Source of the DNA: Candidatus Daviesbacteria bacterium
Lineage (GTDB): Bacteria; Patescibacteriota; Microgenomatia; Daviesbacterales; UBA10151
Length of the DNA: 64,000 nucleotides
Reading direction: 5' to 3'
Assembly: GCA_016176415.1 (NCBI GenBank)
Contig: JACOXH010000002.1
Span: forward strand, 32,072 to 96,071
Positions within the stretch are counted from its first letter, which is position 1, and each line of letters opens with the position of its first letter. The translations under genes and the position numbers were made by a program. The notes beneath the pieces were generated by a model. That model worked only from the letters and a program-made list of their open reading frames with translations, searched no databases and had not been told where the DNA came from. This document shows, piece after piece, positions 1 through 64,000 of the stretch.

Positions 1-45
1 TGAGGGATTGTTTGGTAATTGGCTTTTTGTTAATATCTTTTGACG

Positions 46-702
46 ATGGACATCTACTGGTACGGACAAGCATGTTTTAAGATAAAAGGTAAAAATGCTA
101 CGGTAGTAATTGATCCATACGATCCCGAATATACAGGACTTAAAGCCCCAAAAGATTTACAGGCAGATGTAGTTTTAACTTCCCATGATCACAAAGACCA
201 CAATTTTGGCGGGTCGGTTACAACTTCTGCGGGCGTTAAACCAATGATTTTTAGTCAGCCCGGAGAATATGAAATAGGTGGGGCTGTGATTACCGGCATT
301 GATTCTTTTCATGATAATTCTCAAGGGTCAGAAAGAGGGAAGAATACTATTTTTCACCTGTTTTTTGATGGTTTGGACATTGTTCATTTGGGGGATTTAG
401 GACAGAGCAAGCTGACAGAAGAGCAGATTGCCCAAATAGGGGAAACTGATATTTTGCTGATTCCTGTAGGTTCAATTTATACTTTAGACGCAAAAGCTGC
501 TTCTGAAATTGTCTCACAGTTAGAACCTAAAATTATTATCCCCATGCATTACAAGATAGAAGGGTTGAAGTTTGAACTTGAAGGGGTAGAGGGGTTTTTG
601 AAGGAGATGGGGGCCGAACAGGCAGTAGCACAGCAGAAATTGTCTATTACCCGCGAGAAGTTGCCTGAAGAACCACAAGTGGTGGTACTAAATAAAAGCT
701 AA
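46..702 (+). CDS. MBL-fold metal-dependent hydrolase (UPF0173-like)
   Basis: ORF 40..702. It has an HxHxDH-type motif (SHDHKDH) and the typical N-terminus WYGQACFKI. ATG at 46 is preferred over TTG at 40. Confidence 0.7.
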   Translation: MDIYWYGQACFKIKGKNATVVIDPYDPEYTGLKAPKDLQADVVLTSHDHKDHNFGGSVTTSAGVKPMIFSQPGEYEIGGAVITGIDSFHDNSQGSERGKNTIFHLFFDGLDIVHLGDLGQSKLTEEQIAQIGETDILLIPVGSIYTLDAKAASEIVSQLEPKIIIPMHYKIEGLKFELEGVEGFLKEMGAEQAVAQQKLSITREKLPEEPQVVVLNKS

Positions 703-710
703 CTTAAAAT

Positions 711-800
711 TGTCATTCTGAGCAAAGCGAAGAATCTGTTTACTGGCCGATGGATACTCTTACCGAGATCCTTCACCGGCTTCGCCGGTTCAGGATGACA
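711..800. repeat. MITE-like palindromic element, copy A (TGTCATTCTGAG...TTCAGGATGACA)
   Basis: The termini are inverted repeats. It belongs to the same family as the copies at 26889, 51190, 53432 and 59837. The antisense ORF 699..932 is explained by this element. Confidence 0.7.
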
Positions 801-843
801 AAATATGTTAGAAAATTGTACACATTTTGTCAAATAACCAGAT

Positions 844-2181
844 ATGGCAAACGATCTTACTAAACTGCCGCCACAAAACATAGATGCGGAACAATCCCTT
901 TTGGGCGCTCTCTTAATTGATAAAGATGCCATAGTTCGTATTTCAGAGATACTTCATCCTTCAAACTTCTACAGAACAGACCAGCATGGCTTAATTTATG
1001 ATGCAATACAAAGTTTATTTGAAAGACGCGAACCAATAGATTTGGTAACTGTTACTGAAGAATTAAAGAGGAAAAGCGTTTATGATAAAGTAGGCGGTTC
1101 TGCATATTTGGCTTCTTTAGTTAATACAGTGCCCACTTCTGCTCACGTTGAACAATATGCCAAAATTATCAAAGGTCATGCTGTCAGACGCGCTCTTATT
1201 TCTCAGGCAACTTTTTTGGTTCAAAAAGCTTATGATGAGAAAGAAACTGTTGAGGATTTACTGGAAACTGCAGAAGCAGGAATTTTTGCCTTGTCACAGG
1301 AACATGTCAGCCGTGACTTTTTACCAATTAAAGATGCTTTAACTGAAAGTTTTGACCGTTTAGATGAGTTGCAAAAATCATCAGGAAAACTAAGAGGTGT
1401 GCCTACAGGTTTCAGGGATTTAGACAATAAACTGGCCGGTATGCAGAATTCTAATTTAATAATTTTGGCTTCCCGTCCCGGACAGGGTAAAACTTCTATG
1501 GCTTTAAACATTGCCCAATATGTAGCAGTATCAGCAGGGTTGCCTGTAGGGATTTTTTCTCTGGAAATGAGCCAGGAAGAATTGGTGGACAGGTTGTTGG
1601 TGGGGCAGGCAGATATTGATGCGTGGAAGTTAAAAACAGGCAAGCTTGACGAAAAAGATTTTGATAAATTATCTTTGGCTATGGGAGAGTTGGCAGAAGC
1701 GCCAATTTATATTGATGATACCCCGGGTATTACTATTTCTGAAATGAGAACTAAAGCCAGAAGGCTGCAAACAGAGCATGGACTCAAGTTTTTGATTGTG
1801 GATTATCTGCAGCTGGTTCATGGCAGGAATTTGGAAAACAGAGTGCAGGAAGTTTCAGAAATTTCCCAAAGCTTAAAGAATTTAGCAAGGGAACTTAAGG
1901 TTCCGGTATTGGCTATCTCTCAATTATCCAGAGCTGTAGAGCAAAGAGGAACCAGGAAACCACAACTGGCAGATTTAAGAGAATCAGGAGCAATAGAGCA
2001 GGATGCCGATGTGGTGATGTTTATTTACAGGGAAGATCCTGAACACCCTGAACAGGTGATTTTAGACATTCAAAAACACAGAAACGGGTCTGTAGGGGAG
2101 ATTCCTTTGATGTTTAAAGCAGACAGAACCAAGTTTTACGGAATGGAGAAAACCAGAACAAAACCTGCAGCAGCTGCATAA
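844..2181 (+). CDS. dnaB: replicative DNA helicase DnaB
   Basis: N-terminal PPQNIDAEQSLLGALL, Walker A SRPGQGKTS, IVDYLQL, and RESGAIEQDADVV. Its length (445 aa) means no intein. Confidence 0.95.
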   Translation: MANDLTKLPPQNIDAEQSLLGALLIDKDAIVRISEILHPSNFYRTDQHGLIYDAIQSLFERREPIDLVTVTEELKRKSVYDKVGGSAYLASLVNTVPTSAHVEQYAKIIKGHAVRRALISQATFLVQKAYDEKETVEDLLETAEAGIFALSQEHVSRDFLPIKDALTESFDRLDELQKSSGKLRGVPTGFRDLDNKLAGMQNSNLIILASRPGQGKTSMALNIAQYVAVSAGLPVGIFSLEMSQEELVDRLLVGQADIDAWKLKTGKLDEKDFDKLSLAMGELAEAPIYIDDTPGITISEMRTKARRLQTEHGLKFLIVDYLQLVHGRNLENRVQEVSEISQSLKNLARELKVPVLAISQLSRAVEQRGTRKPQLADLRESGAIEQDADVVMFIYREDPEHPEQVILDIQKHRNGSVGEIPLMFKADRTKFYGMEKTRTKPAAAA

Positions 2182-2206
2182 AGATTAAAATGTGCCGGAG
2201 GAGGGA

Positions 2207-2245
2207 GTTTTGCTTTGCAAACCATAGTTTCTGAAAGAAACTATG
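2207..2245. terminator. two adjacent hairpins between dnaB and the convergent tRNA-Leu
   Basis: GTTTTGC-TTT-GCAAAC and CATAGTTTC-TGAAA-GAAACTATG stems. There is no clear U-tract. Confidence 0.3.
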
Positions 2246-2261
2246 AGCGAACCCTCATGGG

Positions 2262-2346
2262 TGGCCAGGGAGAGAGTCGAACTCTCATGAGCTGTAAGGC
2301 TCAAAGGTTTTTGAGACCTTCGTGTCTGCCATTCCACCACCTGGCC
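2262..2346 (-). tRNA. tRNA-Leu (anticodon CAA)
   Basis: The manual cloverleaf has acceptor GGCCAGG/CCTGGCC, anticodon stem AAGGT/ACCTT with loop CTCAAAA, a long variable arm, T-arm GAGAG-TTCGACT-CTCTC, and discriminator A. CCA is not encoded. Confidence 0.9.
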
Positions 2347-2399
2347 GTTAACCGGTTTATTATATCAGCTTTGCCTTATCCCTCAAAGACTGGACAGGT

Positions 2400-4919
2400 A
2401 TGAGGCTTTGGGCTACACTTACGCGTATGAACAAAAGTGTCAGGCTGCCTGCTCATATCAAACCCGAGCGTTATGAAATAATCCTGCGGCCAAACCTGCA
2501 GGATTTTACTTTCACAGGGGAGGAAACAATCTTTTTTACAACCGATAAATCCATTAAAGAGATTACCCTGCATAGTGTTGATCTGGAAATTGAGTCGATG
2601 GGGGCCAAAATTAAATATGATAAAGCAAGTGAGACAGTAAGTTTAATTTTTCCAAAACCAATTCCAAAAGGCAAAGACAAGATTAAATTAACTTTTAAAG
2701 GAATCTTAAACGATAAAATGAGGGGTTTTTACCGAAGCCAATATACGCACGAAGAGGAAGTGAAGCACCTTGCTACAACCCAGTTTGAATCAACTGATGC
2801 CAGACGGGCTTTTCCCTGTTTTGATGAACCCGCTCAAAAGTCTATCTTTGATGTAACTTTAATGATCCCGTCTCACATGACTGCTATCTCAAATACTGTT
2901 GAATCTGAAGTTTGGGAGCATGAAACAGGAATAAAGGCTGTTAAATTTGAGTCCACTCCCAAAATGTCAGCCTACTTACTGGCTTTTATTGTGGGTGAGT
3001 TTGAGAGTGTGGAAAAGAAAAGCGAAAACGGCATACTGGTTCGCGTTTTTACTACCCCCGGGAAAAAAGAGCAGGGTAGATTTGCTTTGGATGTAGCCTG
3101 CAAATGTTTAGATTTTTATGAAGATTATTTTGGAATTAAATACCCTTTGCCTGTTTTGGATATGATTGCCATTCCTGATTTTGCTGCAGGAGCTATGGAA
3201 AATTGGGGGGCAGTAACTTACAGGGAGTCAAGACTTTTGATCGATGAAAATCTTTCATCTTCTGCCAATAAACAATGGGTAGCGCTCGTAATTGCTCATG
3301 AGTTGGCTCACCAGTGGTTTGGGAATTTAGTCACTATGGAGTGGTGGACTCATCTTTGGCTTAACGAAGGTTTTGCCTCTTTTATCGAATACCTTGCGAT
3401 TGATCACATCTTCCCAAAGTGGGATATTTGGACACAATTTGTAGCCACAGAAATGGGTGATGCATTTGCACTTGATTCTCTGGAAAATACTCATCCTATT
3501 GAGGTGGAAGTGGGTCATCCGGCAGAAATTTCAGAGATTTTTGATAAAGTCAGTTATGCCAAAGGTGCTTCTATTTTAAGAATGCTTATGTCTTATTTGG
3601 GAGATGAAGATTTTAGAAAGGGCCTGAAATTTTATCTTGAAAAATATGCTTATTCAAATGCCAAAACCGAAGATTTGTGGGCATCGCTTGAGGCAGTTTC
3701 AGGTAAACCTGTTGGAAAGATTATGCAAAACTGGACAAGTAAGCCGGGACATCCGGTAGTTAGGGTACAGGGTATAAGCAAGCTTGCCCCGAACGATATC
3801 GGGGTAGGGGATAGGGTAGAGTTAACACAGAGCAGATTTTTTTCAAGCGCAGTTTCCAAAAAGCAGGTAAAAGATACTACTGTTTGGTCAATCCCGTTAA
3901 ATGGCTGTTTAATGGACAAAAATACTATAGGGATTCCTGCAACAGGGGAAAAATTAAACAAAGGCGAAACATCTCTGGTGAGGATTGCTTATCCCAAAGG
4001 TTATCTGAAAGATGAGCTGGGTCCATCTGACAGACTGGGAATAATAAGAGATGCTTTTGATCTGGCTCAGGCAGGGGAAACTGAAACAGCAGATGCTTTA
4101 GAATTGGCTTCAACTTACACGGCGGAAAAAGATTACACTGTCTGGGCTGAAATCACTTCTCAAATCAGTAAAGTTGATTCATTACTTGCTTATGAAGGTT
4201 TTTATTCTGATTTTATGAGTTATGGCCAGAAACTTTATCAGGATATAGCAAAGAGAATGGGATGGGAAAAGAAAGCAGGCGAGAGTCATACAGATTCACT
4301 TCTCAGGGGGATGGTTTTGTATAAATTAGGCAGTTTTGGGGACGGGGAAACTATAAAAAAGGCACAGGAATTGTTTGGAAAAAACATAGACCCTGATTTA
4401 AGGGGGATTGTTTATAATTTGGTTGCAGAAAACGGGGAAGAGAAAGAATATCAGCAGTTGATCCAGATGTACAAAGATGAATCAAATCAGCAGGAAAAAG
4501 ACAGGATCGGCAGAAGTTTGGGGTTATTTAAATCAGAAAAGATTTTGGGCAAAGCTTTGCAGTTTTCAATCTCAAAATTTGTCAGATACCAAAACAGTTT
4601 GCAAATTATTGCCTCTGTCTGGACTAATCCCAGGGGGAGATATTTGGCATGGGAATTTGTGAAAGCAAACTGGCAGATGCTAAAAGAAAGATATGCCGGC
4701 GGGCATTATTTTACTAAAGTGTTTGGTCCTGCGGGGGAGTTTACAAAACTTTCTGATGCCAAAGACATAGAAAAGTTTGTTAAAGCAAATCCTACTCCAG
4801 AGGCTAAAAGAACCATAGCTCAGGCTTTAGAACAGATTTACTCAAATGCTGACTGGTTAAAAAGAGACAGGGAAAATATTAAAAAGTTTTTGGAAAAATC
4901 TGAGCCTGAAGGGTTTTAA
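2400..4919 (+). CDS. pepN: M1-family aminopeptidase N
   Basis: GAMENWG exopeptidase motif and the HELAHQWFGN...WLNEGFA zinc site. An alternative start is ATG 2427 (MNKSVRLP). Confidence 0.9.
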   Translation: MRLWATLTRMNKSVRLPAHIKPERYEIILRPNLQDFTFTGEETIFFTTDKSIKEITLHSVDLEIESMGAKIKYDKASETVSLIFPKPIPKGKDKIKLTFKGILNDKMRGFYRSQYTHEEEVKHLATTQFESTDARRAFPCFDEPAQKSIFDVTLMIPSHMTAISNTVESEVWEHETGIKAVKFESTPKMSAYLLAFIVGEFESVEKKSENGILVRVFTTPGKKEQGRFALDVACKCLDFYEDYFGIKYPLPVLDMIAIPDFAAGAMENWGAVTYRESRLLIDENLSSSANKQWVALVIAHELAHQWFGNLVTMEWWTHLWLNEGFASFIEYLAIDHIFPKWDIWTQFVATEMGDAFALDSLENTHPIEVEVGHPAEISEIFDKVSYAKGASILRMLMSYLGDEDFRKGLKFYLEKYAYSNAKTEDLWASLEAVSGKPVGKIMQNWTSKPGHPVVRVQGISKLAPNDIGVGDRVELTQSRFFSSAVSKKQVKDTTVWSIPLNGCLMDKNTIGIPATGEKLNKGETSLVRIAYPKGYLKDELGPSDRLGIIRDAFDLAQAGETETADALELASTYTAEKDYTVWAEITSQISKVDSLLAYEGFYSDFMSYGQKLYQDIAKRMGWEKKAGESHTDSLLRGMVLYKLGSFGDGETIKKAQELFGKNIDPDLRGIVYNLVAENGEEKEYQQLIQMYKDESNQQEKDRIGRSLGLFKSEKILGKALQFSISKFVRYQNSLQIIASVWTNPRGRYLAWEFVKANWQMLKERYAGGHYFTKVFGPAGEFTKLSDAKDIEKFVKANPTPEAKRTIAQALEQIYSNADWLKRDRENIKKFLEKSEPEGF

Positions 4920-4960
4920 AAATCCTGGGGTGCAGATACACTTTCACCCCTAGGGTGGAA
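4920..4960. repeat. REP-like palindromic unit (CCTGGGGTG-N12-CACCCCTAGGGTG)
   Basis: It lies between the convergent genes pepN and DUF1684. The same unit occurs at 24481, 25222 and 20661. Confidence 0.7.
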
Positions 4961-4969
4961 GGATGTATT

Positions 4970-5503
4970 TTACTTATATTTTTTTTCTCCAGCAGCAATT
5001 GCTACCGGCAATATATTTTCCCCGGGAGTTATTGGACAATCCCAATTATCATTGTAAGAGCTATAAGGATTATAAGCGTAGTTAAAATCTATTATTAGCT
5101 TGTCTCCTTTTTTAGGAATCTGTAACATTCTGCCATTCTCATAGGTTTCTTTACCTGTAGTCTGATCTCTGAACAATAAATAGTATTGGAATTGTTCTTG
5201 TTCAGGATCCTCAAAAACAATGGCTTCAACTTTCTTTCCTCCTACACTGAACTTTACCTCGCCAGCTTTTAGATAGATTTGCTTATCATCTCCGGTAGTT
5301 CTAATTATTGCTTTCTCCCCAACGCCAGGAATATTTTTATTGAGTTCCAGCTCAAAACTTAAGCCGGGATTTGGAGGATAGTAATTTAAGCCTTTAAAAT
5401 TGTTCTTTTGTTTATCAGTCAAAGGGGACTGTTTATCATTTTTCCAGGCATAATTCTTTTGTTTCCTAAATTGTAGTAACTTATTCTCGTCGTACATAGT
5501 CAA
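4970..5503 (-). CDS. DUF1684-like protein
   Basis: Recognised by overall sequence pattern (FRKQKNYAWKND..SPL...F.GLNYYPPNP; NPYSSYNDNWDCP). The function is unknown. Confidence 0.55.
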   Translation of the reverse strand: MTMYDENKLLQFRKQKNYAWKNDKQSPLTDKQKNNFKGLNYYPPNPGLSFELELNKNIPGVGEKAIIRTTGDDKQIYLKAGEVKFSVGGKKVEAIVFEDPEQEQFQYYLLFRDQTTGKETYENGRMLQIPKKGDKLIIDFNYAYNPYSSYNDNWDCPITPGENILPVAIAAGEKKYK

Positions 5504-5509
5504 TTTATT

Positions 5510-6856
5510 TTATTTAACATCAAAAAAAGCATTTTGCAACCATTCCGGCAGGGCTGGGTGGACATAAACAGAATTTGCAACAGCATTAACTGTCCCATTA
5601 GCTTTCATAGCCACAATCGCCTCATGGATCAAAATAGTGGCATCAGGACCGATAATATGAACCCCTAAAATATTTCTTTTCTCATCAGATAACACTTTAG
5701 CCAAACCATCCTCTTGCAGAGCTCCACCCATACCAGTATCTTTTAAATAGGCTCTGCCAACTTTATACTTAACTCTTTCCTTTTTAAGTTCCTGTTCAGT
5801 TTTGCCGACACCGCCGATCTGAGGAGAAGAAAAGATTGCATGGCCAATGGCAAATGGATCAAAAGCAATTTTTTGATCTGTAAAACCATTCCTGATAGCA
5901 AAAAGGGCCTGGTCATTGGCTGCATGCCTGAAAGGTAAAATCCCGATTATATCTCCAAAAGCCCAAATACCTTCTACATTAGTTTGAAGATATTCATTAA
6001 CCTTAATATATCCTTTTTTATCCATCTTAACTCCGGTTTTTTTAACATCTAAAATATCTGTATTAGATACCCTCCCGGTTGCTACCAGTAACTGGTCTGA
6101 TTCTAGTATTTGGCTACTACCCCTAAGTTTTATGGAAAATTTGTTGTTCCGGTATGATACAGTTTCTGCTTCAGTGTTAAACAGGATCTGATATTTTTTA
6201 GAAAATTCGCGGGTAAACCAATCTGCAATTTCATCATCCTCATTATCAAGCATCCTGTCACTGCGGACTAAAATTGTTATCTTAGTTCCCAATGCTCCGT
6301 AAAAATGAGCCAGTTCCGCTGCAATATAACCGCCACCGATGATTACTAAATACTTCGGTTGACCAGTTAGCCTTAGGGCTTTGGTGCTATCAAGAAAGGG
6401 AGTATCTTCTAAACCCGGAATTGCCGGGATAGCAGGGCGGCTGCCTCCAACTATAAAAACTTTATCTGCTTCAATTTGCTCTGATCCAACTTGCATTTGC
6501 CTAGGCCCGATAAATTTACTCCTAATTTTATAAAGAATAGGGTTTAAAGATTTTCTGACAGCCTTTTCAATACCCGCAGAGTCTGTATCCACCACATCCG
6601 AAACTCTTTTTACGATTGAGGCAAAATCAATCCCTTCTATTTTGCTTTTTATGCCAAACTTCCCGCTGCTTTTGATTATTTCAGCTACATCTCCCGCATG
6701 GATTAACATTTTAGAAGGTATGCAACCTCTGTTCAGGCAAGTTCCGCCGAGTGGCCCTTCCTCAATTAAGGCTGCTGATAAATTATGTTCTGCAGCATAT
6801 GAGGCGATCTCCAGTCCGGCTCCTGAACCTACTACAATTACATCAAATTTTCTCAT
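5510..6856 (-). CDS. class I FAD-dependent pyridine nucleotide-disulfide oxidoreductase (dihydrolipoyl dehydrogenase / mycothione reductase-like)
   Basis: FAD-binding VVGSGAGL, the redox-active GGTCLNRGCIPSK, a second Rossmann IIGGGYIAAE, and a C-terminal HPALPE. Confidence 0.8.
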   Translation of the reverse strand: MRKFDVIVVGSGAGLEIASYAAEHNLSAALIEEGPLGGTCLNRGCIPSKMLIHAGDVAEIIKSSGKFGIKSKIEGIDFASIVKRVSDVVDTDSAGIEKAVRKSLNPILYKIRSKFIGPRQMQVGSEQIEADKVFIVGGSRPAIPAIPGLEDTPFLDSTKALRLTGQPKYLVIIGGGYIAAELAHFYGALGTKITILVRSDRMLDNEDDEIADWFTREFSKKYQILFNTEAETVSYRNNKFSIKLRGSSQILESDQLLVATGRVSNTDILDVKKTGVKMDKKGYIKVNEYLQTNVEGIWAFGDIIGILPFRHAANDQALFAIRNGFTDQKIAFDPFAIGHAIFSSPQIGGVGKTEQELKKERVKYKVGRAYLKDTGMGGALQEDGLAKVLSDEKRNILGVHIIGPDATILIHEAIVAMKANGTVNAVANSVYVHPALPEWLQNAFFDVK

Positions 6857-6978
6857 TCCTCTAAGGATATCCTGTTAAAGGATTAAATTATGTAAAAATA
6901 TTGTATCAATTTTGTAAATGATAGGGAAGAAAAAATCTTATACTTTAGCTTCTTGTGTATAAATGTTAAAATTCTAAG

Positions 6979-7031
6979 ATTATATCAGCAGGTCGCCTTG
7001 AATAAATTCAATGGCGCTCCTCTGATATAAT
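6979..7031. promoter_or_regulatory. 53-nt near-perfect palindrome in the divergent promoter region upstream of efp
   Basis: The sequence is ATTATATCAGcAGGtCGCC-TTGAATAAATTCAA-tGGCGcTCCTCTGATATAAT. The right arm ends in TATAAT, 19 nt before the efp ATG. Confidence 0.4.
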
Positions 7032-7049
7032 TTTCGTAGGACTCAAATT

Positions 7050-7613
7050 ATGGCGCTTAATGTTACGGATTTAAGAAACGGTACTTTTTATAAAGAGGGT
7101 AAAGAAATTCTGTTGGTTTTAACTTATGAACATGTTAAAACAGGCAGGGGTTCAGGCAATATTAAACTGAAGGTCAGGAATATCCGCACAGGAGCAGTTG
7201 TTGAAAAATCTTTTATCACCGGAGCTCGGGTTGATGAAGCTTCTGTAGAGAAGAAAAAAGCCCAGTTTTTATACCGCGACGGTGATATCTTTAATTTTAT
7301 GGATCCTCAATCTTTTGAACAGTTTTCCATTTCCTCACAAGTAATTGGTGATCAGGCTAAATATTTAAAAGACGGGTTGGAAGTATTGTTGATTGTTTCA
7401 GAAGGAGAAGCCTTGGGGTTGGAGTTGCCAATGAGTTTAGTTTATTCTATTTCTGAAACAGGACCCGGAGAAAAAGGTAACTCTGTTTCCAATGTGTTTA
7501 AAGAAGCTGTTTTGGATAATGGTTTGGTAGTCAAAGTACCTATGTTTATGAATATTGGAGAGAAAGTAAAAGTTGATACCCGCTCTGGTCAGTATATCGA
7601 ACGGGTTAAGTAA
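7050..7613 (+). CDS. efp: elongation factor P
   Basis: 187 aa, with the typical N-terminus DLRNGTFY...HVKTGRGSGNIKLKVRN. Confidence 0.9.
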   Translation: MALNVTDLRNGTFYKEGKEILLVLTYEHVKTGRGSGNIKLKVRNIRTGAVVEKSFITGARVDEASVEKKKAQFLYRDGDIFNFMDPQSFEQFSISSQVIGDQAKYLKDGLEVLLIVSEGEALGLELPMSLVYSISETGPGEKGNSVSNVFKEAVLDNGLVVKVPMFMNIGEKVKVDTRSGQYIERVK

Positions 7614-7630
7614 GTGGTATTATTATTTTT

Positions 7631-8515
7631 ATGGCAAAGATAACTAAAGCATTAATACCTGCTGCTGGATTTGGTACCCGTTTCCTTCCTCAAACCAAGG
7701 CCATGCCCAAGGAGATGCTTCCTATTGTGGACAAGCCTGTTATCCAGTATGTAGTAGAAGAAAGTGTAAATTCAGGTATTGAAGATATTGTGATTGTGAC
7801 AGGTTCTACCAAAAGAGCAATTGAAGATCATTTCGATGCTCCTAATCAGGATTTGGTGCAAAATTTAGTTAACGGTCAAAAAGAAGAGATGCTTGCTAAA
7901 GTAAAACGCATTTCGGAGATGGCCAATTTTATTTATATCAGACAAAAAGGTCTTTATGGCAACGGTACTCCTGTGTTATCAGGAGAAGCTGTAATAGGTA
8001 ACGAGCCTTTTGCAGTGCTTTGGGGTGATGAGTTTATTTATTCTGACCCTCCCAGGCTTTTGCAAATGCTCAAAGTTCATGAAAAATACGGCGGTATTGT
8101 AATTTCCGGTGTCAGAATTCCCAGAAAAGAAGACTTAAAAAGATATGGCATTGCAGATTTAGAACCGGTAGAGGGTAATGTTTACAAAATCAAAGCTATT
8201 GTAGAGAAACCTGATCCTGATAAGGCTCCTTCCAACATCGCTACACACGGGGCTTATATTTTGCCTCCTGAAATTTTTGCTGCCCTGAAAAAACTAAAAG
8301 CCGGTCAGGGTGAAGAAGTCTGGTTGGTTGATGCAATTAATATGCTCAAAGATGAGGGTGTGCCTTTGTATGCTGTAGAAATAGAAAATGGTAAATATTA
8401 CGATACCGGAAATAAACTTGAATATATGAAGACTGTGGTGGATTTGGCCTGTCAGCATCCTGAAATAGGCGGGGAATTTACCAGCTATTTAAAAGGTCTA
8501 GTGGACAAATCTTAA
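7631..8515 (+). CDS. galU: UTP--glucose-1-phosphate uridylyltransferase
   Basis: KALIPAAGFGTRFLPQTKAMPKEMLPIVDKP signature. Confidence 0.9.
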   Translation: MAKITKALIPAAGFGTRFLPQTKAMPKEMLPIVDKPVIQYVVEESVNSGIEDIVIVTGSTKRAIEDHFDAPNQDLVQNLVNGQKEEMLAKVKRISEMANFIYIRQKGLYGNGTPVLSGEAVIGNEPFAVLWGDEFIYSDPPRLLQMLKVHEKYGGIVISGVRIPRKEDLKRYGIADLEPVEGNVYKIKAIVEKPDPDKAPSNIATHGAYILPPEIFAALKKLKAGQGEEVWLVDAINMLKDEGVPLYAVEIENGKYYDTGNKLEYMKTVVDLACQHPEIGGEFTSYLKGLVDKS

Positions 8516-8941
8516 AACCCCTATGATGCTGCCAACTGTGGCAGCCTGCGTAACAATACCCCAGGGCATTTTGGCTCTTCCGTTGGTATGGTGGCCAAAA
8601 CGGTAAAAGGTAGAAAATGGAAAAAACTTCCAGTTAAATAAAAGATAAGGCATTTGCAGGATATCCCAGGATTCGGAAATAAAAATAGCCATAAATAAAT
8701 ATAAAGTATCAGTGGTTTTACCAAACAGAGCATAAGTAATAACTACTCCCAGTGCTAAATCTGCTGCAGATTGAATCAGGAGCACTGCTTTTTTCTTGCT
8801 TTTCCAGCCCAAACCAAAATCCCAGTGGGGGATCATGTCTACTAATGGGTGAGAAGCAGCAGCAAGAGGGATGCCTATGGCAGGGTTGGAAATGGAAGCA
8901 GCAATTGCTCCTCCTATAATAGCGTGCGCGGTAGCTGTCAT
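8498..8941 (-). CDS. multi-pass membrane protein (possibly a YdjM/DUF457-like membrane hydrolase)
   Basis: It has hydrophobic segments and conserved His residues (HPLVDMIPHWD, GHHTNG). The family assignment is tentative. Confidence 0.4.
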   Translation of the reverse strand: MTATAHAIIGGAIAASISNPAIGIPLAAASHPLVDMIPHWDFGLGWKSKKKAVLLIQSAADLALGVVITYALFGKTTDTLYLFMAIFISESWDILQMPYLLFNWKFFPFSTFYRFGHHTNGRAKMPWGIVTQAATVGSIIGVLRFVH

Positions 8942-9011
8942 ATCGTCGTCTTTTCAGTATACCCTTTCTGTCAATTTGCTTCAAATATAATGTTATGGTA
9001 CCCTTACCCTT

Positions 9012-9902
9012 ATGTTTCCGGTACTTTTCTCAATAGGGGCGATAAGCGTCTCTTCTTTTGGAGTGTTTTTGGCTTTTGGATTTTTATTGGGACTGTTTTT
9101 AGTATGGAGGCTTTGCAGGGCGTGGGATTTAAATGAAGAGAAGGTTTTGGATTTGACACTGCTTACTTTTGTGGGAGGATTAATAGGAGCAAGGGTTTAT
9201 TTTGCTGTTTCCAACTGGCAGTTTTTTGCATCATCCCCTTTAAGCTTAATTTTAATTAATAAAGTGCCCGGTTTTTCTTTTTGGGGGGGGATTTTGGGAG
9301 GGTGGTTAACATTGTTTTATCTGGCCAGACGCTACAAAATGAATTTTTGGCAGCTTGCAGATATAGCAGTAGTTGGGCTTTTAGGAGGATTAGTTTTATC
9401 TGATATAGGTTGTTTTTTGGGTGGCTGCAATAGCGGTTCTGTTTCAAAAACTTTTATTGCTGTAAGCCAGGCGGGTTTGATTGGTAAAAGGTGGCCTGTA
9501 CAAATAATGGAAGCTTTTCTGCTTTGGATGAGTTTGATGAAGGTTTGGTCAAAGGCTTTGCACTTTCACCAGACAGGTAAAATAGCAAGCCTTGGGTTTA
9601 TATACATAGGGGTAATCAGATTAATTTTGGAGCCCTTAAGACAGGATCATTCAGGGGTATTTTTCTCTGCTGTTTTATTTATTTTAGGTTTAACTATTTA
9701 CTTTAGGGTTACAAAACAAGATCCAGTCACTTATTTTAAGAGTGTGATAAAGGTAGGGACAGGCGTTTTTACTGATGCAACAGTCAGAACCAGGGTAGTG
9801 CAAAATATCCGCCAGAGTTGGTATAATCAAAAAACCGTTGTCAGCTGGAAGGCAAGGAATTTAAAGAAATTATTACGGAGATCAAATGTTAAACTTTCCT
9901 AA
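9012..9902 (+). CDS. lgt: prolipoprotein diacylglyceryl transferase-like
   Basis: Lgt-like N-terminus (FSIGAISVSSFGVFLAFGFLLG), a multi-pass membrane profile, and GARVYF. Confidence 0.6.
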   Translation: MFPVLFSIGAISVSSFGVFLAFGFLLGLFLVWRLCRAWDLNEEKVLDLTLLTFVGGLIGARVYFAVSNWQFFASSPLSLILINKVPGFSFWGGILGGWLTLFYLARRYKMNFWQLADIAVVGLLGGLVLSDIGCFLGGCNSGSVSKTFIAVSQAGLIGKRWPVQIMEAFLLWMSLMKVWSKALHFHQTGKIASLGFIYIGVIRLILEPLRQDHSGVFFSAVLFILGLTIYFRVTKQDPVTYFKSVIKVGTGVFTDATVRTRVVQNIRQSWYNQKTVVSWKARNLKKLLRRSNVKLS

Positions 9903-10251
9903 AAAAACAATTATATTTTTAAAAAAACACTTACTTAAGCAGGAAAAAGAGGTAGAGAAACAATTAAAAGGGGTCAAAGAAGATGATCCTGTGATTAGTC
10001 CTGCGCTGGCAGAATCTTCAGAACCGGGGACTGATTCGTATATTGCTGACAGTCACACCAAAACATTAGTGCTGGAGAAACAACTCAAAGATGCAAAAAC
10101 AGGGATCGGAGTAGCTTTGGCTAAAATCAAAAGCGGAACTTACGGTAAGTGTGAAAATTGTAGCAAGTATATTGAGGTCGGAAGGTTGATGATTATGCCA
10201 ACAGCCCAATATTGCATCTCCTGCTCCCAAAAGCCCCTCAAAAGGAGATAA
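9886..10251 (+). CDS. DksA/TraR-family C4 zinc-finger protein
   Basis: C-terminal CENC-X17-CISC pattern preceded by a coiled-coil-like segment. Confidence 0.65.
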   Translation: MLNFPKKTIIFLKKHLLKQEKEVEKQLKGVKEDDPVISPALAESSEPGTDSYIADSHTKTLVLEKQLKDAKTGIGVALAKIKSGTYGKCENCSKYIEVGRLMIMPTAQYCISCSQKPLKRR

Positions 10252-10323
10252 ATTTTTTAAAAATAAAAATTTGACTTCTTAGGTATTTTATTGCACCATT
10301 AGAATCAGGAGGTGAATTCTTAA

Positions 10324-10722
10324 GTGGATTATTCAAAAGTAAAAAAAGCTATAGAAGCATCCGAGGCAAAGGCAAAAGAGCTTGGTATTGCAGTTTCTAC
10401 AGCAATAGTAGATGAATACGGAGATCTTTTAGCCTTTTCGAGAATGGAAGGGGCTATCAAAATTAGTCCTAAGTTTGCTTTGGCTAAAGCCTACACTGCA
10501 GGTACCATAGGTATGGCTACAGCTGATATGGCGCCATATGCTGCTCCCGGCAAGCCTTACTATGGAATGGATGCATTATTCGGCGGAGAGCTGACAACGA
10601 TAGCAGGCGGTTTACCTATAAAAGCTGGCGATAAATTAGTTGGCGGAATTGGAGTAGGTGGTTCAGCTGATGTTAGTCAGGATGTGGAATGCGCTAAGGT
10701 AGCCCTCGCTGAGCTCGTCTAA
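10324..10722 (+). CDS. GlcG/HbpS-like (DUF336) heme-binding protein
   Basis: GGLPIKAGDKLVGGIGVGGS motif. GTG start with an AGGAGGTG ribosome-binding site. Confidence 0.7.
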   Translation: MDYSKVKKAIEASEAKAKELGIAVSTAIVDEYGDLLAFSRMEGAIKISPKFALAKAYTAGTIGMATADMAPYAAPGKPYYGMDALFGGELTTIAGGLPIKAGDKLVGGIGVGGSADVSQDVECAKVALAELV

Positions 10723-11880
10723 TCAAGCGGCAGCTATAATTAGCGGTGCGTGTTCTTTTCCGTTAGAATGTTTTCTTAAAGCCTTTGAATAAGGAGGGGT
10801 TTTTATAAAAATTTCATCAAAATCTTCGCCGGCTCTCACAACATTACAGCGGCCACCCATCCACTGAAGAGCTTCCTGACAAGTCCAATCAGTTTCCCTG
10901 CAAGATAAGAAAGTTCTATAGCCGAATTTCAGGCCCGACCAGGTTTCATCAAATCTTAAGGTTGTTGGGCTTTGAGGATCTTTTGCCGCAAAATCCTGAA
11001 CTGCTAAAATACCATCCGGTTTAAGCAGGCTTTTGGCTCTTGTTAGAAGTATTACTTGTTCTTCCGGTTTTAGTTGATACAGGATAGTGCTTAGGATTAC
11101 AACATCAACAATTCTCCTTGGGAGCCAGTCAAATGAAACAAGATCTGCCTGTAAAAATTGCACCCTGCGACTTCCTTCTCGTAATCTTTCTTCAAATCTT
11201 ACAATTTCCGGTATTTCACGAAGTTCTTCGGGATAACGGCATGCTAAACGCCAGTCCCTAACTTCTCTATCATCAGGATTCTCTTTATCAATACCCAATC
11301 CGCGTCTAAGATTTACGCGTTGGGATATAAGCCTTGTTACTATTTGATTGGGCGTTTCATCTGTGATCGCTTTAAAAGATTCTCTTAGTTCCATGCCCCG
11401 TAAAGTGTAATTTCCACCACATCCCAGATCTGCTATTGATACAGGTACGCCGTCATATAGATAAGCAATCAGTGCATAAGGTCCTGCAGAACGCTGATAT
11501 ACAGTAGTTGTTGTAGACTTATTTACCAACAAATTTTCCCAAGTTTGTCTCGTAGGTTCATCATAAAGCACCCGTGACAATTCAGCTTCCCAGTGTTCGG
11601 GAGTTGTAAATGTGGCAACATTTAACAAATCATGCTCTTTAAGCCTCATGTATTGAATAGTCCTTGGGAGTAAATTAACAAGATGCGTATTTGTTATATC
11701 TGGCCTTCTTCTTTTTACACTTCTTAAAGTTTCAGCCATCGGGCCTTCGTTGCTTGCCATATCTAAAACTACGGTGTAAAGACTTCCCAAAACAGGGTCA
11801 TTTCCGGGAGGGTTTTTAGCCTGATCTGAAAGCGTATCAACGAAATTACGGTCAATCTCTAGGGTGGAAGGAGCGGGCAT
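10723..11880 (-). CDS. class I SAM-dependent methyltransferase-like protein with a large unknown N-terminal region
   Basis: Motif I-like IADLGCGGN and later VDVVILSTILYQL...LLKPDGILAVQDF. The N-terminal ~170 aa is unassigned. Confidence 0.5.
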   Translation of the reverse strand: MPAPSTLEIDRNFVDTLSDQAKNPPGNDPVLGSLYTVVLDMASNEGPMAETLRSVKRRRPDITNTHLVNLLPRTIQYMRLKEHDLLNVATFTTPEHWEAELSRVLYDEPTRQTWENLLVNKSTTTTVYQRSAGPYALIAYLYDGVPVSIADLGCGGNYTLRGMELRESFKAITDETPNQIVTRLISQRVNLRRGLGIDKENPDDREVRDWRLACRYPEELREIPEIVRFEERLREGSRRVQFLQADLVSFDWLPRRIVDVVILSTILYQLKPEEQVILLTRAKSLLKPDGILAVQDFAAKDPQSPTTLRFDETWSGLKFGYRTFLSCRETDWTCQEALQWMGGRCNVVRAGEDFDEIFIKTPPYSKALRKHSNGKEHAPLIIAAA

Positions 11881-11916
11881 AGTATTTTTTGCTTATCTTA
11901 TTTCATTTGTTATGTT

Positions 11917-12231
11917 TTAAAATGGAGCTCTAAAAATTAAGAAATAGTCAACGAAAGCAACTGCGGGCGTCGCCAATGCCAGACCAAGGTTAACAGCGCG
12001 TTTCTGAAGTCTTGTCCGGCCTTCATTAAGATGATGTTGTGCGCCAATGGTCATAAGATAGTAACCGGTGATTGCGGCAGCTGCAGCGGCTTTTCCTATT
12101 GCTATTTCCCATGGTTCTAGTGGAAGCAGGCTGTTTGTTGCTGTAACTTGCGACATATCTGCTAAGGCAAATGCAGGCAAAGCGCTTGCAGTTTCTTTTA
12201 AACGACTGGTATTAAGAATTTCTTTTAGCAT
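11917..12231 (-). CDS. small membrane protein
   Basis: 104 aa with two or three hydrophobic helices. Confidence 0.4.
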   Translation of the reverse strand: MLKEILNTSRLKETASALPAFALADMSQVTATNSLLPLEPWEIAIGKAAAAAAITGYYLMTIGAQHHLNEGRTRLQKRAVNLGLALATPAVAFVDYFLIFRAPF

Positions 12232-12253
12232 ATATAATAATGATATAACTATT

Positions 12254-12282
12254 TTGCAAACTTTTTACAAGTGTATTATAAT
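12254..12282 (+). promoter_or_regulatory. sigma70-like promoter (TTGCAA-N17-TATAAT) for the 12300 gene
   Basis: The -35 box is at 12254-12259 and the -10 box at 12277-12282. This would leave a very short leader. Confidence 0.45.
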
Positions 12283-12299
12283 ACTATGAGTTTGTCAAG

Positions 12300-13322
12300 A
12301 TGAATGTGGAGCAGATAAAAATAATAGTTGATGTTCGCCGTTACAGTGACCCAAGAAAACCCTGGGTTATGGATGTAACCATTGGTGATACATCTAAACA
12401 GGTTCCTGTATATCATTGCAGAGAAGATAGTCATCAAGAGGAAATAGCAAAAGAATTTGCTAATGGTAAAGCTTGCGTTGCTTTTGGGGTCGGTCTTTAT
12501 GGTGTAGCAGGAATGGTTGCTGATCCAAGAACCAAAAGAAACTCTGAAGGAGCCGAAATTTTTTTTAGGGCTAAGACAAACCGCGATCCACACGCCAAAG
12601 TGCCTATATTTATAACTCCCAGAGATATGCATCAGGTTATAGACTTCGATGCTATGCACCCAAAATTTGCGAAGCTTTTTAGCAATAGGGAATGGAGGGA
12701 AAACCTTTGGAGGAATGGTGTATCTTTCCATATTGTTTTTCCTGTGCCAAAAGATGCTCACTATATTCACCCGGTTTTGATCACTACACCCGAGGATTTA
12801 AAACATGCCAACAAGCCGGAAGAACAAATGGTTTCGGTCAATACTGTCAGCGCTTTTTGGTGGCATGATCCTGATTGGCAAAGGATTGCTTATAGAGCTG
12901 CAAGCTATAATCCTTTTGGTTTTGCCGGAATTTCATCTTTTAATGAACACAAACAAGCGCCGGCTTGGATTTTTAATGACTTATCAACATTTATTCATCA
13001 AACAGGAAAATGTCCTTTTGATATGGTGGTAAGAGATGAAATAGGGGAGCCAGTCAGTGTCAGAAGCTCTCATCCTCAATACAGAGTTCCTTTAAAAGGG
13101 GAGCAAGCTGAGTGGATTGTGATCCGGCATGGCTCAATTAGCATTGATAGATGGCTAAAAGCAGTTGGATCTCCTTTCCCGGCAAGAAGATTAGCTACTG
13201 CAACTGTTGCCGCCAGAGCAACTTCTTCTGAAAAAGATTTAAGCGAACTAGTTTTTACTGTGAGGGATAAAACCATAGAAGATTATTGCCGTCGTCACCC
13301 AAAAAGTGCTTATAATAGGTAA
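12300..13322 (+). CDS. hypothetical protein with divergent YrdC/Sua5-like features
   Basis: Segments resemble YrdC-fold landmarks: AFGVGLYGVAG; IFFRAKTNRDPHAKVPIFI; GISSFNEHKQ; IVIRHGSIS. This was recognised by eye only. Confidence 0.35.
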   Translation: MNVEQIKIIVDVRRYSDPRKPWVMDVTIGDTSKQVPVYHCREDSHQEEIAKEFANGKACVAFGVGLYGVAGMVADPRTKRNSEGAEIFFRAKTNRDPHAKVPIFITPRDMHQVIDFDAMHPKFAKLFSNREWRENLWRNGVSFHIVFPVPKDAHYIHPVLITTPEDLKHANKPEEQMVSVNTVSAFWWHDPDWQRIAYRAASYNPFGFAGISSFNEHKQAPAWIFNDLSTFIHQTGKCPFDMVVRDEIGEPVSVRSSHPQYRVPLKGEQAEWIVIRHGSISIDRWLKAVGSPFPARRLATATVAARATSSEKDLSELVFTVRDKTIEDYCRRHPKSAYNR

Positions 13323-13324
13323 GT

Positions 13325-14740
13325 ATGTTTTTTCCTGCCGGTCCGAAAAGAACAGAAACGCTGACTGCTTTATGGAAAATCAGCAAAGTTATTCTCAATA
13401 CTCTTGATTTTAACCATGTTGTTCAAAATGTGGTTGACAGTTTGCTTTTTGAGCTTAATTATTTAAAACGGGGATATAGAATTATTGTCTTGACTTTAAT
13501 TGATGAAAAAAGCTGGACTTTAAGAAGAATCTCCCTTTCTCAAACGGAAGAAGCACAGAAAGCACAAGCCGCCTCAGCAGTTCCTTTTCATCAAATTGAA
13601 ATACCTCTGACAGCCGTAGATAATTTACTAATTAAAGTGATAAATGAAAGGAAGGCGGGTGTAACCAGTTACTGGCCGGATTTATTTAAACCTGTTTTAA
13701 CAGTTGAACAGGCTTTGGCAAATCAGTCAGCGGCGGGAGTAAAAACCAGTTTGATATATCCTGTTATTACAAGAGAGAAAGTTGTAGGTGCTTTGATTTT
13801 TAGTTTAATTAAAGATATAAAGGATGTTACTGAAGAAGAACAGGATCTTCTCGGGGGATTTACCGATCTTGTAGGATTGGCCGTTCAGAATTCTTCACTA
13901 TATTCTTCGCTACAGGCAACTACAATACAGCTTAAAGAAGCTAATGAAAGACTTAAGGTGATGGATAAATTAAAGGATGATTTTGTTTCAATTGCTTCAC
14001 ATGAGTTGCGTACTCCCATGACAGCGATCAGGTCTTATGCCTGGATGGCTCTGCACCGTAGCGGGACGCCTTTATCGCAAACTTTGGAAAAATATATCAC
14101 CAGAATTTTAATTTCCACTGAAAGGCTGATTAATTTAGTAAATGATATGTTAAACGTATCAAGGATTGAATCAGGTAAAGTTGAGATTAACCCTGAATCT
14201 GTTGATCTTAAGTTATTGGTAAAAGATATTGTTGATGAGGTGTACTTTTCCAAATCAGAAGAAAAAAGAGTTGAATTTGTGGTTGCAGAAAAGCCTGTTC
14301 CCAAAGCTTTTGCTGATCCTGAAAAATTAAGGCAGGTATTTTTGAATTTGGTAGGAAATTCTCTAAAGTTTACCCCTGCAGGGGGCAGGATTACTTTTGA
14401 TTTTTTCAGTGACGGTCATACTGTGGATATTTCTGTAATAGACACGGGTGTGGGAATTTCAAAAGATGATGCAGGTAAATTATTTAATAAATTTTCCAGA
14501 TTGGATAGTTCTTATACAGCAGCTGCCACCTCAGGAGGAACAGGTTTGGGGCTTTATATTTCCAAAAATCTTGTTGAATTGATGCACGGTCAAATCAAAG
14601 TTTATTCTGAAGGTTTGGGTAAAGGCGCAACTTTTACGGTAACTTTGCCTGTGGCATCTGCAGAGATTTTAGAAAAAGCAGATCAATATAGGGTAAAAGC
14701 TCAGGGTGAGGCAAAGGGACTGGAGCCGGTGGCAATATAA
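13325..14740 (+). CDS. sensor histidine kinase (GAF-like N-terminal domain, HisKA, HATPase_c)
   Basis: H-box SHELRTPMTAI, N-box NLVGNSLKFTP, G1 DTGVGIS, G2 GGTGLGL. Confidence 0.9.
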   Translation: MFFPAGPKRTETLTALWKISKVILNTLDFNHVVQNVVDSLLFELNYLKRGYRIIVLTLIDEKSWTLRRISLSQTEEAQKAQAASAVPFHQIEIPLTAVDNLLIKVINERKAGVTSYWPDLFKPVLTVEQALANQSAAGVKTSLIYPVITREKVVGALIFSLIKDIKDVTEEEQDLLGGFTDLVGLAVQNSSLYSSLQATTIQLKEANERLKVMDKLKDDFVSIASHELRTPMTAIRSYAWMALHRSGTPLSQTLEKYITRILISTERLINLVNDMLNVSRIESGKVEINPESVDLKLLVKDIVDEVYFSKSEEKRVEFVVAEKPVPKAFADPEKLRQVFLNLVGNSLKFTPAGGRITFDFFSDGHTVDISVIDTGVGISKDDAGKLFNKFSRLDSSYTAAATSGGTGLGLYISKNLVELMHGQIKVYSEGLGKGATFTVTLPVASAEILEKADQYRVKAQGEAKGLEPVAI

Positions 14741-14741
14741 G

Positions 14742-14793
14742 TAGAGTCTAGGAAAATAATCTCTAGACTCTTGACTCTTGACTCTAGTCACTC
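14742..14793. repeat. TAGAGTCTAG/CTAGACTCT inverted repeat followed by TTGACTC tandem units
   Basis: It lies in the intergenic region between the kinase and receiver genes. It belongs to the GAGTCAA/TTGACTC repeat family. Confidence 0.6.
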
Positions 14794-14805
14794 TAAGATC
14801 AAATT

Positions 14806-15195
14806 ATGGACAATCAGGGTAAAAAAATCTTAGTGGTTGAAGATGACCAGTTTTTAAGGGAATTTTATCAGGAGCTGCTGCAGGCAGAGGGGTATTTTAT
14901 AGATGTAGCTCCGGACGGAGAAGCAGGTTTTACAAAAATTAAAGGTAATGCGTACGATCTCATATTGCTTGATTTAATGCTACCTAAAAAAGACGGTGTG
15001 CAGATTTTAAGGGATTTAAAAGCAGGTGGAGGTAAACCAAAAAATACTGCCATTGTAGTTTTGACAAATTTAGGGCAGGATATGGTAATTAAAGAGTGTT
15101 TTGATCTGGGAGCAGATGGATACTTAATTAAATCCGCTTTAAATCCTGATCAGGTTTTACAGGAAGTAAAAAGCTATCTGGAAAAGACTTCATGA
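14806..15195 (+). CDS. single-domain response regulator (receiver only)
   Basis: KILVVEDD, DLILLDLMLPKKDG, and a conserved K in LIKS. There is no output domain. Confidence 0.9.
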   Translation: MDNQGKKILVVEDDQFLREFYQELLQAEGYFIDVAPDGEAGFTKIKGNAYDLILLDLMLPKKDGVQILRDLKAGGGKPKNTAIVVLTNLGQDMVIKECFDLGADGYLIKSALNPDQVLQEVKSYLEKTS

Positions 15196-15944
15196 GGCCT
15201 CCTGTTATCTTTGAGGATGATCATATTTTAGTTTTGGATAAACCCCCGTTCTTGGTAGTGGACCCTGCAGAGAGCGTTAAAGAAGAGACTTTGGCTGATA
15301 TTTTAATAAAAGAGTTTGGAATTGAACTGTCCAGAGGTGGTATTGTGCACAGGTTAGATAAAGATACTTCAGGCGTAATTTTGGTTGCAAAAACTCAGCA
15401 GGCTTTGGAAGGCCTGCAAAATCAATTTAAGGAAAGGAAGACAAAAAAAGAGTATCTAACTTTAGTTCATGGATTAGTGCCTGAAAAAATAACAGTAACA
15501 GGTAGTATTGGCAGAAACCCGGGCAACAGGGAAAAATTTACTGTATTGGAAGAAGGAAAAGAAGCAGAGACAGAGTTTGAACCAATCAAAAATTTTCAAT
15601 TTTCAATTTTCAATTTTCAAAAAATCTTTAGTGATTTTAATAAAATTCAGATGAGGAAGTTGGAGAAGCAAAAGTATGGAGAGTTTACATTATTAAAGTG
15701 CAGACCAAAGACTGGACGGACACATCAAATTAGGGTACATTTAAAATATATCAATCACCCGGTTGTTTCTGATGAAAAATATGCAGGAAGAAAAATGGTG
15801 AGACTTGATAAAAGGTGGTGCCCGAGGATATTCCTGCATGCTGCGAAACTCGGTTTTAAGCACCCTGCAAGCGGGGAGTGGTTAGAGCTTGAAAGCAAAT
15901 TACCGGAGGATTTAAAAAAAGCATTGGAGCGTTTAAATGGATAA
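15192..15944 (+). CDS. RluA-family pseudouridine synthase
   Basis: HRLDKDTSGV catalytic motif and TGRTHQIRVH. It contains an approximately 30 aa insert that includes the tandem repeat at 15591. Confidence 0.85.
   Translation: MRPPVIFEDDHILVLDKPPFLVVDPAESVKEETLADILIKEFGIELSRGGIVHRLDKDTSGVILVAKTQQALEGLQNQFKERKTKKEYLTLVHGLVPEKITVTGSIGRNPGNREKFTVLEEGKEAETEFEPIKNFQFSIFNFQKIFSDFNKIQMRKLEKQKYGEFTLLKCRPKTGRTHQIRVHLKYINHPVVSDEKYAGRKMVRLDKRWCPRIFLHAAKLGFKHPASGEWLELESKLPEDLKKALERLNG
15591..15618. repeat. AATTTTC x4 tandem heptamer inside the rluA-family gene
   Basis: Read directly from the sequence. It translates as FQFSIFNFQ. Confidence 0.8.
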
Positions 15945-17652
15945 TATATTTGTTCAGCTTGGAATTATTTTAGGTATAAGTTCAGTACTGGGGTATGGTG
16001 TTGTCAGGTTTAAGCTGCCTCTTATAATTGCTTATCTGATAGGCGGACTGATGATTGCAGCAACCGCAATCTTTGACCCCAGAGCATCAGAAGTTTTGCA
16101 TTTTCTGCCTGAAGTAGGAATTGCTTTTGTGCTTTTCCTGATCGGTATGGAGTTAGATCTTCGGGAAATCAAGAATTTAGGCAAATCAATACTTTTAGCA
16201 GGCACATTGCAGATTTTTATAACAACCATTCTGGGAGCATCTTTGGCTAAGGTTTTAGGTTTTGGCCCTGTTGAATCATGGTATTTGGGAGTAGGTCTTG
16301 CGTTCTCATCCACAATTTTGGTTATAAAGCTCTTAATAGATAAAAAAGACGAAGGTTCCCTTTACGGCAAACTGGCGGTGGGAATATTGGTACTGGAAGA
16401 CCTTTTGGCAGTAATACTGCTGGTAATTTTATCTGTTTCTGATTCAGCTTTAGGTCTTGGTTTTCAGCAGGCTTTCCCGATTATAGCGCTTGCCTTTAAG
16501 GCGATACTGTTATTCGGAACTATTTTAATATTAAGCAGATTTGTATTGCCTTCTGTCTTCAGAGCGGTTTCAAAACAAAACGAGCTTTTGTTTATTACTG
16601 CTTTGGCCTGGTGTTTTTTGTACATCTCCTTTGCGATTTTTTTAGGTTTTTCTGTAGTGATAGGGGCTTTCCTGGCTGGTATGGCGCTTGCAAACTCTCC
16701 GTTTCACTATCAGATCCAGGGAAGGATTAAGCCTTTGAGGGAATTTTTTGTGGCTTTGTTTTTTGTATACCTCGGAACGCAGGTGGATTTTTCTTCAATA
16801 GGCAAAATTTATCCTCTGACACTTCTCTTTACAGGCTACACTTTACTTGTTAAGCCTACGATCTTCCTTTTACTTCTGGGAATTTTTGGTTTCAGAAAAC
16901 ATACGATGTTTCAGACAGCCTTAAGCCTGACTCATATCAGTGAATTCTCTTTGATTATTCTTCTTGTAGGGTTTAAATCAGGTGTTATTTCACAATCTGC
17001 CCTTACCACGATTGCCTTATCTACCGTAATGTCAATGATTGCAGCATCAGTAATGATTACCCATTCCGGAAAATTGTATAAAAAGCTAAAAGGTTTTTTA
17101 AGTTTTTTTGAAAGAAAAAATTACAAACATGCTTTGGAGAGGTGGGATCATATTCAGGATATGGAAGGGTTTGTAATAGTTATTGGAGCACGTAAAGTGG
17201 GAGGAGAAATAGTGAAACTATTAAAGAAGGAAAAAATCCCTCAAATAGTGCTTGATTTTAATCCTCATCAGGTTGACATCCTTCTTAAAGAAAAAATACC
17301 TGTGCTTTACGGAGATATGGGAGATCCGGAAGTGCTGGACGGGTTAAATCTCGGCAATGCCCGCATGATTATTTCAACATCTGCAAGTGAGGAAGATAAT
17401 AAACTGCTGTTGGAGGACCTGCGCTCAAGGCGCATAGAGATTCCTGTGATTGTAAGAGCAGAAACGGCAGATGAAGCGCAAAATCTTTACAAAGCAGGAG
17501 CTGATTTTGTAATTATTCCGGAAATTTTAGCAGGCGACTTTCTCGTTGAGAAATTACGGGATCATTTACCTGATGGAACTTTTTTCAAAAACAGGGCAGA
17601 GATAGAACTGGAAAAGCTGTCCCGCAAAACTTTAGCCTGGGGGGAGCATTAA
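15937..17652 (+). CDS. CPA2 (Kef-type) cation:proton antiporter with a C-terminal TrkA-N/RCK domain
   Basis: About 12 TM segments followed by a Rossmann-like IGARKVGGEI segment. Confidence 0.8.
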   Translation: MDNIFVQLGIILGISSVLGYGVVRFKLPLIIAYLIGGLMIAATAIFDPRASEVLHFLPEVGIAFVLFLIGMELDLREIKNLGKSILLAGTLQIFITTILGASLAKVLGFGPVESWYLGVGLAFSSTILVIKLLIDKKDEGSLYGKLAVGILVLEDLLAVILLVILSVSDSALGLGFQQAFPIIALAFKAILLFGTILILSRFVLPSVFRAVSKQNELLFITALAWCFLYISFAIFLGFSVVIGAFLAGMALANSPFHYQIQGRIKPLREFFVALFFVYLGTQVDFSSIGKIYPLTLLFTGYTLLVKPTIFLLLLGIFGFRKHTMFQTALSLTHISEFSLIILLVGFKSGVISQSALTTIALSTVMSMIAASVMITHSGKLYKKLKGFLSFFERKNYKHALERWDHIQDMEGFVIVIGARKVGGEIVKLLKKEKIPQIVLDFNPHQVDILLKEKIPVLYGDMGDPEVLDGLNLGNARMIISTSASEEDNKLLLEDLRSRRIEIPVIVRAETADEAQNLYKAGADFVIIPEILAGDFLVEKLRDHLPDGTFFKNRAEIELEKLSRKTLAWGEH

Positions 17653-17653
17653 A

Positions 17654-18079
17654 ATGGGAGAACTTTTCCATAAAATTGCGGCAAGAATTTCTGCTGTTGC
17701 AGGATCGCCCGTTGCCTTCATCGGGGCGATTGTTATTATTTCTGTGTGGTTTTTGACAGGGCCTACATTCAATTTTTCCGATACCTGGCAGCTGATTATA
17801 AATACAGGCACAACTATTGTGACTTTCCTGATGGTATTTTTGATTCAGAATACCCAAAACAGAGATGCCAAAGCCATGCATATTAAACTGGATGAGCTTC
17901 TAAGGGGGGTTAAGGGAGCAAGGACTGGATTGGTAGATATTGAAGAAATGTCTGATCAGGATCTGGAAAAATTGCATAAAGAATTTAAGGATCTCCACGA
18001 GCATTATTCAAAAGAATTAATCAGAAGAGGAAAAGTGTTACAGATAACAGAAGAAAAGCAAACAGAAGCAGTAAAGTAA
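17654..18079 (+). CDS. low-affinity iron permease-like membrane protein
   Basis: FSDTWQLIINTGTTIVTFLMVFLIQNTQNRD signature. Confidence 0.6.
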   Translation: MGELFHKIAARISAVAGSPVAFIGAIVIISVWFLTGPTFNFSDTWQLIINTGTTIVTFLMVFLIQNTQNRDAKAMHIKLDELLRGVKGARTGLVDIEEMSDQDLEKLHKEFKDLHEHYSKELIRRGKVLQITEEKQTEAVK

Positions 18080-18086
18080 TCAGACA

Positions 18087-18125
18087 TTGACAAATTTGTA
18101 ACCATTGTGTATACTTTGGTTACAA
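18087..18125 (+). promoter_or_regulatory. promoter (TTGACA-N17-TATACT) overlapped by the 9-bp inverted repeat TTGTAACCA/TGGTTACAA
   Basis: The -35 box is at 18087-18092 and the -10 box at 18110-18115. The inverted-repeat arms are at 18096-18104 and 18117-18125. This is a likely antitoxin operator. Confidence 0.5.
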
Positions 18126-18397
18126 TGCAGACAGTAATCCATATTAAGGCTGATAAAGAAGTTAAGAAAAATGCTCAAAAAGCCGCCAAGGATTTGGGGT
18201 TAACTTTGAGCGATGTTATCAATGCAGCTCTGCGCAATTTCATCAGAACCAGAGAGGTAATTTTCTCTGATATCCCTCAAATGACACCGGAACTTGAAAA
18301 AATTGTGGAACGTGCAGAGGAGGATATTAAGCAGAACCGCAGCATATCCCGTTATAAAAGCGCTAAAGAGTTTATTAAAGCTCTTAATTCTCCATGA
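18125..18397 (+). CDS. RelB/DinJ-family antitoxin
   Basis: Ribbon-helix-helix-like N-terminus (IHIKADKEVKKNAQKAAKDLGLTLSDVINAALRNF). ATG 18125 is preferred over GTG 18107. Confidence 0.7.
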   Translation: MQTVIHIKADKEVKKNAQKAAKDLGLTLSDVINAALRNFIRTREVIFSDIPQMTPELEKIVERAEEDIKQNRSISRYKSAKEFIKALNSP

Positions 18398-18651
18398 TTA
18401 TCTCCAAAACTTCAGCTTTCAAAAAGAAATTTCAAAAACTGTCTCAAAAAATAAAAGAAAAATTTGCTGAGAGAATTTTGCTTTTTGAAAAAGATCAGTT
18501 TGATTCCACTTTAAACAATCATGCTTTAAAAGGAAGTTATTCCGGGTACAGAAGCATTAATATCACGGGAGACATAAGAGCCATTTACAAAAAAACAAAT
18601 GACGAGGCTATATTTATAGCAATTGATTCCCACAGCAATCTTTACGGCTAA
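18394..18651 (+). CDS. YafQ/RelE-family type II toxin
   Basis: 85 aa, with a 4-nt overlap on the antitoxin gene. Motif LKGSYSGYRSINITGDIRAIY. Confidence 0.7.
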   Translation: MIISKTSAFKKKFQKLSQKIKEKFAERILLFEKDQFDSTLNNHALKGSYSGYRSINITGDIRAIYKKTNDEAIFIAIDSHSNLYG

Positions 18652-19100
18652 GCTTTGCTTTTATATAAACTCCCAAGCCCGATCAGCGCAACTGCCAGCA
18701 TCACTAGATTTAAGCTGTCTGTTGATGGGGAGGTCCAGCCGGAAGCCAGCCAGAATATAATATTAAGGAAAGCGCCTCCTATAAGCCCTAATCCTAAAAC
18801 TGCCTTAATAGGCAGTGTTGGTTTTTTAAAGAGCAGGTAAAGACTGGCAAGAGTGATTGAAGTTGCTACTAAGACCTCTCCCCACATTACCAAATTTCCA
18901 AATACCTGCGAGTTGGGAATGGCAATTTTAACCAAAAAAGTTTTATACCATGGGTAAGGGTTTTTGCTTGCAAATTTTTGTAAAGTTTCTCCCAAAGCGG
19001 CAGGAAAGGCGTCCGATGAAAGTTTCCCAAAACCGCTTCTTAGCCAGATAAAGCCGATTGTGAGAAAAATCAGTAAAAGGCTTTTTGGCAGTCTATTCAT
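18648..19100 (-). CDS. DoxX-like membrane protein
   Basis: Four TM segments. It overlaps the NDH-2 gene by 8 nt. Confidence 0.45.
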   Translation of the reverse strand: MNRLPKSLLLIFLTIGFIWLRSGFGKLSSDAFPAALGETLQKFASKNPYPWYKTFLVKIAIPNSQVFGNLVMWGEVLVATSITLASLYLLFKKPTLPIKAVLGLGLIGGAFLNIIFWLASGWTSPSTDSLNLVMLAVALIGLGSLYKSKA

Positions 19101-20271
19101 TTATTCTAATTTTTACACCTCTCCACCATGTTTGTAAAGCCACTGCAGGCGTTAGAATTGACAGCATGTACTTTAGGGAGATGCACATTTTGATAAACCA
19201 TGCTAATAAGCCGTAAATGTTAAGATTGAAAATATTGCTTAAGGCATAATGCGGCCCTATCGGCACAACAAATCCGTAAGAATTAGGAGTGCGGTAGTTT
19301 TCAGGCGGTAGATTCATGCTTTTATTGATTATGTTTTTTGCCACAGCTTTGCCTTGAGCCAAAGCAGCCCGGGCTGTTTGAGGAATGGGTGAGCCGTTTT
19401 TGTCTTTTAAATCTGCCATATCGCCTACAACCCATACTCCGTCATGCCCTTCAGCAGATAAATCACTTTTTACCCTGATTTGACCTCTCCCGTTAATAAC
19501 AGCTCCTTTTATTCCGTCCGTCGGCACAGCCCCTTTTACACCGGCGGTCCATATTAAATAATCGCAGCTGATTTTTTCACCGCTGATACAATAGATATTT
19601 TCCCGGTCAACCCTGGTTATTTGGCAGCCTAAATTAAGCTTTACACCTAATTTTGTTAACCTGCTTTCAGCTAAAGATCCTGCCCACTTTGGCATATTAT
19701 TGAACAGATGACTGGAGGCTTCAATAAGCGTAAGTTTACCCCTTTCCTTCAGGAATTTCGCCAGCAGACCTGCCAATTCTACTCCTGTAAAGCCGCCTCC
19801 GGCTATCACAACATGACTGCCGTTTTTTATTTCACACAAGTCATTGCGGGTATTTAGTGCATCTTCAGTATTCTTAAACGGATGCGAGTACTCTTTTGCT
19901 CCTTCAATTCCCAAATAGTTTGTAGTTGAGCCGAGTGCAATTACAAGATAGTCAAATTTCAAATTTGACTGCCCCAAAATAACCTCTTTTTTATTTAAGT
20001 TTATGCCTTTTACCTGATCAACAAAGATTTCTACTTTTTTGTGTTTGAATATTTGATTCAAAGGGATATTAACTGTCCCCATAAGATTTTTAAATGTAAG
20101 CTTATCATTATGTAAAACTTCAGTTGTTGCCAGTTCATAAAGATCAGGGTGAAAGGAGTGATAAGGAGAATCGTTAACCAGAGTAATTTTGAAACCGCAT
20201 TTTTTTGCCGGAAGATCCAAAGCTACTTTTATTCCGCCAAAGCCTCCTCCTAAAATGACTATATGTTTCAT
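19093..20271 (-). CDS. ndh: type II NADH dehydrogenase-like FAD-dependent oxidoreductase
   Basis: ILGGGFGG and IAGGGFTGVE dinucleotide-binding motifs, plus VWVVGDMA. Confidence 0.75.
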   Translation of the reverse strand: MKHIVILGGGFGGIKVALDLPAKKCGFKITLVNDSPYHSFHPDLYELATTEVLHNDKLTFKNLMGTVNIPLNQIFKHKKVEIFVDQVKGINLNKKEVILGQSNLKFDYLVIALGSTTNYLGIEGAKEYSHPFKNTEDALNTRNDLCEIKNGSHVVIAGGGFTGVELAGLLAKFLKERGKLTLIEASSHLFNNMPKWAGSLAESRLTKLGVKLNLGCQITRVDRENIYCISGEKISCDYLIWTAGVKGAVPTDGIKGAVINGRGQIRVKSDLSAEGHDGVWVVGDMADLKDKNGSPIPQTARAALAQGKAVAKNIINKSMNLPPENYRTPNSYGFVVPIGPHYALSNIFNLNIYGLLAWFIKMCISLKYMLSILTPAVALQTWWRGVKIRINE

Positions 20272-20316
20272 AATATTACTGTAACAGAATAATCATTTTT
20301 TGTGTAAAATATTCAA

Positions 20317-21558
20317 ATGAAAAATTTTAGGATTGTTGCAAAAGATGGAAAAGCACGTGTCGGATTACTTACTACTTCTCATGGAGTGATTGAGACTCCG
20401 AATTTTAATCCTGTTGGGACGCAGGCTACAGTGAAGGCGCTTTCCCCAAAAGATCTTAATGAAATCGGCGTGCAGATGGTTTTGGCCAACACTTATCATT
20501 TGATGCTCCGTCCAGGAGCTGATTTAATTGAAAAATTTGGGGGACTGCATAAATTTATGAATTGGGATAAGCCAATTATGACAGATTCAGGAGGATTTCA
20601 GGTTTTTTCTCTGGGTGCGGCTTTAGAACATGGCGGAAGTAAAGTTCTACGAAAAAATACCACCCCTGGGGTGGAATTGAAGCTGCACCCCAGGGGTGTA
20701 AATTCAAAACCAAGATTAAACAAAATTATAGAAGAAGGGGTAACCTTTCAATCTCATATCGACGGTTCAAAGCATATTTTAACTCCTGAAAAATCAATTA
20801 AAATCCAACAGCAATTGGGTGCAGATTTGATTGTGGCTTTTGATGATCACGAGTCTGCAAAGCATAATTATGGTGAGATGCAAAAGTCTTTAGAACTGAC
20901 AGAAAGATGGGGTTTGAGAAGTCTGAAGGAGCACAAAAGAACAGGTGTCAAGCTAATCCACCCTCCAGGTGGGAAGCTGGAGCAGTTGATGTATGGAGTG
21001 GTGCATGGAGGTACGCATAAAGATTTAAGGGTTAGGTCTGCTAAATTTACCGATGAACATTTTGATGCCGTTGCCATAGGTGGAATTTATGGCGATAAAC
21101 AAACGCTTTGCAGTATTGTTGAATGGGTCACAAGTGCAGTTTCAGAGGAAAAACCAAGACATTTGCTGGGTATTGGAGAGGTGGAAGATTTATTTAATGG
21201 AATAGAAAGAGGAGTGGATTTTTTCGACTGTGTAGCGCCCACCAGACGGGCCAGAAACGGCTCTTTATATATTTGCCCTAAAAGTGGTGGTAAAAAATCA
21301 AACAGCTATACTTTAAACATCAGGCAAAGTAAATTTTTTTCAGATAAAAAACCAATTGACCCTCGTTGTAATTGTTATACCTGCACTAATTTTTCCAGAA
21401 GTTATTTGCGTCACTTATATATGGCAGATGAGATTTTGTATCACGAGCTGTCCACTTACCACAATATCTTTTTTATCATTGATTTGGTTAAAAGGATTAG
21501 AGAAACAATTAAGGATGGGGAATTTAAGAAATTTAAAAGAGGGTATATAGACAGGTAA
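20317..21558 (+). CDS. tgt: queuine tRNA-ribosyltransferase (tRNA-guanine transglycosylase)
   Basis: TDSGGFQVFSL, the zinc site CNCYTC...H, and LGIGEVEDL. It carries insertions relative to the canonical layout. Confidence 0.9.
   Translation: MKNFRIVAKDGKARVGLLTTSHGVIETPNFNPVGTQATVKALSPKDLNEIGVQMVLANTYHLMLRPGADLIEKFGGLHKFMNWDKPIMTDSGGFQVFSLGAALEHGGSKVLRKNTTPGVELKLHPRGVNSKPRLNKIIEEGVTFQSHIDGSKHILTPEKSIKIQQQLGADLIVAFDDHESAKHNYGEMQKSLELTERWGLRSLKEHKRTGVKLIHPPGGKLEQLMYGVVHGGTHKDLRVRSAKFTDEHFDAVAIGGIYGDKQTLCSIVEWVTSAVSEEKPRHLLGIGEVEDLFNGIERGVDFFDCVAPTRRARNGSLYICPKSGGKKSNSYTLNIRQSKFFSDKKPIDPRCNCYTCTNFSRSYLRHLYMADEILYHELSTYHNIFFIIDLVKRIRETIKDGEFKKFKRGYIDR
20661..20698. repeat. REP-like pair CACCCCTGGGGTG-N12-CACCCCAGGGGTG inside tgt
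   Basis: Read directly from the sequence. It encodes TTPGVELKLHPRGV within an insert. Confidence 0.7.
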
Positions 21559-21619
21559 GTGGCAGAGTAAGTGAGAGTTTATAGACTGCAACACTTACTC
21601 CAACCACTTAATTTAACTT

Positions 21620-21865
21620 CTAAGCTGCAGGTGTATCTCCTGCCGGATTTTGTTCTTCACCAACTCCCTGATCAGGAGCAGACGGTTGAGGAACGCCCTG
21701 GTCTGCCGGTACTTCCGGTTGCTGTGGAGCAGGTTCAGGAGCAGGTGACGCTGGTACTTCTTGTCCGGCGTTCGGATCAGATACAGGTGTTTGCGGTTGA
21801 TCGCCCATGCCTCCTTGATTTGGGTCAACAGGAGGCATGCCACCGTTATTGTTATTAGGATCCAT
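21620..21865 (-). CDS. small acidic Pro/Gln-rich low-complexity protein
   Basis: A strong ribosome-binding site (GGGGGTGAG) lies upstream of the ATG on the minus strand. The overlapping plus-strand ORF 21571..21858 has no comparable signal. Confidence 0.5.
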   Translation of the reverse strand: MDPNNNNGGMPPVDPNQGGMGDQPQTPVSDPNAGQEVPASPAPEPAPQQPEVPADQGVPQPSAPDQGVGEEQNPAGDTPAA

Positions 21866-21946
21866 AAATAAAACTCACCCCCTCTCTTAATTACTTTAAC
21901 TTTAAACCAGTTGCCAGGTCAAGCACTTTTTGGTTACTATTAAGGT

Positions 21947-22990
21947 ATGCCTTCTAAATCTGCCCGTAAGAATGGCTGGAAAGCTGTCCAGTCCAAAAAT
22001 AAAATAAAAAAACAAAGCAGGCTGGCTTTGGGCATTTTGTTTCTAATAGGCTTAATACTGTTAATATCGTGGACCGTACGTTTTGCCAAAAATTTATCCA
22101 GCCCTTTAAAAAACAGCTCAAAAATAATCAGAAATTATGCCTGGGATAAGGAATTTAACATTAATCTGGTGATCCGTACAGATAAAGTAGCCCTGTTTTC
22201 CTATAATCCAAAAGAAGAAAAAATTGTAATTGTAAATATTCCTGATGAAGCCTTTTTGGAGATTCCGTATGGTTTTGGCAGCTGGCAATTAAGGGCAGTC
22301 TATAAATTGGGAGAGTCTCAAAAGAATATGGGAGGTGATAAATTACTGGTTGAAACTCTGATTAATTTATTAGGTGTGCCCATTGACGGCTTTTTGGATT
22401 TTGAAGGTTTGACCGTTCAGGAAGATACTGGAAAAATGATTGAAGAAGCCCGTAAGAATCCTTTTTGGGGGTTGGATTTGTTATCAAAGATAAAAACCAA
22501 TTTGACATTGTGGGAACTTGTTAAATTAAAAGCTGCCATTGCTTCTGTCAGGTTTGATAAGATTAAACAGATTGATTTGGAGAAAGTTTTAGATGCAAGT
22601 CATCTGGCTGACGGAACTTCTGTTTTAACTACAGATATTGTTAAAACAGACAGTGTTTTGACTGATTTACAGGATCCCACTATCTTTGCAGAACATAAAA
22701 GCATTGCAGTTTATAATGCTACTAATCACCCTCAACTGGCGCAAAAGTGGGTAAGAGTGATAACTAATTTAGGAGGCAACGTGGTAATCACTGCTAATGC
22801 TAAATCCCGCCTTCAGAATACTGTAGTTTTAGGCGAAGACTCTTTGACGCAAAAAAGACTGAAGCAGATTTTTGTTTTAGGCTGCCCAAACAATCCAAAA
22901 TGTGATACTATTGAGCCGGATAAGGAGGATTTAGTCTCTTCCCGGGCTCAAATAAATATCTTTTTGGGAGAAGACTATTTTAATAAATGA
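21947..22990 (+). CDS. LytR-CpsA-Psr (LCP) family protein with a LytR_C-like C-terminal domain
   Basis: N-terminal TM anchor, FNINLVIRTD...IVNIPDEAFLEIP...LLVETLINLLGVPIDGFL, and a C-terminal IAVYNATN segment. Confidence 0.6.
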   Translation: MPSKSARKNGWKAVQSKNKIKKQSRLALGILFLIGLILLISWTVRFAKNLSSPLKNSSKIIRNYAWDKEFNINLVIRTDKVALFSYNPKEEKIVIVNIPDEAFLEIPYGFGSWQLRAVYKLGESQKNMGGDKLLVETLINLLGVPIDGFLDFEGLTVQEDTGKMIEEARKNPFWGLDLLSKIKTNLTLWELVKLKAAIASVRFDKIKQIDLEKVLDASHLADGTSVLTTDIVKTDSVLTDLQDPTIFAEHKSIAVYNATNHPQLAQKWVRVITNLGGNVVITANAKSRLQNTVVLGEDSLTQKRLKQIFVLGCPNNPKCDTIEPDKEDLVSSRAQINIFLGEDYFNK

Positions 22991-23691
22991 TCCTGTGGAT
23001 TATATTATTTCTGCTGATTGTAGCAATTTCTTTTGTTTTAGCTTACCGTTCGATGAGGGATTATCAGGAAATTCCGCATCAGTCAAAAACAGAATATGGT
23101 TTGTATTTAGTCCGCAACCCTGAAAACTTTAATAAAGATTTTTTAGACCGCTTTAATAAGCTGCTGGTAAAAGAAGGTTTGATAGTTAGTTTTGAAAGGT
23201 TATTCAAAGGGAGTCAGGCAGCTTTAACAATATATGGCCCCAAAAAAGTGCTGGAAGAATTTATTGGAGAGTTAAACCTTTTGGAGCTTGAAGATTATAC
23301 TTTCAACCTGGACCATAACCACTTATCTATTTGGGAAGTTGGTGTTACTGAAAATACCAAACACAAAGAATTAAATATTGAAAATATTTTTGCAGATCTT
23401 GCCCGTTTAGGAAATGAAGACCAGTTTTTCTGGCAGGTGGTGTTGGGACCAAAACAAAAAGGGCAATTATTTGCCAGTCAAATCAGGGCTGTAGTGTATT
23501 CAAAAGATCCTCAAAAAAGACAGGAATTGGTGCCAATACTGCAAAACATAGCCTCAAGCGAATTACTTAAAGTGCCTAACCCTTTTACACAGCAGCAAAT
23601 GGTAAGTTTTTTTAAATCCCGCAGTTTAGCCAAAGATAGCAGGGGACCGCTTTTGGAGGCTGATCAGGTTCACCGTTTGCTTAAAGTATGA
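22987..23691 (+). CDS. N-terminally anchored hypothetical protein
   Basis: A single TM helix at the N-terminus. The start overlaps the upstream gene by 4 nt. Confidence 0.4.
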   Translation: MILWIILFLLIVAISFVLAYRSMRDYQEIPHQSKTEYGLYLVRNPENFNKDFLDRFNKLLVKEGLIVSFERLFKGSQAALTIYGPKKVLEEFIGELNLLELEDYTFNLDHNHLSIWEVGVTENTKHKELNIENIFADLARLGNEDQFFWQVVLGPKQKGQLFASQIRAVVYSKDPQKRQELVPILQNIASSELLKVPNPFTQQQMVSFFKSRSLAKDSRGPLLEADQVHRLLKV

Positions 23692-23692
23692 G

Positions 23693-24412
23693 TTAAATTT
23701 CCGGTTCTTCTTCTGACTCTTCGCTTTCTTCGTCACTGTTATCCAGTGAGGGTAGAATTGTGGTGCTGATATTAGATTGAGAATATTCTAAAAATGAGGG
23801 CTGGTTTTTAAACTTTTTACTGCGGAATGTTTCCTTAATTAGAACCTGAAGACTGTTGACTCTGATAGATTTAATGAACAGTTCATACTTGTTGCCGCCC
23901 TTAAAGAGTCTTAACAGGTGGTGGCTGATGTCGTCAGGTAAGACTCCCAGGTAATTGCCGTTTAAATCAACAATGGTTATTTTGCGGTTTTTTACAGCCA
24001 TTTCTACGGGCATTCCGCAGTAAGCTTGTGATAATTTTTGTGGTTCGGCCACTTTTAATAAATTAACTATTTTGGTTTTACCCGGTTCCTGTAAAAACAA
24101 AGAAGGAGAGAGTTTGCCGTGGTTATTTGGTAAACATTGTCCGTTTGATTTAAAGGACTTCATAATTTTTAAATTTTTCAAAGCAATTGGATTATAAGGA
24201 TCAATTGTCAGGACTTCAGAATAGTATTTTTTTGCCAAATTTCCTTTGCCAAGTTCCATATGAGCTTTGGCCTGACGGTTTAGAGCATCTATGTTTTTAG
24301 GATCCAGCTTGATAATTTTTTTATTGATTTTGACAGCTTCTTCCCATTGGGAATTAAGCGCAGCATCAATTGCCTGCTCGTAGAGACTGGAAGAATCAGA
24401 GGAAGTGTCCAT
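23693..24412 (-). CDS. TPR-repeat protein with an acidic C-terminal tail
   Basis: TPR-like repeats in the first 80 aa. The C-terminus is SDEESEESEEEPEI. Confidence 0.5.
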   Translation of the reverse strand: MDTSSDSSSLYEQAIDAALNSQWEEAVKINKKIIKLDPKNIDALNRQAKAHMELGKGNLAKKYYSEVLTIDPYNPIALKNLKIMKSFKSNGQCLPNNHGKLSPSLFLQEPGKTKIVNLLKVAEPQKLSQAYCGMPVEMAVKNRKITIVDLNGNYLGVLPDDISHHLLRLFKGGNKYELFIKSIRVNSLQVLIKETFRSKKFKNQPSFLEYSQSNISTTILPSLDNSDEESEESEEEPEI

Positions 24413-24480
24413 CTAAATGAAGAAGTATAGAGAGAGTGAGAATTCTTGTCAATGTTTCGTCTTTTGTAAGGATTTCACCC

Positions 24481-25262
24481 TAGGGGTGGCGTTATATTGA
24501 CACCCCAGGTATTTTGGATTACATTAAATATTAATATGCCGCAAAGACCTGTGGTTTTAGCTAATAATGAAATTTATCATGTATTCAACCGTACCATTGG
24601 CGGACAGCAGATTTTTGCCCAGAATCAAAAGTTCAATTTAAGCAAAGCTTTGGAGATAGTAAATTATTATCGTTTTACCCAAAAGATTAGGCTCTCAAGA
24701 TTTAAACAGCTCCCTGCTGAACTGAAAAAACAATATTTGGATGCACTAGCAAGTACTGACCCTCTTGTTGAAATATATGCTTTTGCATTTATGCCAAACC
24801 ATTTTCACTTTTTGCTTAAACAGATAAGGGATAACGGCGTTGCTGCTTTTATTTCAAACTTTCAAAACAGTTTTGCTAAGGTTTTTAATTTAAAGAATAA
24901 TAGGAATGGGGCTTTATTCCAAAATGCTTTTAAAGCAAAAAGGATTGTATCTGATGAACAATTTGTACATATATCCCGTTACATTCATTTAAATCCCGTA
25001 ACAGCTTATATTATTGAGTTTGATAAATTAGCAAATTTTAAATGGACATCTTTTTCAGCTTATGTAACACAGGAACAAATACCACTTATAAACTCAGACT
25101 TTTTAGTACAGATGTTTGGAAGTAAGGAAAAATATGTTAACTTTGTTGCTGATCAGATAGATTACCAAAGGGATTTAGCTCAAATAAAGGATTTATTGAT
25201 TGAGGAATAAATTTTAACTTAAAATCCTGGTGTGTAAATATGATTTCACCCCTAGGGTGCAA
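24481..25262 (+). mobile_element. RAYT-type (IS200-like Y1) transposase gene flanked by inverted REP-like units
   Basis: REP units lie at 24481-24525 (reverse orientation) and 25222-25262 (forward orientation), on either side of the gene. Confidence 0.6.
24536..25210 (+). CDS. REP-associated tyrosine transposase / IS200-like Y1 transposase
   Basis: YHVFNRT, the HUH motif FMPNHFHFLLK, and YIHLNPV. ATG 24536 is preferred because the longer ORF start lies inside the REP unit. Confidence 0.75.
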   Translation: MPQRPVVLANNEIYHVFNRTIGGQQIFAQNQKFNLSKALEIVNYYRFTQKIRLSRFKQLPAELKKQYLDALASTDPLVEIYAFAFMPNHFHFLLKQIRDNGVAAFISNFQNSFAKVFNLKNNRNGALFQNAFKAKRIVSDEQFVHISRYIHLNPVTAYIIEFDKLANFKWTSFSAYVTQEQIPLINSDFLVQMFGSKEKYVNFVADQIDYQRDLAQIKDLLIEE

Positions 25263-25308
25263 AGCAAATGGTTTGTAGTAAAAGCTTTTTTGGAATACAA
25301 TTACCCCC

Positions 25309-26116
25309 ATGAAAATTGAACAAAGGTATTACACAGGAGTATTAAATATGCGTTACCCTGAAGAGGATTTGTTCGGGTATCCTGATACTTTGGCGAGAAG
25401 TCGTCTTGGTGCAGCTTATCTAAATGCCTGCTCCATTCTTAGGACTTCTAATCCGCAGTCAGCTTTAGATATCGGTTCCTATCATGGTCATGGAGTTAAA
25501 ACTATTGCCGAAGAATTAGAATCGAATTTAGTGGTCAGTTCAGACGAATTAATTCATTTTCTGGAGCCTCAACAAAGAGTGCTGAACAGAAAGAACGGAC
25601 ATTTACCTTATAAGCAAGAAAACCCCACTTTCTTAAAGTGGGGTTCCACTGACAATAGCTTTCAAACTTTCGTACTCTAAGATATACAATTTAGAGAATG
25701 GGTTTTCTTAAAAGCTTGAAAACTTGGAAAAACACCGCGGCTTTTCAAGCCGCGGAAGTTTATCAGTTTGTCGGGCTGCGGGCTCCGGCGCTGCCGTTTC
25801 AGGATCAATCTTTTGACGCAGTTTTCCTGATGCATGTGATTGAACATGTCAAAAACCCATATGAGCTTTTGGCAGAGATGATGCAGGATTTCAAACAGAA
25901 CTTTATTATCTTATACCCAAAAAGCATGCGCAGAAAGTGCATGAAAGAAAAAAATGGTTAGCAAAACACCTGCCTTTTACCGGTAAATTAAGAACATATG
26001 TACCATGGAAGATATGGGATAGAATCATATTGAGAGGGGATCTTACATCTGCAGATTTTTTTCCATCGACTTACAATAACAATAATGCAATTGATTTATT
26101 AGCAGTAGGAAGTTAA
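25309..26116 (+). pseudogene. disrupted class I SAM methyltransferase
   Basis: Three frame-shifted pieces. Motif I-like LDIGSYHGHG lies in frame 1. LPFQDQSFDAVFLMHVIEHVKNP follows after an approximately 130-150 nt hairpin-rich insert. The C-terminal piece continues after the A7 run at 25948-25954. Confidence 0.6.
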
Positions 26117-26131
26117 TATCTATTCACTAAT

Positions 26132-26887
26132 ATGTCAGGACACAGTAAATGGTCAACTATTAAAAGAGCCAAAGGCGCAGCTGATATCAAACGCGGTTTA
26201 ACTTTTACTAAAGTTGCCAACGCTATTACCATTGCTACCAAAATGGGTGGTTCAGGCGACCCTGATTCTAATCCGCGGCTCCGTATGGCTGTGGATGAAG
26301 CCAGAGGGGTTAATATGCCTAAAGACAATATCCAGAGGGCAATTGACAGAGGTTTGGGGAAATTGCCAGGACAAACTTTAGAGGAAGTTCTCTATGAGGG
26401 TTTTGGTCCTGGTAAGACTGCTTTTTTAGTGGAAGGCGTGACAGATAATAAGATGAGAACTTTACAGGAAGTTAAGAATCTTTTTGACAAAAATGGCGGA
26501 AGCTTGGGAGGACAAGGTAGTGTAGCTTATATGTTTGATCGGGTAGGGGAAATAAGAGTCAAGAGTCAAGAGTCAAGAGTCAAGGAAGATGAGATGTTAG
26601 AACTGATAGACTTGGGAGCGGAAGACGTAGTAGATTATTTAGAAGATAACATGCAAGGGTATTTAGTATATGTGGGAAGCTCAGAAGTAAATACTATGGG
26701 TAATAAAATTACCCGGGCAGGATACAAGGTAGAGTCACAGGAATTAGTCTATAAACCTAATGTTTTAATACAAATAAACGATGCAGAATCAGCTAAAAAA
26801 GTGCTGGATTTTGCAGGGAAGTTAGAAGAGTTGGATGATGTGCAAAAGGTATATGCTAATTTTGATATCAATGAAGGGTTGGTTTAA
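26132..26887 (+). CDS. yebC: YebC/PmpR-family transcriptional regulator
   Basis: MSGHSKWSTIKRAKGAADIKRG N-terminus. Confidence 0.9.
   Translation: MSGHSKWSTIKRAKGAADIKRGLTFTKVANAITIATKMGGSGDPDSNPRLRMAVDEARGVNMPKDNIQRAIDRGLGKLPGQTLEEVLYEGFGPGKTAFLVEGVTDNKMRTLQEVKNLFDKNGGSLGGQGSVAYMFDRVGEIRVKSQESRVKEDEMLELIDLGAEDVVDYLEDNMQGYLVYVGSSEVNTMGNKITRAGYKVESQELVYKPNVLIQINDAESAKKVLDFAGKLEELDDVQKVYANFDINEGLV
26554..26584. repeat. AAGAGTC x4 tandem heptamer inside yebC
   Basis: Read directly from the sequence. It encodes VKSQESRVK. Confidence 0.8.
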
Positions 26888-26888
26888 C

Positions 26889-26974
26889 TGTCATCCTGAG
26901 TGAAACGAAGGATCTTTAGATACCTTGAATACTTGCATTCGCAAGAGATTCTTCGCTAGTCGCTCAGAATGACA
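26889..26974. repeat. MITE-like palindromic element, copy B
   Basis: TGTCATCCTGAGTGAAACGAAGGATC...GATTCTTCGCTAGTCGCTCAGAATGACA. Confidence 0.7.
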
Positions 26975-26984
26975 AAGGTATTTT

Positions 26985-27518
26985 ATGATAATTTTGGGTA
27001 TTGATCCCGGTACTGCCACAACAGGGTATGGTGTGATTAAAATTCCTGATGATATTTTAGGCAGGGAATTTAATTATGATATTGAGCTGGTAACTTACGG
27101 CAACATCAGCACACCTAAAGATAAACTCATGCAGGACAGACTGGACATGATTTACCGTCAGCTTAACAGCGTGATTGAAAAATACAAACCTGATCAGATG
27201 GTTTGTGAAATGCTTTTTTTTGGTTCAAATACCAAAACTGCTATTATGGTGGGGCAGGCAAGAGGGGTAATTATGCTGGCTGCTTCTCAACACAGAGTTC
27301 CTTTTACCGATTACACAGGGCCTCAAATAAAACTAATGGTAGCAGGATCAGGAAGGGCAGATAAGAATCAGGTGCATGATGGTGTGAGAAGGTTTTTAGG
27401 CACACCGGGTAGAAGAAGAAGTAAATTGAAAGTAAATTGGAAGGGTGGGCATCTGGATGACGCTACCGATGCTTTGGCTATAGCTATTTGTCATGTGTTA
27501 AAGCTGGCAGCAAAATAA
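26985..27518 (+). CDS. ruvC: crossover junction endodeoxyribonuclease RuvC
   Basis: ILGIDPGTATTGYGVI N-terminus and DDATDALAIAICH C-terminal motif. Confidence 0.9.
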   Translation: MIILGIDPGTATTGYGVIKIPDDILGREFNYDIELVTYGNISTPKDKLMQDRLDMIYRQLNSVIEKYKPDQMVCEMLFFGSNTKTAIMVGQARGVIMLAASQHRVPFTDYTGPQIKLMVAGSGRADKNQVHDGVRRFLGTPGRRRSKLKVNWKGGHLDDATDALAIAICHVLKLAAK

Positions 27519-27523
27519 GGAAT

Positions 27524-28312
27524 ATGAACCTGGTTATTAACAAAAGACAGAAAATAGTGCTCACAGCAGTCTTATTAACTATAGGACTTCTTTCCACCCA
27601 ACTGGTTGATTTTAATTTAAGATTCCGTTTTATAGGAGGTTTAGCAGCGCTGGCTTATGTCTTCTCTCTTTGGTCCTTATGGCAGGGTATAAATACTACC
27701 AAAGCTGTGACGCTGATGATTTTACCAACACTGTTTACCATAGCTGTAGCCAGTTTTTATTTTGTATTGCCTATCAGATGGCTGACCAGATTGCCTGTAG
27801 CTTTGTTATTTGGTCTGACTTTTTATCTCTTACTTTTAGCCCAAAACGTTTATAACGTAGCAAGCCTCCGCACGATTCCCTTATACAGAGCTGCTTCCAC
27901 AGCCAGCTTTTTGTTTACACTGCTTTCAGCTTTCTTTTTGTATCATGTAGTTTTTGCTTTTAACTTATTGTTTGTCTGGAATGGGGTAGTGGTATTTTTG
28001 ATAAGCCTTCCATTAATATTACAAGTGCTTTGGTCAATACAAATGGAAGATAAAATTCCAATCCATGTTTTAGTTCAGAGTTTTATACTGGCATTGGTAT
28101 TAGGGGAACTTGCTTTCAGTTTTTCATTTTGGCCTTTTTCCAAAAATTCAGTTATGTGGGCGTTATCGCTTTCATCTGCTATGTATGTTTTATTGGGTTT
28201 AACTACACAAAGATTGCGCGGTAAGCTCAATAAAAGGGTAGTGTGGGAGTATTTGGCAATAGGGGTGGTGGTGTTAGTTGTGAGTTTTCTCACAACTTTA
28301 TGGACCGGATAG
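27524..28312 (+). CDS. multi-pass membrane protein
   Basis: About 8 hydrophobic helices. ATG 27524 avoids an overlap with ruvC. Confidence 0.5.
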   Translation: MNLVINKRQKIVLTAVLLTIGLLSTQLVDFNLRFRFIGGLAALAYVFSLWSLWQGINTTKAVTLMILPTLFTIAVASFYFVLPIRWLTRLPVALLFGLTFYLLLLAQNVYNVASLRTIPLYRAASTASFLFTLLSAFFLYHVVFAFNLLFVWNGVVVFLISLPLILQVLWSIQMEDKIPIHVLVQSFILALVLGELAFSFSFWPFSKNSVMWALSLSSAMYVLLGLTTQRLRGKLNKRVVWEYLAIGVVVLVVSFLTTLWTG

Positions 28313-29237
28313 GCAGGATTTGAAGCTAAAAGTTAGAGAAAATATTGATATAACGGTCTAAACTAACAAAGAGTAGAGGAGTACCCCAAGAGTACTTGCC
28401 ACTTCGTGGTGGCGTGTGAAAAATTTACTCAAATTCCGTGAAAAGAATAATTGATATGGTTTGATATAGTTGCTAGGCACGAAGATTAAAAATTATAGGG
28501 TATATATTGTCCGGCGGGCAGAATGCTTGTCTCTGCGCTATTGAGGCTGTAGCACGCTTTTCTTTATTTACCAGCCTCCTTCCTTACAATACTCTTTTAG
28601 CAATGGCTGGCATAAATTGTGGATAAGTGCTAACGGTACCCAGGGTACGGGGAGGAGGTCCCTTTAGTTAAGATAAGAGTAACTAGGAAATGAGTGATGA
28701 GTCGTTTATTACTCTTACCGCGAAGTAGCAAGCTTGTTTATCCTCTTTTTCTAATAAGTTCATTCTTCCCTGCAATTTGATGTCGCACAATATGCGATAG
28801 GATAAGAAAACGGAGAAGTGGCTTTGGGCCTTTATTAGGGGTAATTAAATAAGTAGTATACAGGTAACTTAGAGGATTATTAATACAAATTTAAACAGCA
28901 TAATTCCCGTCTAAAAAATTGTTAAAATTTTTCTTCTGTTATTTTTTGCCTGATTAATGCTTTAGGGCTTTCTGACAATATAAACTTAAGGTAAGGTATC
29001 CTACCTCTTGTCCCCTCAAAAGCCGTTTTAGGGCCCTTTACGGGCTTCGTGCCTGTCAGGCTCAGATAAGATGCAGGCCATCAAAATTCAAACTTGGGAA
29101 CTTAAATTAGGTTATGGGAGCGCTATTGCATAACTCTAACACCACTTTCTTTTTAGTATTATTTTTTCTGTACCATAAAACTGATATCAAGTTTAATTTT
29201 GAGTCTGTAATTGTTGTTTGCCGTATATTTTTCCTGC
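28313..29237. other. ORF-free, hairpin-rich region (candidate structured RNA or recombination-site region)
   Basis: No ORF of 60 aa or more lies on either strand within 28313-29106; two minus-strand track ORFs at 29107..29319 and 29193..29402 overlap the 3' end and were judged spurious. There are many local stems, for example TAAGAGTAA...TTACTCTTA at 28672-28727 and GTACC-CAG-GGTAC at 28637-28649. Confidence 0.5.
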
Positions 29238-29275
29238 TTGACAAGGTTTGTTTAGCCTTGTTATTATTCTTGTAA
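29238..29275 (+). promoter_or_regulatory. promoter-like CTTGACAAGGTTTG element upstream of recombinase 1
   Basis: TTGACA lies at 29238-29243, followed by an AT-rich -10 candidate. A similar CTTGACAAAGGTTG lies at 30882, upstream of the 30931 gene. Confidence 0.3.
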
Positions 29276-29298
29276 TCAGCATTACACGAAGTATCAAT

Positions 29299-30297
29299 AT
29301 GGCTAACTCTGTTGGACAAAATTTAAATAAGATTGAAACTACTCTTCTTTTTTCCAACATGGATTTGATAGAAGACTTCTTTCTTTTTCTCCAAACCAAC
29401 AACTATTCCCCTATGACCATATATCATTATAAAAATGACATTGCTATATTTGATAATTTTCTAAAATCCAGAAATTTAAAAATTAAGGATTTGGATAAGC
29501 GTCAGATATTTGAATTTAAGGCTTATCTTTCATCTGATGAGAGGCAAAGTGCCACCACCCATCAGGAAGGGGCAAAAAGACTCTCATCAGCAAGCATAAA
29601 CAGGTGCTTATCAGCAGTCAGAGCTTATATAAGATTTTTAATTGAACAGGACTATGATACTCCTGTAGTTCCGGATCAGTTCAAAATGGTCAAACGTGAG
29701 CGTTTCCATCCTAATGTGGCAGAATTTAATGAATTGGTAGCACTCATTGAGTCACCATCAAAAATAGAACAGGATCCTGTCATAGCAGCTCGCAACAGAG
29801 CCATACTTGAAGTGTTGTTTGCGACAGGAATGCGTATTTCAGAGTTAGTTAATCTAAACAGAAGGGATTTAAACGATGAAGGAAAAATATTCATTACCGG
29901 TAAAGGGCGAAAACAGAGATTTGTTTATTTAACTCAGCGGTCACAAATCTATCTGGATCAATATTTAGCCTTAAGAAACGATAGTCAGCAGGCATTATTT
30001 ATACCTACAAAGACCCGAAGTAAAGATAAACTTTCTTCAAGGTTAACTCCCAGATATATTCAGGAAAGGCTTAAGACTTACAGAGAAAAGTTAAGGATCA
30101 ACTTGCCGACTACGCCGCATTCTTTCAGGCATGGTTTTGCAACATATTTAGCAGAAGAAGGAGCATCTCCTGCAGCAATTCAGATTTTACTGGGTCATGA
30201 ATCATTAAACACTACTACCCGTTATGTTAATGCCAGTGATCGTTTTGCCCAGGAGACTCACAGGAAATATCATCCTTTGGCTAAAAATGACAAATGA
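29299..30297 (+). CDS. tyrosine recombinase (divergent XerC/D-like integrase)
   Basis: Catalytic signature ATGMRISE (R), HSFRHGFAT (HxxR), LGHESLNTTTRYV (H, Y). ATG 29299 (MANSVGQ) is preferred over 29248. Confidence 0.8.
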   Translation: MANSVGQNLNKIETTLLFSNMDLIEDFFLFLQTNNYSPMTIYHYKNDIAIFDNFLKSRNLKIKDLDKRQIFEFKAYLSSDERQSATTHQEGAKRLSSASINRCLSAVRAYIRFLIEQDYDTPVVPDQFKMVKRERFHPNVAEFNELVALIESPSKIEQDPVIAARNRAILEVLFATGMRISELVNLNRRDLNDEGKIFITGKGRKQRFVYLTQRSQIYLDQYLALRNDSQQALFIPTKTRSKDKLSSRLTPRYIQERLKTYREKLRINLPTTPHSFRHGFATYLAEEGASPAAIQILLGHESLNTTTRYVNASDRFAQETHRKYHPLAKNDK

Positions 30298-30823
30298 AGA
30301 TTTTGTAAAGATTTTTTACAGTTACCATTACAGTCCCAGTATTGATTGGGATAGCATTGAAGAAATAGCTTGGATGCATAAAGAAGGGTTGTTTAAGTTT
30401 TCTACAGAAATTATTGCTTCGGAAGAACAGTTTAATAAAAGAATAGATACAGTTATCAAGGGTAAAAGTAAGCTGATAAGAAACGGTGAAAGCGATGGTC
30501 ATTTAGCCCTGAAATCATTTGCCAGAGATTATCTTGTTAATTGTTGTGGAGTTTCAATAAACGATATCAGGTATGAATATCCACTAATTGGTTTTGAGGT
30601 AGACGTGATCGATAAAGATTTGTATTTCCCGGCTGAATGCGGCAGTACAAATGCTCTGAAGCTTGAAAAATATCTTGCTATTCCTACTACTAAAAAGATG
30701 CTGCTTTTTCCTTATCCCCGTTTAGAAGTTAAAGTGTTCATTTTTGAAGCAAAACTATCTTTTTTAAAATATATTCAATTTAAACAAAAATTTTTAAACA
30801 AAAAAAGATCTCAATTTAGATAA
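30287..30823 (+). CDS. hypothetical protein with a PD-(D/E)xK nuclease-like motif arrangement
   Basis: GESDGHLALK ... FEVDVID ... AECGS resembles the ESxxH..K / D / ExK layout. ATG 30287 overlaps the recombinase stop by 11 nt. Confidence 0.35.
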   Translation: MTNEDFVKIFYSYHYSPSIDWDSIEEIAWMHKEGLFKFSTEIIASEEQFNKRIDTVIKGKSKLIRNGESDGHLALKSFARDYLVNCCGVSINDIRYEYPLIGFEVDVIDKDLYFPAECGSTNALKLEKYLAIPTTKKMLLFPYPRLEVKVFIFEAKLSFLKYIQFKQKFLNKKRSQFR

Positions 30824-30930
30824 GGAAACCTTGCGATCCTCCGGATCTAAATCTTAGTCGCACAATATTAGGGTCCACCCTTGACAAAGGTTGCTGCTAT
30901 AGTTCAGTATGAATATAAGCTCTAAATTTC

Positions 30931-33528
30931 ATGGGAGAATTCTTGGATTATTTTAAAAATAAAAAAAACCTCGCTAACCTACTCCTTTTGGGGATTTTAG
31001 TAATGGCCCTGCCTATTGCTGTGCAAACCATGCGCCAGTCTCAGATTATAAAATCAAGGGCTGCTGCAGGAGACATTGTATTTACAGGTAATAATTTGGT
31101 TACTTTGCCGGGGAATAAGTTAGGTTTTAAGTTAGATCCTGCAGGAAAGCCGGTAGTGGGACTAGAAATCTCCTCCCCCATTGAATCAGCTACCCAAACA
31201 GCCTGGGGAGGTTTGATGGGAATAGTATATGCAGGGCATACCTGTCCAACAACCAATGATTATTGTGATGGAACGAGATTATGCCATGATACATGCGACG
31301 CAGAAGGAAATGAAGGTCATACGTGCGAGGGTGAAAATACTTGTCCAGGATCTCAGCCTCCTCCACCTAATGCAACTTGTAGTAATGGAACAAAAAAAGT
31401 TGGAGATAAGTGGCCTGAGTGCCGCGGGTGCGATGAGGGCGTGGTTGAGTGTGTAGGGCAAGATCTATATGACTTTAAATCTGTAAAAAATCCTTCAGGT
31501 AATTGTGGACCACAATGTGCTACTAATGAATGTAAATGGAGGGGTGATTCTGCTGATAAATATAACCAATGTTGCGGAGACTTTAAAAGTCAACAGATAA
31601 CCAGAAAGAAAGATGCAAGTGGTAATATTTGTGGTTACGACAAAGGAGAATGTAATCAAACTGATCCGGCTTGCGGTGGAACTACCTGTCCTACTGGTCA
31701 GGATAAGGTTTCGGCAGCTATAGCAGCACAGATGAAAGCCGGTAATTACAGAGTTAGCGACGCTATAGTTGGTGAAGATATGCAGGAATATAAAGGAACT
31801 GGTTTATGTGGTTATAAATACTATGTGTGGCAGGGCAATTTGAGTACTGGTGAGGCTTGTGCTACGTATAGCTTTGGTAAATGGGCAGATCAGAATGCCT
31901 GTCCTAAAGGGCAGTGTACTGTTGAGTGGACTATTTCGGATAAAGTACCTGCTGCAAACAAAACTGTTTCAGTAAATATCAAAGGAGTAAAGGATTCAGG
32001 AGGTTGGCAGAATGTTGATTTACTTCTTGATGGAAGCAAAACAGGGGTAACAGCTGCCGGGATGGATGGCGGTTCCACCCCCCTATTTAAATACAATGTA
32101 AACTCCGGTAGTGCAGGTAAGCATACTTTGAGTTTTACCACCAACAGCGGCAAAGCTACCTGTACACCTGTTGGAGAGTTTACTACCGGTGGTGTTACGG
32201 ATAAGTGTCCTGCTGACAGTGCTTTGACGGTGACTCCTTCTACTGCCAAAGTTGGAGACGAGATGGTCTTTTTCTACCCTGCTGATGGCAAGCATGAGTT
32301 AAATCTTGGTACTGACACATGGAGCGAAGGGATTGACGCAGGCAGCTGTAAATTTGATCTTGGAGCTCACAAATATACCTGTAAAGCTCAAAGCGCTACT
32401 GATAATGGTTATTGGAACCATAAATGGGACAGCGGTAAACAGTGCGGTTCAGCTGCTTATAAAATTACCGGTACCACAGTTGTAACCACCACTCACTACA
32501 GAGTTGCTGAAAGCCCGACTGATTTTTCTGAAACAGGAAAATATGGTTGGCAGGAGTATACTTCTACTCCGGTGAAGACTTCTTATGAATTTAATGATAA
32601 AACTCCGGGGTTAAAAAATATCTTTGTAGAGTTTAAAGGCTCAGACGGAAAAGTATTTGGCAGAAAACCTGCTCAAATTAAACTGTTAAGCGCTGACCCA
32701 ACTATCACCAGCTGTTCATTGAGTTTTGAGGCCAATAATACTACTGTATTAAACCTGACCGGAACAGATTTTGGAAAAGATAAAGGTGCTGTTAAAAGCG
32801 GTGATAATACCCTAACTATTAAAGAATGGAAAGATAAAAGCATTAAAGCAGTTTTCCCCAGCGCTCCTGAAGGAGAAAAGCTGCCTGTAGCAGTTTCAAA
32901 TATAGACGGCCAATTAGTAGAAGGTCAATGCAGTGCCATTACATCGTTAGCGTTGGGAGCAAAAGTTTTCTGCAGGACAGCCTCCTCGCAAGATACTGAT
33001 AATGTAGACCTTGCCTTAACCGGTGACTTCCCCGGCGGTACTAAATCCAAACAAAAAGTCAAAATTGATAAAGAAGGCAATATTGCAGGTTTAAATCAAA
33101 AGATGGAAGAAGGTAAAAATTATAAATTAACCCTGAAAGCTCCAAAATCAGTCCGTAAAACTGTCAGTTTTACAGCAGTAGCGGGCGGCGCCATCAATAT
33201 CCCCAACTTTGTCTTGCCCATAGGAGATATTATGCCTGTTCCGGGTGGAGACGGCACAATTAATTCTTTGGATAAAGGTGAGTTAAATAGACAATGGATT
33301 ATTGCTCAATCAGCTACCGGCCGTTCAGGAGACTTCAATAATGACGGCAGAGTTAATTCAATAGATTGGGCCTGCATGAGGCATGATTTTGGAGCTTCAG
33401 ATGATCCTGAACCTCAAGCACCTTTAGCTACTCCCATTCCTGCCGGTATAGGCACAACAGCTCCTGCAGGAATAGGTGTAACCGTTTCAACACAAAATTT
33501 AAATGTTGGAACAACAGCTGCACCCTGA
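30931..33528 (+). CDS. large Cys-rich surface protein with IPT/Ig-like repeats and a C-terminal dockerin-like module
   Basis: N-terminal TM/signal anchor and an approximately 240 aa Cys-rich region. An IPT-like segment (ITSCSLSFEANNTTVLNLTGTDFG) follows. The C-terminus has duplicated Ca-binding-type segments GGDGTINSLD and GDFNNDGRVNSID. Confidence 0.65.
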   Translation: MGEFLDYFKNKKNLANLLLLGILVMALPIAVQTMRQSQIIKSRAAAGDIVFTGNNLVTLPGNKLGFKLDPAGKPVVGLEISSPIESATQTAWGGLMGIVYAGHTCPTTNDYCDGTRLCHDTCDAEGNEGHTCEGENTCPGSQPPPPNATCSNGTKKVGDKWPECRGCDEGVVECVGQDLYDFKSVKNPSGNCGPQCATNECKWRGDSADKYNQCCGDFKSQQITRKKDASGNICGYDKGECNQTDPACGGTTCPTGQDKVSAAIAAQMKAGNYRVSDAIVGEDMQEYKGTGLCGYKYYVWQGNLSTGEACATYSFGKWADQNACPKGQCTVEWTISDKVPAANKTVSVNIKGVKDSGGWQNVDLLLDGSKTGVTAAGMDGGSTPLFKYNVNSGSAGKHTLSFTTNSGKATCTPVGEFTTGGVTDKCPADSALTVTPSTAKVGDEMVFFYPADGKHELNLGTDTWSEGIDAGSCKFDLGAHKYTCKAQSATDNGYWNHKWDSGKQCGSAAYKITGTTVVTTTHYRVAESPTDFSETGKYGWQEYTSTPVKTSYEFNDKTPGLKNIFVEFKGSDGKVFGRKPAQIKLLSADPTITSCSLSFEANNTTVLNLTGTDFGKDKGAVKSGDNTLTIKEWKDKSIKAVFPSAPEGEKLPVAVSNIDGQLVEGQCSAITSLALGAKVFCRTASSQDTDNVDLALTGDFPGGTKSKQKVKIDKEGNIAGLNQKMEEGKNYKLTLKAPKSVRKTVSFTAVAGGAINIPNFVLPIGDIMPVPGGDGTINSLDKGELNRQWIIAQSATGRSGDFNNDGRVNSIDWACMRHDFGASDDPEPQAPLATPIPAGIGTTAPAGIGVTVSTQNLNVGTTAAP

Positions 33529-33567
33529 AATATTGTAAAAGTATATTAAATATAGTACAAAAGAATT

Positions 33568-34185
33568 ATGGATGTTTTTATAAATTCTAACTTACCTGAG
33601 CAGTCTCAGAAATTAAAAAAGTTTTTGAATCCCAAAGTTATTTTTATAATTTTGGGAATAGTAGTATTGGTAGAGATTGTTTATGCTGTGAAGGTTTTAA
33701 CCTCTCCTGTTGCTCCCCCACCCTCCAGGGCTACCCAGGCAGTTTCTGCCTCATCAGGCGGAGCGATTACTTTAAATTCTGCAAAAACTACATATAAGGT
33801 AAAAGAACCTGTTTCTGTTTCCGTAGATATTAGTACCGGTGGAAAAAGAATAGGAGGAGGAGACGTGATTATCCGTTTTGACCCCAAGGTTTTGGAGGCT
33901 ACTCCGGCAGGACTGGTGACAGGACAAGTTTTTGGAGAATATCCGCTTAAGTCTGTAGACCCTAAAGCAGGCGTGATTGCCATATCAGGGATTTCTTCTT
34001 CTGAAGAAGGTTTTTCAGGTTCAGGTCAGTTTGCCATAGTAAATTTTAGAGCCAAAGCTGCAGGTACTACTCCGTTGACAATAGAATATCAAAAAGACTC
34101 AACAACAGACTCTAATTTAGTGGAGATTTCAACTTCCCAAGACATTCTGGAGAATATCCGCAATTTACAGCTGACAATACAATGA
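33568..34185 (+). CDS. N-terminally anchored cohesin-like domain protein
   Basis: TM helix followed by VSVSVDISTGGKRIGGGDVIIRFDPKVLE...FAIVNFRAKAAGTTPLTI (cohesin-like pattern). Confidence 0.55.
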   Translation: MDVFINSNLPEQSQKLKKFLNPKVIFIILGIVVLVEIVYAVKVLTSPVAPPPSRATQAVSASSGGAITLNSAKTTYKVKEPVSVSVDISTGGKRIGGGDVIIRFDPKVLEATPAGLVTGQVFGEYPLKSVDPKAGVIAISGISSSEEGFSGSGQFAIVNFRAKAAGTTPLTIEYQKDSTTDSNLVEISTSQDILENIRNLQLTIQ

Positions 34186-34895
34186 TAAAGTCAATTGCCC
34201 TGCTTTTTGTTTTATCTTTTTGGCTTTTAGCGCTGCCTGCTGAGGCTTTAGCAGCAACTTTATCACTCTCCCCTTCTTCGGGTACATTAAACAGAGGGTG
34301 TCCTGTCTCCCTGGATGTAATAGTGGATACTCAAGGCGCCCAAACAGACGGTACAGATGCCATATTGGTATACGATGCTACCAGATTTACTGCCAGCAGT
34401 ATCACACCAGGTACTATTTATCCTGATTTTCCGGGTAATAACATTAATGAGACCAGCGGCAAAATTACTATTTCCGGACTGGCTTCAGTGTCAACCCCTT
34501 TTACAGGTAAAGGCGCGCTGGCCAAAATTAACTTAACTGTGAAAGATGAGGCTCCGACAGGTTCTACCAAAATACAATTTGATTTTGATCCCAATGATAA
34601 AGGCAAAACTACGGATTCCAATATAGTTGAAAGAACAACGGTGGCTGATGTTTTGAATGCTGTGACAGACGGTAATTACATCATTGGTACAGGAGCCTGT
34701 GGTTCTCAGCCTGTAGCAACTACAGCTCCAAAACCCATTGGAGGTGAAGGCACTCCTTCAGGCCAGCCAAAAACCATTGATGATTTAGTTGATAAAGACG
34801 GAAAAGGTCCCGGTACGCCCCAACTGACTTACACAATAGCAATTATAGGATCAGTTTTGACAGTTTTAGGTATTTTAGGTTTGGCTCTGCTATGA
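34182..34895 (+). CDS. secreted cohesin-like domain protein with a C-terminal TM anchor
   Basis: Signal peptide, then VSLDVIVDTQGAQTDGTDAILVYDATRF...LAKINLTVKDEAPTGSTKIQF, and a C-terminal IAIIGSVLTVLGILGLALL. Confidence 0.55.
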   Translation: MIKSIALLFVLSFWLLALPAEALAATLSLSPSSGTLNRGCPVSLDVIVDTQGAQTDGTDAILVYDATRFTASSITPGTIYPDFPGNNINETSGKITISGLASVSTPFTGKGALAKINLTVKDEAPTGSTKIQFDFDPNDKGKTTDSNIVERTTVADVLNAVTDGNYIIGTGACGSQPVATTAPKPIGGEGTPSGQPKTIDDLVDKDGKGPGTPQLTYTIAIIGSVLTVLGILGLALL

Positions 34896-35812
34896 CCCTT
34901 TCTGCGCGAATCACAGACTTTTTAGAGTATCTGGAGCTTGAGCGTAATGTCTCACAGCTGACTATCAGAAATTACGATCATTATTTAAAGAGGTTTTTGG
35001 AATTTTCCGGTGACATTGATCCTAAAGAGATAAATTTAAATTTAGTGCGTAAATTCAGGCTTTATCTGTCGCGCTGGAGCGATCCCAAAACAGGAAAACC
35101 TCTTAAAAGGATCACTCAAAATTACTTTATGATAGCTTTAAGAGCTTTTTTGCGGTATTTGGCAAGAGTAGATATTGTAACTTTATCTGCTGAAAAAGTG
35201 GAGCTGGGAGATCCGGAACCCAGACCTTTGAAAGTTTTGGATGAAACTCAACTTAAATCTTTACTGGAAGCGCCCAATGTAACAGAAGTGGCGGGAATAA
35301 GGGATAGGGCTATTTTGGAAACACTTTTCTCCACAGGTTTAAGGGTTTCTGAACTGGCTTCTTTAAATACAGACACTATTAATTTACAAAGGAAAGAGTT
35401 TGGAATTGTTGGTAAAGGGGGTAAAGAGCGGGTGGTGTTCGTTTCTGATTCTGCTGCCCTTTGGCTTGAAAAATATCTTTCTGCAAGACATGATACGTAT
35501 AAACCTTTGTTTATCAGGTTTCAGGGTAAAGAAAATCCGGCAGATAATGGTGAGGCAATGAGGCTGACTCCCCGATCAATAGAGAGGATTGTGGAAAAAT
35601 ATGTCAAACAATTAGGCTTTTCTGTAAAAGCCACCCCTCATACTTTAAGGCATTCTTTTGCCACAGATTTACTGATCAATGGGGCTGACATACGCTCTGT
35701 ACAGGAAATGTTGGGTCATTCCAATATTTCCACCACCCAAATCTACACCCACGTTACCAATACGCATCTTAAAGATGTGCATAAGGCGTTTCATTCAGGC
35801 AATAAGGACTAA
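34892..35812 (+). CDS. tyrosine recombinase XerC/XerD-like
   Basis: STGLRVSE, HTLRHSFATDLL, LGHSNISTTQIYTHV. Its ATG overlaps the upstream stop codon (ATGA). Confidence 0.85.
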   Translation: MTLSARITDFLEYLELERNVSQLTIRNYDHYLKRFLEFSGDIDPKEINLNLVRKFRLYLSRWSDPKTGKPLKRITQNYFMIALRAFLRYLARVDIVTLSAEKVELGDPEPRPLKVLDETQLKSLLEAPNVTEVAGIRDRAILETLFSTGLRVSELASLNTDTINLQRKEFGIVGKGGKERVVFVSDSAALWLEKYLSARHDTYKPLFIRFQGKENPADNGEAMRLTPRSIERIVEKYVKQLGFSVKATPHTLRHSFATDLLINGADIRSVQEMLGHSNISTTQIYTHVTNTHLKDVHKAFHSGNKD

Positions 35813-35951
35813 AGACCTTGTTTCGTCTGAAGGAGTAAAAACGCCTTGCGGGCTAATCGCCCTAAAGACTTTTCATTCTGGAAATAATAAGGAATAAAAG
35901 TCTTGCGAGCTAATCGCTCTTAAATCATTCCATTCAGGAAACAAGGAATAG
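35786..35951. repeat. reiterated copies of the recombinase gene 3' end (about 2.5 tandem units of about 57 nt)
   Basis: TTCATTCAGGCAATAAGGACTAA (the gene end), TTCATTCTGGAAATAATAAGGAATAA and TTCCATTCAGGAAACAAGGAATAG. The units are separated by CTTGCG(G/A)GCTAATCGC(C/T)C. Confidence 0.7.
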
Positions 35952-35952
35952 T

Positions 35953-36318
35953 TTATTTTCCTATTTTACCTAAATCTTTGTAGATGCTGTTTAGGATACT
36001 GGCAACAAAGGCTAAAACTATTGCTCCGATTATCGCTGGTACCCAGCCTTCAAGAGTAAAACCAGGCACCACCGAGGCTACTATAAATAAGACTATTGCA
36101 TTTATCACAAATGCAAACAGTCCCAAAGTGACTATGGTAAACGGCGCGCTGATAAAACTTAAGATAGGTTTTATAAAGGTATTAACAACTCCCAACACTA
36201 TGGCAGCCAAAACTGCTGTGGTGAAAGTGTCTACTTTAAATCCCGGTACAATGTAAGCTGTTCCCAGAAGGGCCAGAGCGTTAACAATTAATGCTATAAG
36301 AATATGCAAATTTATCAC
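35953..36318 (-). CDS. DUF360 / phage holin family IV-like membrane protein
   Basis: 121 aa with 4 TM segments. GTAYIVPGFKVDTF...VNTFIKPIL pattern. Confidence 0.6.
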   Translation of the reverse strand: MINLHILIALIVNALALLGTAYIVPGFKVDTFTTAVLAAIVLGVVNTFIKPILSFISAPFTIVTLGLFAFVINAIVLFIVASVVPGFTLEGWVPAIIGAIVLAFVASILNSIYKDLGKIGK

Positions 36319-36373
36319 CCCCTCAATTTATTATTGGATTAATTCTAATCCTTTGTCAATCTGATAAAATGGA

Positions 36374-36925
36374 ATGATGGATCCAAAAGTAAAAAAGGTA
36401 ATTTTTAAAACAGTACTTTTTATTTTGAGCTTAAGCATGGCATGGTATTTGTTTAAGGGCGGTTTTTTACAAAGTTTAGCAAATGAGATTTTACCTTTTA
36501 AATTTATTGCCGAATTTTTAGCAGGTATGCTATATACTTCTTTCTTAACTTCTCCAGTTTCTGTAGCCATGATTGCAGCGCTGGCAAAAACAAGTAATCC
36601 CGTTACTTTGGCTCTTTTGGCAGGTTTGGGGGCAGCTTTTTCGGATCTTTTGATTGTACGCTTCTTCAGAGGCGTTTCAAAAGATATTAATTTAATTTCT
36701 GAACAGTTAAGACTTAATCAGATAACTGCTTTGTTGAAAAAGTGGAAAATTGAATTCCTGGTTCCTTTGATTGGTATATTTATTGTGGCTTCTCCCCTGC
36801 CTGATGAGGTGGGACTCATGATGTTGGGTGCTTCTAAGTTAAAATATTTTCAGCTGGCTATTTTAACATATGTTTTAAATACAGCAGGAATTTTATTGAT
36901 TGTTATACCCTTTAATTTATTATGA
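36374..36925 (+). CDS. multi-pass membrane protein
   Basis: Hydrophobic profile. Its stop overlaps the ATPase start codon. Confidence 0.45.
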   Translation: MMDPKVKKVIFKTVLFILSLSMAWYLFKGGFLQSLANEILPFKFIAEFLAGMLYTSFLTSPVSVAMIAALAKTSNPVTLALLAGLGAAFSDLLIVRFFRGVSKDINLISEQLRLNQITALLKKWKIEFLVPLIGIFIVASPLPDEVGLMMLGASKLKYFQLAILTYVLNTAGILLIVIPFNLL

Positions 36926-39231
36926 AACAAGGTTTAACCGCCTATCAGGCTAAAGAAGCTTTAAATAAATATGGCTTAAATCAGCTTCCTGAAAAGAAGA
37001 CAACTTCTGCTCTGGAGGTATTATTGCGTCAGGTAAAAAACCCCCTCTCATTCCTGTTGCTGGGAGCAACTATCCTGTCTTTGAGTATTGGTGAAAAGCT
37101 GGACAGCTTCTTAATCGGAGGCATTTTAGTTTTAAATACTTTACTGGGCTTTTGGCAGGAGTACAAAGCTTCCAGAGAGCTGGAAGCTTTGCGTAAGCTG
37201 GAGGTGGAGTATGCCAGAGTTTTAAGAGACGGTCAGGAAGTAGAAATTCCTTCAATTCACCTGGTGCCAGGTGATGTGGTAATAGTTGAATCAGGTGACC
37301 GGATTCCCGCTGACGGTGAGATTTTAGAATCACACCTTTTGCAAATAAATGAATCAGTTTTGACCGGTGAATCTTTGCCTGTACAAAAGTCAGATAGAAA
37401 AGAGGAGAATTTGGTCTTTTTTGCAACTACTGTTACTTCAGGGCGGGGTAAATTTATAGTTTTACAAACCGGTATTAACACTAAATTCGGTTCGCTGGCC
37501 CAAAAGCTCGGTGAGGTGGAAGATGAGCAGACTCCTTTTTCAAAAGCTTTGGCTGTTTTGAGTAAGGTGTTAGGGATAGCTGCAGTAGTCGTGGCAGCTG
37601 CTGTTTTCCTGCTGCGTGTTTTACAAGGTTATGATTTTTCCTCCATGCTTTTATCAAGTATTGCTTTGATGGTGGCTGTTGTGCCTGAAGGGTTGCCTGC
37701 ATTTGTGACCATTATTCTGGCCATGGGTATGAGAAGGATGTACCGCCAAAAAGCATTGGTCAGAAAAATGATTGCAGTTGAATCATTGGGTACAGCCACA
37801 GTGATTTGTACAGATAAAACAGGGACTTTGACCAAAAATGAAATGAGAGTTAAAGAAGTCAGCGTCAAAGACGGGAAAAAAGAAGATTTGTTCAAATGCG
37901 CGGTATTTTGCAACAGCGCAAATTTGGTGCTAAAAGAAGGAGGGTTTGATATTTTGGGCGATACAACTGAAGGCGCTTTGCTTCTTTGGGCCAAAGATCA
38001 GGGTTTGGATATAGATTTGATGAAAGCTGAAAACAAACTGGTTGAAGAAATACCCTTTAATCTGGAAACAAGGAAAATGACAACCTTTTGGCAGGAAGAT
38101 AAGAAGAAAACCCAATATTCAAAAGGTGCTCCGGAAGTTTTACTTTTGGAATCAGGTTTGTCTAAAGCAGGGCAGGAAAAATGGGAAGCAGAGTATCAAA
38201 AGATGGCCAAAAAGGGTTTGAGGGTTTTGGCTTTTTCCAAAGATAATGAGTTTTTAGGCTTAGTAGGAATTGCAGATGAAATCAGACCGGAAGTCAAAGA
38301 AGCAATAGCCCAAACTAAAAAAGCCGGAATTAAAGTGGTAATGATTACCGGTGACAATGAGTTAACAGCTAAAGCAGTTGCTGAAGAAGTGGGTTTGCTG
38401 TCTTTGGGAGATGAAATTATGACCGGTAGTCAACTGGATAGCTTAAACGATGAGGAGTTGCAGCAGATGATTGGAAAAGTAAGGGTTTTTGCCAGAATTA
38501 CGCCTGCAGAAAAGTTTAAGATTGTTAAAACTTATCAAAAATTAGGAGAAGTGGTGGCGGTAACAGGAGACGGGGTCAATGATGCTTTAGCATTAAAACA
38601 GGCAGAGGTTGGCGTATCCATGGGAAAAACCGGCACTGATGTTTCAAAGGAGGCTTCTGATATTATTTTGCTTGATGACAACTTTGCCACTTTAGTTACT
38701 GCAGTGGAACAGGGGCGGTTAATATACAGCAATATTTTAAAAGTTATTAAATTTTTACTGGCAGGTAATTTATCAGAAGTGGTTTTAATAGGAGCGGGAG
38801 CTGTTTTAGGCCTGCCTCCGTCGCTTTTGCCTATTCAGATTCTGTGGATTAATTTTGTAGGTGACGGGCCTCCTGCTTTGGCTTTAGGTTTTGATAATGC
38901 TTCTCCTCATCTTATGCAAACCCCGCCCAGAAGAAAGCTTTCGCTTTTATCAAAAGAAACATTAAGTTTTATTGTTTTTGGAGGAGTAATAATAGGGGTT
39001 ATTTGTCTTCTTATTTTTTATTTAACATACAAAAGTTTTGGCCTTGAGATATCAAGAGCTGTAACTTTTACTCTAATGGTTGTTTTACAAATGGTTTTGC
39101 CTTTTGTAATGAGAAGACATCATGGAGTTTTATCTAATAAAAAGCTGTTTTTATCAGTTGTTGCGGTATTGGTAGTACAAGTTTTAATGTTTATTTATCC
39201 ACCACTAAGGTCGTTGTTTTTTGAGAGGTGA
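36922..39231 (+). CDS. P-type cation-transporting ATPase (type II, Ca2+/cation-like)
   Basis: TGES, DKTGTLT, MITGDN and GDGVNDALAL motifs. Confidence 0.9.
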   Translation: MKQGLTAYQAKEALNKYGLNQLPEKKTTSALEVLLRQVKNPLSFLLLGATILSLSIGEKLDSFLIGGILVLNTLLGFWQEYKASRELEALRKLEVEYARVLRDGQEVEIPSIHLVPGDVVIVESGDRIPADGEILESHLLQINESVLTGESLPVQKSDRKEENLVFFATTVTSGRGKFIVLQTGINTKFGSLAQKLGEVEDEQTPFSKALAVLSKVLGIAAVVVAAAVFLLRVLQGYDFSSMLLSSIALMVAVVPEGLPAFVTIILAMGMRRMYRQKALVRKMIAVESLGTATVICTDKTGTLTKNEMRVKEVSVKDGKKEDLFKCAVFCNSANLVLKEGGFDILGDTTEGALLLWAKDQGLDIDLMKAENKLVEEIPFNLETRKMTTFWQEDKKKTQYSKGAPEVLLLESGLSKAGQEKWEAEYQKMAKKGLRVLAFSKDNEFLGLVGIADEIRPEVKEAIAQTKKAGIKVVMITGDNELTAKAVAEEVGLLSLGDEIMTGSQLDSLNDEELQQMIGKVRVFARITPAEKFKIVKTYQKLGEVVAVTGDGVNDALALKQAEVGVSMGKTGTDVSKEASDIILLDDNFATLVTAVEQGRLIYSNILKVIKFLLAGNLSEVVLIGAGAVLGLPPSLLPIQILWINFVGDGPPALALGFDNASPHLMQTPPRRKLSLLSKETLSFIVFGGVIIGVICLLIFYLTYKSFGLEISRAVTFTLMVVLQMVLPFVMRRHHGVLSNKKLFLSVVAVLVVQVLMFIYPPLRSLFFER

Positions 39232-39264
39232 TTTAGTACTATTACAAAGTCCTGCTCCCCGTTT

Positions 39265-39546
39265 ATGTCTGAAATAGTGTTTAATCCACAAGGTGATCAG
39301 CAGTCTCCTGAAGATCTGAAGTCACAAATTGAAAACCTGCAAACAACTCTGGCTTCTTTGAATCAGCAGGTAATTATTTTACAGGAAGCTTTACAGGAAA
39401 GAGATCAGCAGATTGCAAAACTGAAAGAAAACACCTCCGAGGTGGGCTTTGACTCCTCGGAGGTGAAGAGAGACGAAACAGTCACAATTGTAGGAGCTTT
39501 GATTAATCTATATAATTATATTTTCCTGCCCGGAAAGGCTGCATGA
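39265..39546 (+). CDS. small coiled-coil protein
   Basis: Heptad-like LQTTLASLNQQVIILQEALQERDQQIAKLKE. Confidence 0.35.
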   Translation: MSEIVFNPQGDQQSPEDLKSQIENLQTTLASLNQQVIILQEALQERDQQIAKLKENTSEVGFDSSEVKRDETVTIVGALINLYNYIFLPGKAA

Positions 39547-39815
39547 ATTGGTTGGTAGTTTTAATACTTACAGTACTTAATGAGGCAATTATTGAATATC
39601 TTTTGGGCAGTGTAAAGGTTTTAAAGCCTTATATTCCCCTGCTTTCTTTGGCTACAGCTATACTTTTAACTTTTGGATTTGGGGTAAGTTTGTTTAGTTT
39701 ATTTTTAGGAGAAATCAGAAGTCCTTTTTGGGAGTTTTTATTATCAGCCTTTATTATTGCCCGTTTGTCAAATTACTTAAACGATTTGGTGCAAAAATTC
39801 CTGGGGAGTAAATAA
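39543..39815 (+). CDS. small membrane protein
   Basis: Three hydrophobic helices. The start overlaps the upstream gene by 4 nt. Confidence 0.35.
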   Translation: MNWLVVLILTVLNEAIIEYLLGSVKVLKPYIPLLSLATAILLTFGFGVSLFSLFLGEIRSPFWEFLLSAFIIARLSNYLNDLVQKFLGSK

Positions 39816-40025
39816 TTAGATGGGTTTACCCGCCAAACCATAAATCATTAAATCATTGGTAAAGCCTATTGCCTGAAAAGGCCAGGTAAAAACTACTGAA
39901 AAAAAGTTTGGTGACAAAAAAGACAAAGGTGGCCATTTATAATAGACAGCAAATCCTACAGCAAATACAAATCCAAGCATGAAATAAATGATTCCTAATG
40001 TAGATAAAAGCTTCTCTTTAGACAT
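39816..40025 (-). CDS. small membrane protein
   Basis: Two hydrophobic helices. It lies immediately downstream of gyrA on the same strand. Confidence 0.35.
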   Translation of the reverse strand: MSKEKLLSTLGIIYFMLGFVFAVGFAVYYKWPPLSFLSPNFFSVVFTWPFQAIGFTNDLMIYGLAGKPI

Positions 40026-42577
40026 TATTCTGTTTTATCTTTTGAACAAACAACTGTAGCAGCAGCTACTCTCTCTCCTGCCCTTACTCTCATCAGTATG
40101 ACACCTTGAGTCTGTCTTTGTAAAACAGGAACTTCTGCAAGACCCATCTTGATTAATTGTCCTTTAGTGGAAGTAAGCACCAAAGTATCCATATCGCCGT
40201 CAATAGCAGCCGCTGTAACAATAGTGCCGGTTTTAGCAGTAATTTGCGCAGCTTTGACTCCCTGTCCGCCTCTGCCCTGTTTGCTCCATGCAGAAAATGG
40301 AGTTTTCTTCCCCAACCCATTTTCCATAATCACCAAAAGTTTATCTTCATTGCTTTGTACCACGTTCATAGAAACCACCTCATCTTCTTTACCCAGCTTT
40401 ATGCCTCTGACACCTGAAGTATCCCTGTGAGTGGGTTTAACTTGTGCTTCAGAAAATCTGATTGACTGGCCTTTTTTGGAAACAATAATCAAATCATCTT
40501 TGCCTGAAGTTGGAGAAACCCATCCCAGCTCATCACCGCTATCAAGCTTTATTGCCACCAGGCCATTTTTGCGGATATTGGCGTATTCCTCTAAAGAGGT
40601 TTTTTTAACAGTGCCTTTTTGGGTACACATAAAGAAGTATTTGGCGCTTTCCCCTTTTTGTCTGGTGGTCAGCACTGCAGTCACTTTTTCGCCCTGCTCA
40701 ACGTTAATTAAGTTAACAATGGCCTGTCCTTTGGCAGCGCGTTGTGTTTCAGGGATTTCCCAGACTTTGACCTGAAAAACTCTTCCTTTATCAGTAAAGA
40801 ATAAAATATTGTCATGTGTTTGAGTATAGAAAATGTGTGAGACAGCGTCTGTTTCTTTGGTAGAAATTCCCATTACCCCTTTACCTCCTCTTTGTTGGGT
40901 TCTGAAAGACATCGGTGATTGTCTCTTGATGTAGCCGCCTTCAGTAATTGTGGCAATGGTTACTTCATTGGGTACCAGATCTTCTTCTGAAAACTCCCCC
41001 ACTTTTTGTTTATAAACTCTCGTTCTTCTGTCATCGCCATATTTCTCTTTAATTTTTAAAAGTTCATCTTTAATAACTTTTAAGATCTTTTCAGGGTGAG
41101 CCAGCAGATCTTCAAGGTAAGCAATTGTTTCGCGGACCATTTTAAGTTCGTCTTCAATTTTCTGTCTTTCCAAAGCTGCCAAACGTCGGAGCTGCATATC
41201 CAAAATAGCAATGGCCTGGATTTCTGAAAGTTTAAATTTAACCATTAAATTCTGCTTTGCAGAATCTGAATCCTTAGACTTTTTAATTGTTTCAATAACA
41301 GCATCAATATTATCAACAGCAATTTTAAGCCCTTCCAAAATATGCTCGCGGGCCTTGGCTTCTGCCAGTTCAAATTCAGACCTGCGTCTCACTATAGTTT
41401 GTCTGTGGTGAATAAATTCTTCTAAAATGCGGTTTAAAGTTAAAAGATGAGGTACGCCGTCTGATAAAGCAACAAGATTAACATTAAAAACCGACTGCAT
41501 GGCTGTATATTTGTAAAGATTGTTTAAAATTGACTGTGGTTTGCCGTCGCGTTTTAGGTCAAAGACAATTCTGACCATTTGTTTGCGGTCTGATTCATCC
41601 CTTAAATCTGCAATCCCTTCCAGTTTTTTATCTTTGACCAAATCTGCAATTCTGGCAATTAAAGTGGCTTTGTTAACCTGATATGGCAGTTCAGAAACAA
41701 TGATTTGCATCTTGCCGGAGGCAGTTTCGTCAATTTCTGCTTTTGCTCTCATGACAATTCTTCCCTTACCTGTAGCATATGCTGCTGTGATTTCGGTTTG
41801 GTCATAGATAGAAGCGCCTGTAGGAAAGTCTGGGCCTTTTACAAACTCTATCAGGTCTTCGACAGTAGCAGAAGATTTAAAAGAGTCATCGTTCGTTTTT
41901 AGCTCACTAGAGTCATGAGGAGTCACAGAATCACTTTGACTCATTGACTCATTGACTCTCTGACTCTCTTTTTTTGCCGGGTGGTCGATCATGTAAATTA
42001 ATGCGTCACAAACTTCTCCTAAATTATGAGGAGGGATTTGAGTAGCCATGCCCACAGCAATACCAGAGGCACCATTAAGTAATAGGTTTGGGATTACAGA
42101 TGGTAACAAAACAGGCTCCTGAGTAGTGCCTGAATAATTATCTATAAACTCAACTGTGTCTTTGTTGATATCACGGAGCAGTTCATCAGCAATTGCTGAA
42201 AGCCTGGCTTCTGTGTACCTCATGGCAGCAGGAGAATCCCCGTCTATTGAACCAAAGTTTCCCTGACCGTCTACTAACATATATCTCATGGAAAAGTTTT
42301 GAGCCATTCTGACCATGGCTTCATAAACAGGAGCGTCACCGTGAGGGTGAAAGTTTTTCAATACTTCTCCGACCACAGCTGCTGATTTTTGATAACGCGA
42401 AGTATGGTGCAGGCCTTGTTGAGACATGGCATAAATAATTCTTCGCTGGACAGGCTTTAAGCCGTCTCTGACGTCAGGTAAAGCGCGGGAGACAATAACA
42501 GACATGGCATAGTCCAGATAGGACTTTTGCATTTCTTCAATAATCGGGGCTGGTTGAACTTTGCCAATGTTACTCAT
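40025..42577 (-). CDS. gyrA: DNA gyrase subunit A
   Basis: [16 protein letters not shown], the active-site region AAMRYTE, GPDFPTG, and C-terminal beta-pinwheel repeats. Confidence 0.95.
41936..41967. repeat. (T/C)TGACTC(A/T) x4 tandem octamer inside gyrA
   Basis: Read directly from the sequence. It lies in the insert encoding [13 protein letters not shown], upstream of the GPDFPTG motif. Confidence 0.75.
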
Positions 42578-42625
42578 AGATTTAGCAGTGAAAGAACTAA
42601 AAAAGAGCTTTAAGCTCTTCGTAAA

Positions 42626-43231
42626 TTATACCTTTTTTAGGTTACCTATAGCAAGGGGCAGAGGGGCTTTTTTAGGCCAGTTGCGCCAGGCTTCTTTGTT
42701 TCTATACAGAGGAAATTCTTTCTCTTCAACAATATGCAGATGGTCTGGATTTGTGATGTGGGAAATAAAAACTTTGCCGTTTAAATGATCAATTTCATGC
42801 TGAAAAATCCTTGCTGTATACCCTGTCCATCTCTCTACTTTAGGTTTCCACCCTTGGGGTGTCATCGTAAATGCTTGTAGTCTTATAGAAACTGGGCGGG
42901 AGACGATGCCGCAGATTTTGCCTGTGGAATAGCAGCCCTCATACCACTCCCCTTTTCTTTTTGATTGCCATGTAATTTCTGGATTGATGTAAATTCTGGG
43001 ATCACCAACTTTACCCTTACCATCAGCTTTTACATCCACCAAAATTATTCTTTTGGAAATTCCAATTTGCGGAGTTGCCAGCCCAACCATAATAGGTTTT
43101 TTCTTCCCCTTTTGCTCTCCATGAGCAATTTTGAGCATAGCTTTAATAATTTTTTGAGTGTCTTCAGAATTGGGGTCTGCTTTTTGGGCAATTTCTCTAA
43201 GTCTGGGATCGTTTGGTTTTAAGAATTGCAT
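42626..43231 (-). CDS. def: peptide deformylase
   Basis: GLATPQIG, EGCYS and QHEIDHLNG motifs. Confidence 0.9.
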   Translation of the reverse strand: MQFLKPNDPRLREIAQKADPNSEDTQKIIKAMLKIAHGEQKGKKKPIMVGLATPQIGISKRIILVDVKADGKGKVGDPRIYINPEITWQSKRKGEWYEGCYSTGKICGIVSRPVSIRLQAFTMTPQGWKPKVERWTGYTARIFQHEIDHLNGKVFISHITNPDHLHIVEEKEFPLYRNKEAWRNWPKKAPLPLAIGNLKKV

Positions 43232-44253
43232 TACACTCTTCTGAATTTTTTTCTGAGCATTTCTACAGTAAAATTAAATAAATAACGTGGATAATTTATT
43301 ATTAAATCCTGGGCATGAAGATATTCAAAATCTTCTCCTCCGAATCCTCTTTTAAAAAGTGACAGTCCTGAAAACCTGTGGTCTTTGTCATTTTCAGGAG
43401 CTACTCCCCAAAAGTTGTATCTTTTAAAGCCTCTTTTCTTTGCTTCTTTGATGGCTTCCCACTGAATTAAATATGCCCCGGGGTATTTTCTTCCCTCCTC
43501 TGTACTGGCACCATAATGATAAGCTGCCTCTGTACCATAAAAAATAATAAAAGCTTGTGCCAGTAATTTATTACCTAACTTAGCGCTATATAAAATGGCC
43601 ATATTTTTTTCCAAAAATACTTTAAATTGTTCAGATAAAAATTTATAAGGGAAGGGTACAAACTTTTGCCTTTTGGCAGTTTCAATCTGCAAGTTATAAA
43701 AATCTTTGATAGTTTTTTCATCACTGTTTGTTTCAAGTTTAATTTCAGAAGAAATTCCCTTTTTAATTTCATAACGGGTTGCTTTTCTCATATTGGCAAG
43801 CAGTTGTTCTTCAGGTAACGTAATATCCAGTTGAGAAGTGAGCTCTGCATGCAGGTGCATGGGGGCGTTTTTAAAACCTAATTTTTTAAATAAATTTTTT
43901 GAAAAATCATCAGACTTTAGTTGAGGCCTGACTCTTACAAAAGCGCAGCTTTCTTTTTTTGCTATTTCTTTTATTGTTGTAACAAATAAATTAACTATAT
44001 TTTTATCATGCCAGTCCAGTATTGGTCCTCCGGGAACAGTTAAATATTTTCCCCTTTTGGCATTTTCCAAAACTGTAAGGCAAACACCTGCCAAATTGTC
44101 TTCTTTAAAGAATCCATTCCTTTGGATTTTGTGTCCTAAAGATTTATGAAACTCTCCCCAGTACCATGACTGCAAAAAATTTGCCTCTTCTTGTTTGGAG
44201 AGAAAATCCTCCCAAACTTTTTCATTTGTAATTTCTTTTACTGTTTGAGCCAT
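43231..44253 (-). CDS. FemAB-family peptidyltransferase (peptidoglycan interpeptide bridge formation)
   Basis: Recognised by overall pattern: FLQSWYWGEF..., AAYHYGAST, YLIQWEAIKEAKKRGFKRYNFWG. Confidence 0.7.
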   Translation of the reverse strand: MAQTVKEITNEKVWEDFLSKQEEANFLQSWYWGEFHKSLGHKIQRNGFFKEDNLAGVCLTVLENAKRGKYLTVPGGPILDWHDKNIVNLFVTTIKEIAKKESCAFVRVRPQLKSDDFSKNLFKKLGFKNAPMHLHAELTSQLDITLPEEQLLANMRKATRYEIKKGISSEIKLETNSDEKTIKDFYNLQIETAKRQKFVPFPYKFLSEQFKVFLEKNMAILYSAKLGNKLLAQAFIIFYGTEAAYHYGASTEEGRKYPGAYLIQWEAIKEAKKRGFKRYNFWGVAPENDKDHRFSGLSLFKRGFGGEDFEYLHAQDLIINYPRYLFNFTVEMLRKKFRRV

Positions 44254-45422
44254 TGGTTGATAAAATATGAAATTCGCAATGCATCTTCTTCACTGGTATT
44301 TTTGTGTGTTGGAAGATTTAAAATCTTTTCTGAAATTTCTTCTGCCTTAGGACATTCACCATTATAGTTTGTTTTTGACATATATTTTTTTGGGGATATA
44401 GGAGCATCATACCAAATGTCTGATACAAAAATGCCTTTATTTTTTAAGAATCTGGTAAGACCTAAACGATCATTTATGAATATAGGAAAGCGTAAATTGG
44501 TGGAGTTTGAAATTTCCTGCACCAGATGGGAAGACAAAACTTCTCTACTGATGTTGTCTGCATAAATTTTGGCAATTTTTTTGCGGTGGTTTAAATTTCC
44601 TTCTAAATTATCCAGCTGTTCTTTAGCCAGCTTGCAATACCATGGAGCTATTCCGATAAAACTGGAAGAATCATTCATAGGTTGAGAGAGTAAGTTAAAT
44701 GATTTTAAAATAGTATGAAACATTTTTCCAAAAAAATAAGGATATGTTTTCCTGATAATGAATGTAAAAAGCGGATAGAATCGATCAACTTGTTTAGAGA
44801 AGGGGTGCCAATGTATTCCACCCTCCGGGTGGATCAGCTTGACACCCTTTCTTATTAATGCTCCTCCAGATACAGCATCTATCAGTTTGTCTTGGCTAAA
44901 AGATAAAACAACAAAATCACCCAGACTACCTGCTCTTAAACCGTTCCCATAATGAGCGCCAACGCTATGTGCCAGATCTTCTATTAAAACAATGCCGTTC
45001 TTTTTACAAATTTCTGCAATCTTTTCAACTTTTGCAGAGAAACCCAAAGTATTTTGGATGATTACCACTTTGATGTTAGGATTTTTTGAAATTGCTTTTT
45101 CTAACTCAAGGGGGGAAAAATTTAAATCTCCTTCATCAATATCAAGGTATAGAGGTTTTAATCCTGCATCTGCTATTGCTTTATAAACTGCGAAACATGT
45201 AAAACCATTAATTGCCACCAGTGAGTCTTTTGGCAGATTTAAAATTTTTAAAGCCAACTCAATTGCCTGTCTGCCTTTGTAGGTAAGCATGGTTTGCCCG
45301 TTAAATTTTTCTGATAAATACTTTTCCAGATCTTTTTTGTATCTCTGATTATTGTCTAAAAAAAGAGTTTTTATAACAAAATTTAAATCATAATTGGAAC
45401 CTAAAGAGTTAAAGATGTTCAT
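44238..45422 (-). CDS. DegT/DnrJ/EryC1/StrS-family aminotransferase
   Basis: The SFSQDKLI region (PLP-lysine context) and IEDLAHSVGA. Confidence 0.7.
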   Translation of the reverse strand: MNIFNSLGSNYDLNFVIKTLFLDNNQRYKKDLEKYLSEKFNGQTMLTYKGRQAIELALKILNLPKDSLVAINGFTCFAVYKAIADAGLKPLYLDIDEGDLNFSPLELEKAISKNPNIKVVIIQNTLGFSAKVEKIAEICKKNGIVLIEDLAHSVGAHYGNGLRAGSLGDFVVLSFSQDKLIDAVSGGALIRKGVKLIHPEGGIHWHPFSKQVDRFYPLFTFIIRKTYPYFFGKMFHTILKSFNLLSQPMNDSSSFIGIAPWYCKLAKEQLDNLEGNLNHRKKIAKIYADNISREVLSSHLVQEISNSTNLRFPIFINDRLGLTRFLKNKGIFVSDIWYDAPISPKKYMSKTNYNGECPKAEEISEKILNLPTHKNTSEEDALRISYFINQWLKQ

Positions 45423-46120
45423 GTTATTTCCTTTAGTATGGTTTTTACAACTTCATCAACATGAGTAAATTGAGGAGAGTGTCTGGCTGTTTCAATAATA
45501 TGCATTTTGGAATCAGGAATAAGTTGATGCATCAATTTCCCGTCAGAAAGAGGAGTTGCTTTATCGTTTTTACCCCAAATAATTAAAGTTGGAACTTTAA
45601 TTTGATTTAAAGAATTTCTTAAATCAAAACTTATTAAATTAACCATGGTTTGTTTAACAACTGGTGAGGCATTTTCATAATCACTTTCCCGGGAGAGTTT
45701 ATATAGCAGTTTTCTCAAACTTTGAGAAGCAGTAATTTTTCTTCCAAGTTTAGCAATAGTTTTAAAAACAAATCTTTTTACTCTTACAGGTAAATCATTG
45801 TGATAAATTCCTGCGCTGTCAATCAGAATTAAATTTTTAACTTTTTCAGGGTATTTTAAAGTATAAGCCAAAGCCATCCTTCCTCCGTTTGAATGCCCCA
45901 GTAAAATTACTTTTTCTTTGCCTATTTCTTGATCCAGCCAGTCAACGTAGTTGTTTATATCCCAGACAGTTTCTAACTTTTCAGTAAGCCCCGGGATTTT
46001 AAGAAGCTTTATTTCAAATCCTTTTTCTCTCAAGGTATTCATAAACGGTTGCCATAAATCTGTTGAATATGTCCAACCGTGCAGAATTACAACCCCCATT
46101 GTTTTCTCCTCATTTCCCAT
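45419..46120 (-). CDS. alpha/beta hydrolase
   Basis: GHSNGG nucleophile elbow, VVILHGW, and a C-terminal His region. Confidence 0.7.
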   Translation of the reverse strand: MGNEEKTMGVVILHGWTYSTDLWQPFMNTLREKGFEIKLLKIPGLTEKLETVWDINNYVDWLDQEIGKEKVILLGHSNGGRMALAYTLKYPEKVKNLILIDSAGIYHNDLPVRVKRFVFKTIAKLGRKITASQSLRKLLYKLSRESDYENASPVVKQTMVNLISFDLRNSLNQIKVPTLIIWGKNDKATPLSDGKLMHQLIPDSKMHIIETARHSPQFTHVDEVVKTILKEIT

Positions 46121-47352
46121 ACTTTTTCCCTCCTGCAGAGTTTATTTGAATCTTGCTTGTTTTTTAACAAATGTTCAATGACCCCTTCTAAAAATCTGGC
46201 TCCTTTAAAAAACAACGTTTCTCCACCTTTGAGATTTTTTTGTAAATAATTTAAGACTTCTTTTGGCGTTAAAAAACTTATGACAGATAGCCCCTGAAGC
46301 TCTGGTAGAGTATATTTTAATGTTCTTGGTCCCATCAAAATTACTTTATCCAAATTGCAATCGGCAATCAATTTGGCAAGTTTTTTATGTTCCACCTCTT
46401 CTTCTTTTCCCAGCTCTACCATATCAGAAATAATGGCCCATTTCTTCTTGGCAGGGTAATTTTTGTACATATTTAAAGAAGCCTGCATTGAAGCAGGGGT
46501 GGCATTATAAGTACTATCTATAATTACAGTATTTTTAATGCCTTCAAATACAGAACTTCTTCCGGGAGGTAAAACAAAGTTATCAAAACTGGTAACACTT
46601 TCAAATCCTAAATAGTTTAATAATAAATTTGTGGTCTCTATAGAATAAAAGGATTCTTCAGGAAGCAAAAATTTAAAGACATACTCATTATTTGCAGTTT
46701 TAAACTTTGTACCATTTTCTAATACTTCATATTTTTTAAGTGCCTTTTTGTGGATAATAGCTACTTCTGCTTTAGTACGCGTTTGCTGTTTTGTTATTAA
46801 GTTATTATTACCATTGATAACGGCATATTTTTGACAATACTCTAAAAAGTATCCAAACTCAAAAGCAATACTTTCAAGCGAGGAAAAATTTATGCTGTGA
46901 GTTTTGGAAACTGACAGCCAGATTGTAACTTCAGGTTTTAAAAGCGACCCTAAAAATTTTCCCTCAAAGGGGCGGTCACAGTCAGCTTCCACAATATAAA
47001 TTTTCTGTTTTGGAGGAGCTTTAAAAGCCTGTAAAGGCGCAAGTAAAAAAAGAAATGGCCATTCAAAAAAAGTTAAAGTTTTCCTCTTAAGTCCTAAAAT
47101 ATCAAAAGGAATGCCATAAGTGCTGTTGGCAAAGTGAGAATATTTTGCCTTTTCTCCCAGTTGTGATTCTATTAAGTGTAGCAGTGTGGTTTTGCCTGTT
47201 GAACCTGTTAAAACTATAATTTTTGGTTTCCAGATCATAAGCTGTATTTGGGCAAAAAGCCTGAAATAGTAAGCAATAGGAAAGTAAAATGATTTTTTAA
47301 GTTTATTAAACATTTTTGATACCATGTAACTGTTTGATAAAAAAATCCACAC
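46087..47352 (-). CDS. Mur ligase family protein (MurF-like)
   Basis: The P-loop VLTGSTGKTT. The true start is probably internal (MFNKLKK at 47313). Confidence 0.65.
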   Translation of the reverse strand: MWIFLSNSYMVSKMFNKLKKSFYFPIAYYFRLFAQIQLMIWKPKIIVLTGSTGKTTLLHLIESQLGEKAKYSHFANSTYGIPFDILGLKRKTLTFFEWPFLFLLAPLQAFKAPPKQKIYIVEADCDRPFEGKFLGSLLKPEVTIWLSVSKTHSINFSSLESIAFEFGYFLEYCQKYAVINGNNNLITKQQTRTKAEVAIIHKKALKKYEVLENGTKFKTANNEYVFKFLLPEESFYSIETTNLLLNYLGFESVTSFDNFVLPPGRSSVFEGIKNTVIIDSTYNATPASMQASLNMYKNYPAKKKWAIISDMVELGKEEEVEHKKLAKLIADCNLDKVILMGPRTLKYTLPELQGLSVISFLTPKEVLNYLQKNLKGGETLFFKGARFLEGVIEHLLKNKQDSNKLCRREKVWEMRRKQWGL

Positions 47353-47911
47353 TGTCTGTTTCTATTTTTATATATGCTAAGTTGGAAATAGATCCTGAAT
47401 AATAAGTTTCTTCTGATAGACGGTTTAACAGCGCTCTCATAATTCCGCCATGAGTGACTACTAAAACTGTTTTGCCGCTGTGGCCTACAGCAACTTCTCT
47501 TAAAAATGTGATAAATCTGGTAGTCAGTTCTCCGTCTGTTTCAAATTCTTTAAGAGGTCTGTATTTTTCCTTTTCTTTTTTATTCAGCTTTTTCCAGGTT
47601 TCATAAAGGTTATCCAGAATTTTCTCGTTTCTGCCTTCTTGTTCTCCGTAAAGGCGTTCCCGAAGTAATTTTGTGGTTTGGACTGCTAAGTTCTTTTCCA
47701 GAGTGATAATTTCAGCAGTTCTTTTGGCCCTGATCAAATCAGAAGAAAACACAGCATCAAAGTGAATGCTTTTTAATTTTTCTGCCATCTCACTAGCCTG
47801 CTTTATGCCTGTTTCATTTAAAGGGATATCAGTCTGGCCTTGAGTAAGACCATTTAAGTTCCAGTCTGTTTGTCCATGCCGGACTATGTAAAGCGTGCAG
47901 TAATTATTCAT
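47306..47911 (-). CDS. histidine phosphatase (phosphoglycerate mutase-like) family protein
   Basis: The RHG motif (LYIVRHGQTDWN) and a later THGG. Confidence 0.8.
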   Translation of the reverse strand: MNNYCTLYIVRHGQTDWNLNGLTQGQTDIPLNETGIKQASEMAEKLKSIHFDAVFSSDLIRAKRTAEIITLEKNLAVQTTKLLRERLYGEQEGRNEKILDNLYETWKKLNKKEKEKYRPLKEFETDGELTTRFITFLREVAVGHSGKTVLVVTHGGIMRALLNRLSEETYYSGSISNLAYIKIETDSVDFFIKQLHGIKNV

Positions 47912-49238
47912 TATTAAATACTTTCTCTACAGCTCCATTAAATTTTCTGCCTCTGTCAAATTCATTTTGAAATAAATTAAAAGAGGTAGCCCCCGGAGAA
48001 AAAAGGATGGTATCTCCGGACTTTGCTTCTTTTTTAACATCTCCCAGCAAACTTTCCAAATCATCATAAGTGCCTGCAATTATGGATTTGTTCCTGATCA
48101 GTTTTTTAATTTCTTCAGAGGAATCTCCTGTTAATAAAAAAACTCTTCTGGTACTTTTATCAGCTGACATTGCCATTTCAGTATAATCCATACCTTTGTT
48201 CATTCCTCCGCTGATTAAAATAAGGTTTGGTCCTCCAAGAGCTTGTAATGCAGCCACTGTGGCAACAGGATTAGTAGCGGTTGAATCGTTTATGATTTTA
48301 ATTCCGTTAAACTCTCCAGTCGTTTGCATTCTGAATTCTCCTCCTTTAAACCCTTCAAAAGCTTTAACAGCTATTTTATCCTCTATGCCTAAAGTTTCAG
48401 TAACCGCAATTGCAGCAGCATAATTTTGCAAATTAGCGACTCCTTTTAAAGGTAGTTCAATTTCAGAAAACTTTTCTTTGATATCTTCAAAGCAAAATTC
48501 TTTAATTTGAGATTTTATCCCTTGTAAAAATTGTTCACTAACAAAATCTTCCCCGCAGGGAATAAATAAGAAATCGTTTGTTGTCTGATCCAGAGCAATT
48601 CTTTTTTTAGCTTGCACATATTCTTCCATGGAAGAGTGCCAGTTGAGGTGATCAGGATAGATGTTTGTAATTACAGCTATATTGGGAGAAAAAGGCGTAG
48701 TGTTTAAAGACTGCAGTTGAAAAGAGGAAATTTCCACCACTATCCAGGGCTTTTCAGATAAAGCAGGTATAGTATCCAAAATACTTTTGCCGATATTGCC
48801 TGCAAACACTACTTTTTGACCTGAGGCTTTAATTGCTTCATAAATTAAAGAAGAGGTAGTGGATTTACCTTTTGTTCCTGTTACAGCAATCAGCTTTTTT
48901 TGATCTGCATACTCTAAAAAAACAGAAAAATCAGTCTCTACCCTTTTACCTTTTTTAAAAGCATATTTTAAATAAGGATTACTGTCTTTGACCCCGGGGT
49001 TTCTGATAATAATATCTGCCCAGTTTAAATCTTCATATTTGTGTTCACCCAGCGAATAGGTAATGTTTTTAAATTCTTTTAACTGCTCAAGTGATGGTTT
49101 TAAAATTTCTTCACTTTTTAAATCAGTAACTTTAACTTCTGCGCCCTCTTTGGCAAAAAATATGGCAGAACCCACACCCCCCTGATTTAATCCAAGGCCA
49201 AAAATTAAAACTTTCTTTCCTTTAAATTTATCCCCCAT
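47904..49238 (-). CDS. murD: UDP-N-acetylmuramoylalanine--D-glutamate ligase
   Basis: N-terminal Rossmann (IFGLGLNQGGVG) and VTGTKGKSTT. Confidence 0.85.
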   Translation of the reverse strand: MGDKFKGKKVLIFGLGLNQGGVGSAIFFAKEGAEVKVTDLKSEEILKPSLEQLKEFKNITYSLGEHKYEDLNWADIIIRNPGVKDSNPYLKYAFKKGKRVETDFSVFLEYADQKKLIAVTGTKGKSTTSSLIYEAIKASGQKVVFAGNIGKSILDTIPALSEKPWIVVEISSFQLQSLNTTPFSPNIAVITNIYPDHLNWHSSMEEYVQAKKRIALDQTTNDFLFIPCGEDFVSEQFLQGIKSQIKEFCFEDIKEKFSEIELPLKGVANLQNYAAAIAVTETLGIEDKIAVKAFEGFKGGEFRMQTTGEFNGIKIINDSTATNPVATVAALQALGGPNLILISGGMNKGMDYTEMAMSADKSTRRVFLLTGDSSEEIKKLIRNKSIIAGTYDDLESLLGDVKKEAKSGDTILFSPGATSFNLFQNEFDRGRKFNGAVEKVFNNE

Positions 49239-49278
49239 GATATGGTATTATACTGTTTTGATCGTAAGAATGCGAAAT

Positions 49279-50085
49279 ATGAAAAACAACCCAATAGGTA
49301 TTTTTGATTCAGGAATAGGCGGACTGACTATTGTAAAAGAGATAATAAAAGCTCTGCCTTTTGAGAGTATTATTTATCTGGGAGATACAGCCAGAGTGCC
49401 TTACGGGCCCAGATCAAAGGAAGTTATTGCCAAATTTGCCAAAGAACTTGCCCAATTCCTGCTGAAGCGTGACGTTAAGTGTTTAGTAGTAGCTTGTAAC
49501 ACCATTTCTGCTACATCTTTGGAAGAGATTGTAAAAATTTCTCCTGTTCCGGTTATAGGGGTAGTTGAACCTACAATTGAGGCAGCAGTCAAAACTATCA
49601 GAGGAAAAAAGATTGGGGTGATTGGTACAGCAGGCACTATAAACAGCGGTGTTTATGAGGATAAAATTGGTAAGTTGAATAAAAGTATTAAAGTGTCAGT
49701 TGGCGCCTGTCCCCTTTTTGTGCCTTTAGCTGAAGAAGGATTAGGCAATCATAAGGCTACAAAAATTATAGCTGAAGGTTATTTAAGAGGATTAAAAAAG
49801 AAAAAAATTGATACGCTTATTTTAGGTTGTACCCACTATCCGGTTTTGGCAGCAACAATACAGCAGATTATGGGTAAACAGGTTAAATTGGTAGATTCTG
49901 CCAAACCAACAGCTCAAAAATTAAAGCAGCTTTTAACAGAAAAAGAATTGGTGACAGAAAACAGAAGTCCTGAATACAGATTTTTTGTCACTGATGCGCC
50001 TGAAAAAGTAATTGAAGTGGCAGGCAGGTTTTTTGGTAAAGGCCTTGACGGAAATCTTGCTAAAATTAACCTACCAACTCTTTAG
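49279..50085 (+). CDS. murI: glutamate racemase
   Basis: IGIFDSGIGGLT, ACNT and GCTHYP motifs. ATG 49279 is preferred over 49237. Confidence 0.9.
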   Translation: MKNNPIGIFDSGIGGLTIVKEIIKALPFESIIYLGDTARVPYGPRSKEVIAKFAKELAQFLLKRDVKCLVVACNTISATSLEEIVKISPVPVIGVVEPTIEAAVKTIRGKKIGVIGTAGTINSGVYEDKIGKLNKSIKVSVGACPLFVPLAEEGLGNHKATKIIAEGYLRGLKKKKIDTLILGCTHYPVLAATIQQIMGKQVKLVDSAKPTAQKLKQLLTEKELVTENRSPEYRFFVTDAPEKVIEVAGRFFGKGLDGNLAKINLPTL

Positions 50086-51475
50086 CTAATTTATCTGTAT
50101 CTCCTGCGCTCATGAAAAAGAGAATATCCCCTTCTTTTATTTCTGGTTTGATTTTTTCCAAGACTTCACTTGCTGATCCTGCGTGAATCACCTCTTCTTT
50201 GTCTATTGCTGATACCAATTCTTTGCTGCTTGTTTGTCCTGTGTCAATTTCCCTTGAAGGGTAAATATCGATGATAAAAGTTTTGTCAGCAGGGATATTT
50301 TTGAAAACTTTGACAAAATCTTCAAATAAAGCTTTGGTTCTGGAAAACATGTGGGGTTGGTAAATTAAAAGCACTCTTTCTTTGGGAAACTTTTCCCTCA
50401 CTGCTTCCATGGTTTTTTCTATTTCTGTAGGGTGATGCCCAAAATCAGAATAAACCTTAGCCTCATTATATTCCCCAATGTATTCAAATCTTCTGCCTGC
50501 TCCGGTAAAAGATTCAAGGCTATCTTTAATAACCTGTGGTTCAATACCTAACATTAGTCCAACTTTAAAAGCTGCTGAAGCATTTAGCTGGTTAAAGTGG
50601 CCGGGGATTTTCAAATTAAATCTTTGCTCATTATTTGAGTAATCAAAACAAGTAATTTTACTTTCTTTCATTACTACTTTGATAATTTCTGCAACTGTAG
50701 TATCTGAAAGATTGGCAAAAATAGTATTTTTAGTTTGCAGCAAAAACTTTTTAAAGCTTGTCTTTACTGCTTCAAAATCCTTAAAGTATTCAGGGTGATC
50801 CATCTCAATATTAGTAACAACAGTGATGTCTGGTTTAAATGAAAGGAAATTGTCGTTAAACTCATCTGCCTCGATGACAATAAACCCACGGTCGTGAGGT
50901 TTTTGTATAGGGATCCGGTAGTTTGTGCCCCATTTTGGAATGATGGCTCCCAGCTCTACTGTTGGATCTAAGTTTGCATCCTCCAGTATTTTGGCAATCA
51001 TGGCAGTGGTTGTAGTTTTGCCGTGAGTTCCGGCAACAGCAATCACAAATTGATTTTTAGTAAGATGTTGTCCTAAGAATTGCTGCCAGGTCATAATCCC
51101 GATTTCTCGTTTTCTCGCTTCTCGTAACTCGTCGTTATCAGGATCTAAGGAATAAATAGCAGGAGTAACAGCAAGAATGTCAATTAAATTGTCATTCTGA
51201 GGAGTCATCGACGAAGAATCTCTCCTCTGCAAAGCAGTTGTTTCACAACACTTGTTTGAGACCCACATTCGTGGGAGATCCTTCGCTAATCGCTCAGGAT
51301 GACAATAAAGATGTTGTGGTGAATGGCCTTTTAAAAGCTGATGAGGTTTAAAGACAGAGGTAAATTCGTTATCTGGTTCCAAATCACATCCAGTTACTTC
51401 AAAACCCTGGGCCTCTGCAATCTTTGCCGCCGCCGACGCCCCGCTTCCCCCTATTCCTAAAAAATGTACTCTCAT
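50066..51475 (-). CDS. murC: UDP-N-acetylmuramate--L-alanine ligase, with an in-frame repeat insertion
   Basis: HFLGIGGSGASAAA and VAGTHGKTTTTAM. An approximately 39 aa insert is encoded by MITE-like copy C. Confidence 0.9.
   Translation of the reverse strand: MRVHFLGIGGSGASAAAKIAEAQGFEVTGCDLEPDNEFTSVFKPHQLLKGHSPQHLYCHPERLAKDLPRMWVSNKCCETTALQRRDSSSMTPQNDNLIDILAVTPAIYSLDPDNDELREARKREIGIMTWQQFLGQHLTKNQFVIAVAGTHGKTTTTAMIAKILEDANLDPTVELGAIIPKWGTNYRIPIQKPHDRGFIVIEADEFNDNFLSFKPDITVVTNIEMDHPEYFKDFEAVKTSFKKFLLQTKNTIFANLSDTTVAEIIKVVMKESKITCFDYSNNEQRFNLKIPGHFNQLNASAAFKVGLMLGIEPQVIKDSLESFTGAGRRFEYIGEYNEAKVYSDFGHHPTEIEKTMEAVREKFPKERVLLIYQPHMFSRTKALFEDFVKVFKNIPADKTFIIDIYPSREIDTGQTSSKELVSAIDKEEVIHAGSASEVLEKIKPEIKEGDILFFMSAGDTDKLAKELVG
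51190..51304. repeat. MITE-like palindromic element, copy C, inside murC
   Basis: TGTCATTCTGAGG...CGCTCAGGATGACA. It translates in the murC frame as CHPERLAKDL...MTPQNDN. Confidence 0.75.
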
Positions 51476-51482
51476 ATGGAGA

Positions 51483-53494
<2,012 letters not shown>

Positions 53495-53508
53495 CTGTCG
53501 CTATTGTA

Positions 53509-54114
53509 TCATTTTAAAGTGGGCATTTCCAGCATCAGATATTCTAAAATAGCCCTGATATTTACATTTTGTTTAACCCATTTTTCTGCCTCCAAAAGCT
53601 TGTTTGCAAAGTCCGGATAATCTGTAATGTGGTTACGAAAATAAGCAATTAAATTTTGTAAAAGTTCTTCCCTGTTTTTGGTTTTCTCCACCACTTCAAA
53701 CCTTTGTTCGGGCGTTGCCTTAAGTAGTTTTTCTATGTCTTTTGAATTATTCATGACTCTTGACTCTAGACCCTTGACTCTAACTATCTCGCACCTTGAA
53801 AGTATAGTTGGTAATATTGTTGTATCTGAATTGGCTCTCATCAAAAATTGGCCATTAGCAGGCAGCTCTTCTATGGTTTTTAACAGCGCATTTTGGGCTT
53901 CTAAAGTCATGACTGAAATATCCTCAATAATCACACTCCTTCCTTTAGCAGAGTATGGTTTTAGGGAAAAATGCTCTTTTATTTTTCTGGCCTCTGCTAT
54001 TCCCAGTTTTTCCCCCGCTTTAAAATACAGAGTATCCGGGTGATTCACGTTCCCACTTTCCATGTGGGAAGCCAGGGTTTGAGGACTGGGAGAAATCAGA
54101 AGCCTTGCAATCAT
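53509..54114 (-). CDS. holB: DNA polymerase III delta-prime-like protein (short)
   Basis: NALLKTIEELP and the SRC motif (TILSRCEIV). It lacks an obvious Walker A. Confidence 0.55.
   Translation of the reverse strand: MIARLLISPSPQTLASHMESGNVNHPDTLYFKAGEKLGIAEARKIKEHFSLKPYSAKGRSVIIEDISVMTLEAQNALLKTIEELPANGQFLMRANSDTTILPTILSRCEIVRVKGLESRVMNNSKDIEKLLKATPEQRFEVVEKTKNREELLQNLIAYFRNHITDYPDFANKLLEAEKWVKQNVNIRAILEYLMLEMPTLK
53754..53781. repeat. TGACTCT-type repeats inside the holB-like gene
   Basis: TGACTCT TGACTCT AGACCC TTGACTCT, encoding VKGLESRVM. Confidence 0.65.
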
Positions 54115-54139
54115 AGGCAGATTTTAACATAATTAAAGT

Positions 54140-55846
54140 ATGCCCAATTTTGCTGCCCAGAATTACACCATTGAAGACATTCTTTTTAAGCAGGGATTAA
54201 TCAGCGCTGATCAGCTTTCCCAGGTTAAATTAGAAAGTATTAACTCCGGACAGCCTGTTGAAAGCATCTTAATCACCCATAAAGTGGTGCCGGCTGACAA
54301 AATTATTCAGGCTAAAGCCCAAATTTTGGGAGTTCCCTATATTAAACTTGAAGATAAAGCAATCTCTGCAGATATTTTAAATCTGATTCCTGAACCTGCT
54401 GCCCGCCGCTATTCCATTATTCCTTTTGAAAAAAGAGAAGACGAGCTGTCTGTGGCAATGGCAGACCCTTTAGATATCCAGATTACTCAATTTATAGAAA
54501 AGAAAACCGGTTTGCGGGTTAAGCCGTTTTTGGCACAACAGGAAGATATTATAAAAGCAATTTCCGATCAGTATTCTCAAAATTTAACTTCAGAAGTAAC
54601 TTCTGCTTTGCAGGAAGTGGAAGCTGTTACGCCTGATGAGGAGACGGCAGCAGGACCGGAAATCTTACGCGAAGCTCCTGTTTCCAACATTATTGATCAT
54701 TTGCTGCAATATGCCATCAAAAGCCGCGCCTCTGATATTCACGTTGAGCCGCAGGAAGACCGGACCCGCGTACGCTACAGAATAGACGGTATTTTGCAGG
54801 AAAAAGTTTTACTTCCAAAGGGTGTACACGATGCTTTAGTTTCCAGGGTGAAGATCTTATCAGTCCTAAAAATTGACGAGAAAAGACTGCCTCAGGACGG
54901 CAGGTTTACATTTACCTATGGGAAGGACGTAATAGATCTGCGTGTTTCCACTATCCCTACAGTTTTTGGTGAAAAGGTAGTGATGAGGCTTTTGCCCAAG
55001 TCAATGGGGGCGCCCACGCTTTTGGAACTTGGTTTAAGAGGGGTATCTTTTAAGGCTTTGGAAGGTCAGATGCTCCGTACACACGGTATTATTTTAATCT
55101 GCGGGCCTACAGGTTCAGGTAAAACTACTACTCTTTATTCAGTATTGAGTAAAATTTCTACAACCAAAGTTAACGTGGTAACCATTGAAGATCCGGTAGA
55201 GTATCAAATTGCCGGCGTAAATCAGGTTCAGGCAAATCCCCAGGTTGGTTTAACTTTTGCTTCCGCTTTGCGGAGTTTCCTGCGTCAGGATCCCAATATT
55301 ATTATGGTGGGAGAAATCCGTGATACGGAAACTGCAGATTTGGCAATTCAGGCTGCTTTAACCGGACATCAGGTTTTTTCCACTATTCACACCAACTCTG
55401 CTGCCGGCGCCCCTCCCAGGCTTTTGGATATGGGCGTTGAGCCCTTTTTACTGATTTCTGCTCTGAATGCAGTAGTAGGACAAAGAGTTGTCAGAAAAAT
55501 TTGTTCTCACTGCAAAGCCGAATTTAATGCCCCGCCTGAAGTGGCAGAAACAATTAAACATATTTTAGGCAGACTGCTTCCTCCCTCTACAGGAATTTTA
55601 AAACTGTACAAAGGGAGGGGTTGTAATTTTTGCGCCAATACCGGTTATTTAGGCAGAGTGGGAATATTTGAAGTTTTAGTAATTACGGATCAAATTGCTA
55701 AGTTGGTTTTGGAGCATGTTTCATCTCATTCTATCGAAGAGGCTGCTGTTTCTGCAGGCATGATTACTATGAAACAGGATGGGTATTTGAAAGTTCTGGA
55801 AGGCGTGACTACCATGGAGGAGGTGTTAAGAGTCGCACAAGATTGA
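54140..55846 (+). CDS. pilB: type IV pilus assembly ATPase PilB (GspE family)
   Basis: N-terminal GSPII_E_N-like domain, Walker A GPTGSGKTTT, and the tetracysteine CSHC...CNFC. Confidence 0.9.
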   Translation: MPNFAAQNYTIEDILFKQGLISADQLSQVKLESINSGQPVESILITHKVVPADKIIQAKAQILGVPYIKLEDKAISADILNLIPEPAARRYSIIPFEKREDELSVAMADPLDIQITQFIEKKTGLRVKPFLAQQEDIIKAISDQYSQNLTSEVTSALQEVEAVTPDEETAAGPEILREAPVSNIIDHLLQYAIKSRASDIHVEPQEDRTRVRYRIDGILQEKVLLPKGVHDALVSRVKILSVLKIDEKRLPQDGRFTFTYGKDVIDLRVSTIPTVFGEKVVMRLLPKSMGAPTLLELGLRGVSFKALEGQMLRTHGIILICGPTGSGKTTTLYSVLSKISTTKVNVVTIEDPVEYQIAGVNQVQANPQVGLTFASALRSFLRQDPNIIMVGEIRDTETADLAIQAALTGHQVFSTIHTNSAAGAPPRLLDMGVEPFLLISALNAVVGQRVVRKICSHCKAEFNAPPEVAETIKHILGRLLPPSTGILKLYKGRGCNFCANTGYLGRVGIFEVLVITDQIAKLVLEHVSSHSIEEAAVSAGMITMKQDGYLKVLEGVTTMEEVLRVAQD

Positions 55847-55850
55847 TATA

Positions 55851-55972
55851 AATTCTAAGCACTAAATCCTAAATACTAAACAAATCCAAATGTACAAAAT
55901 ACAAAATTCAAAACTTTTGAACATTTGATATTTGGATTTTGATATTGTTTAGAGTTTAGATATTAGAATTTA
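55851..55972. repeat. approximately 120-nt imperfect palindrome built from CTAAAT-type heptamers
   Basis: The left arm (55851-55892) is complementary to the right arm (55931-55972). It lies in the pilB-pilT spacer. Confidence 0.7.
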
Positions 55973-55987
55973 GAGTTTAATAAAATT

Positions 55988-57040
55988 ATGAACATACAAC
56001 AGCTTTTAGATATAACGGTTCAGAGAAATGCTTCGGATTTACACTTGTCCGTAGGGTTTCCGCCCATTGTAAGGGTTCACGGAGAACTTTTGCCGGTTCC
56101 CGGCGAAGAAGCGATTTCACCCCAACAGATGGACAGTTTAATTTTGCCCCTTATTTCCGATATACAAAAAAATATTTTCTCACAAACTTTCGAGTTGGAT
56201 TTTTCCTTTGAACATCAGGGAAAAGCAAGATTCAGGGTTAACCTTTACAGGCAAAAAGGCCACCCTGCAGTATCACTCCGGCTGATCCCCTACACTATCC
56301 CCCAGGTTGCACAATTAGGATTTCCGCAGGTAATCAGCAGAATGCTGGAACTCAAACAGGGGTTTATTTTGGTAACCGGTCCTACAGGTCATGGCAAATC
56401 AACTACTTTGGCCTCGTTTATCAATCAAATTAACCAAAGCCGCGCTGCTCACATTATTACCATTGAAGATCCCATTGAATATGTTTATCCTGCCGGTAAG
56501 TCATTAATAGAACAAAGAGAGATGTATTCTGATACAAGGTCGTGGGACAATGCCCTGCGTGCTTCTTTGCGTGAAGATCCGGATGTGGTGTTAATCGGTG
56601 AAATGAGAGATCTGGAGACGATTGCATCAGCTATGACTATTGCTGAAACAGGACATTTGGTTTTTGCCACGCTGCATACTAACTCTGCTGCTCAGTCAGT
56701 TGACCGTATTATTGACGTTTTCCCTGAAGTTCAACAGCCGCAAATCAGGCTTCAGTTGGCAGCAACACTGGAAGCTATCCTGTCGCTCCGTCTTGTGCCT
56801 ACTGTTAGCCCGGGCAGAGTTTTAGCTTCAGAGTTGTTGTTTGCTACACCGGCGGTGCGCAATGTAATCAGAGAAGGAAAATCATACCTGATTGATAATA
56901 TTATTGAAACATCAGCAGAATCAGGCATGCAGACTCTGGAAAAATCACTGGCTGATTTAGTTAAAAAAGGAAGAATTTCGCAGGAAGTAGCCGGCCGTTA
57001 CTCGCTCCGTCCTGAATTACTGTATAAGCTTATTAAATAA
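55988..57040 (+). CDS. pilT: twitching motility / pilus retraction ATPase PilT
   Basis: ASDLHL, Walker A GPTGHGKSTT, and GHLVFATLHTNSA. Confidence 0.9.
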   Translation: MNIQQLLDITVQRNASDLHLSVGFPPIVRVHGELLPVPGEEAISPQQMDSLILPLISDIQKNIFSQTFELDFSFEHQGKARFRVNLYRQKGHPAVSLRLIPYTIPQVAQLGFPQVISRMLELKQGFILVTGPTGHGKSTTLASFINQINQSRAAHIITIEDPIEYVYPAGKSLIEQREMYSDTRSWDNALRASLREDPDVVLIGEMRDLETIASAMTIAETGHLVFATLHTNSAAQSVDRIIDVFPEVQQPQIRLQLAATLEAILSLRLVPTVSPGRVLASELLFATPAVRNVIREGKSYLIDNIIETSAESGMQTLEKSLADLVKKGRISQEVAGRYSLRPELLYKLIK

Positions 57041-57048
57041 CTCAGACT

Positions 57049-58248
57049 ATGGAATTTTTATACAAAGCCAAAGATCTGCAGGGTGAGGATCATACCGGTA
57101 GCGTTCAGTCTCCTGATGCTCATTCTGCTGCAGCAATTATAAGAAAAAAAGGGCTGATTATTATTTCTATTAATCTCAAGAATGCTCCTGCAAATAGGTT
57201 TTTGGACCGTTTTTTAAACAGGGTCAGTTTAACGGAACTGGTGATTATTACCCGGCAGCTGGCCACTATGGTATCCAGCGGTTTAGTTTTGTCTGAGGCA
57301 ATAGATATTTTGGAAGAACAGCAGATTAATAAGACCTTAAAAAAGGCCTTGTCAGAAATTTCCCAGGATATCAAAGGAGGGCTTACTCTGGCTCAGGCTT
57401 TGAGCAAATATCCTGATATTTTTCCTCATCTTTACGTAAATTTGGTTAAAAGCGGAGAGGCTTCGGGAAAACTGGATACAGTTTTGCTGCAAATGGCGGA
57501 CGGGCTGGAAAAAGACAGGGAATTTCAGTCCCGGATCCGCGGTGCCCTGATTTATCCTGTGGTTGTAATGACAATGATGGTAGTAGTGATGATTATTATG
57601 ATGGTTTTTGTTATTCCAAAATTATTGTCTCTTTATTCCCAATCAACTATAGAATTACCTCTTCCTACAAAAATCCTGATTACAACTTCCAACATTTTTG
57701 TAAATTTTTGGTGGGCGGGCCTGGCAGTTTTGGTTCTGGCGGTGACGGGTCTAACCCGCTGGAAACGGACGCCGCAAGGCAGTTTATTTTTAGGCAGGCT
57801 GATTTTGAGGACCCCTATTATCGGGAAAATTGCCTCAAACGTGGTTTTGACTAATTTTACCCGTACATTCGGATTGCTTACTGCTGCCGGTATCCCTTTG
57901 CTTGAATCGATCGGCATAGTGTCTGATTTAACAGATAACCCTGTCTATAAAAATGCCCTTAAGGATGCATACAACGGTGTTGAGAAAGGTCTGCCTTTTT
58001 CTTCACTTTTGGTTTCTTCTGTTTTCCCTAAAATTGTCAGTCAGATGATTAAGGTCGGTGAAGAAACGGGAAAGTTAGATGCAATCTTTTTAAAACTTTC
58101 AGAGTATTTTGAATCTGAATCAGATCATTTGGTCAAAAACTTAACAGTGGCAATAGAACCGGTTGTCCTGATTATTTTAGGGATAGGTGTGGCATTTTTG
58201 GTGATCTCCATAATCCTACCTATTTATAAGTTGACAACATCATTTTAG
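57049..58248 (+). CDS. pilC: type IV pilus platform protein PilC (GspF family)
   Basis: Two GspF-like repeats and three TM segments. Confidence 0.9.
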   Translation: MEFLYKAKDLQGEDHTGSVQSPDAHSAAAIIRKKGLIIISINLKNAPANRFLDRFLNRVSLTELVIITRQLATMVSSGLVLSEAIDILEEQQINKTLKKALSEISQDIKGGLTLAQALSKYPDIFPHLYVNLVKSGEASGKLDTVLLQMADGLEKDREFQSRIRGALIYPVVVMTMMVVVMIIMMVFVIPKLLSLYSQSTIELPLPTKILITTSNIFVNFWWAGLAVLVLAVTGLTRWKRTPQGSLFLGRLILRTPIIGKIASNVVLTNFTRTFGLLTAAGIPLLESIGIVSDLTDNPVYKNALKDAYNGVEKGLPFSSLLVSSVFPKIVSQMIKVGEETGKLDAIFLKLSEYFESESDHLVKNLTVAIEPVVLIILGIGVAFLVISIILPIYKLTTSF

Positions 58249-58339
58249 TGTCTAGATTTTAGCGACTAGACTCTAATTGACACTTGACGACTCGTCATAA
58301 ATTGTGTCTACAATGAAATACAAGAGGGGGTGAGAAATT

Positions 58340-58879
58340 TTGAAAAAATCTGCTCAAGTTCACAAAGGTTTTACCCTTGTTGAACTTTTAATTGTTATGG
58401 CAATCATGGGTATTCTAGCCCTGGTTGTTTTAGTGATTATTAACCCTTTGGAGGTAACCCGCCGGGGACGCGATTCAGCCCGTTTGGCTGATTTAGCCAG
58501 TTTGCAGCAGGCAATTAACGTAGCTGTACAAGAAGCAACTACTTCTTCAGCTGAAATCCTTTGTAGTGGGACCACTGCTCCGTGTAGTGGCTCTAGTCAC
58601 ACAGGCAGCAGAAGCGCTAACGGTACAGGTTGGATAAAAGTCGACTTGTCTTCAAATTCGACCATGTCAGTTGCAGCTTTACCAATTGATCAGACCAACA
58701 GCAGTCAATACCATTATACTTATTGTTCTGATGGTAACGCCTGGGAAATTAATGCAACATTGGAGTCTCAACAGCAGTCAGGTAAGCCAGGAAACGATGG
58801 GGGTAATGACCCCGCGCTTTACGAGGTTGGATCTAATTTAGGACTTATTGCCACGTCAGGGGGAAGTTGTTCTTATTAA
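58340..58879 (+). CDS. type IV pilin (candidate major pilin)
   Basis: The prepilin leader ends KGFTLVELLIVMAIMGIL. TTG start with a GGGGGTGAG ribosome-binding site. Confidence 0.8.
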   Translation: MKKSAQVHKGFTLVELLIVMAIMGILALVVLVIINPLEVTRRGRDSARLADLASLQQAINVAVQEATTSSAEILCSGTTAPCSGSSHTGSRSANGTGWIKVDLSSNSTMSVAALPIDQTNSSQYHYTYCSDGNAWEINATLESQQQSGKPGNDGGNDPALYEVGSNLGLIATSGGSCSY

Positions 58880-58883
58880 ATAA

Positions 58884-59792
58884 ATGTGGGAGTCAGCAGG
58901 CTTTATAACCGGTATTATTTTAGGTAGTTTTGCTAAGGCGCTGGCTGACAGGAGTTTAGGCAAAAACTCATTTTGGGGAAGGTCGTACTGTCCATCCTGC
59001 AAAGCAGGATTAAGGTGGTACGACCTCTTTCCCGTTTTCTCATATCTGCTTCTTAAAGGCCGGTGCAGATACTGTCATAGGAAGATTGGTATTGAATATT
59101 TAGTGGTTGAGGTAGTGATGGGAGTATTAATAGCGTTTCTTTTTACCCAGACATTTGTTAATTTTAAATTTGAAATTTTTAATTTTTATTCAATTTTAAA
59201 TTTTAAATTTTTAATTTTTATTTTCGAACTGATACTTAAAATTTTCTTTATTACTGTTTTGACAGCTTTATTCATAACTGATATTAAAAAAATGCTGATT
59301 CCTGACAGAATTGTTATACCTGCTATTTGGATCGGACTCACTTCCCTCTTTGCGTTGACTGCTTATAAAATCGGGTATCTTTACTATTATCTTTCAAGTA
59401 ATCTGTTGGGAAGGTACCTTCTGCCTCCCAATGAATATTTCGGGAGACATGCTTTAATAATCTCTCAACCTCTTTTGTACGGGATTGGGACAGGTTTTGG
59501 TATAGCTGCTTTTTTCTACATTATTATATTGCTAACCCGGGGTAAAGGCATGGGCGGAGGTGACGTAAAATTGGGCGCATTTATGGGGTTGATGTTGGGA
59601 TTTCCCAATGGTATTTTGGCTTTAATTTTGTCATTCTTAACAGGCGCTGTTTTTTCCGTTATGCTGATTATTGCCGGTAAAAAACATTTCGGACAGGTTA
59701 TTCCGTTTGGACCCTTTCTTGTGGCCGGCAGTTTAATTGCTCTTTTTTGGGGAAACAGAATTATTGATTGGTATTTACAGATTGGTCGGTAA
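58884..59792 (+). CDS. pilD: prepilin peptidase (A24 family)
   Basis: N-terminal CPSC...CRYC, the catalytic-Asp context GGGDVKL, and multiple TM segments. It contains an A/T-only repeat insert. Confidence 0.85.
   Translation: MWESAGFITGIILGSFAKALADRSLGKNSFWGRSYCPSCKAGLRWYDLFPVFSYLLLKGRCRYCHRKIGIEYLVVEVVMGVLIAFLFTQTFVNFKFEIFNFYSILNFKFLIFIFELILKIFFITVLTALFITDIKKMLIPDRIVIPAIWIGLTSLFALTAYKIGYLYYYLSSNLLGRYLLPPNEYFGRHALIISQPLLYGIGTGFGIAAFFYIIILLTRGKGMGGGDVKLGAFMGLMLGFPNGILALILSFLTGAVFSVMLIIAGKKHFGQVIPFGPFLVAGSLIALFWGNRIIDWYLQIGR
59158..59224. repeat. A/T-only tract with two tandem units of about 31 nt, inside pilD
   Basis: ATTTTAAATTTGAAATTTTTAATTTTTATT / AATTTTAAATTTTAAATTTTTAATTTTTATTTT. It encodes NFKFEIFNFYSILNFKFLIFIF. 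Confidence 0.8.
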
Positions 59793-59836
59793 TATAAAGC
59801 TAAATTGCTGTAACCATTCAGGATTTGACAAAAGTC

Positions 59837-59904
59837 TGTCATCCTGAGCGTAGCGAAGGATATAATTGAAGTTATATTCTTCGGCTTTCAGCCTCAGAAT
59901 GACA
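59837..59904. repeat. MITE-like palindromic element, copy E (short form)
   Basis: TGTCATCCTGAGCGTAGCGAAGGAT...GCCTCAGAATGACA. Confidence 0.7.
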
Positions 59905-59990
59905 ATTTCTTTGGAAACTCCTGAACTATTACAAATTGCTATATTGACAAGTTTTTAAAGGTGTGTGAATAATAATTACAGTAACAAAAT

Positions 59991-60389
59991 ATGAAAAAGT
60001 TTCTGCCCAAAACTGTCAATAATCCTAAAGGCTTTACATTAGTCGAACTTCTGGTTGTTATCTCTGTTATTGCTGTTTTATCTGTCATTGGTATAACCAT
60101 CTTCTCCGGTACTCAAAAAACAGCCAGGGATTCAAGAAGACGGGCAGATGTGGATGCTTTAAGTAAAGCAGTAGAAGCTCATTATAATAGTAGTAAAGAC
60201 CAATATTGCACGGCTAATGCCGGTACTTATTGTGCGCCTGTTGCAGCATGGTTTGCCAGCGGTAGTTTGCCGAAGGATCCGCAAACGAGTGCAGACTATA
60301 CCGGAGTTCCGGCAAATGGAGCTACTACCTACAATGTCTGCGCTACTTTAGAAGGTGGCGGAACATATTGTAAAACCCAACAGCAGTAA
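59991..60389 (+). CDS. type IV pilin-like protein
   Basis: KGFTLVELLVVISVIAVL prepilin N-terminus. A TTGACA promoter-like box lies at 59944. Confidence 0.8.
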   Translation: MKKFLPKTVNNPKGFTLVELLVVISVIAVLSVIGITIFSGTQKTARDSRRRADVDALSKAVEAHYNSSKDQYCTANAGTYCAPVAAWFASGSLPKDPQTSADYTGVPANGATTYNVCATLEGGGTYCKTQQQ

Positions 60390-60397
60390 TTCTTTCG

Positions 60398-60832
60398 ATG
60401 CCAAAATCTTCCCGCGGTTTCACTCTGGTTGAGCTGCTTATCACTGTTTCTATTATTGCGATACTTTCCGCAATTGGTCTGATTGTTTATTCTGCTGTAA
60501 TAAAACAGGGCCGGGATTCAAAAAGGCAGTCTGATTTAAGATCTATTCAGTCTGCTTTAGAACAATATTATTCGGATCAATTCTATTATCCTTCATCAAT
60601 TACAATTAATAGCCCGCTTAACTTTGGGGGAAAAACCTATCTCAATAATATTCCCGGCGATCCTTTGGGTAATCCTCAATATAGTTATATTGCTTCCCCT
60701 TCAGGATGCAATAATACTTCAGTAAAGTGCAACTATTACTGTCTTTATGCTAAGCTGGAGAACACCTCTTCTCCTGCGCCTTCAGGTTGTACTTACCCTG
60801 GTGGTTATAATTTTGCAGTCAGTCCTCCTTAA
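60398..60832 (+). CDS. type IV pilin-like protein
   Basis: RGFTLVELLITVSIIAIL prepilin N-terminus. Confidence 0.8.
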   Translation: MPKSSRGFTLVELLITVSIIAILSAIGLIVYSAVIKQGRDSKRQSDLRSIQSALEQYYSDQFYYPSSITINSPLNFGGKTYLNNIPGDPLGNPQYSYIASPSGCNNTSVKCNYYCLYAKLENTSSPAPSGCTYPGGYNFAVSPP

Positions 60833-60848
60833 TGTACAATAGAAAGAG

Positions 60849-61364
60849 ATGAAACTTTCTGCCGCAGGTTTTACCCTTATTGAACTTTTGGTTGTAATGG
60901 CTATTATGGGTATAATTGGGGTCTATTCTCTTGCAAACTACAGGTCATTTGGAGAGGACCAGAACTTAAGAAATGCTGTTTTGGATATTATTACTCTACT
61001 CCGGCAGGCTCAAACCAATGCTACAGCAGGTACCATATGCACAAATGCAGGAGGAGCTATGTGGCGTGTTAATTTTAAAACAACTAATACCCTTGAACTG
61101 CAATGTAAACAGCCCTCTCAGACCTCTTTTACCACAAAAAAGATACTGGTACTTGACCGTAATATAACCATTGCAAGCGGAATAATAAGCGAGGGTTGTG
61201 GAGGCCAGTCTATTTCTCTGCCGTTCCCTGTTTATTTTGCTCCTGTTACCGGAAAGATAATATTGGCAGACACAGCTTGCTCATTATTTAATATTCCTGT
61301 AACCAACAATAAAACCACAAAGTTTTTTACAATAGAAACAGGAGGAAGAATTTATGCGCAATAA
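60849..61364 (+). CDS. minor pilin / pseudopilin
   Basis: AGFTLIELLVVMAIMGII prepilin N-terminus. Confidence 0.75.
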   Translation: MKLSAAGFTLIELLVVMAIMGIIGVYSLANYRSFGEDQNLRNAVLDIITLLRQAQTNATAGTICTNAGGAMWRVNFKTTNTLELQCKQPSQTSFTTKKILVLDRNITIASGIISEGCGGQSISLPFPVYFAPVTGKIILADTACSLFNIPVTNNKTTKFFTIETGGRIYAQ

Positions 61365-61824
61365 AGGTGGAAGCTTAATTGAGGTAACAATAGCAACCAC
61401 AGTAGGTATATTGGTGGTTAGTGCTTTAACATTTGCCACTATTTTTTCTTTGAGGAATGCCAATTTTGCCAAAAGTTCTGCACAGGCCACAAAGTTGGCG
61501 CAGGATGGAATAGAGAGAGTGAGAACGCTGCGGGACAGAAACGGAGCGGTAAACTATACAGGCAGTCCGGGGGCCAGCGAGTTTGATGCTCTTTGGTCAG
61601 TTTCCTTCAGTTGTCCTTCAAATTGTTACTTTTACTTTGATGCGTTGGGAAAACTTTCAGGCGGAACAGCAAGCAATTTTGAGGTGATTGCGCCCGATTT
61701 TAAAAGGCAGTTTAAGATAGAAGATTCCGGCAGCGAACAGAAAAAAATTACTGTGATTGTCAGATGGACTGATCAAACAGGAGACCATGATTCAAAACTG
61801 ACTACCATATTAAGAAAATTATGA
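61354..61824 (+). CDS. minor pilin / pseudopilin
   Basis: GGSLIEVTIATTVGILVV N-terminus. The start overlaps the upstream gene. Confidence 0.65.
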   Translation: MRNKGGSLIEVTIATTVGILVVSALTFATIFSLRNANFAKSSAQATKLAQDGIERVRTLRDRNGAVNYTGSPGASEFDALWSVSFSCPSNCYFYFDALGKLSGGTASNFEVIAPDFKRQFKIEDSGSEQKKITVIVRWTDQTGDHDSKLTTILRKL

Positions 61825-62402
61825 AAAGAAATGGCTTTACTATAGCTGAAATATTAGTTGTTATTGCGGTGATGGCAGTAGTGGGGACTTTTTTAGTGGC
61901 AATTTTTTCCTCTACCCTGCGCGGTAACAATAAGTCTCAAATATTGTCTGCTATTAAACAAAACGGTCAGGCAGTTTTAGATAGGATTGATAAGGAGATA
62001 AGGGGGGCAGACGATATAACCTGCAGAAGCAGTGACGGATATACGCTGGTAATACTTAAATCCAAAATTTACACCAGGTTCAGGTTTATACCTCCTGCTT
62101 CGACTTCCAACGGTATAATCGCAATGGATAATCCCGTACAATCAACAGAAGATCAACAGTTATTTTTAAATAATGTCTGTACGGATCCGTTAGTAAATCC
62201 GGTAGCGTTAACAGACAGCAATCTCCGCTCAGGCGTATCAGTGGAAAATGGGAGCTTTATAAGGGATAAGCCGGCAGGACTCAAAGATCAGATAACTATA
62301 AAGTTTGATTTAAAAGCTGCAAAAGAGGTGCCTCCGGTTATTGCCGACGATGTTGGTGCTGTGACTTTTCAAACAACCGTATCATGCAGAAACTGTCCTT
62401 AA
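61821..62402 (+). CDS. minor pilin / pseudopilin
   Basis: NGFTIAEILVVIAVMAVV N-terminus. Confidence 0.7.
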   Translation: MKRNGFTIAEILVVIAVMAVVGTFLVAIFSSTLRGNNKSQILSAIKQNGQAVLDRIDKEIRGADDITCRSSDGYTLVILKSKIYTRFRFIPPASTSNGIIAMDNPVQSTEDQQLFLNNVCTDPLVNPVALTDSNLRSGVSVENGSFIRDKPAGLKDQITIKFDLKAAKEVPPVIADDVGAVTFQTTVSCRNCP

Positions 62403-62429
62403 GGGATGATTTTATTGTAATATAAAAAT

Positions 62430-63308
62430 ATGCGCCAAAAAGGTCAGGTTATTTTAATACTGGTTTTGATTATGACTGTAGCTTTGGCAGTCGGGATTTC
62501 CGTTGTTCAGCGTTCTCTTTCCGATGTATCAACTGCTACTAAAATTGAGCAATCTTCAAGAGCTTTTTCAGCGGCGGAAGCAGGAATAGAAAAAGCATTA
62601 AAAAATGATGCTTCGGGGGTAGATTTCACAGTGGATAATAATTCCAGCGCTACTGTGAGCACTAACAATTTAGTGCCGGGACTGCCGACCGGATACGGAC
62701 GTCAGGACCCGATAGAATGTCCTCCCGGTGATTCAAGTTTACCCAAAGAAGGCATGGCACAGGTTTGGTTGGCCAACCCCCAATCTACAACCAATCCACC
62801 GGAAGAACGTTACAAAGCAAACGAGCTGGATGTTTACTGGGGTAATTCTTCTGGTGATAAAGCGGCATTGGCAATAACAGTGGTTTATTATCAGGGTGGT
62901 GAATACAAAACCAACAAATATTATTTTGATCACAATAACAGGGTTCCCCCTCTTCCTGCGGGTGACGGATTTACGACGGTAGATTGCCCCGGTAACATTA
63001 AGCCCGCTTATTCTGACGGAACTACAGGAAGTACTTATCAGTGTTCAACAAGGATCAAGCCGTTACCTGCCGGCACATTGATTCTTTTGCGGGCCAGGCT
63101 TCTGCTGAATGAAACAGAACAGCCTTTTGCTGTGCAGGCAGTCGGGACCTGCGGCAGAGATTGTTCTATTCCCCCGCAGGCAAAACTAATAGAATCAACA
63201 GGCACCTCAGGGGACGTTGCGCGAAAGATTAAATTCTGTCAGACGGAAAAAGTAGTTCCTGCTTATTTTGACTATGCCATCTTTTCTATGGGAGAGATTA
63301 ACAAATAA
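62430..63308 (+). CDS. PilX-like pilus-associated protein
   Basis: It has an N-terminal hydrophobic helix (GQVILILVLIMTVALAVGI) but no G-F/E5 prepilin motif. It sits inside the pilin operon. Confidence 0.55.
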   Translation: MRQKGQVILILVLIMTVALAVGISVVQRSLSDVSTATKIEQSSRAFSAAEAGIEKALKNDASGVDFTVDNNSSATVSTNNLVPGLPTGYGRQDPIECPPGDSSLPKEGMAQVWLANPQSTTNPPEERYKANELDVYWGNSSGDKAALAITVVYYQGGEYKTNKYYFDHNNRVPPLPAGDGFTTVDCPGNIKPAYSDGTTGSTYQCSTRIKPLPAGTLILLRARLLLNETEQPFAVQAVGTCGRDCSIPPQAKLIESTGTSGDVARKIKFCQTEKVVPAYFDYAIFSMGEINK

Positions 63309-63317
63309 CATTTGACA

Positions 63318-63359
63318 ATGGACAATGGACAAATAAATCTCAAATGTCAAATGTCAAAT
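63318..63359. repeat. heptamer tracts (ACAATGG x2, AAATGTC x2.5) at the start of a minor pilin gene
   Basis: Read directly from the sequence. The start codon of the 63351 gene lies inside the repeat. Confidence 0.8.
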
Positions 63360-63752
63360 GAAAGAGGGTTTTCCCTTGTAGAGTCCATGATTGTTATAGC
63401 GATAATAGGTTCGATAGTCTTTTTGATTGCCAGTATTCCCAACTCTTTAATGCTTATTACCAAAAGCAGAAATATAAGTTTAGCCAGAGAAATAGCTGTT
63501 AAACAAATTGAAGATAAAAGACAAATAAGTTATGAAAATTTAGTAAATGACAACTCCCCTATTACTGATACACGATTGAGCTTGTTGCCTCAGGGAAGCG
63601 GAAATTTGATTATTGAAGATTGTGATAGTGCAGTCTGCACAAACGGAGAGCCTGTAAAACGGGTTAAAACAACAGTCAGCTGGGTTGTTGAAGGAAAGAC
63701 GCAAAAAGTTACTTTGGAAACAATGATTGGAGAAGGAGGGATTAACCAGTGA
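63351..63752 (+). CDS. minor pilin / pseudopilin
   Basis: MSNERGFSLVESMIVIAIIG prepilin N-terminus. ATG 63351 is preferred over TTG 63312. Confidence 0.7.
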   Translation: MSNERGFSLVESMIVIAIIGSIVFLIASIPNSLMLITKSRNISLAREIAVKQIEDKRQISYENLVNDNSPITDTRLSLLPQGSGNLIIEDCDSAVCTNGEPVKRVKTTVSWVVEGKTQKVTLETMIGEGGINQ

Positions 63753-63783
63753 AATGTCAAATGTCAAATGTCAAATGTCAAAT
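63752..63783. repeat. AAATGTC x4 tandem heptamer at the start of the next pilin-like gene
   Basis: Read directly from the sequence. It places ATGs at 63754, 63761, 63768 and 63775. Confidence 0.85.
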
Positions 63784-64000
63784 CTGCAATAAAGGCTTGA
63801 CTTTGGTGGAGGTGTTGGTGGCCATGGGAATTGTTACTGTAACAGGAGTGCTGTTAGTTGCTGTTATAGTTAACAGTACCGGAGTTTTTTCTAAGCAGTC
63901 TTCAAAAATACAAACAGGTGTAAGTATTAACGATTCTTTGATGCAGATAAGGGGCGCCATTAAACAGGCAAGTGGTATAGCTGAAACTTTAACACAGGGT
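63761..64000 (+). CDS. minor pilin / pseudopilin (3' end truncated by the window edge)
   Basis: The frame is open from GTG 63749 / ATG 63761 to the window end. N-terminus MSNVKCQICNKGLTLVEVLVAMGIV. This ORF is not in the supplied track because it has no stop codon. Confidence 0.65.
   Translation, partial: MSNVKCQICNKGLTLVEVLVAMGIVTVTGVLLVAVIVNSTGVFSKQSSKIQTGVSINDSLMQIRGAIKQASGIAETLTQG

Follow-up and report, generated by a model that had tools for sequence, protein, structure and literature searches.

A conserved, ORF-free element of about 0.6 kb upstream of an Xer-family recombinase gene in Candidatus Daviesbacteria

Introduction

CPR bacteria have very small and tightly packed genomes. In a genome of Candidatus Daviesbacteria, a member of this group, a gap at positions 28313-29298 of the window (the whole stretch of 64,000 nucleotides analysed here) lies directly in front of a tyrosine recombinase gene, which raises the question of what a gap of this length contains and whether it has to do with its neighbor. 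An earlier sequence-only reading of the same DNA described the gap as ORF-free and dense in local stems and named three candidates: a large structured non-coding RNA associated with the recombinase, an arm-site-rich attachment region, or a badly decayed gene. Here we present the genomic setting of the gap and its comparison with related genomes, together with RNA-structure tests and a weighing of the possible explanations.

Genomic setting and coding capacity

The upstream neighbor of the gap is a DUF5656 membrane protein gene (27488-28312, plus strand; Pfam PF18900), which is preceded by the YebC and RuvC genes (PF01709 and PF02075). The downstream neighbor is an Xer-family tyrosine recombinase gene (29299-30297, plus strand; PF00589 and PF02899), whose product scores under the cutoffs of both the XerC and the XerD model. 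A second Xer-like gene is located 4.6 kb downstream, past a surface-protein cluster, and the genes on either side of the gap are mostly on the plus strand. As had been reported, 28313-29298 contains no ORF of 60 aa or more except two minus-strand ORFs that clip its 3' end. The ORF-free length is 935 nt up to the TTG at 29248 and 986 nt up to the ATG at 29299. This is the longest stretch of the window without cover by ORFs of at least 90 aa, the next ones measuring 451, 250 and 218 nt.

Two non-conserved spacers border the central part of the gap. The first, 28313-28402, follows the DUF5656 stop codon, stops just 5' of a GCCAC/GTGGC stem (28399-28414) and has column identities of 0.10-0.35 in an alignment of 21 gaps; the second, 29066-29225, leads to the recombinase promoter (identity 0.08-0.39). 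The recombinase gene is preceded by a conserved promoter and 5' UTR of its own, apart from the central part (29238-29298, plus strand), with TTGACA-18-TATTAT including a TG and a conserved hairpin formed by UGUAAU (29271-29276) and AUUACA (29281-29286).

A search of the whole window against Rfam 15 at gathering thresholds delivered only a tRNA-Leu at 2262-2346. At E-values up to 10, the region 28100-29500 gave chance matches only, none above 19 bits, and nothing was found in the element in six homolog loci at E-values up to 5. The families covered comprise RNase P, tmRNA, SRP, 6S, group I and II introns, OLE, GOLLD, ROOL, HEARO and riboswitches. ARAGORN detected no tRNA or tmRNA in the gap; the sequence-only reading had seen no match to tmRNA, RNase P RNA, SRP RNA or tRNA. 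Because group I introns located within the tRNA genes of Patescibacteria were described in a 2026 paper (PMC13011429), intron-split tRNA and tmRNA genes were also searched for in 29 homologs with ARAGORN, with a reduced threshold and a maximum intron length of 900 nt; no gene was obtained.

No ORF in any frame is shared across 20-30 genomes, clustering of small ORFs came out empty, and the ORF-lets of the window have no match in Pfam, which refutes the suggested decayed gene. Short open frames do exist, for example from the ATG of TAGATGA in some homologs, and could be taken for unannotated small genes. However, this candidate start is absent from the window and several homologs, a TAG/TGG polymorphism breaks the frame, the conservation lacks three-periodicity and indel lengths do not follow multiples of three. 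That the region is a protein gene in decay or holds several unannotated small ORFs is thus scarcely credible.

Conservation across genomes

In about 35 related genomes and metagenome contigs, RuvC and DUF5656 are followed by an ORF-free gap of 0.7-1.4 kb and then by an Xer-like recombinase, an order that persists down to 59-69% recombinase identity. The gap holds a colinear element of 480-680 nt across homologs, which in the window occupies 28403-29065 (about 660 bases). It is present in every related Daviesbacteria genome examined and partly in Woykebacteria; within an entire class it stays at one position, and partly so in a sister class. Its architecture consists of conserved sequence blocks and variable spacers with sharp edges, block conservation being 0.55-0.82 versus 0.04-0.3 in the flanking spacers. 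All nhmmer matches to the blocks in Daviesbacteria and Woykebacteria loci lie on one strand and in one order. Besides the 21 gaps used for column identity, 29 sequences were aligned for the whole element and 32 for its 3' block.

The best 120 DUF5656 homologs listed originate from close Daviesbacteria relatives only. Viral contigs scanned with an invariant 15-mer of the element yielded chance matches only, and the other blocks were absent in all of them. In the literature we found no description of such an element, nor of lineage-specific non-coding RNAs for CPR bacteria. The nhmmer comparison that had been proposed did find conservation outside this genome, and the conserved gap with its colinear element of about 0.6 kb supports the general claim that something functional and non-coding is located here. 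Judged by sequence comparison, 28403-29065 on the plus strand forms a separate non-coding locus that is confined to one clade and has long been kept between the DUF5656 gene and the recombinase gene.

Organization of the element

All features of the element are given for the plus strand. At its 5' edge, 28415-28445 carries two YGTGAAAA direct repeats, TGTGAAAAA (28415-28423) and CGTGAAAAG (28437-28445), 22 bp apart; the pair is conserved in nearly all homologs with a constant spacing of 21-22 bp, and the word CGTGAAAA occurs 54 times on the plus strand inside the elements. These repeats are predicted to be upstream regulator or promoter-proximal boxes. They are followed by tandem extended -10-like boxes (TGnTATAGT) at 28452-28470, TGATATGGT (28452-28460) and TGATATAGT (28462-28470), which are among the best conserved columns of the alignment. 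A matching box type, TGATATAAT, is found 13 nt upstream of the tRNA-Leu and also before several ORFs. On the plus strand, TGATATAGT occurs 46 times inside the elements versus 7 times outside, and among 59 loci the tandem pattern is confined to the element. From this we infer that 28452-28470 would act as a promoter, with a transcription start near 28467-28478.

Directly behind lies the left copy of an inverted repeat, AGGCACGAAG (28475-28484), whose partner CTTCGTGCCT is located at 29045-29054. The end of the first conserved block, 28486-28503, reads AAAAATTATAGGGT in the window and TGTGGAAAACTATRGGG in many homologs; it represents site 1 of an alternative TGTGGAWAA box, which is empty in the window. 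At 28504-28604 follows a lineage-variable insertion module (identity 0.04-0.17) that most homologs lack. Insertions of variable length share this one point, after CTATARGG. In four homologs (L009, L014, L021 and L030) the insertions carry long hairpins, which in L009, L030 and L014 measure 12-13 bp, are of unrelated sequence and have folding z-scores of -3.7 to -5.1; the window's own insertion has a z-score of +0.44.

A small hairpin, UGGCA/UGCUA (28608-28632), bears in its loop TGTGGATAA (28618-28626), a perfect DnaA-box word, the sole perfect match in the gap and site 2 of the alternative box. The segment 28636-28756 comprises a ACCCGAAG-like motif, the purine block GGGGAGGAGG (28648-28658), a hypervariable core of 75 nt and the pyrimidine block CCTCTTTTTC (28743-28752). 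At 28766-28795, CTTCCC...GATGTCGCACAATAT forms invariant columns in the 29 sequences and includes the invariant 12-mer GTCGNACAATAT at 28782-28793. A conserved purine-rich box, CGGAGAAGTGGCT (28812-28824), precedes an AT-rich tract (28825-28958; GC 0.30), which is poorly conserved except for TTCCCGTCYAAA (28905-28916). The length of this tract is held to 129-142 nt across homologs, in which it contains short, lineage-specific tandem repeats, and its folding z-score is +0.28.

The 3' conserved block, 28959-29065, is detected in homologs with nhmmer E-values down to 1e-29. It contains a GTTTAGG..CCTAAAC inverted repeat, TAGATGA, CTTATCCCC, AGCCGTTTTTGGGGCC..GGCCTCGTGCC and GCCT-N3-5-AGGC. Conservation drops sharply at about 29065, and no terminator was found when one was looked for at this 3' edge.

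Recurrence of motifs outside the element

A second copy of the 12-mer, GTCGCACAATAT (30857-30868, plus strand), lies 12 nt upstream of a TTGACA at 30881, which together with TGCTATAGT forms the predicted promoter of a dockerin-domain gene at 30931. This arrangement occurs in at least 15 homolog loci, with GTCGNACAATAT modally 11-12 nt upstream of TTGACA. A near copy, GTCGCACAAGAT (55832-55843, plus strand), is found at the pilB stop codon; behind it come an AT-rich tandem-repeat tract and a TGATATTGT box before pilT. Outside the element the 12-mer is located only at promoters. Sharing of GTCGNACAATAT with the promoters of the dockerin/cohesin operon and pilT suggests a possible co-regulation with cell-surface genes.

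The word TGTGNAWAA occurs 37 times in 29 elements, in a single orientation, at 2.1 per kb versus 0.10 per kb outside (20-fold). A full match of this type is present in 28 of the 29 homologs at one of two alternative positions, site 1 or site 2, an either/or pattern that, from the alignment, is binding-site turnover. Some lineages also carry the palindrome TTTTCACGCGTGAAAA or TTTCCACATGTGGAAA.

Tests for RNA structure

The stems listed in the sequence-only reading are all present at the positions given. Their density, which had been taken as conspicuous, is not above chance (MFE z-scores of the gap against dinucleotide shuffles -0.94 on the plus and -1.51 on the minus strand), and most of them lack conservation across homologs. 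The GCCAC/GTGGC stem exists but is located just upstream of the conserved part, whereas the mutually exclusive CAGCC/GGCTG helices fall inside the insertion at about 28504-28604, which is missing from most homologs. TCGCA-CAATA-TGCGA has its 5' arm within the invariant 12-mer but a variable 3' arm, and TAAGAGTAA/TTACTCTTA belongs to a segment (28673-28732) that aligns poorly across homologs, at 24-38% identity. GATAAG does recur four times (28622, 28672, 28801 and 29065), while TTAGGG, also reported four times, was counted three times. Seven 6-mers occur at least four times, versus 4.8 +/- 2.1 in dinucleotide shuffles.

With default settings, RNAalifold gave no consensus pairs, neither for the whole element (29 sequences) nor for the best-aligned 3' block (32 sequences). 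Ribosum scoring produced a few helices, all of which failed the pair-count controls: observed versus column-shuffled pairing was 78.6 versus 77.2% and 83.3 versus 83.0%, and the covariation score 0.172 versus 0.161 and 0.180 versus 0.181. No covariation was detected among 26 candidate pairs checked in the 3' block. The 8-bp core of AGGCACGAAG/CTTCGTGCCT pairs in 85% of cells, but shuffled columns do as well, and the comparison of cognate with non-cognate partners revealed no cognate advantage. The purine and pyrimidine blocks are complementary (-12 kcal/mol), yet cognate and non-cognate duplexes are equal there too, and 28636-28756 has a z-score of -0.93. Only the small UGGCA/UGCUA hairpin shows a weak cognate advantage (p=0.013), with pair counts that indicate no covariation; for all other candidate helices cognate duplex energies equal non-cognate ones.

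Mean folding z-scores of the segments range from -1.1 to +0.3, with about -0.9 for the first half of the element and +0.9 for 28472-28795 of the window. Compatible stacks of columns, searched for all against all, amounted to low-complexity G/U noise only. On the plus strand, candidate helices gain 1-2.5 kcal/mol in stability over the minus strand. That the GGAUAAG loop pairs over a long range with CUUAUCC was rejected, as such pairing shows no correlation with the box position. Manual comparison with conserved regions of RNase P, group II intron domain V, T-arm or tmRNA-like termini and C/D-box or K-turn motifs revealed likenesses that were too weak. Of the proposed large structured non-coding RNA, the conservation was found, but neither covariation nor excess folding stability.

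Relation to the recombinase and to replication

The tie between element and recombinase is one of gene order only, and nothing shows that the two work together. Of the three earlier suggestions, the arm-site-rich attachment region comes nearest, insofar as many oriented sequence boxes are present, but a dif-like or core-type recombination site is absent, the region has one orientation in all assemblies, and its top invariant box is a promoter-associated signal elsewhere. That the element is a substrate of the recombinase, either as a fimS-like invertible segment bounded by the inverted repeat AGGCACGA/TCGTGCCT or as an attachment or resolution site with arms, is quite improbable. In favor of a substrate are the 8-10 bp inverted repeat around about 570 bp beside a tyrosine recombinase gene, its core kept in most homologs, with a promoter at the border; the direct copies of GTCGNACAATAT on either side of the recombinase gene; and the second Xer-like gene downstream. 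The internal orientation is, however, identical in all of the about 35 independent assembled loci, so that the second orientation of a switch was not seen, and the inverted repeat has mismatches in many genomes. Within one genome, the two copies of the 12-mer mostly disagree at the variable base, no dif consensus is found in the window within 3 mismatches, and the best 11-6-11 palindrome at the 3' end, with 7.0 matches, does not rise above the background (6.8 +/- 1.0). An integrated element flanked by 12-mers as attL and attR was rejected: the shared stretch measures just 12 nt, its copies have different variable bases in about 10 of 15 genomes, and the arrangement is old and fixed throughout the class.

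The element resembles the fimS switches (FimB/FimE) and Bacteroides invertons in its length of about 0.57 kb, short inverted repeats, adjacent tyrosine recombinase gene and border promoter elements; it differs in that its promoter lies outside the repeat, which is imperfect in many genomes, and that a single orientation is found in the assemblies. With cer, psi, XerS/difSL and XerH/difH it shares conserved non-coding DNA by an Xer-family gene and one-sided oriented boxes. Unlike these Xer sites it has no dif-like core and no terminus skew switch, and a non-conserved spacer of 170 nt and a separate promoter lie between element and gene.

A chromosomal replication origin or terminus is very improbable. 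DnaA-box-like words beside an AT-rich tandem-repeat tract in the largest intergenic region would fit, but only one DnaA box is perfect, dnaA and dnaN are not adjacent, GC skew is positive on both sides with a cumulative skew that rises monotonically through the site, and both flanks carry mostly plus strand genes.

Possible explanations

The explanation we tentatively prefer, at somewhat less than an even chance, is a non-coding RNA locus, constrained in sequence and transcribed independently, with predicted regulator sites. In this view, oriented YGTG(G)AWAA boxes, as putative regulator sites, flank the tandem extended -10 promoters (28452-28470), which would fire rightwards into about 0.3-0.6 kb encoding no protein. 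The conserved parts of the RNA product would be sequence motifs, single-stranded or protein-bound, with no compact covariation-supported fold, and lineage-specific hairpins would be inserted at a single point. GTCGNACAATAT would be a DNA-level promoter-associated signal, common to the dockerin/cohesin operon and pilT promoters. Transcription as such, its strand, start and end, and any regulatory link are predictions. Synteny with an ORF-free gap in about 35 loci, sharp-edged blocks on one strand and in one order, and a conserved TGnTATAGT tandem that matches boxes upstream of the tRNA-Leu and ORFs argue for this transcription unit. So do hairpin insertions of 12-13 bp and unrelated sequence at one point, the higher stability of candidate helices on the plus strand, and a recombinase promoter that is separate, together with the missing conserved ORF and Pfam match. 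Against it stand the absence of consensus pairs in RNAalifold, pair counts equal to shuffles, cognate duplexes equal to non-cognate ones and weak folding z-scores. In addition, the top invariant motif is found upstream of unrelated promoters and would not be transcribed from them, the AT-rich tract, with free sequence, tandem repeats and tight length, looks like DNA spacing, and the 3' edge has no terminator.

The main rival, only slightly less probable, is a purely DNA-level binding-site array, a regulatory or architectural nucleoprotein region with no RNA product. Its parts would be the DnaA-box-like YGTG(G)AWAA boxes, AGGCAC/GTGCCT half-sites, the GTCGNACAATAT box and the phased AT-rich spacer, and it might be a cluster that titrates DnaA or binds a regulator, or else an upstream control region of complex build. 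Consistent with such an array are the enrichment of TGTGNAWAA in one orientation with turnover between two positions, and the recurrence of GTCGNACAATAT, in at least 15 genomes near the TTGACA of a further promoter and also near pilT. Half-site repeats that keep sequence but not complementarity, the palindromes of some lineages, an AT-rich tract constrained in length but free in sequence and the absence of RNA covariation point the same way. It leaves unexplained two strongly conserved consensus -10 boxes that face into the element, as well as the inserted hairpins, which share one site but are unrelated in sequence; each element has just one consensus DnaA box, and a 0.6-kb control region with no attached regulated gene would be unusual, given a self-contained recombinase promoter 170 nt further on. 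The element is like datA, DARS, the Bacillus DBCs and DnaA-regulated promoters in carrying TGTGGATAA and relaxed boxes, enriched 20-fold, with a turnover that keeps one per element. It is unlike DnaA-box clusters in having a single consensus box and a single orientation.

The original idea of a large structured non-coding RNA acting with the adjacent tyrosine recombinase as guide, scaffold or cofactor is unlikely. An Xer-family gene does adjoin the element in every genome examined, the complementary ends at 28475-28484 and 29045-29054 would suit a terminal helix, and an RNA that Rfam does not contain would be new. All structure tests are negative, however, and two homologs (L062 and L063) do not preserve the 3' arm of the terminal pairing. 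DUF5656 and RuvC are just as tightly syntenic, so that gene order does not single out the recombinase, which is an unremarkable Xer-like protein containing every standard domain. OLE, GOLLD, ROOL, raiA and HEARO RNAs are families defined by an extensive secondary structure with covariation support, and Rfam contains all of them. Like these, the element is ORF-free, about 0.5-0.7 kb long, conserved in a clade and equipped with a promoter-like element and variable insertions; unlike them it has no Rfam match, even at E-values up to 5-10, no covariation and no excess stability. That the element serves, as RNA or nucleoprotein, as an accessory or architectural partner of the two Xer-family recombinases on either side of the dockerin/cohesin surface-protein cluster is likewise improbable.

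Implications

Long ORF-free gaps with visible stems are, without covariation, not evidence of a structured RNA. Because small and packed CPR genomes keep 0.6 kb of non-coding DNA at one position, the element is likely to be important. The 12-nt promoter-associated box and the DnaA-box-like word could help to define regulons in uncultured organisms. Should the partnership with the two recombinases be true, it would imply a CPR-specific system of site-specific recombination or phase variation, in which the 0.6-kb control region would combine a terminal inverted repeat with oriented boxes and a box also found at surface-protein and pilus promoters. If there is transcription of the element, the CPR gain a clade-specific non-coding RNA; if it acts as DNA only, it would represent an unusually elaborate array of binding sites.

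Genomic setting

Window positions 28403-29065 (+ strand) hold a real, discrete and long-conserved non-coding locus, here called the element. It occupies most of the gap (28313-29298) between a DUF5656 membrane-protein gene (27488-28312, + strand), which is preceded by the YebC and RuvC genes, and a Xer-family tyrosine recombinase gene (ATG at 29299, end at 30297, + strand). The gap is the longest stretch of the window without an ORF of at least 90 aa (935-986 nt against 451 nt for the runner-up), and the absence of ORFs described in the sequence-only reading is therefore real. That reading had also called the gap hairpin-rich and its short words recurrent. All of the listed stems are present and GATAAG occurs four times; TTAGGG occurs three times rather than four. 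These features are at chance level because folding (z -0.94 on the + strand, -1.51 on the - strand) and the number of repeated 6-mers match dinucleotide shuffles. The ORF at 24497-25210, 3 kb 5' of the gap, has a weak match to the IS200-like Y1 transposase domain (PF01797, E 2e-6).

The recombinase is an ordinary Xer-family protein and scores under the curated XerC and XerD cutoffs. A second Xer-like gene (34892-35812) lies beyond the dockerin/cohesin genes. The cluster between the two Xer-family genes encodes one dockerin-domain protein of 865 aa and two proteins with cohesin domains; several homologous loci (L002, L007, L009, L017) likewise have another Xer-like match, some 5-6 kb 3' of the first. 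The recombinase gene has its own canonical promoter, TTGACA-17/18-TATTAT (29238-29267, + strand), conserved together with a 5' UTR hairpin (29238-29298 and homologous positions of L001-L022, L060 and L063). This hairpin stands just before the start codon and varies on both arms between lineages (UGUAAU-CAGC-AUUACA versus GAGUAUAA-UCAACC-UUAUACUC or UUCGUAUAA-UCAUCC-UUAUACGAA). No obvious Shine-Dalgarno sequence was found 3' of it, and the hairpin may be a translational or stability control element.

Conservation and organization

Homologous loci were collected with the recombinase protein as query. Genomes, each species being represented by one, gave 28 loci and metagenomes another 31, and three more homologs with 64-69% identity were added through exact protein look-up. 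Many loci belong to Candidatus Daviesbacteria and a few to Woykebacteria. The order RuvC, DUF5656, a gap of 0.7-1.4 kb and recombinase is kept in all loci long enough to judge, and no ORF common to the compared gaps was found. The element is linked as tightly to the DUF5656 and RuvC genes as to the recombinase gene, so the recombinase is not singled out as its functional partner.

The gap alignment resolved conserved blocks at 28403-28512, 28600-28660, 28733-28830 and 28893-29062, and a separate block at 29223-29298 that corresponds to the promoter and 5' UTR of the recombinase gene. Conservation is absent from 28313-28402, 28512-28600 and 29066-29222. In profile searches the blocks of the element were collinear and on one strand in about 35 loci, with a span of 480-680 nt, which confirms conservation outside the genome of origin and excludes chance, a neutral spacer and recent decay. 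Only the first block is clearly kept in the Woykebacteria loci. In L015 and L016 the extra gap length is a 163-aa ORF without assigned function (L016 5463-5954), placed between the recombinase promoter/5' UTR and the coding sequence. In L062 (2918-3390) the interval from the element to the recombinase gene holds a mobile insertion composed of a 92-aa HNH-endonuclease ORF and another ORF of 68 aa, with a TGGTATAAT box and a copy of ATAGGCACGAATG before them; the locus is otherwise fixed.

At the 5' edge of the element, YGTGAAAA is directly repeated at a spacing of 22 bp (28415-28423 and 28437-28445, + strand), followed by the tandem boxes TGATATGGT (28452-28460) and TGATATAGT (28462-28470, + strand). 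TGnTATAAT-type boxes also occur 13 nt 5' of the tRNA-Leu gene of the window and before several ORFs, and the tandem boxes thus have the local promoter form; among the homologous loci the tandem arrangement is found at the element only. The adjacent AGGCACGAAG (28475-28484, + strand) is the perfect complement of CTTCGTGCCT at 29045-29054. It is followed by an insertion point that is empty in most homologs and holds 30-180 extra bases in the window and a few others. Further 3' are a small hairpin with the perfect DnaA-box word TGTGGATAA as its loop (28618-28626, + strand), purine and pyrimidine blocks flanking a hypervariable core, and the nearly invariant GATGTCGCACAATAT followed by CGGAGAAGTGG. 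An AT-rich tract and a 110-nt 3' block close the element. The sequence of the tract is free, with lineage-specific tandem repeats, yet its length is 129-142 nt in the homologs.

RNA structure

No known RNA family was recognized in the element: Rfam gave no match to it in the window with either gathering thresholds or a cutoff of E<=10, nor in six homologous loci at E<=5. ARAGORN detected no tRNA or tmRNA in 29 homologs with introns of up to 900 nt allowed.

RNAalifold returned zero consensus pairs for the whole element (29 sequences) and for the well-aligned 3' block (32 sequences). The few helices that emerged under ribosum scoring had 78.6% of cells paired, against 77.2% after partners were shuffled among sequences, and a covariation score of 0.172 against 0.161, a value attained by 70 of 500 shuffles. 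For the terminal pairing plus the small hairpin the values were 83.3% against 83.0% paired and 0.180 against 0.181. An alignment-free test set the pairing of each 5' block with its own 3' block against its pairing with 3' blocks from other genomes. Neither the terminal helix nor any of three further long-range candidates paired better with its own partner than with a foreign one, and the small hairpin alone had an own-partner advantage, a weak one (p=0.013). The 3' arm of the terminal pairing is missing in L062 and L063. Mean folding z values of five segments in the homologs were -1.1, -0.9, +0.2, +0.3 and -0.4; for the first half of the element the value was -0.9 in the homologs and +0.9 in the window.

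Against these tests, two observations lean towards RNA structure. On the + strand every candidate helix gains 1-2.5 kcal/mol in stability, a difference consistent with G-U pairs but also with the G+T-rich composition, and the insertion point carries 12-13-bp hairpins of unrelated sequence in three lineages (z -3.7 to -5.1; the window has none, z +0.44). Overall, what is conserved in the complementary segments is their sequence and not their pairing.

DNA-level signals

The 12-mer GTCGNACAATAT (28782-28793) has a second copy at 30857-30868, before the 865-aa dockerin-domain gene, where it lies 12 nt 5' of a promoter of consensus type (TTGACA ... TGCTATAGT). This second copy is present in at least 15 homologous loci (named: L002, L003, L006, L009, L012, L016, L017, L019, L021, L030, L035, L039, L053 and L060), with constant strand and a modal position 11-12 nt before TTGACA. 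A copy with one mismatch lies at the pilB stop codon (55832-55843), ahead of a tract of AT-rich short tandem repeats and of the pilT -10 box. GTCGNACAATAT is thus a recurrent promoter-proximal box, placed before the dockerin/cohesin surface-protein operon and, as the near copy, between pilB and pilT; these positions suggest that the cell-surface genes form a regulon or that the box is an alternative promoter element. Other motifs of the element do not recur outside it. The type IV pilus cluster (54140-59792) encodes PilB-like and PilT-like ATPases, a PilC-like platform protein, a pilin with an N-methylation motif and a prepilin peptidase; the AT-rich repeats of its pilB-pilT spacer (55847-55987; AAATTCTAA, ACTAAATCC, CAAAATAC) resemble the AT-rich tract of the element.

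In 29 elements, 37 instances of the relaxed DnaA-box word TGTGNAWAA were counted, all in a single orientation; their density is 2.1 per kb, compared with 0.10 per kb for the flanks. The full TGTGGAWAA box is present in 28 of the 29, at either of two positions about 40 nt apart (28486-28503 versus 28618-28626), both states being interleaved among close and distant relatives; this placement looks like binding-site turnover. A palindrome, TTTTCACGCGTGAAAA or TTTCCACATGTGGAAA, occurs in L017, L019, L030, L009 and L063 (before ACCCGAAG), L020 (5384-5400) and L049 (3379-3395). It shares a half-site with the direct YGTGAAAA repeats and is like parS, but with two more central bases.

Interpretation

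We tentatively favor the reading of the element as an independent transcription unit. Two consensus -10 boxes, among its best-conserved positions, point into a conserved body with sharp ends, a single strand and a single order, and insertions occur as hairpins at one site. The predicted RNA would be constrained by sequence and not by fold, the surrounding boxes would be regulator sites, and GTCGNACAATAT may be an internal boundary or control signal shared with the cell-surface genes. Somewhat less probable, and a real possibility, is that there is no functional RNA and the whole element is an array of protein-binding sites with phased spacing. Such an array accounts for the absent covariation, for the turnover of the boxes, for a promoter box shared with other genes and for the constrained length of the AT tract, but leaves the promoter boxes and the divergent hairpins unexplained.

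The remaining explanations are much less likely. The large structured RNA tied to the recombinase, proposed in the sequence-only reading, is unsupported and improbable, covariation and folding stability being at shuffle level. A recombination substrate appears slightly less probable again: the dif consensus is absent from the window, the palindrome in the 3' end of the element does not rise above background, and the 12-mer copies are not att-type repeats because their free base differs between both copies in most genomes. Viral contigs scanned with the invariant 15-mer gave chance matches only. An origin or terminus is very unlikely, since the GC skew keeps its sign and genes run rightward on both flanks. 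Least probable of all is the decayed gene, another candidate of that reading: the open frames of all six frames form clusters that do no more than mirror the nucleotide blocks, with no start or stop in common, and the short ORFs of the window in the gap have no Pfam match.

No description of the element was found in Rfam or the searchable literature. Its most fitting classification is a new, conserved non-coding locus specific to one clade, with a non-coding RNA or a regulatory array as the candidates, and not a new kind of system; a conserved non-coding locus of this sort is notable in the streamlined genomes of the CPR.

Follow-up and report, generated by a model that had tools for sequence, protein, structure and literature searches.

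The stretch of Candidatus Daviesbacteria DNA analysed here (64 kb, referred to below as the window) carries murC on its minus strand, within the gene order holB-gyrB-murC-murI-murD that is conserved in relatives. A palindromic repeat, copy C of a family with five members in the window, lies inside the gene. As the preliminary description had stated, the reading frame stays open across this copy. The gene and the parts of its insert are listed below.

50066 to 51475, minus strand: murC, a 469-amino-acid frame in the list of open reading frames, open across the palindromic element
51189 to 51305, no strand assigned: element copy C, a palindromic repeat of 117 nt within murC, with inverted ends and alignable with copies A, B, D and E
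51188 to 51304, minus strand: 39 extra codons, C58-N96, encoding the peptide CHPERLAKDLPRMWVSNKCCETTALQRRDSSSMTPQNDN, as given by translation and by alignment to insert-free relatives
51190 to 51219, plus strand: copy C arm 1, TGTCATTCTGAGGAGTCATCGACGAAGAAT, outer stem ATTCT/AGAAT, from the structural arm scan and frame table
51278 to 51304, minus strand: copy C arm 2, TGTCATCCTGAGCGATTAGCGAAGGAT, outer stem ATCCT/AGGAT, from the same scan and table
51262 to 51275, minus strand: copy C spacer hairpin CCCAC-GAAT-GTGGG, adjoining arm 2

The product of the frame contains PF01225 (Mur_ligase), PF08245 (Mur_ligase_M) and PF02875 (Mur_ligase_C) and scores 351.9 bits against TIGR01082 (cutoff 335.1), the match being split into two stretches by the insert. 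Foldseek aligns its AF2 model with the solved MurC structures 4hv4 and 1p3d at E-values of about 1e-35. The P-loop GTHGKTT (G149-T157) is among the invariant columns of an alignment of 119 homologues, the query being one of the 119, and the query departs from none of these columns. The three-domain Mur ligase architecture and the fold thus identify the frame as MurC. An identical protein in NCBI, HYS95_00500 of Candidatus Daviesbacteria, is named 'hypothetical protein'; the insert has pushed an essential, clearly identifiable enzyme into that category of the public record.

Architecture of the insert and its sister copies

Copy C consists of two hairpin arms, joined head to head as a dimer around a structured spacer, and is bounded by the 13-nt inverted ends TTGTCATYCTGAG and CTCAGRATGACAA. 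Its position is shifted by one base relative to the 39 extra codons, and its limits are ambiguous by about 2 nt in either direction. In the sense strand, arm 1 reads ...RDSSSMTPQND and arm 2 reads CHPERLAKD. GC content is 46% in the copy and 38% in the remainder of murC. The predicted folding energy is -45.7 kcal/mol as RNA (z -3.3) and -22 kcal/mol as single-stranded DNA (z -3.7).

The 13-mer end motif occurs nine times in the window, where 0.16 occurrences are expected by chance. Exactly 10 arms, making up five dimers, emerge from a structural scan, along with four chance matches (shuffle mean 4.2). The four other dimers are intergenic.

710 to 801, no strand assigned: copy A, 92 nt, 7 nt past the stop of an MBL-fold gene and upstream of dnaB
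26888 to 26975, no strand assigned: copy B, 88 nt, abutting the yebC stop codon and ending 9 nt before the ruvC start
53431 to 53494, no strand assigned: copy D, 64 nt, between the holB stop and the gyrB start
59836 to 59905, no strand assigned: copy E, 70 nt, 43 nt past the pilD stop and upstream of a pilin gene

All five are tag-outward heterodimers of one ATTCT and one ATCCT arm. The intergenic copies (4/4) sit 0-43 nt past a stop codon, between co-directional genes. Copy B is the closest intergenic relative of copy C, with 84-87% identity over aligned columns. Its spacer hairpin, like that of the murC insert in L001, is CTTGC-GAAT-GCAAG, a compensatory difference from the hairpin of copy C. 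This degree of identity, together with the common but compensatorily changed hairpin, indicates that segment C58-N96 of MurC derives from the repeat family.

The arm itself, about 25 nt long, has the consensus 5'-TGTC-ATYCT-GA-GC-GNA-GC-GA-AGRAT-C. The 5' tag is TGTC in all 10 window arms and CGTC in the arms of two other loci (L003 and L004). In the outer stem, AT-Y-C-T/A-G-R-AT, the Y-R position is Watson-Crick in 151 of 157 arms, and the inner G-C/C-G pair covaries (143 CG, 9 TA). Positions 6-7 form a non-Watson-Crick tandem pair, G.A/A.G, followed by a GC-GNA-GC mini-hairpin. The loop is GNA in 143/157 arms, or CGNAG when 8 bp are assigned to the stem, while the tails are CTC in 67, CTG in 25, CTT in 15, CTA in 14, CCC in 12 and CCA in 7 of them. 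Nearest-neighbour DNA folding gives a single arm just -2.7 kcal/mol (z -0.6) and leaves one copy C arm unfolded. Because this energy is weak, the case for the arm hairpin rests on the strong covariation of the arm. A 5-nt indel in one arm was considered as an adaptation that avoids a TGA frame; the idea was dropped, arm loop length being variable throughout the family.

The insertion site among MurC homologues

The insert follows codon 57 and precedes the strand DILAVTPAI. It comprises exactly 39 residues, so that both the position after the N-terminal Rossmann segment and the length of about 39 given earlier were accurate. The H51..P105 segment measures 55 residues in the query and 15-17 in 121 of 125 full-length MurC representatives drawn from 50%-identity clusters, with a maximum of 26. 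With solved MurC structures, the alignment covers query residues 2-55 and resumes at about 98-108. The claim that canonical MurC is contiguous at this point is therefore borne out by the 121 representatives and the solved structures, but it does not extend to Daviesbacteria, within which the loop is hypervariable.

The segment is not a conserved lineage-specific MurC loop unrelated to the repeat, the outcome that the preliminary description had named as fatal to its proposal: the nearest relatives, P0002 and P0007, read HLK-NT-DIL and lack the insert; the absence of the insert from close relatives was one of the checks proposed at the outset. The minimal insert-free form, HL-xxx-DI, is found in about 38 of 120 homologues, and cutting exactly 117 nt from the query restores that length. 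Inserts occupy the same codon position in seven homologues (P0001, P0008, P0081, P0090, P0092, P0009 and P0011), and many others keep remnants of 4-12 residues at this codon. Homologous inserts at the same junction are also present in separate assemblies from NCBI, Logan and JGI (L001, L125 and L126). The murC inserts range from 24 to 42 codons, their spacers vary in sequence and their arm families differ (ATYCT versus ATTGC). What is conserved among them is the nucleotide palindrome, not a peptide motif. At least three arm families (long-spacer ATYCT dimers, the ATTGC family and short dimers of the D/E type) are found at the same murC nucleotide position in different Daviesbacteria. Since other Daviesbacteria hold related or different elements at the same codon, the MurC loop at codon 57/58 is a recurrent insertion site. 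A neighbour-joining MurC tree scatters the five LYCHPE...QND carriers, which nevertheless share junction, orientation and arm types. Only the ATTGC-family insert of L003 and the nested insert of L004 appear as clearly separate insertion events.

It could be supposed that the loop is an exapted, functional extension of MurC specific to lineages of Daviesbacteria (for example in protein interaction or regulation) and kept by selection. The recurrence of inserts at one codon position in several lineages and the short remnants in many other homologues are in its favour. However, inserts that differ in length, spacer and even arm family, that are conserved as nucleotide palindromes and not as peptides, that are predicted to be disordered and that are missing altogether from about a third of the homologues make such a role improbable.

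That this murC is a pseudogene in decay, or a chimera assembled through repeat collapse, we regard as very unlikely. Repeats are classic sites of misassembly, and the NCBI product name is in keeping with a degraded gene. Against this, the frame is intact over 469 codons and exceeds the TIGR01082 cutoff, the query respects every invariant column of the 119 aligned homologues (itself included), colinear murC sequence continues in one frame on either side of the insert, independent assemblies have homologous inserts at the identical junction, and the gene keeps its conserved holB-to-murD neighbourhood.

Fate of the insert in the gene product

The preliminary description left two options, a tolerated surface loop or removal or bypass of the sequence at the RNA level. 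The AF2 model of the query is a confident MurC fold (mean pLDDT 87.2), and its sole segment with pLDDT below 50 is residues 66-93, between helices H53-56/H62-65 and strand E100-103. This predicted disorder may simply reflect missing homologous sequence in the alignment. Read as DNA in four independent assemblies, the murC-borne elements measure 117, 126, 72 and 93 nt; all four are divisible by three and free of stop codons. The intergenic copies, at 92, 88, 64 and 70 nt, include none that is divisible by three. Eight of 30 frame and orientation combinations are open. No intron, ribozyme or other Rfam RNA family was found at the element (50900-51600), either at the gathering threshold or at E<=10. 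Because of the AF2 fold, the lengths divisible by three and the lack of an Rfam intron, a translated, tolerated loop is much better supported than removal from the RNA, and the first of the two options is favoured. The insert is most likely translated as a floppy surface loop of 39 residues. The palindrome of copy C would form a strong hairpin in the mRNA, which could impede ribosomes. Tryptic peptides encoded by the insert include MWVSNK, CCETTALQR and DSSSMTPQNDNLIDILAVTPAIYSLDPDNDELR.

Least likely of all is a post-transcriptional removal or bypass of the 117 nt (by intron-like excision, RNase cutting with religation, or ribosomal hopping) to give a mature MurC without the loop: the element is a strong RNA hairpin and its exact excision would restore the canonical loop length, but removal would put no demand on reading frame or length, and yet all four murC-borne copies are open and divisible by three; no group I or II intron or ribozyme matches, and the insert has neither an in-frame stop nor the take-off/landing arrangement on which hopping in phage T4 gene 60 depends. 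To our knowledge, no bacterial splicing of such palindromes has been described. An intein was considered separately and rejected; inteins have recognisable blocks, are about 130 residues or longer and end in HN followed by C, S or T, whereas this insert has merely 39 residues and ends in ...QNDN followed by Leu.

Thus we hold with good confidence that a palindromic repeat has inserted into murC and is carried and translated within the coding sequence as a tolerated, disordered loop. The proposed course of events is that a non-autonomous palindromic repeat, probably moving by way of single-stranded DNA hairpins, inserted after codon 57, ahead of the codons that specify the strand DILAVTPAI. The site falls in the loop before strand beta-4 of the N-terminal, UDP-binding Rossmann-like domain. 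Being 117 nt long and stop-free in frame, the repeat would be transcribed and translated with murC, giving a disordered surface loop, and the enzyme would be expected to stay functional. The insert would be selfish or neutral DNA that survived by landing in frame in a permissive loop, as in Rickettsia genes.

Such a reading extends selfish DNA in coding genes to the Candidate Phyla Radiation (CPR), whose ultra-small genomes are thought to be under strong streamlining. It also identifies a segment of MurC domain 1, the loop before beta-4, as tolerant of insertions, which is of use in engineering MurC and in considering the enzyme as a drug target. In metagenomes, the peptides encoded by translated arms (CHPERSEG, VILSEAKD, AQND and SLRMT) probably give rise to numerous spurious or distorted protein predictions.

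Mobility of the hairpin arm and comparison with known systems

The arm is present in many bacterial phyla and in viral contigs, and in other phyla partner arms lie 60-150 nt apart. In relatives, in-frame copies are carried by gyrB, pilD and murL. The five window copies are flanked by no consistent direct repeat that would indicate a target-site duplication. TTTA is found on both sides of the murC insert, where a 4-nt duplication would break the frame. Neither the window nor about 240 arm-bearing loci yielded a transposase or parent IS whose ends match. One candidate partner gene is present in the window.

24497 to 25210: RAYT-like Y1_Tnp gene, 28.3 bits, flanked by a different palindrome family, CACCCYWRGGGTG

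The same arrangement, a Y1 gene flanked by a different palindrome, recurs at locus L127. A Y1/RAYT partner was rejected, as no Y1 transposase adjoins TGTC arms in the about 240 loci and a phmmer search with the Daviesbacteria Y1 protein gave no match among 3515 neighbouring ORFs. A GIY-YIG partner was likewise discarded: of 120 genome loci, just 5 have a small ORF of this type at most 1 kb from an arm, and their geometry is inconsistent; no such neighbour occurs at the viral loci or in the window.

A broader model, which we advance tentatively and judge doubtful on present evidence, assumes that the TGTC arm is a single mobile structural module, shared by most bacterial phyla and carried by phages, that spreads without a dedicated transposase and integrates in a site- or structure-directed manner. 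It would explain both the presence of at least three arm families at one murC nucleotide position in different Daviesbacteria and the in-frame copies in gyrB, pilD and murL of relatives. If it is true, CPR genomes hold an undescribed RPE-like system that remodels protein loops in essential genes, and the murC codon 57/58 junction is a natural assay for the targeting mechanism.

A literature search on the arm words, the arm-encoded peptides and CPR in combination with REP, REPIN or RPE returned nothing relevant in the literature covered. Classical bacterial MITEs (Correia, ERIC, QMITE, Nezha) are small and multicopy, have terminal inverted repeats and occasionally form in-frame fusions with host genes (PMC10969869, PMC3184786). 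The label 'MITE-like' used at first holds for the 13-nt inverted ends, the small size (64-117 nt, below about 300 bp) and the five copies in 64 kb. It is too loose in that no target-site duplication is consistent across the five copies, and the window and the about 240 loci gave no cognate transposase or parent IS sharing the ends. The conserved feature, moreover, is an internally covarying hairpin arm and not a terminal repeat bound by a transposase. The element is not a classical MITE.

In REPINs, two inverted REP units form a long hairpin that replicates as a unit, with tens of copies in a genome (Bertels & Rainey 2011, PMC3116915). The window element is likewise built of two inverted units forming a long hairpin. 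However, REPINs carry a GTAG tag and flank their cognate RAYT, whereas the tag here is TGTC and the Y1 gene of the window is flanked by another palindrome. REPIN/RAYT systems are reportedly also treated by Nunvar et al.

The closest architectural counterpart is the CGTC-tagged REP superfamily of Di Nocera, De Gregorio & Rocco (2013, BMC Genomics 14:522; PMC3733652). In that superfamily, the tag is CGTC, 'changed to TGTC in many repeats' (CCTC also occurs), the stem of 8-9 bp opens with A-T and T-A pairs, the loop has 4-5 nt and a short unpaired tail fits CCA. The repeats are mostly head-to-head dimers, commonly heterodimers, with spacers of 20-100 bp that may have stem-loops of their own; most are located immediately 3' of co-directional or convergent genes, and some copies are intragenic and in frame. 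No dedicated transposase is known for them, and the five phyla listed do not include CPR (PMC3733652). The window element shares with this description the TGTC tag, the stem, the short loop, the head-to-head dimer and the position 3' of genes. It departs from it in the tandem G.A/A.G pair and GC-GNA-GC mini-hairpin, in the tail, which in window-type arms does not follow CCA (CTC is commonest; CCA, 7/157), and in the spread of the TGTC arm to many more phyla than the five listed and to viral contigs. At the level of the superfamily, to which Rickettsia RPE-4 and RPE-6 also belong, the architecture of the element matches that of CGTC/TGTC-tagged REPs. The conservation of the arm across phyla and its covariation offer a concrete handle on how this family, for which no transposase is known, is mobilised.

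The Rickettsia palindromic elements (RPE) are said to have been described by Ogata et al. Insertions of REP/RPE in frame within genes are documented in PMC3733652 and PMC10969869, and supplementary file 3 of the former places an in-frame REP/RPE dimer in murB of Rickettsia conorii. Like the RPE, the window element is a short palindromic repeat of a small, reduced genome that occupies intergenic sites as well as in-frame positions within conserved housekeeping genes, and in both cases the additional peptide is believed to be located at the protein surface. The host phylum is different, Patescibacteria/CPR as opposed to Alphaproteobacteria. RPE-1 is about 150 bp long with a conserved peptide, whereas the spacer here is variable. 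RPE-6/CGTC-1 has the stem ATTCCCGC and encodes VIPAKAGI, SFPRKRES and DSRFRGND, whereas the window arm encodes CHPERSEG, VILSEAKD and AQND; judged by the published RPE-4/RPE-6 peptides (VIPWLDHGI, VIPAKAGI, DSRFRGND), the element does not belong by sequence to RPE-1 to RPE-10. Its behaviour is the same as that of the RPE and its sequence family is different: 'selfish DNA inside protein-coding genes', known from Rickettsia, is repeated here in a new bacterial lineage.

MurC and its inserted segment

The open reading frame at 50066..51475 is MurC. It runs from ATG to stop without interruption, so that the frame does stay open across the palindromic element, as the preliminary description had it, and it scores 351.9 bits against the TIGR01082 cutoff of 335.1. 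The Pfam domains Mur_ligase, Mur_ligase_M and Mur_ligase_C are all present and the best PDB sequence matches are solved MurC chains. An identical NCBI entry, HYS95_00500 from Candidatus Daviesbacteria bacterium, is named 'hypothetical protein'. The neighbourhood is holB-gyrB-murC-murI-murD, an order conserved in relatives.

50066..51475, minus strand: murC, 469 aa
51188-51304, minus strand: codons for insert residues C58-N96, read as CHPERLAKDLPRMWVSNKCCETTALQRRDSSSMTPQNDN
51189-51305: copy C, a 117-nt palindrome within murC, inverted ends TTGTCATYCTGAG and CTCAGRATGACAA

The residues C58-N96 are exactly those reported earlier as extra, and alignments with other MurC proteins show this 39-residue segment to be an insertion. 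Solved MurC structures match query residues 2-55 and then resume at about 98-108, leaving some 40 residues unmatched. The H51..P105 segment is 55 aa long in the window protein versus 15-17 aa in 121 of 125 MurC representatives (full-length proteins from 50%-identity clusters; maximum 26), which bears out the claim that canonical MurC is contiguous here. The 120 closest homologues, all Daviesbacteria-like and 58-81% identical, were aligned as well; about 38 have the minimal insert-free form. Alignment of window murC with the gene of homologue P0002 leaves a clean gap at the site, and subtraction of exactly 117 nt yields CAT CTT TAT TTA ATT GAC ATT (HLYLIDI), the minimal length.

The nearest homologues, P0002 and P0007, lack the insert (HLK-NT-DILAVTPAI). 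A similar one, HLY-CHPE...QND(K)-x-I/V-DI, is carried by P0008, P0081, P0090 and P0092. In P0008, P0081 and P0090 (loci L001, L125 and L126) the DNA has the same left junction as window murC, CTN TAT / TGT CAT CCT, and the same arrangement, the ATCCT arm being 5' and the ATTCT arm 3'; the spacers are unequal, giving totals of 126, 72 and 93 nt. At the same nucleotide position P0009 (L003) carries a dimer of another arm family, CGTCATTGCGA...GAAGCAATC / GATTGCTTCG...CTCGCAATGAC. The insert of P0011 (L004) is a nested stack of decayed arm starts, a short dimer of the D/E type, one more right end and a small palindrome encoding ASHIGSGNV; this last remnant also occurs in several other homologues. 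With different inserts at one junction (CHPE...QND, P0009 and P0011), the MurC loop has taken at least three hits, whether first or renewed ones. Insert carriers are scattered in a neighbour-joining tree. For the five CHPE...QND carriers, one old insertion followed by losses and repeated gains are both entertained, and we favour neither.

Further short in-frame repeat-like inserts are seen in other loops of Daviesbacteria MurC homologues (P0099, P0086, P0009, P0035, P0046, P0074, P0081 and P0087) at query positions 142, 184, 189, 272, 396-398 and 427. Examples are PSRHPERSE, KQSLKFSQ (two separate positions), EQSSRASRT, ARPAKSASGGRSG and EVEPKLRNGEKMV.

The repeat family and its arm hairpin

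The murC insert belongs to a repeat family with five copies in the window, of which four are intergenic, each separated by 0-43 nt from the stop of the co-directional gene before it.

710-801: copy A, between an MBL-fold gene and dnaB
26888-26975: copy B, between yebC and ruvC
53431-53494: copy D, between holB and gyrB
59836-59905: copy E, between pilD and a pilin gene

The window holds 9 instances of the end motif, where 0.16 would be expected. A structural scan (GTCAT followed by three bases, a loop of 7-27 nt and five complementary bases) returned the ten arms of these five dimers together with four chance matches (shuffle mean 4.2). Copies B and C are 84-87% identical over aligned columns, and in both the spacer holds a second hairpin: CCCAC-GAAT-GTGGG for C, CTTGC-GAAT-GCAAG for B. 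Copy C has a GC content of 46% versus 38% in the remainder of murC, and folds with -45.7 kcal/mol as RNA (z -3.3) and -22 kcal/mol as ssDNA (z -3.7). Copy B occupies the yebC-ruvC spacer, directly abutting the stop (0 nt) and leaving 9 nt to the start, and the distance from the end of copy D to the gyrB start codon is 7 nt. B and D form nearly the whole intergenic region and may supply or displace signals for translation initiation or termination.

Each dimer end is a hairpin, 5'-TGTC AT-Y-C-T G-A G-C G-N-A G-C G-A A-G-R-A-T C-3'. A scan for TGTCATYCTGAGNNNARCGAAGRAT in one genome per GTDB species (596 Gb, about 0.5 chance matches expected) found this 25-nt motif in at least 120 species genomes, and at least 120 viral contigs of IMG/VR have it too. 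The genome matches listed include Nitrospirota, Acidobacteriota, Chloroflexota, Bacteroidota, Saccharibacteria, Gracilibacteria, Lachnospiraceae, Planctomycetota, Gemmatimonadota, Proteobacteria and others; such conservation across phyla is unusual for a REP or a MITE. Among the 157 arms in these listed matches, the free Y/R positions form Watson-Crick pairs in 151 (79 C-G, 72 T-A); 143 arms have C-G as the inner pair and 9 have T-A, and the triloop is G-N-A, with N free, in 143. Of the listed arms in other phyla, about half have a partner at a distance of 60-150 nt. Nearest-neighbour energies of single arms are weak, so the case for the arm hairpin rests on covariation. All five window dimers are heterodimers of one ATTCT and one ATCCT arm; the covariation is thus within arms, not between them. 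According to PMC13037366, GCGNAGC is a known 'mini-hairpin' DNA motif.

Arms also lie in frame in other genes. The gyrB genes of L001 (1117-3159), L003 (7330-9384) and L004 (7376-9445) have an in-frame insert of 35-45 residues, placed after ...ILK and before KT.. (for example VILGSEATPESDGEDS... and VIPTPSEASGQAP...SASPQDDS), with arm-like DNA at L003 9073-9103 and L004 9186-9211; window gyrB (51483-53423) is free of it. An in-frame arm is found in murL of relatives, and a single ATTGC-family arm, read VIARSEATWQS, at an orthologous position of pilD (prepilin peptidase) in three relatives:

L003 1647-1677: in-frame pilD arm
L004 1600-1630: in-frame pilD arm
L127 2032-2062: in-frame pilD arm

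The corresponding place in window pilD (59160-59222) holds an AT-rich tandem repeat encoding FKFEIFNFYSILNFKF. HisA of the cultured isolate Lacinutrix jangbogonensis PAMC 27137 (249.6 bits against the TIGR00007 cutoff of 228.95) carries a single in-frame TGTC arm, L006 2207-2231, read ECHSEQSEES. Metagenome assemblies are thus not the sole source of in-frame copies, and Bacteroidota have them too.

Small GIY-YIG (UPF0213-like) ORFs lie less than 1 kb from an arm in 5 of the 120 genome loci listed, in inconsistent geometry, and may be mildly enriched there:

L007 7086-7376: GIY-YIG ORF
L024 6260-6598: GIY-YIG ORF
L072 4131-4433: GIY-YIG ORF
L093 2282-2587: GIY-YIG ORF
L117 3377-3700: GIY-YIG ORF

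The window holds other repeats. The heptamer GAGTCAA/TTGACTC forms tandem arrays of 3-4 repeats at 26554-26584 (plus strand), 14761-14792 and 53748-53788 (complement); they are in frame within yebC (IRVKSQESRVKE) and holB (RVKGLESRVMN), and the remaining array is intergenic and lies upstream of ORF 14806. Comparable arrays of the heptamer AAATGTC are found at 63335-63360 and 63752-63791. The sole Rfam match in the window at the gathering threshold is an 85-nt tRNA gene, 2262-2346 (minus strand; 55.5 bits).

Translated loop or removal from RNA

An AlphaFold2 model of window MurC, built on a 119-sequence alignment, has a mean pLDDT of 87.2 and a pTM of 0.80, and matches solved MurC with E~1e-35. 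The only segment below 50 comprises residues 66-93, between helices H53-56/H62-65 and strand E100-103. The query agrees with every column invariant across the 119 homologues, including the P-loop G149-T157, and thus departs from none. As a general rule for Rossmann-like folds, the C-terminal ends of the strands are where ligands bind. The loop bearing the insert precedes beta-4, so its edge would face away from the UDP site.

The four murC-borne elements (117, 126, 72 and 93 nt) are all stop-free and divisible by three. None of the intergenic window copies (92, 88, 64 and 70 nt) is divisible by three, and only 8 of 30 frame and orientation combinations among the five window copies are open. 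Such a pattern is what selection for a translated frame leaves behind. Removal of the 117 nt at the RNA level, the other course offered in the preliminary description, is very improbable: an excised segment would require neither an open frame nor a length divisible by three, and Rfam gave no match at the site even at E<=10. An intein is rejected, since the insert is too short and has no intein ends, and so is translational bypass, which uses an in-frame stop of a kind that the insert does not have. Together, these lengths and the missing Rfam, intein and bypass features favour a translated loop. We infer that the insert is translated, and the modelled fold, intact around its one low-confidence segment, agrees with the earlier suggestion of a repeat-born surface loop that MurC most probably tolerates.

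Relation to known repeat systems

The hallmark of the Rickettsia RPEs is that palindromic repeats lie in frame within housekeeping genes (review PMC10969869). A superfamily of CGTC-tagged REPs has been defined by Di Nocera et al. 2013 (PMC3733652), whose unit has a CGTC (often TGTC) tag, an 8-9 bp stem starting A-T, T-A, a 4-5 nt loop and a CCA tail. These are mostly head-to-head dimers, frequently heterodimers, with spacers of 20-100 bp that are sometimes structured; they lie 3' of genes and have no dedicated transposase. Members include RPE-4, RPE-6 and Neisseria dRS3, and the intragenic cases include R. conorii murB, PBP1C, dnaE and uvrABC. The window element agrees in tag, stem, loop, dimer form and location, but lacks the CCA tail; its arm sequence differs from CGTC-1, -3 and -4, compared through the peptides listed for them.

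A REPtron-like unit is present at 24473-25262. Its Y1_Tnp gene (IS200-like/RAYT-like; 24497-25210, plus strand; Pfam 28.3 bits) lies between 53-nt inverted repeats that include a second palindrome family, CACCCYWRGGGTG. This family has no relation to the TGTC arms, and further copies of it are scattered through the window at 4918-4960, 20660-20701, 20937-20972 and 44818-44853. The L127 homologue (734-1384) has GATTACACCCCAAGGGTGTAATCGGAGGTT on both sides. Unlike a strict REPIN, then, the window element is not the palindrome that flanks the RAYT-like transposase, and no Y1 transposase was found beside TGTC arms in about 240 loci among the matches listed. The earlier term 'MITE-like' does not apply in the sense of a classical MITE: no target-site duplication was found at the five copies, and no parent IS in the window or in about 240 arm-bearing loci among the matches listed. 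Our literature search found no paper linking CPR/Patescibacteria with REP, REPIN or RPE. Three features are of some note: the host belongs to the CPR, different arm families have repeatedly used a single codon junction, and the arm covaries and is very widely distributed.

Follow-up and report, generated by a model that had tools for sequence, protein, structure and literature searches.

Heptanucleotide repeat tracts at the starts of two minor pilin genes in Candidatus Daviesbacteria: members of a genome-wide period-7 class, probably tolerated in prepilin leaders

In bacterial genomes, an excess of simple sequence repeats (SSRs) with a heptameric unit is known from many bacteria and has been studied in Xanthomonas (GGGAATC) and Nostoc (GGGGAYT), and one hypothesis attributes such repeats to polymerase-footprint slippage (PMC4692102). 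The neuO gene of the E. coli K1 prophage CUS-3 carries a heptanucleotide repeat, the poly-psi AAGACTC repeat, in its 5' coding sequence, where it is translated as 7-aa repeats; full-length protein is produced only if the repeat keeps the frame, that is, if the number of copies is divisible by 3, and this number ranges from 3 to 53, varies within cultures and leaves the gene OFF in 66% of genomes (PMC13001214). Heptanucleotide SSRs of 13-38 copies are also present in the promoters of hmw1A and hmw2A of Haemophilus influenzae, in which the length of the tract changes adhesin expression (PMC2651432). For CPR/Patescibacteria genomes or CPR pilins, no report of heptamer tracts was found in the literature. 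Type IV pili of CPR bacteria mediate host attachment (PMC9894109, PMC11623550), and a real switch of minor pilins would therefore matter.

The stretch of DNA analysed here, referred to as the window, comprises 64,000 nucleotides from an uncultured bacterium of Candidatus Daviesbacteria (CPR/Microgenomates). Its final part, 54140-64000, is occupied by a type IV pilus cluster composed of PilB, PilT, PilC, PilD and prepilin-type genes. The assembly genes and the prepilin peptidase lie at 54140-59792, with a pilin gene at 58340 and PilD at 58884..59792 on the forward strand, the latter bearing a heptamer-encoded insert of its own at 59153-59224. The cluster includes five further prepilin-type genes and a PilX-like gene of 292 aa (62430..63308, forward strand), which shows a weak PilX_N match and ends in a conserved C-terminus, FDYAIFSxGEINK followed by the stop codon, marking the ancestral junction with the next gene, minor pilin 1; the pilin-1 start of most orthologous loci either overlaps this stop codon or follows it by 2-6 nt. 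In relatives, PilM is located downstream.

Minor pilin 1 is annotated on the forward strand at 63318..63752, with 144 aa from ATG 63318, and the Gly codon of its cleavage site (63366-63368) is followed by FSLVE. It matches PF07963 (N_methyl) at 3.6e-6 and also TIGR02532. Minor pilin 2, which is PilV/GspI-like with a weak match, extends on the same strand from 63749 to 64000 and beyond the window end, to a full length of 198-202 aa, and its cleavage-site Gly codon (63794-63796) is followed by LTLVE in the context G-LTLVEVLVAMG. The prepilin hallmarks, namely Gly at -1, a hydrophobic N-terminal helix and Glu at +5, are present in both, the N_methyl match being that of pilin 1. Their products are identical to NCBI proteins P0001 and P0123 (locus tag HYS95_00575), respectively, both on one 106,010-bp contig, and the remainder of pilin 2 beyond the window was taken from P0123. 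The 84-aa fragment of pilin 2 gave no matches as a protein query; its orthologues were collected with the full-length orthologue of a related locus, L048, as query.

The tracts at the starts of these genes, all on the forward strand, can be described as follows. An inverted copy of the TCAAATG unit, CATTTGACA, lies at 63309..63317 and pairs with 63352-63360 as the left arm of a 9-bp stem. Tract 1a, GACAATG x2.7 (equivalent to ACAATGG x2), occupies 63314..63332 and contains ATG 63318, in frame with pilin 1, and ATG 63325, out of frame. Tract 1b was delimited by TRF at 63335..63360, with an AAATCTC unit followed by AAATGTC units; in the AAATGTC register it corresponds to 63342-63359, the extension to 63335 being due to the variant unit AAATCTC, and an exact TCAAATG x3.0 lies at 63340-63360. 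Among its ATGs, 63351 is in frame (MSNERG), while 63344 and 63358 are out of frame, and the frame of ATG 63344 runs to a stop. Tract 2 spans 63752..63793, consisting of AAATGTC x4.6 in exact copies (63752-63783) and then the degenerate AAATCTG CAATAAA. The two-unit pattern has 8 matches against 1.1 expected, and none of 100 shuffles reaches 8.

An earlier sequence-only reading had placed tracts with an ATG in every unit at the 5' ends of two consecutive prepilin-type genes, and the sequence bears this out in every respect. Both pilins can begin with MSN followed by the prepilin motif, as that reading had stated, since ATG 63351 gives MSNERG before FSLVE and ATG 63761 gives MSNVKCQICNKG before LTLVE; the second tract does abut the upstream stop codon, its first base being the last base of the pilin-1 TGA (63750-63752). 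The ORFs remain open upstream of these ATGs, to TTG 63312 and ATG 63318 in pilin 1 and to GTG 63749 in pilin 2. An assembly artefact was considered and rejected, as tracts of similar size occur across SPAdes-style NODE_, MEGAHIT-style k141_ and other contig naming schemes, and four independent assemblies, counting the window and three Logan contigs, agree on tract 1 letter for letter. When JGI metagenome contigs were scanned for the exact left flank plus two units, only two matches were obtained, both of them unrelated chance ones.

Comparison within the window and with orthologous loci demonstrates that the tracts are members of a genome-wide period-7 class and not a pilin-specific device, with period-7 tracts also present inside essential genes. 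The set, 594 kb in total, joins the window to its orthologous loci in other Daviesbacteria/Microgenomates species (31 loci). It contains 45 exact period-7 tandem repeats with three or more copies and none at periods 5, 6 and 8-15, and shuffles contain none; the exact runs cluster at 4-5 units, with at least 4 copies in 29 of them and a maximum of 5.6. TRF arrays follow the same pattern, with 187 at period 7 vs 16 at period 6 and 26 at period 8, equivalent to about 1 tract per 3 kb. Within the window, 7 exact repeats of at least 2.5 copies have period 7, compared with 0-1 at periods 5, 6 and 8-12. Many tracts are located inside ORFs as in-frame inserts, and their location is not predominantly intergenic. 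In the window, in-frame inserts are found in HolB (53754), YebC (26554), an RluA-like pseudouridine synthase (15591) and PilD, and GyrA carries a period-8 relative (41936), while TrmD and RecG carry tracts in the loci of relatives. Sites 14766, 26554 and 53754 share the unit AAGAGTC/GACTCTT, which is also present in RecG of three species. Orthologous sites with differing unit and copy number include the pilin-2 leader, the pilin-1 start, the PilD linker, TrmD and the region upstream of PilM.

We judge it probable that the tracts are ordinary, Daviesbacteria-wide heptamer repeats, slowly evolving and tolerated in a prepilin leader that is discarded, with no rapid programmed switch. Such tracts would arise and turn over throughout Daviesbacteria genomes, the likely generator being replication slippage together with the copying of 7-nt seeds over short distances, at times in inverted orientation as pairs, and they would persist where stop-free in-frame inserts do little harm, for example in the prepilin leader, which may be permissive because PilD cuts it at the conserved Gly before assembly. 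A related but rather unlikely explanation is that a specific heptamer-generating process, either an idiosyncrasy of replication or repair or a dedicated enzyme, operates in Daviesbacteria and perhaps in other CPR, renewing tracts of ~30 nt, often as inverted pairs, at recurring permissive sites in essential proteins and prepilin leaders alike; such a process would be a hitherto undescribed source of protein-insert and signal-peptide diversity and possibly of low-frequency frame switching of minor pilins at perfect tracts.

Prepilin leaders are preferred sites of the period-7 class. The 90 nt upstream of a prepilin Gly contain 40 of the 199 tracts, vs 4.8% expected (p = 2e-14, ~4-fold enrichment), and conversely 32 of the 217 prepilin cleavage motifs have a tract within 90 nt upstream. 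On the coding strand, the leader-adjacent units contain stop codons more rarely (8/39 vs 160/296, p = 7e-5) and ATG more commonly (9/39 vs 17/296, p = 0.001). On the reading of tolerated repeats, the ATGs of the units would stem mainly from an origin in the native start region, and yet selection for spare start codons may also have contributed to their enrichment. The length of the leader does vary through such tracts, as had been proposed, from 3 to 32 aa among relatives, and PilD would remove the tract-encoded leaders, provided that it also processes those of 16-28 aa.

For pilin 2, the orthologous loci provide a rule for the start site. In most of them, the gene starts at -1 of the pilin-1 stop (ATGA/GTGA overlap), with a usual leader of 3-5 aa, as in GTGAAAGGA, which encodes MKG before LTLIE. 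Of 13 insert-bearing alleles, 12 are stop-free and in frame with this -1 start (binomial p = 1.7e-5), which is the only in-frame start of pilin 2 in L005 and L016. Leaders of at least 10 aa occur in 34 of the 114 pilin-2 orthologues, and 18 of these 34 begin with MK, like the ancestral MKG; amino-acid identity within these long leaders is 17% at lag 7 vs ~6% at other lags. Three species (L022, L033 and L032) have ATAA in place of ATGA, without a canonical in-frame start, and are left unexplained by the simple model. In the window, tract 2 is a 39-nt stop-free in-frame insert relative to L049 and to the GTG-AAA-GGN (MKG) of relatives. Given the overlapping start of relatives and the frame kept in 12 of 13 insert alleles, the most likely start of pilin 2 is GTG 63749, which precedes the tract and gives the predicted precursor MKCQMSNVKCQICNKG before LTLVE; NCBI (P0123) annotates the gene from ATG 63761, which is in frame and internal to the tract and may serve at most as a secondary start. 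The proposal that the pilin-2 start codon resides inside the tract is thus not sustained, as the orthologues place a conserved start outside the repeat (ATGA/GTGA; here GTG 63749). A GGAGG on the forward strand at 63735..63739, inside the conserved GEGGINQ-stop codons of pilin 1, lies 9 nt before GTG 63749. Its spacing was dropped as weak evidence for this start and carries little weight, because the genome makes no general use of Shine-Dalgarno sequences, a Shine-Dalgarno-like 4-mer preceding 8 of 53 ORFs, equal to the background. In terms of the tolerated-repeat explanation, the tract would represent a 39-nt in-frame insert between the ancestral start GTG 63749 and the Lys-Gly that precedes cleavage.

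The same site carries a variety of units in other species. The pilin-2 leader tract is AAATGTC x4.6 in the window, AAATCTC x1.7 in L015, AAATTTC x2 in L028, AAATTTC x4.7 in L022 and AAATATC x4.4 in L033. Other units are AAAGTGC x4 in L009 and L023 (one copy in L007), CGACTAC x4 with GGAAGAC x4 in L005, AGTCTAC x4 with GGAAGTC x4 in L016, GTATATG in L026, AATGGAA in L012 and AATTTAC x4 in L048, and the leader in L056 contains an inverted pair, (CATTGGA)3...(TCAAATG)4. An ATG in every unit, as described by the sequence-only reading, holds for the pilin tracts of the window, while at the same site in other species there are units without ATG, such as AAATTTC, AAATATC, CGACTAC and GGAAGAC.

The start of pilin 1 has several in-frame options, namely TTG 63312, ATG 63318 (144 aa) and ATG 63351 (133 aa). 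Most of 120 homologues are 131-133 aa in length and have an MxxxxG leader (e.g. MEKG, MKNERG, MSNEKG), which fits ATG 63351, and this ATG yields the MxNExG leader typical of most orthologues. ATG 63318 is homologous to the start of L028, ATGGACAATGAAGAAGG, and to the tract-free start of L048, TAATGGATGAGCGTGG (MDERG); if it is the start, the window has a 33-nt in-frame insert relative to L048, its closest relative, giving MDN[GQINLKCQMSN]ERG. The predicted start is accordingly either ATG 63318, with a 17-aa leader, or ATG 63351, with a 6-aa leader, both in frame, and the suggestion that the pilin-1 start codon lies in a tract is upheld, since every candidate ATG sits inside one. L015 and L019 have a plain pilin-1 start, ATGTCAAATGAAAAAGG, which contains the 10-nt seed of tract 1b, ATGTCAAATGAAA, and the tracts would have grown from the native start region with ATGGACAATG and ATGTCAAATG as seeds. 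In L049, the pilin-1 tract of the window is found with a 1-nt deletion in one unit, and the start has moved to the ATG one unit before (MSKSNERG). To judge by its sequence, this allele is an instance, on an evolutionary scale, of the start shifting that had been proposed for the tracts.

Between species, tracts at orthologous loci are gained, lost and homogenised. Within the AAATNTC family, the fifth base is species-specific in all units (AAATGTC, AAATCTC, AAATTTC, AAATATC), and units that are homogeneous within a species and differ between species indicate continuing turnover. At the pilin-2 site, unit numbers among species are 0, 1.7, 2, 4 and 4.6, and the leader in L048 has a 45-nt tract insert that is absent from L050-L055, at ~97% nucleotide identity and 98% pilin-2 protein identity. 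The members of the species pairs L004/L014 and L005/L016 do not differ in copy number. Unit-number differences within species were seen in none of 24 tract-by-contig comparisons, which covered four species groups with at most 6 samples, relied on consensus assemblies, in which minor length variants do not show, and left tract 2 unspanned; the contigs L001 and L002 end inside tract 2, and no independent contig of the same species spans its perfect 32 nt. The length polymorphism anticipated by the sequence-only reading thus exists between relatives and was absent from all 24 comparisons within species, tract 2 being unspanned there. Seven of 24 Logan contig ends (k=31) fall in heptamer tracts, two of them inside tract 2. 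As evidence of heterogeneity these ends are ambiguous and were set aside, since k=31 contigs are interrupted solely by tracts of at least ~29 nt, and identical units are met again at other loci and in other species of those samples. On the explanation preferred here, unit number would change on an evolutionary time scale, with selection keeping the frame.

These observations bear directly on the possibility of a true contingency locus, in which frequent slipped-strand changes of unit number in tract 2, and perhaps in tract 1b, would switch the minor pilins or the choice of ATG. The layout is suggestive, as a 7-nt unit does not divide into whole codons, tract 2 places 4.6 perfect copies in the 5' coding sequence in the manner of neuO, which is ON when its copies are divisible by 3 (PMC13001214), unit number at the orthologous site varies between species, units are homogenised within species, and contig ends fall in the tracts. 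However, tracts of similar size occur in the essential HolB, RluA-like, YebC, TrmD and RecG, where switching would be harmful, and the class, which also includes the GyrA repeat, is not confined to surface or restriction-modification genes. Rather than a sizeable OFF share such as the 66% of genomes in neuO, 12 of the 13 sampled alleles keep the frame of the ancestral start; copy numbers of 3-4.6 are far below those of known heptamer contingency loci, the 24 within-species comparisons revealed no change, copy number is kept between the members of species pairs, and the contig breaks have a technical explanation. A contingency locus is consequently regarded as distinctly unlikely, and of the phase-variation layout that had been proposed, the tract with a non-multiple-of-3 unit in the 5' coding sequence stands, while the retained frame, the tracts in essential genes and the few copies speak against switching. 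The evidence points to tolerated repeats rather than to a switch.

Quite improbable, in our assessment, is a cis-regulatory role, in which an mRNA or DNA hairpin at 63309-63360 would mask ATG 63351, or spacing and promoter elements (TTGACA at 63312) would tune the stoichiometry of the minor pilins. The segment 63309-63317 pairs perfectly with 63352-63360, and tracts 1a and 1b form an imperfect hairpin with an MFE of -14.6 kcal/mol (z = -3.1; 1 of 200 shuffles folds as well); significant folding was also obtained for the pair of inverted heptamers in the L056 pilin-2 leader (z = -3.7) and for inverted tracts in the PilB-PilT intergenic region, 55845-55990 (z = -5.7). Against this, tract 2 has no structure (z = +0.9), nor do the tracts of L048, L016 and L049, and only cases of inverted pairs fold significantly, so the hairpin was rejected as a general property of the tracts. 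Promoter-like matches in 58000-64000 are at the level of shuffles (19 vs 15.1 +/- 3.8), the site at 63298-63326 is weak (9/12 match), and TTGACA at 63312 was discounted as a promoter, being within chance expectation. No known RNA family was matched in Rfam, and the tract sequences are not conserved between species.

A slippage-proof start, in which an ATG in each unit and three units covering all frames would guarantee an in-frame ATG at any unit number, is highly doubtful: the arithmetic works for tract 2, the 1-nt deletion in L049 is absorbed by the ATG of the neighbouring unit, and ATG-bearing units are enriched at leaders, but most leader tracts of relatives lack ATG and several lack any start codon while the upstream frame is still kept, and tract 1b has just three ATGs, two of them out of frame and running into stops.

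The more interesting lead for further research is the occurrence of heptamer repeats across the genome, translated inserts in essential genes among them. A CPR lineage in which heptamer tracts occur about once every 3 kb and are in many cases translated (including those in GyrA, HolB, TrmD and RecG) bears on how reduced genomes make protein insertions and diversity of surface structures. In practical terms, the start codons of the pilins are annotated inconsistently, NCBI records and the gene calls of Logan contigs differing for the same gene, because the tracts offer several starts, and the comparison of frames among relatives provides a rule for resolving such calls. In the model preferred above, slippage would be the mechanism by which the units multiply, and translation would proceed through the tract.

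With respect to known systems, type IVb prepilins have leaders (class III signal peptides) of 15-30 aa with a terminal Gly, which the prepilin peptidase cuts off. These show that long leaders can suit processing; unlike that conserved family trait, however, the long leaders described here are sporadic, lineage-specific, repeat-derived inserts in type IVa-like leaders of 3-6 aa. The hmw1A/hmw2A tracts are comparable in that a heptamer repeat closely precedes the gene, there one for an adhesin, but they lie ~100 bp upstream in the promoter, have 13-38 copies and are polymorphic between strains, none of which is seen here. With neuO, there is the likeness of a heptanucleotide repeat in the 5' coding sequence, and its AAGACTC unit resembles the AAGAGTC found elsewhere in the window; the differences are that copies number 3-4.6 here, that 12 of 13 alleles are in frame, that no within-species variation was seen, and that the repeat peptide would fall in a cleaved leader, whereas in neuO it is part of the mature enzyme. 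The cyanobacterial STRR repeats and those of Xanthomonas and Nostoc resemble the Daviesbacteria tracts in their period-7-specific genome-wide excess, in orthologous sites with varying length and sequence, and in occasional inverted pairs, although they are mostly intergenic, often G-rich and reach >20 copies (PMC4692102). The Daviesbacteria tracts, by comparison, are A/T-rich, have exact runs of at most 5.6 copies and are very often located in coding sequence, including essential genes and leaders.

The 5' ends of the minor pilin genes differ among relatives. In three species (locus L022, 10400-10447; L033, 9834-9872; L032, 4192-4209) pilin 1 terminates with TAA, which overlaps an ATA codon in place of ATG or GTG, and none of these three loci offers pilin 2 a canonical in-frame start ahead of its cleavage site. 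It is possible that pilin 2 in these species uses a non-canonical start (ATA or ATT), is translated by reinitiation, or is a dead gene. Shine-Dalgarno usage was undetectable across the gene starts of the window, where an SD-like 4-mer precedes 8 of the 53 ORFs, which equals the 15% background. Two genes are exceptions, one encoding a pilin (58340) and the other located at 61354.

In another relative, contig L048, the leader carries a 45-nt tract-bearing insert (4717-4761) that is absent (at about 4930) from L050, a population approximately 97% identical in nucleotide sequence. This insert is nearly string-identical to a tract in contig L023 (4669-4699), where it lies upstream of another pilin gene, and this similarity suggests copying between paralogous pilin 5' ends. 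L050 and L051 are distinguished by two non-repeat indels of 24 and 9 nt accompanied by clustered substitutions (alignment columns 3558-3582 and 4494-4503), located in a pilin-like gene and the PilX-like gene; since the two contigs are 99% identical elsewhere, this pattern suggests local hypervariability or recombination in the minor pilins. In two relatives, Y1_Tnp (IS200/RAYT-like) genes were observed next to or inside pilus clusters (L037, 15232-15900; L043, 1459-2175).

Period-7 repeats are also found elsewhere among the pilus genes of the window. In PilD, a 72-nt period-7 array of 10.6 degenerate copies (59153-59224), which includes a 32-nt repeat present twice, encodes a variable linker joining the A24_N domain to the peptidase domain. 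The inserts found at this position in orthologous PilD proteins vary in both length and repeat unit, and the L029 orthologue lacks one altogether. The PilB-PilT intergenic region (55845-55990) contains three heptamer arrays (TAAATAC-like, TACAAAA and GTTTAGA) that form an inverted repeat, for which a long hairpin of -34.6 kcal/mol is predicted (z = -5.7), with equally good folds in none of 200 shuffles.

Housekeeping genes of the window likewise contain translated tract inserts, composed of perfect or near-perfect heptamers in the RluA-like gene (15591-15620, encoding NFQFSIFNFQ), YebC (26554-26584, IRVKSQESRVK) and HolB (53754-53782, VRVKGLESRVM), and of octamers in GyrA (41936-41966), where the insert lies between the two Pfam-matched stretches. 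As a practical warning, heptamer tracts of at least about 29 nt fragment k=31 assemblies, being systematic end points of Logan k=31 contigs: 7 of 24 ends fall in such tracts, namely the 3' ends of L001, L002, L039-L042 and L044.

A single unit, AAGAGTC/GACTCTT, recurs at several unrelated loci: in the window, upstream of a response regulator (14766-14785) and in the YebC and HolB tracts, and among relatives, in RecG of three species (L011, 19875; L012, 19221; L021, 16302). This unit is similar to AAGACTC, the heptanucleotide repeated at the 5' end of the phase-variable prophage gene neuO of Escherichia coli K1.
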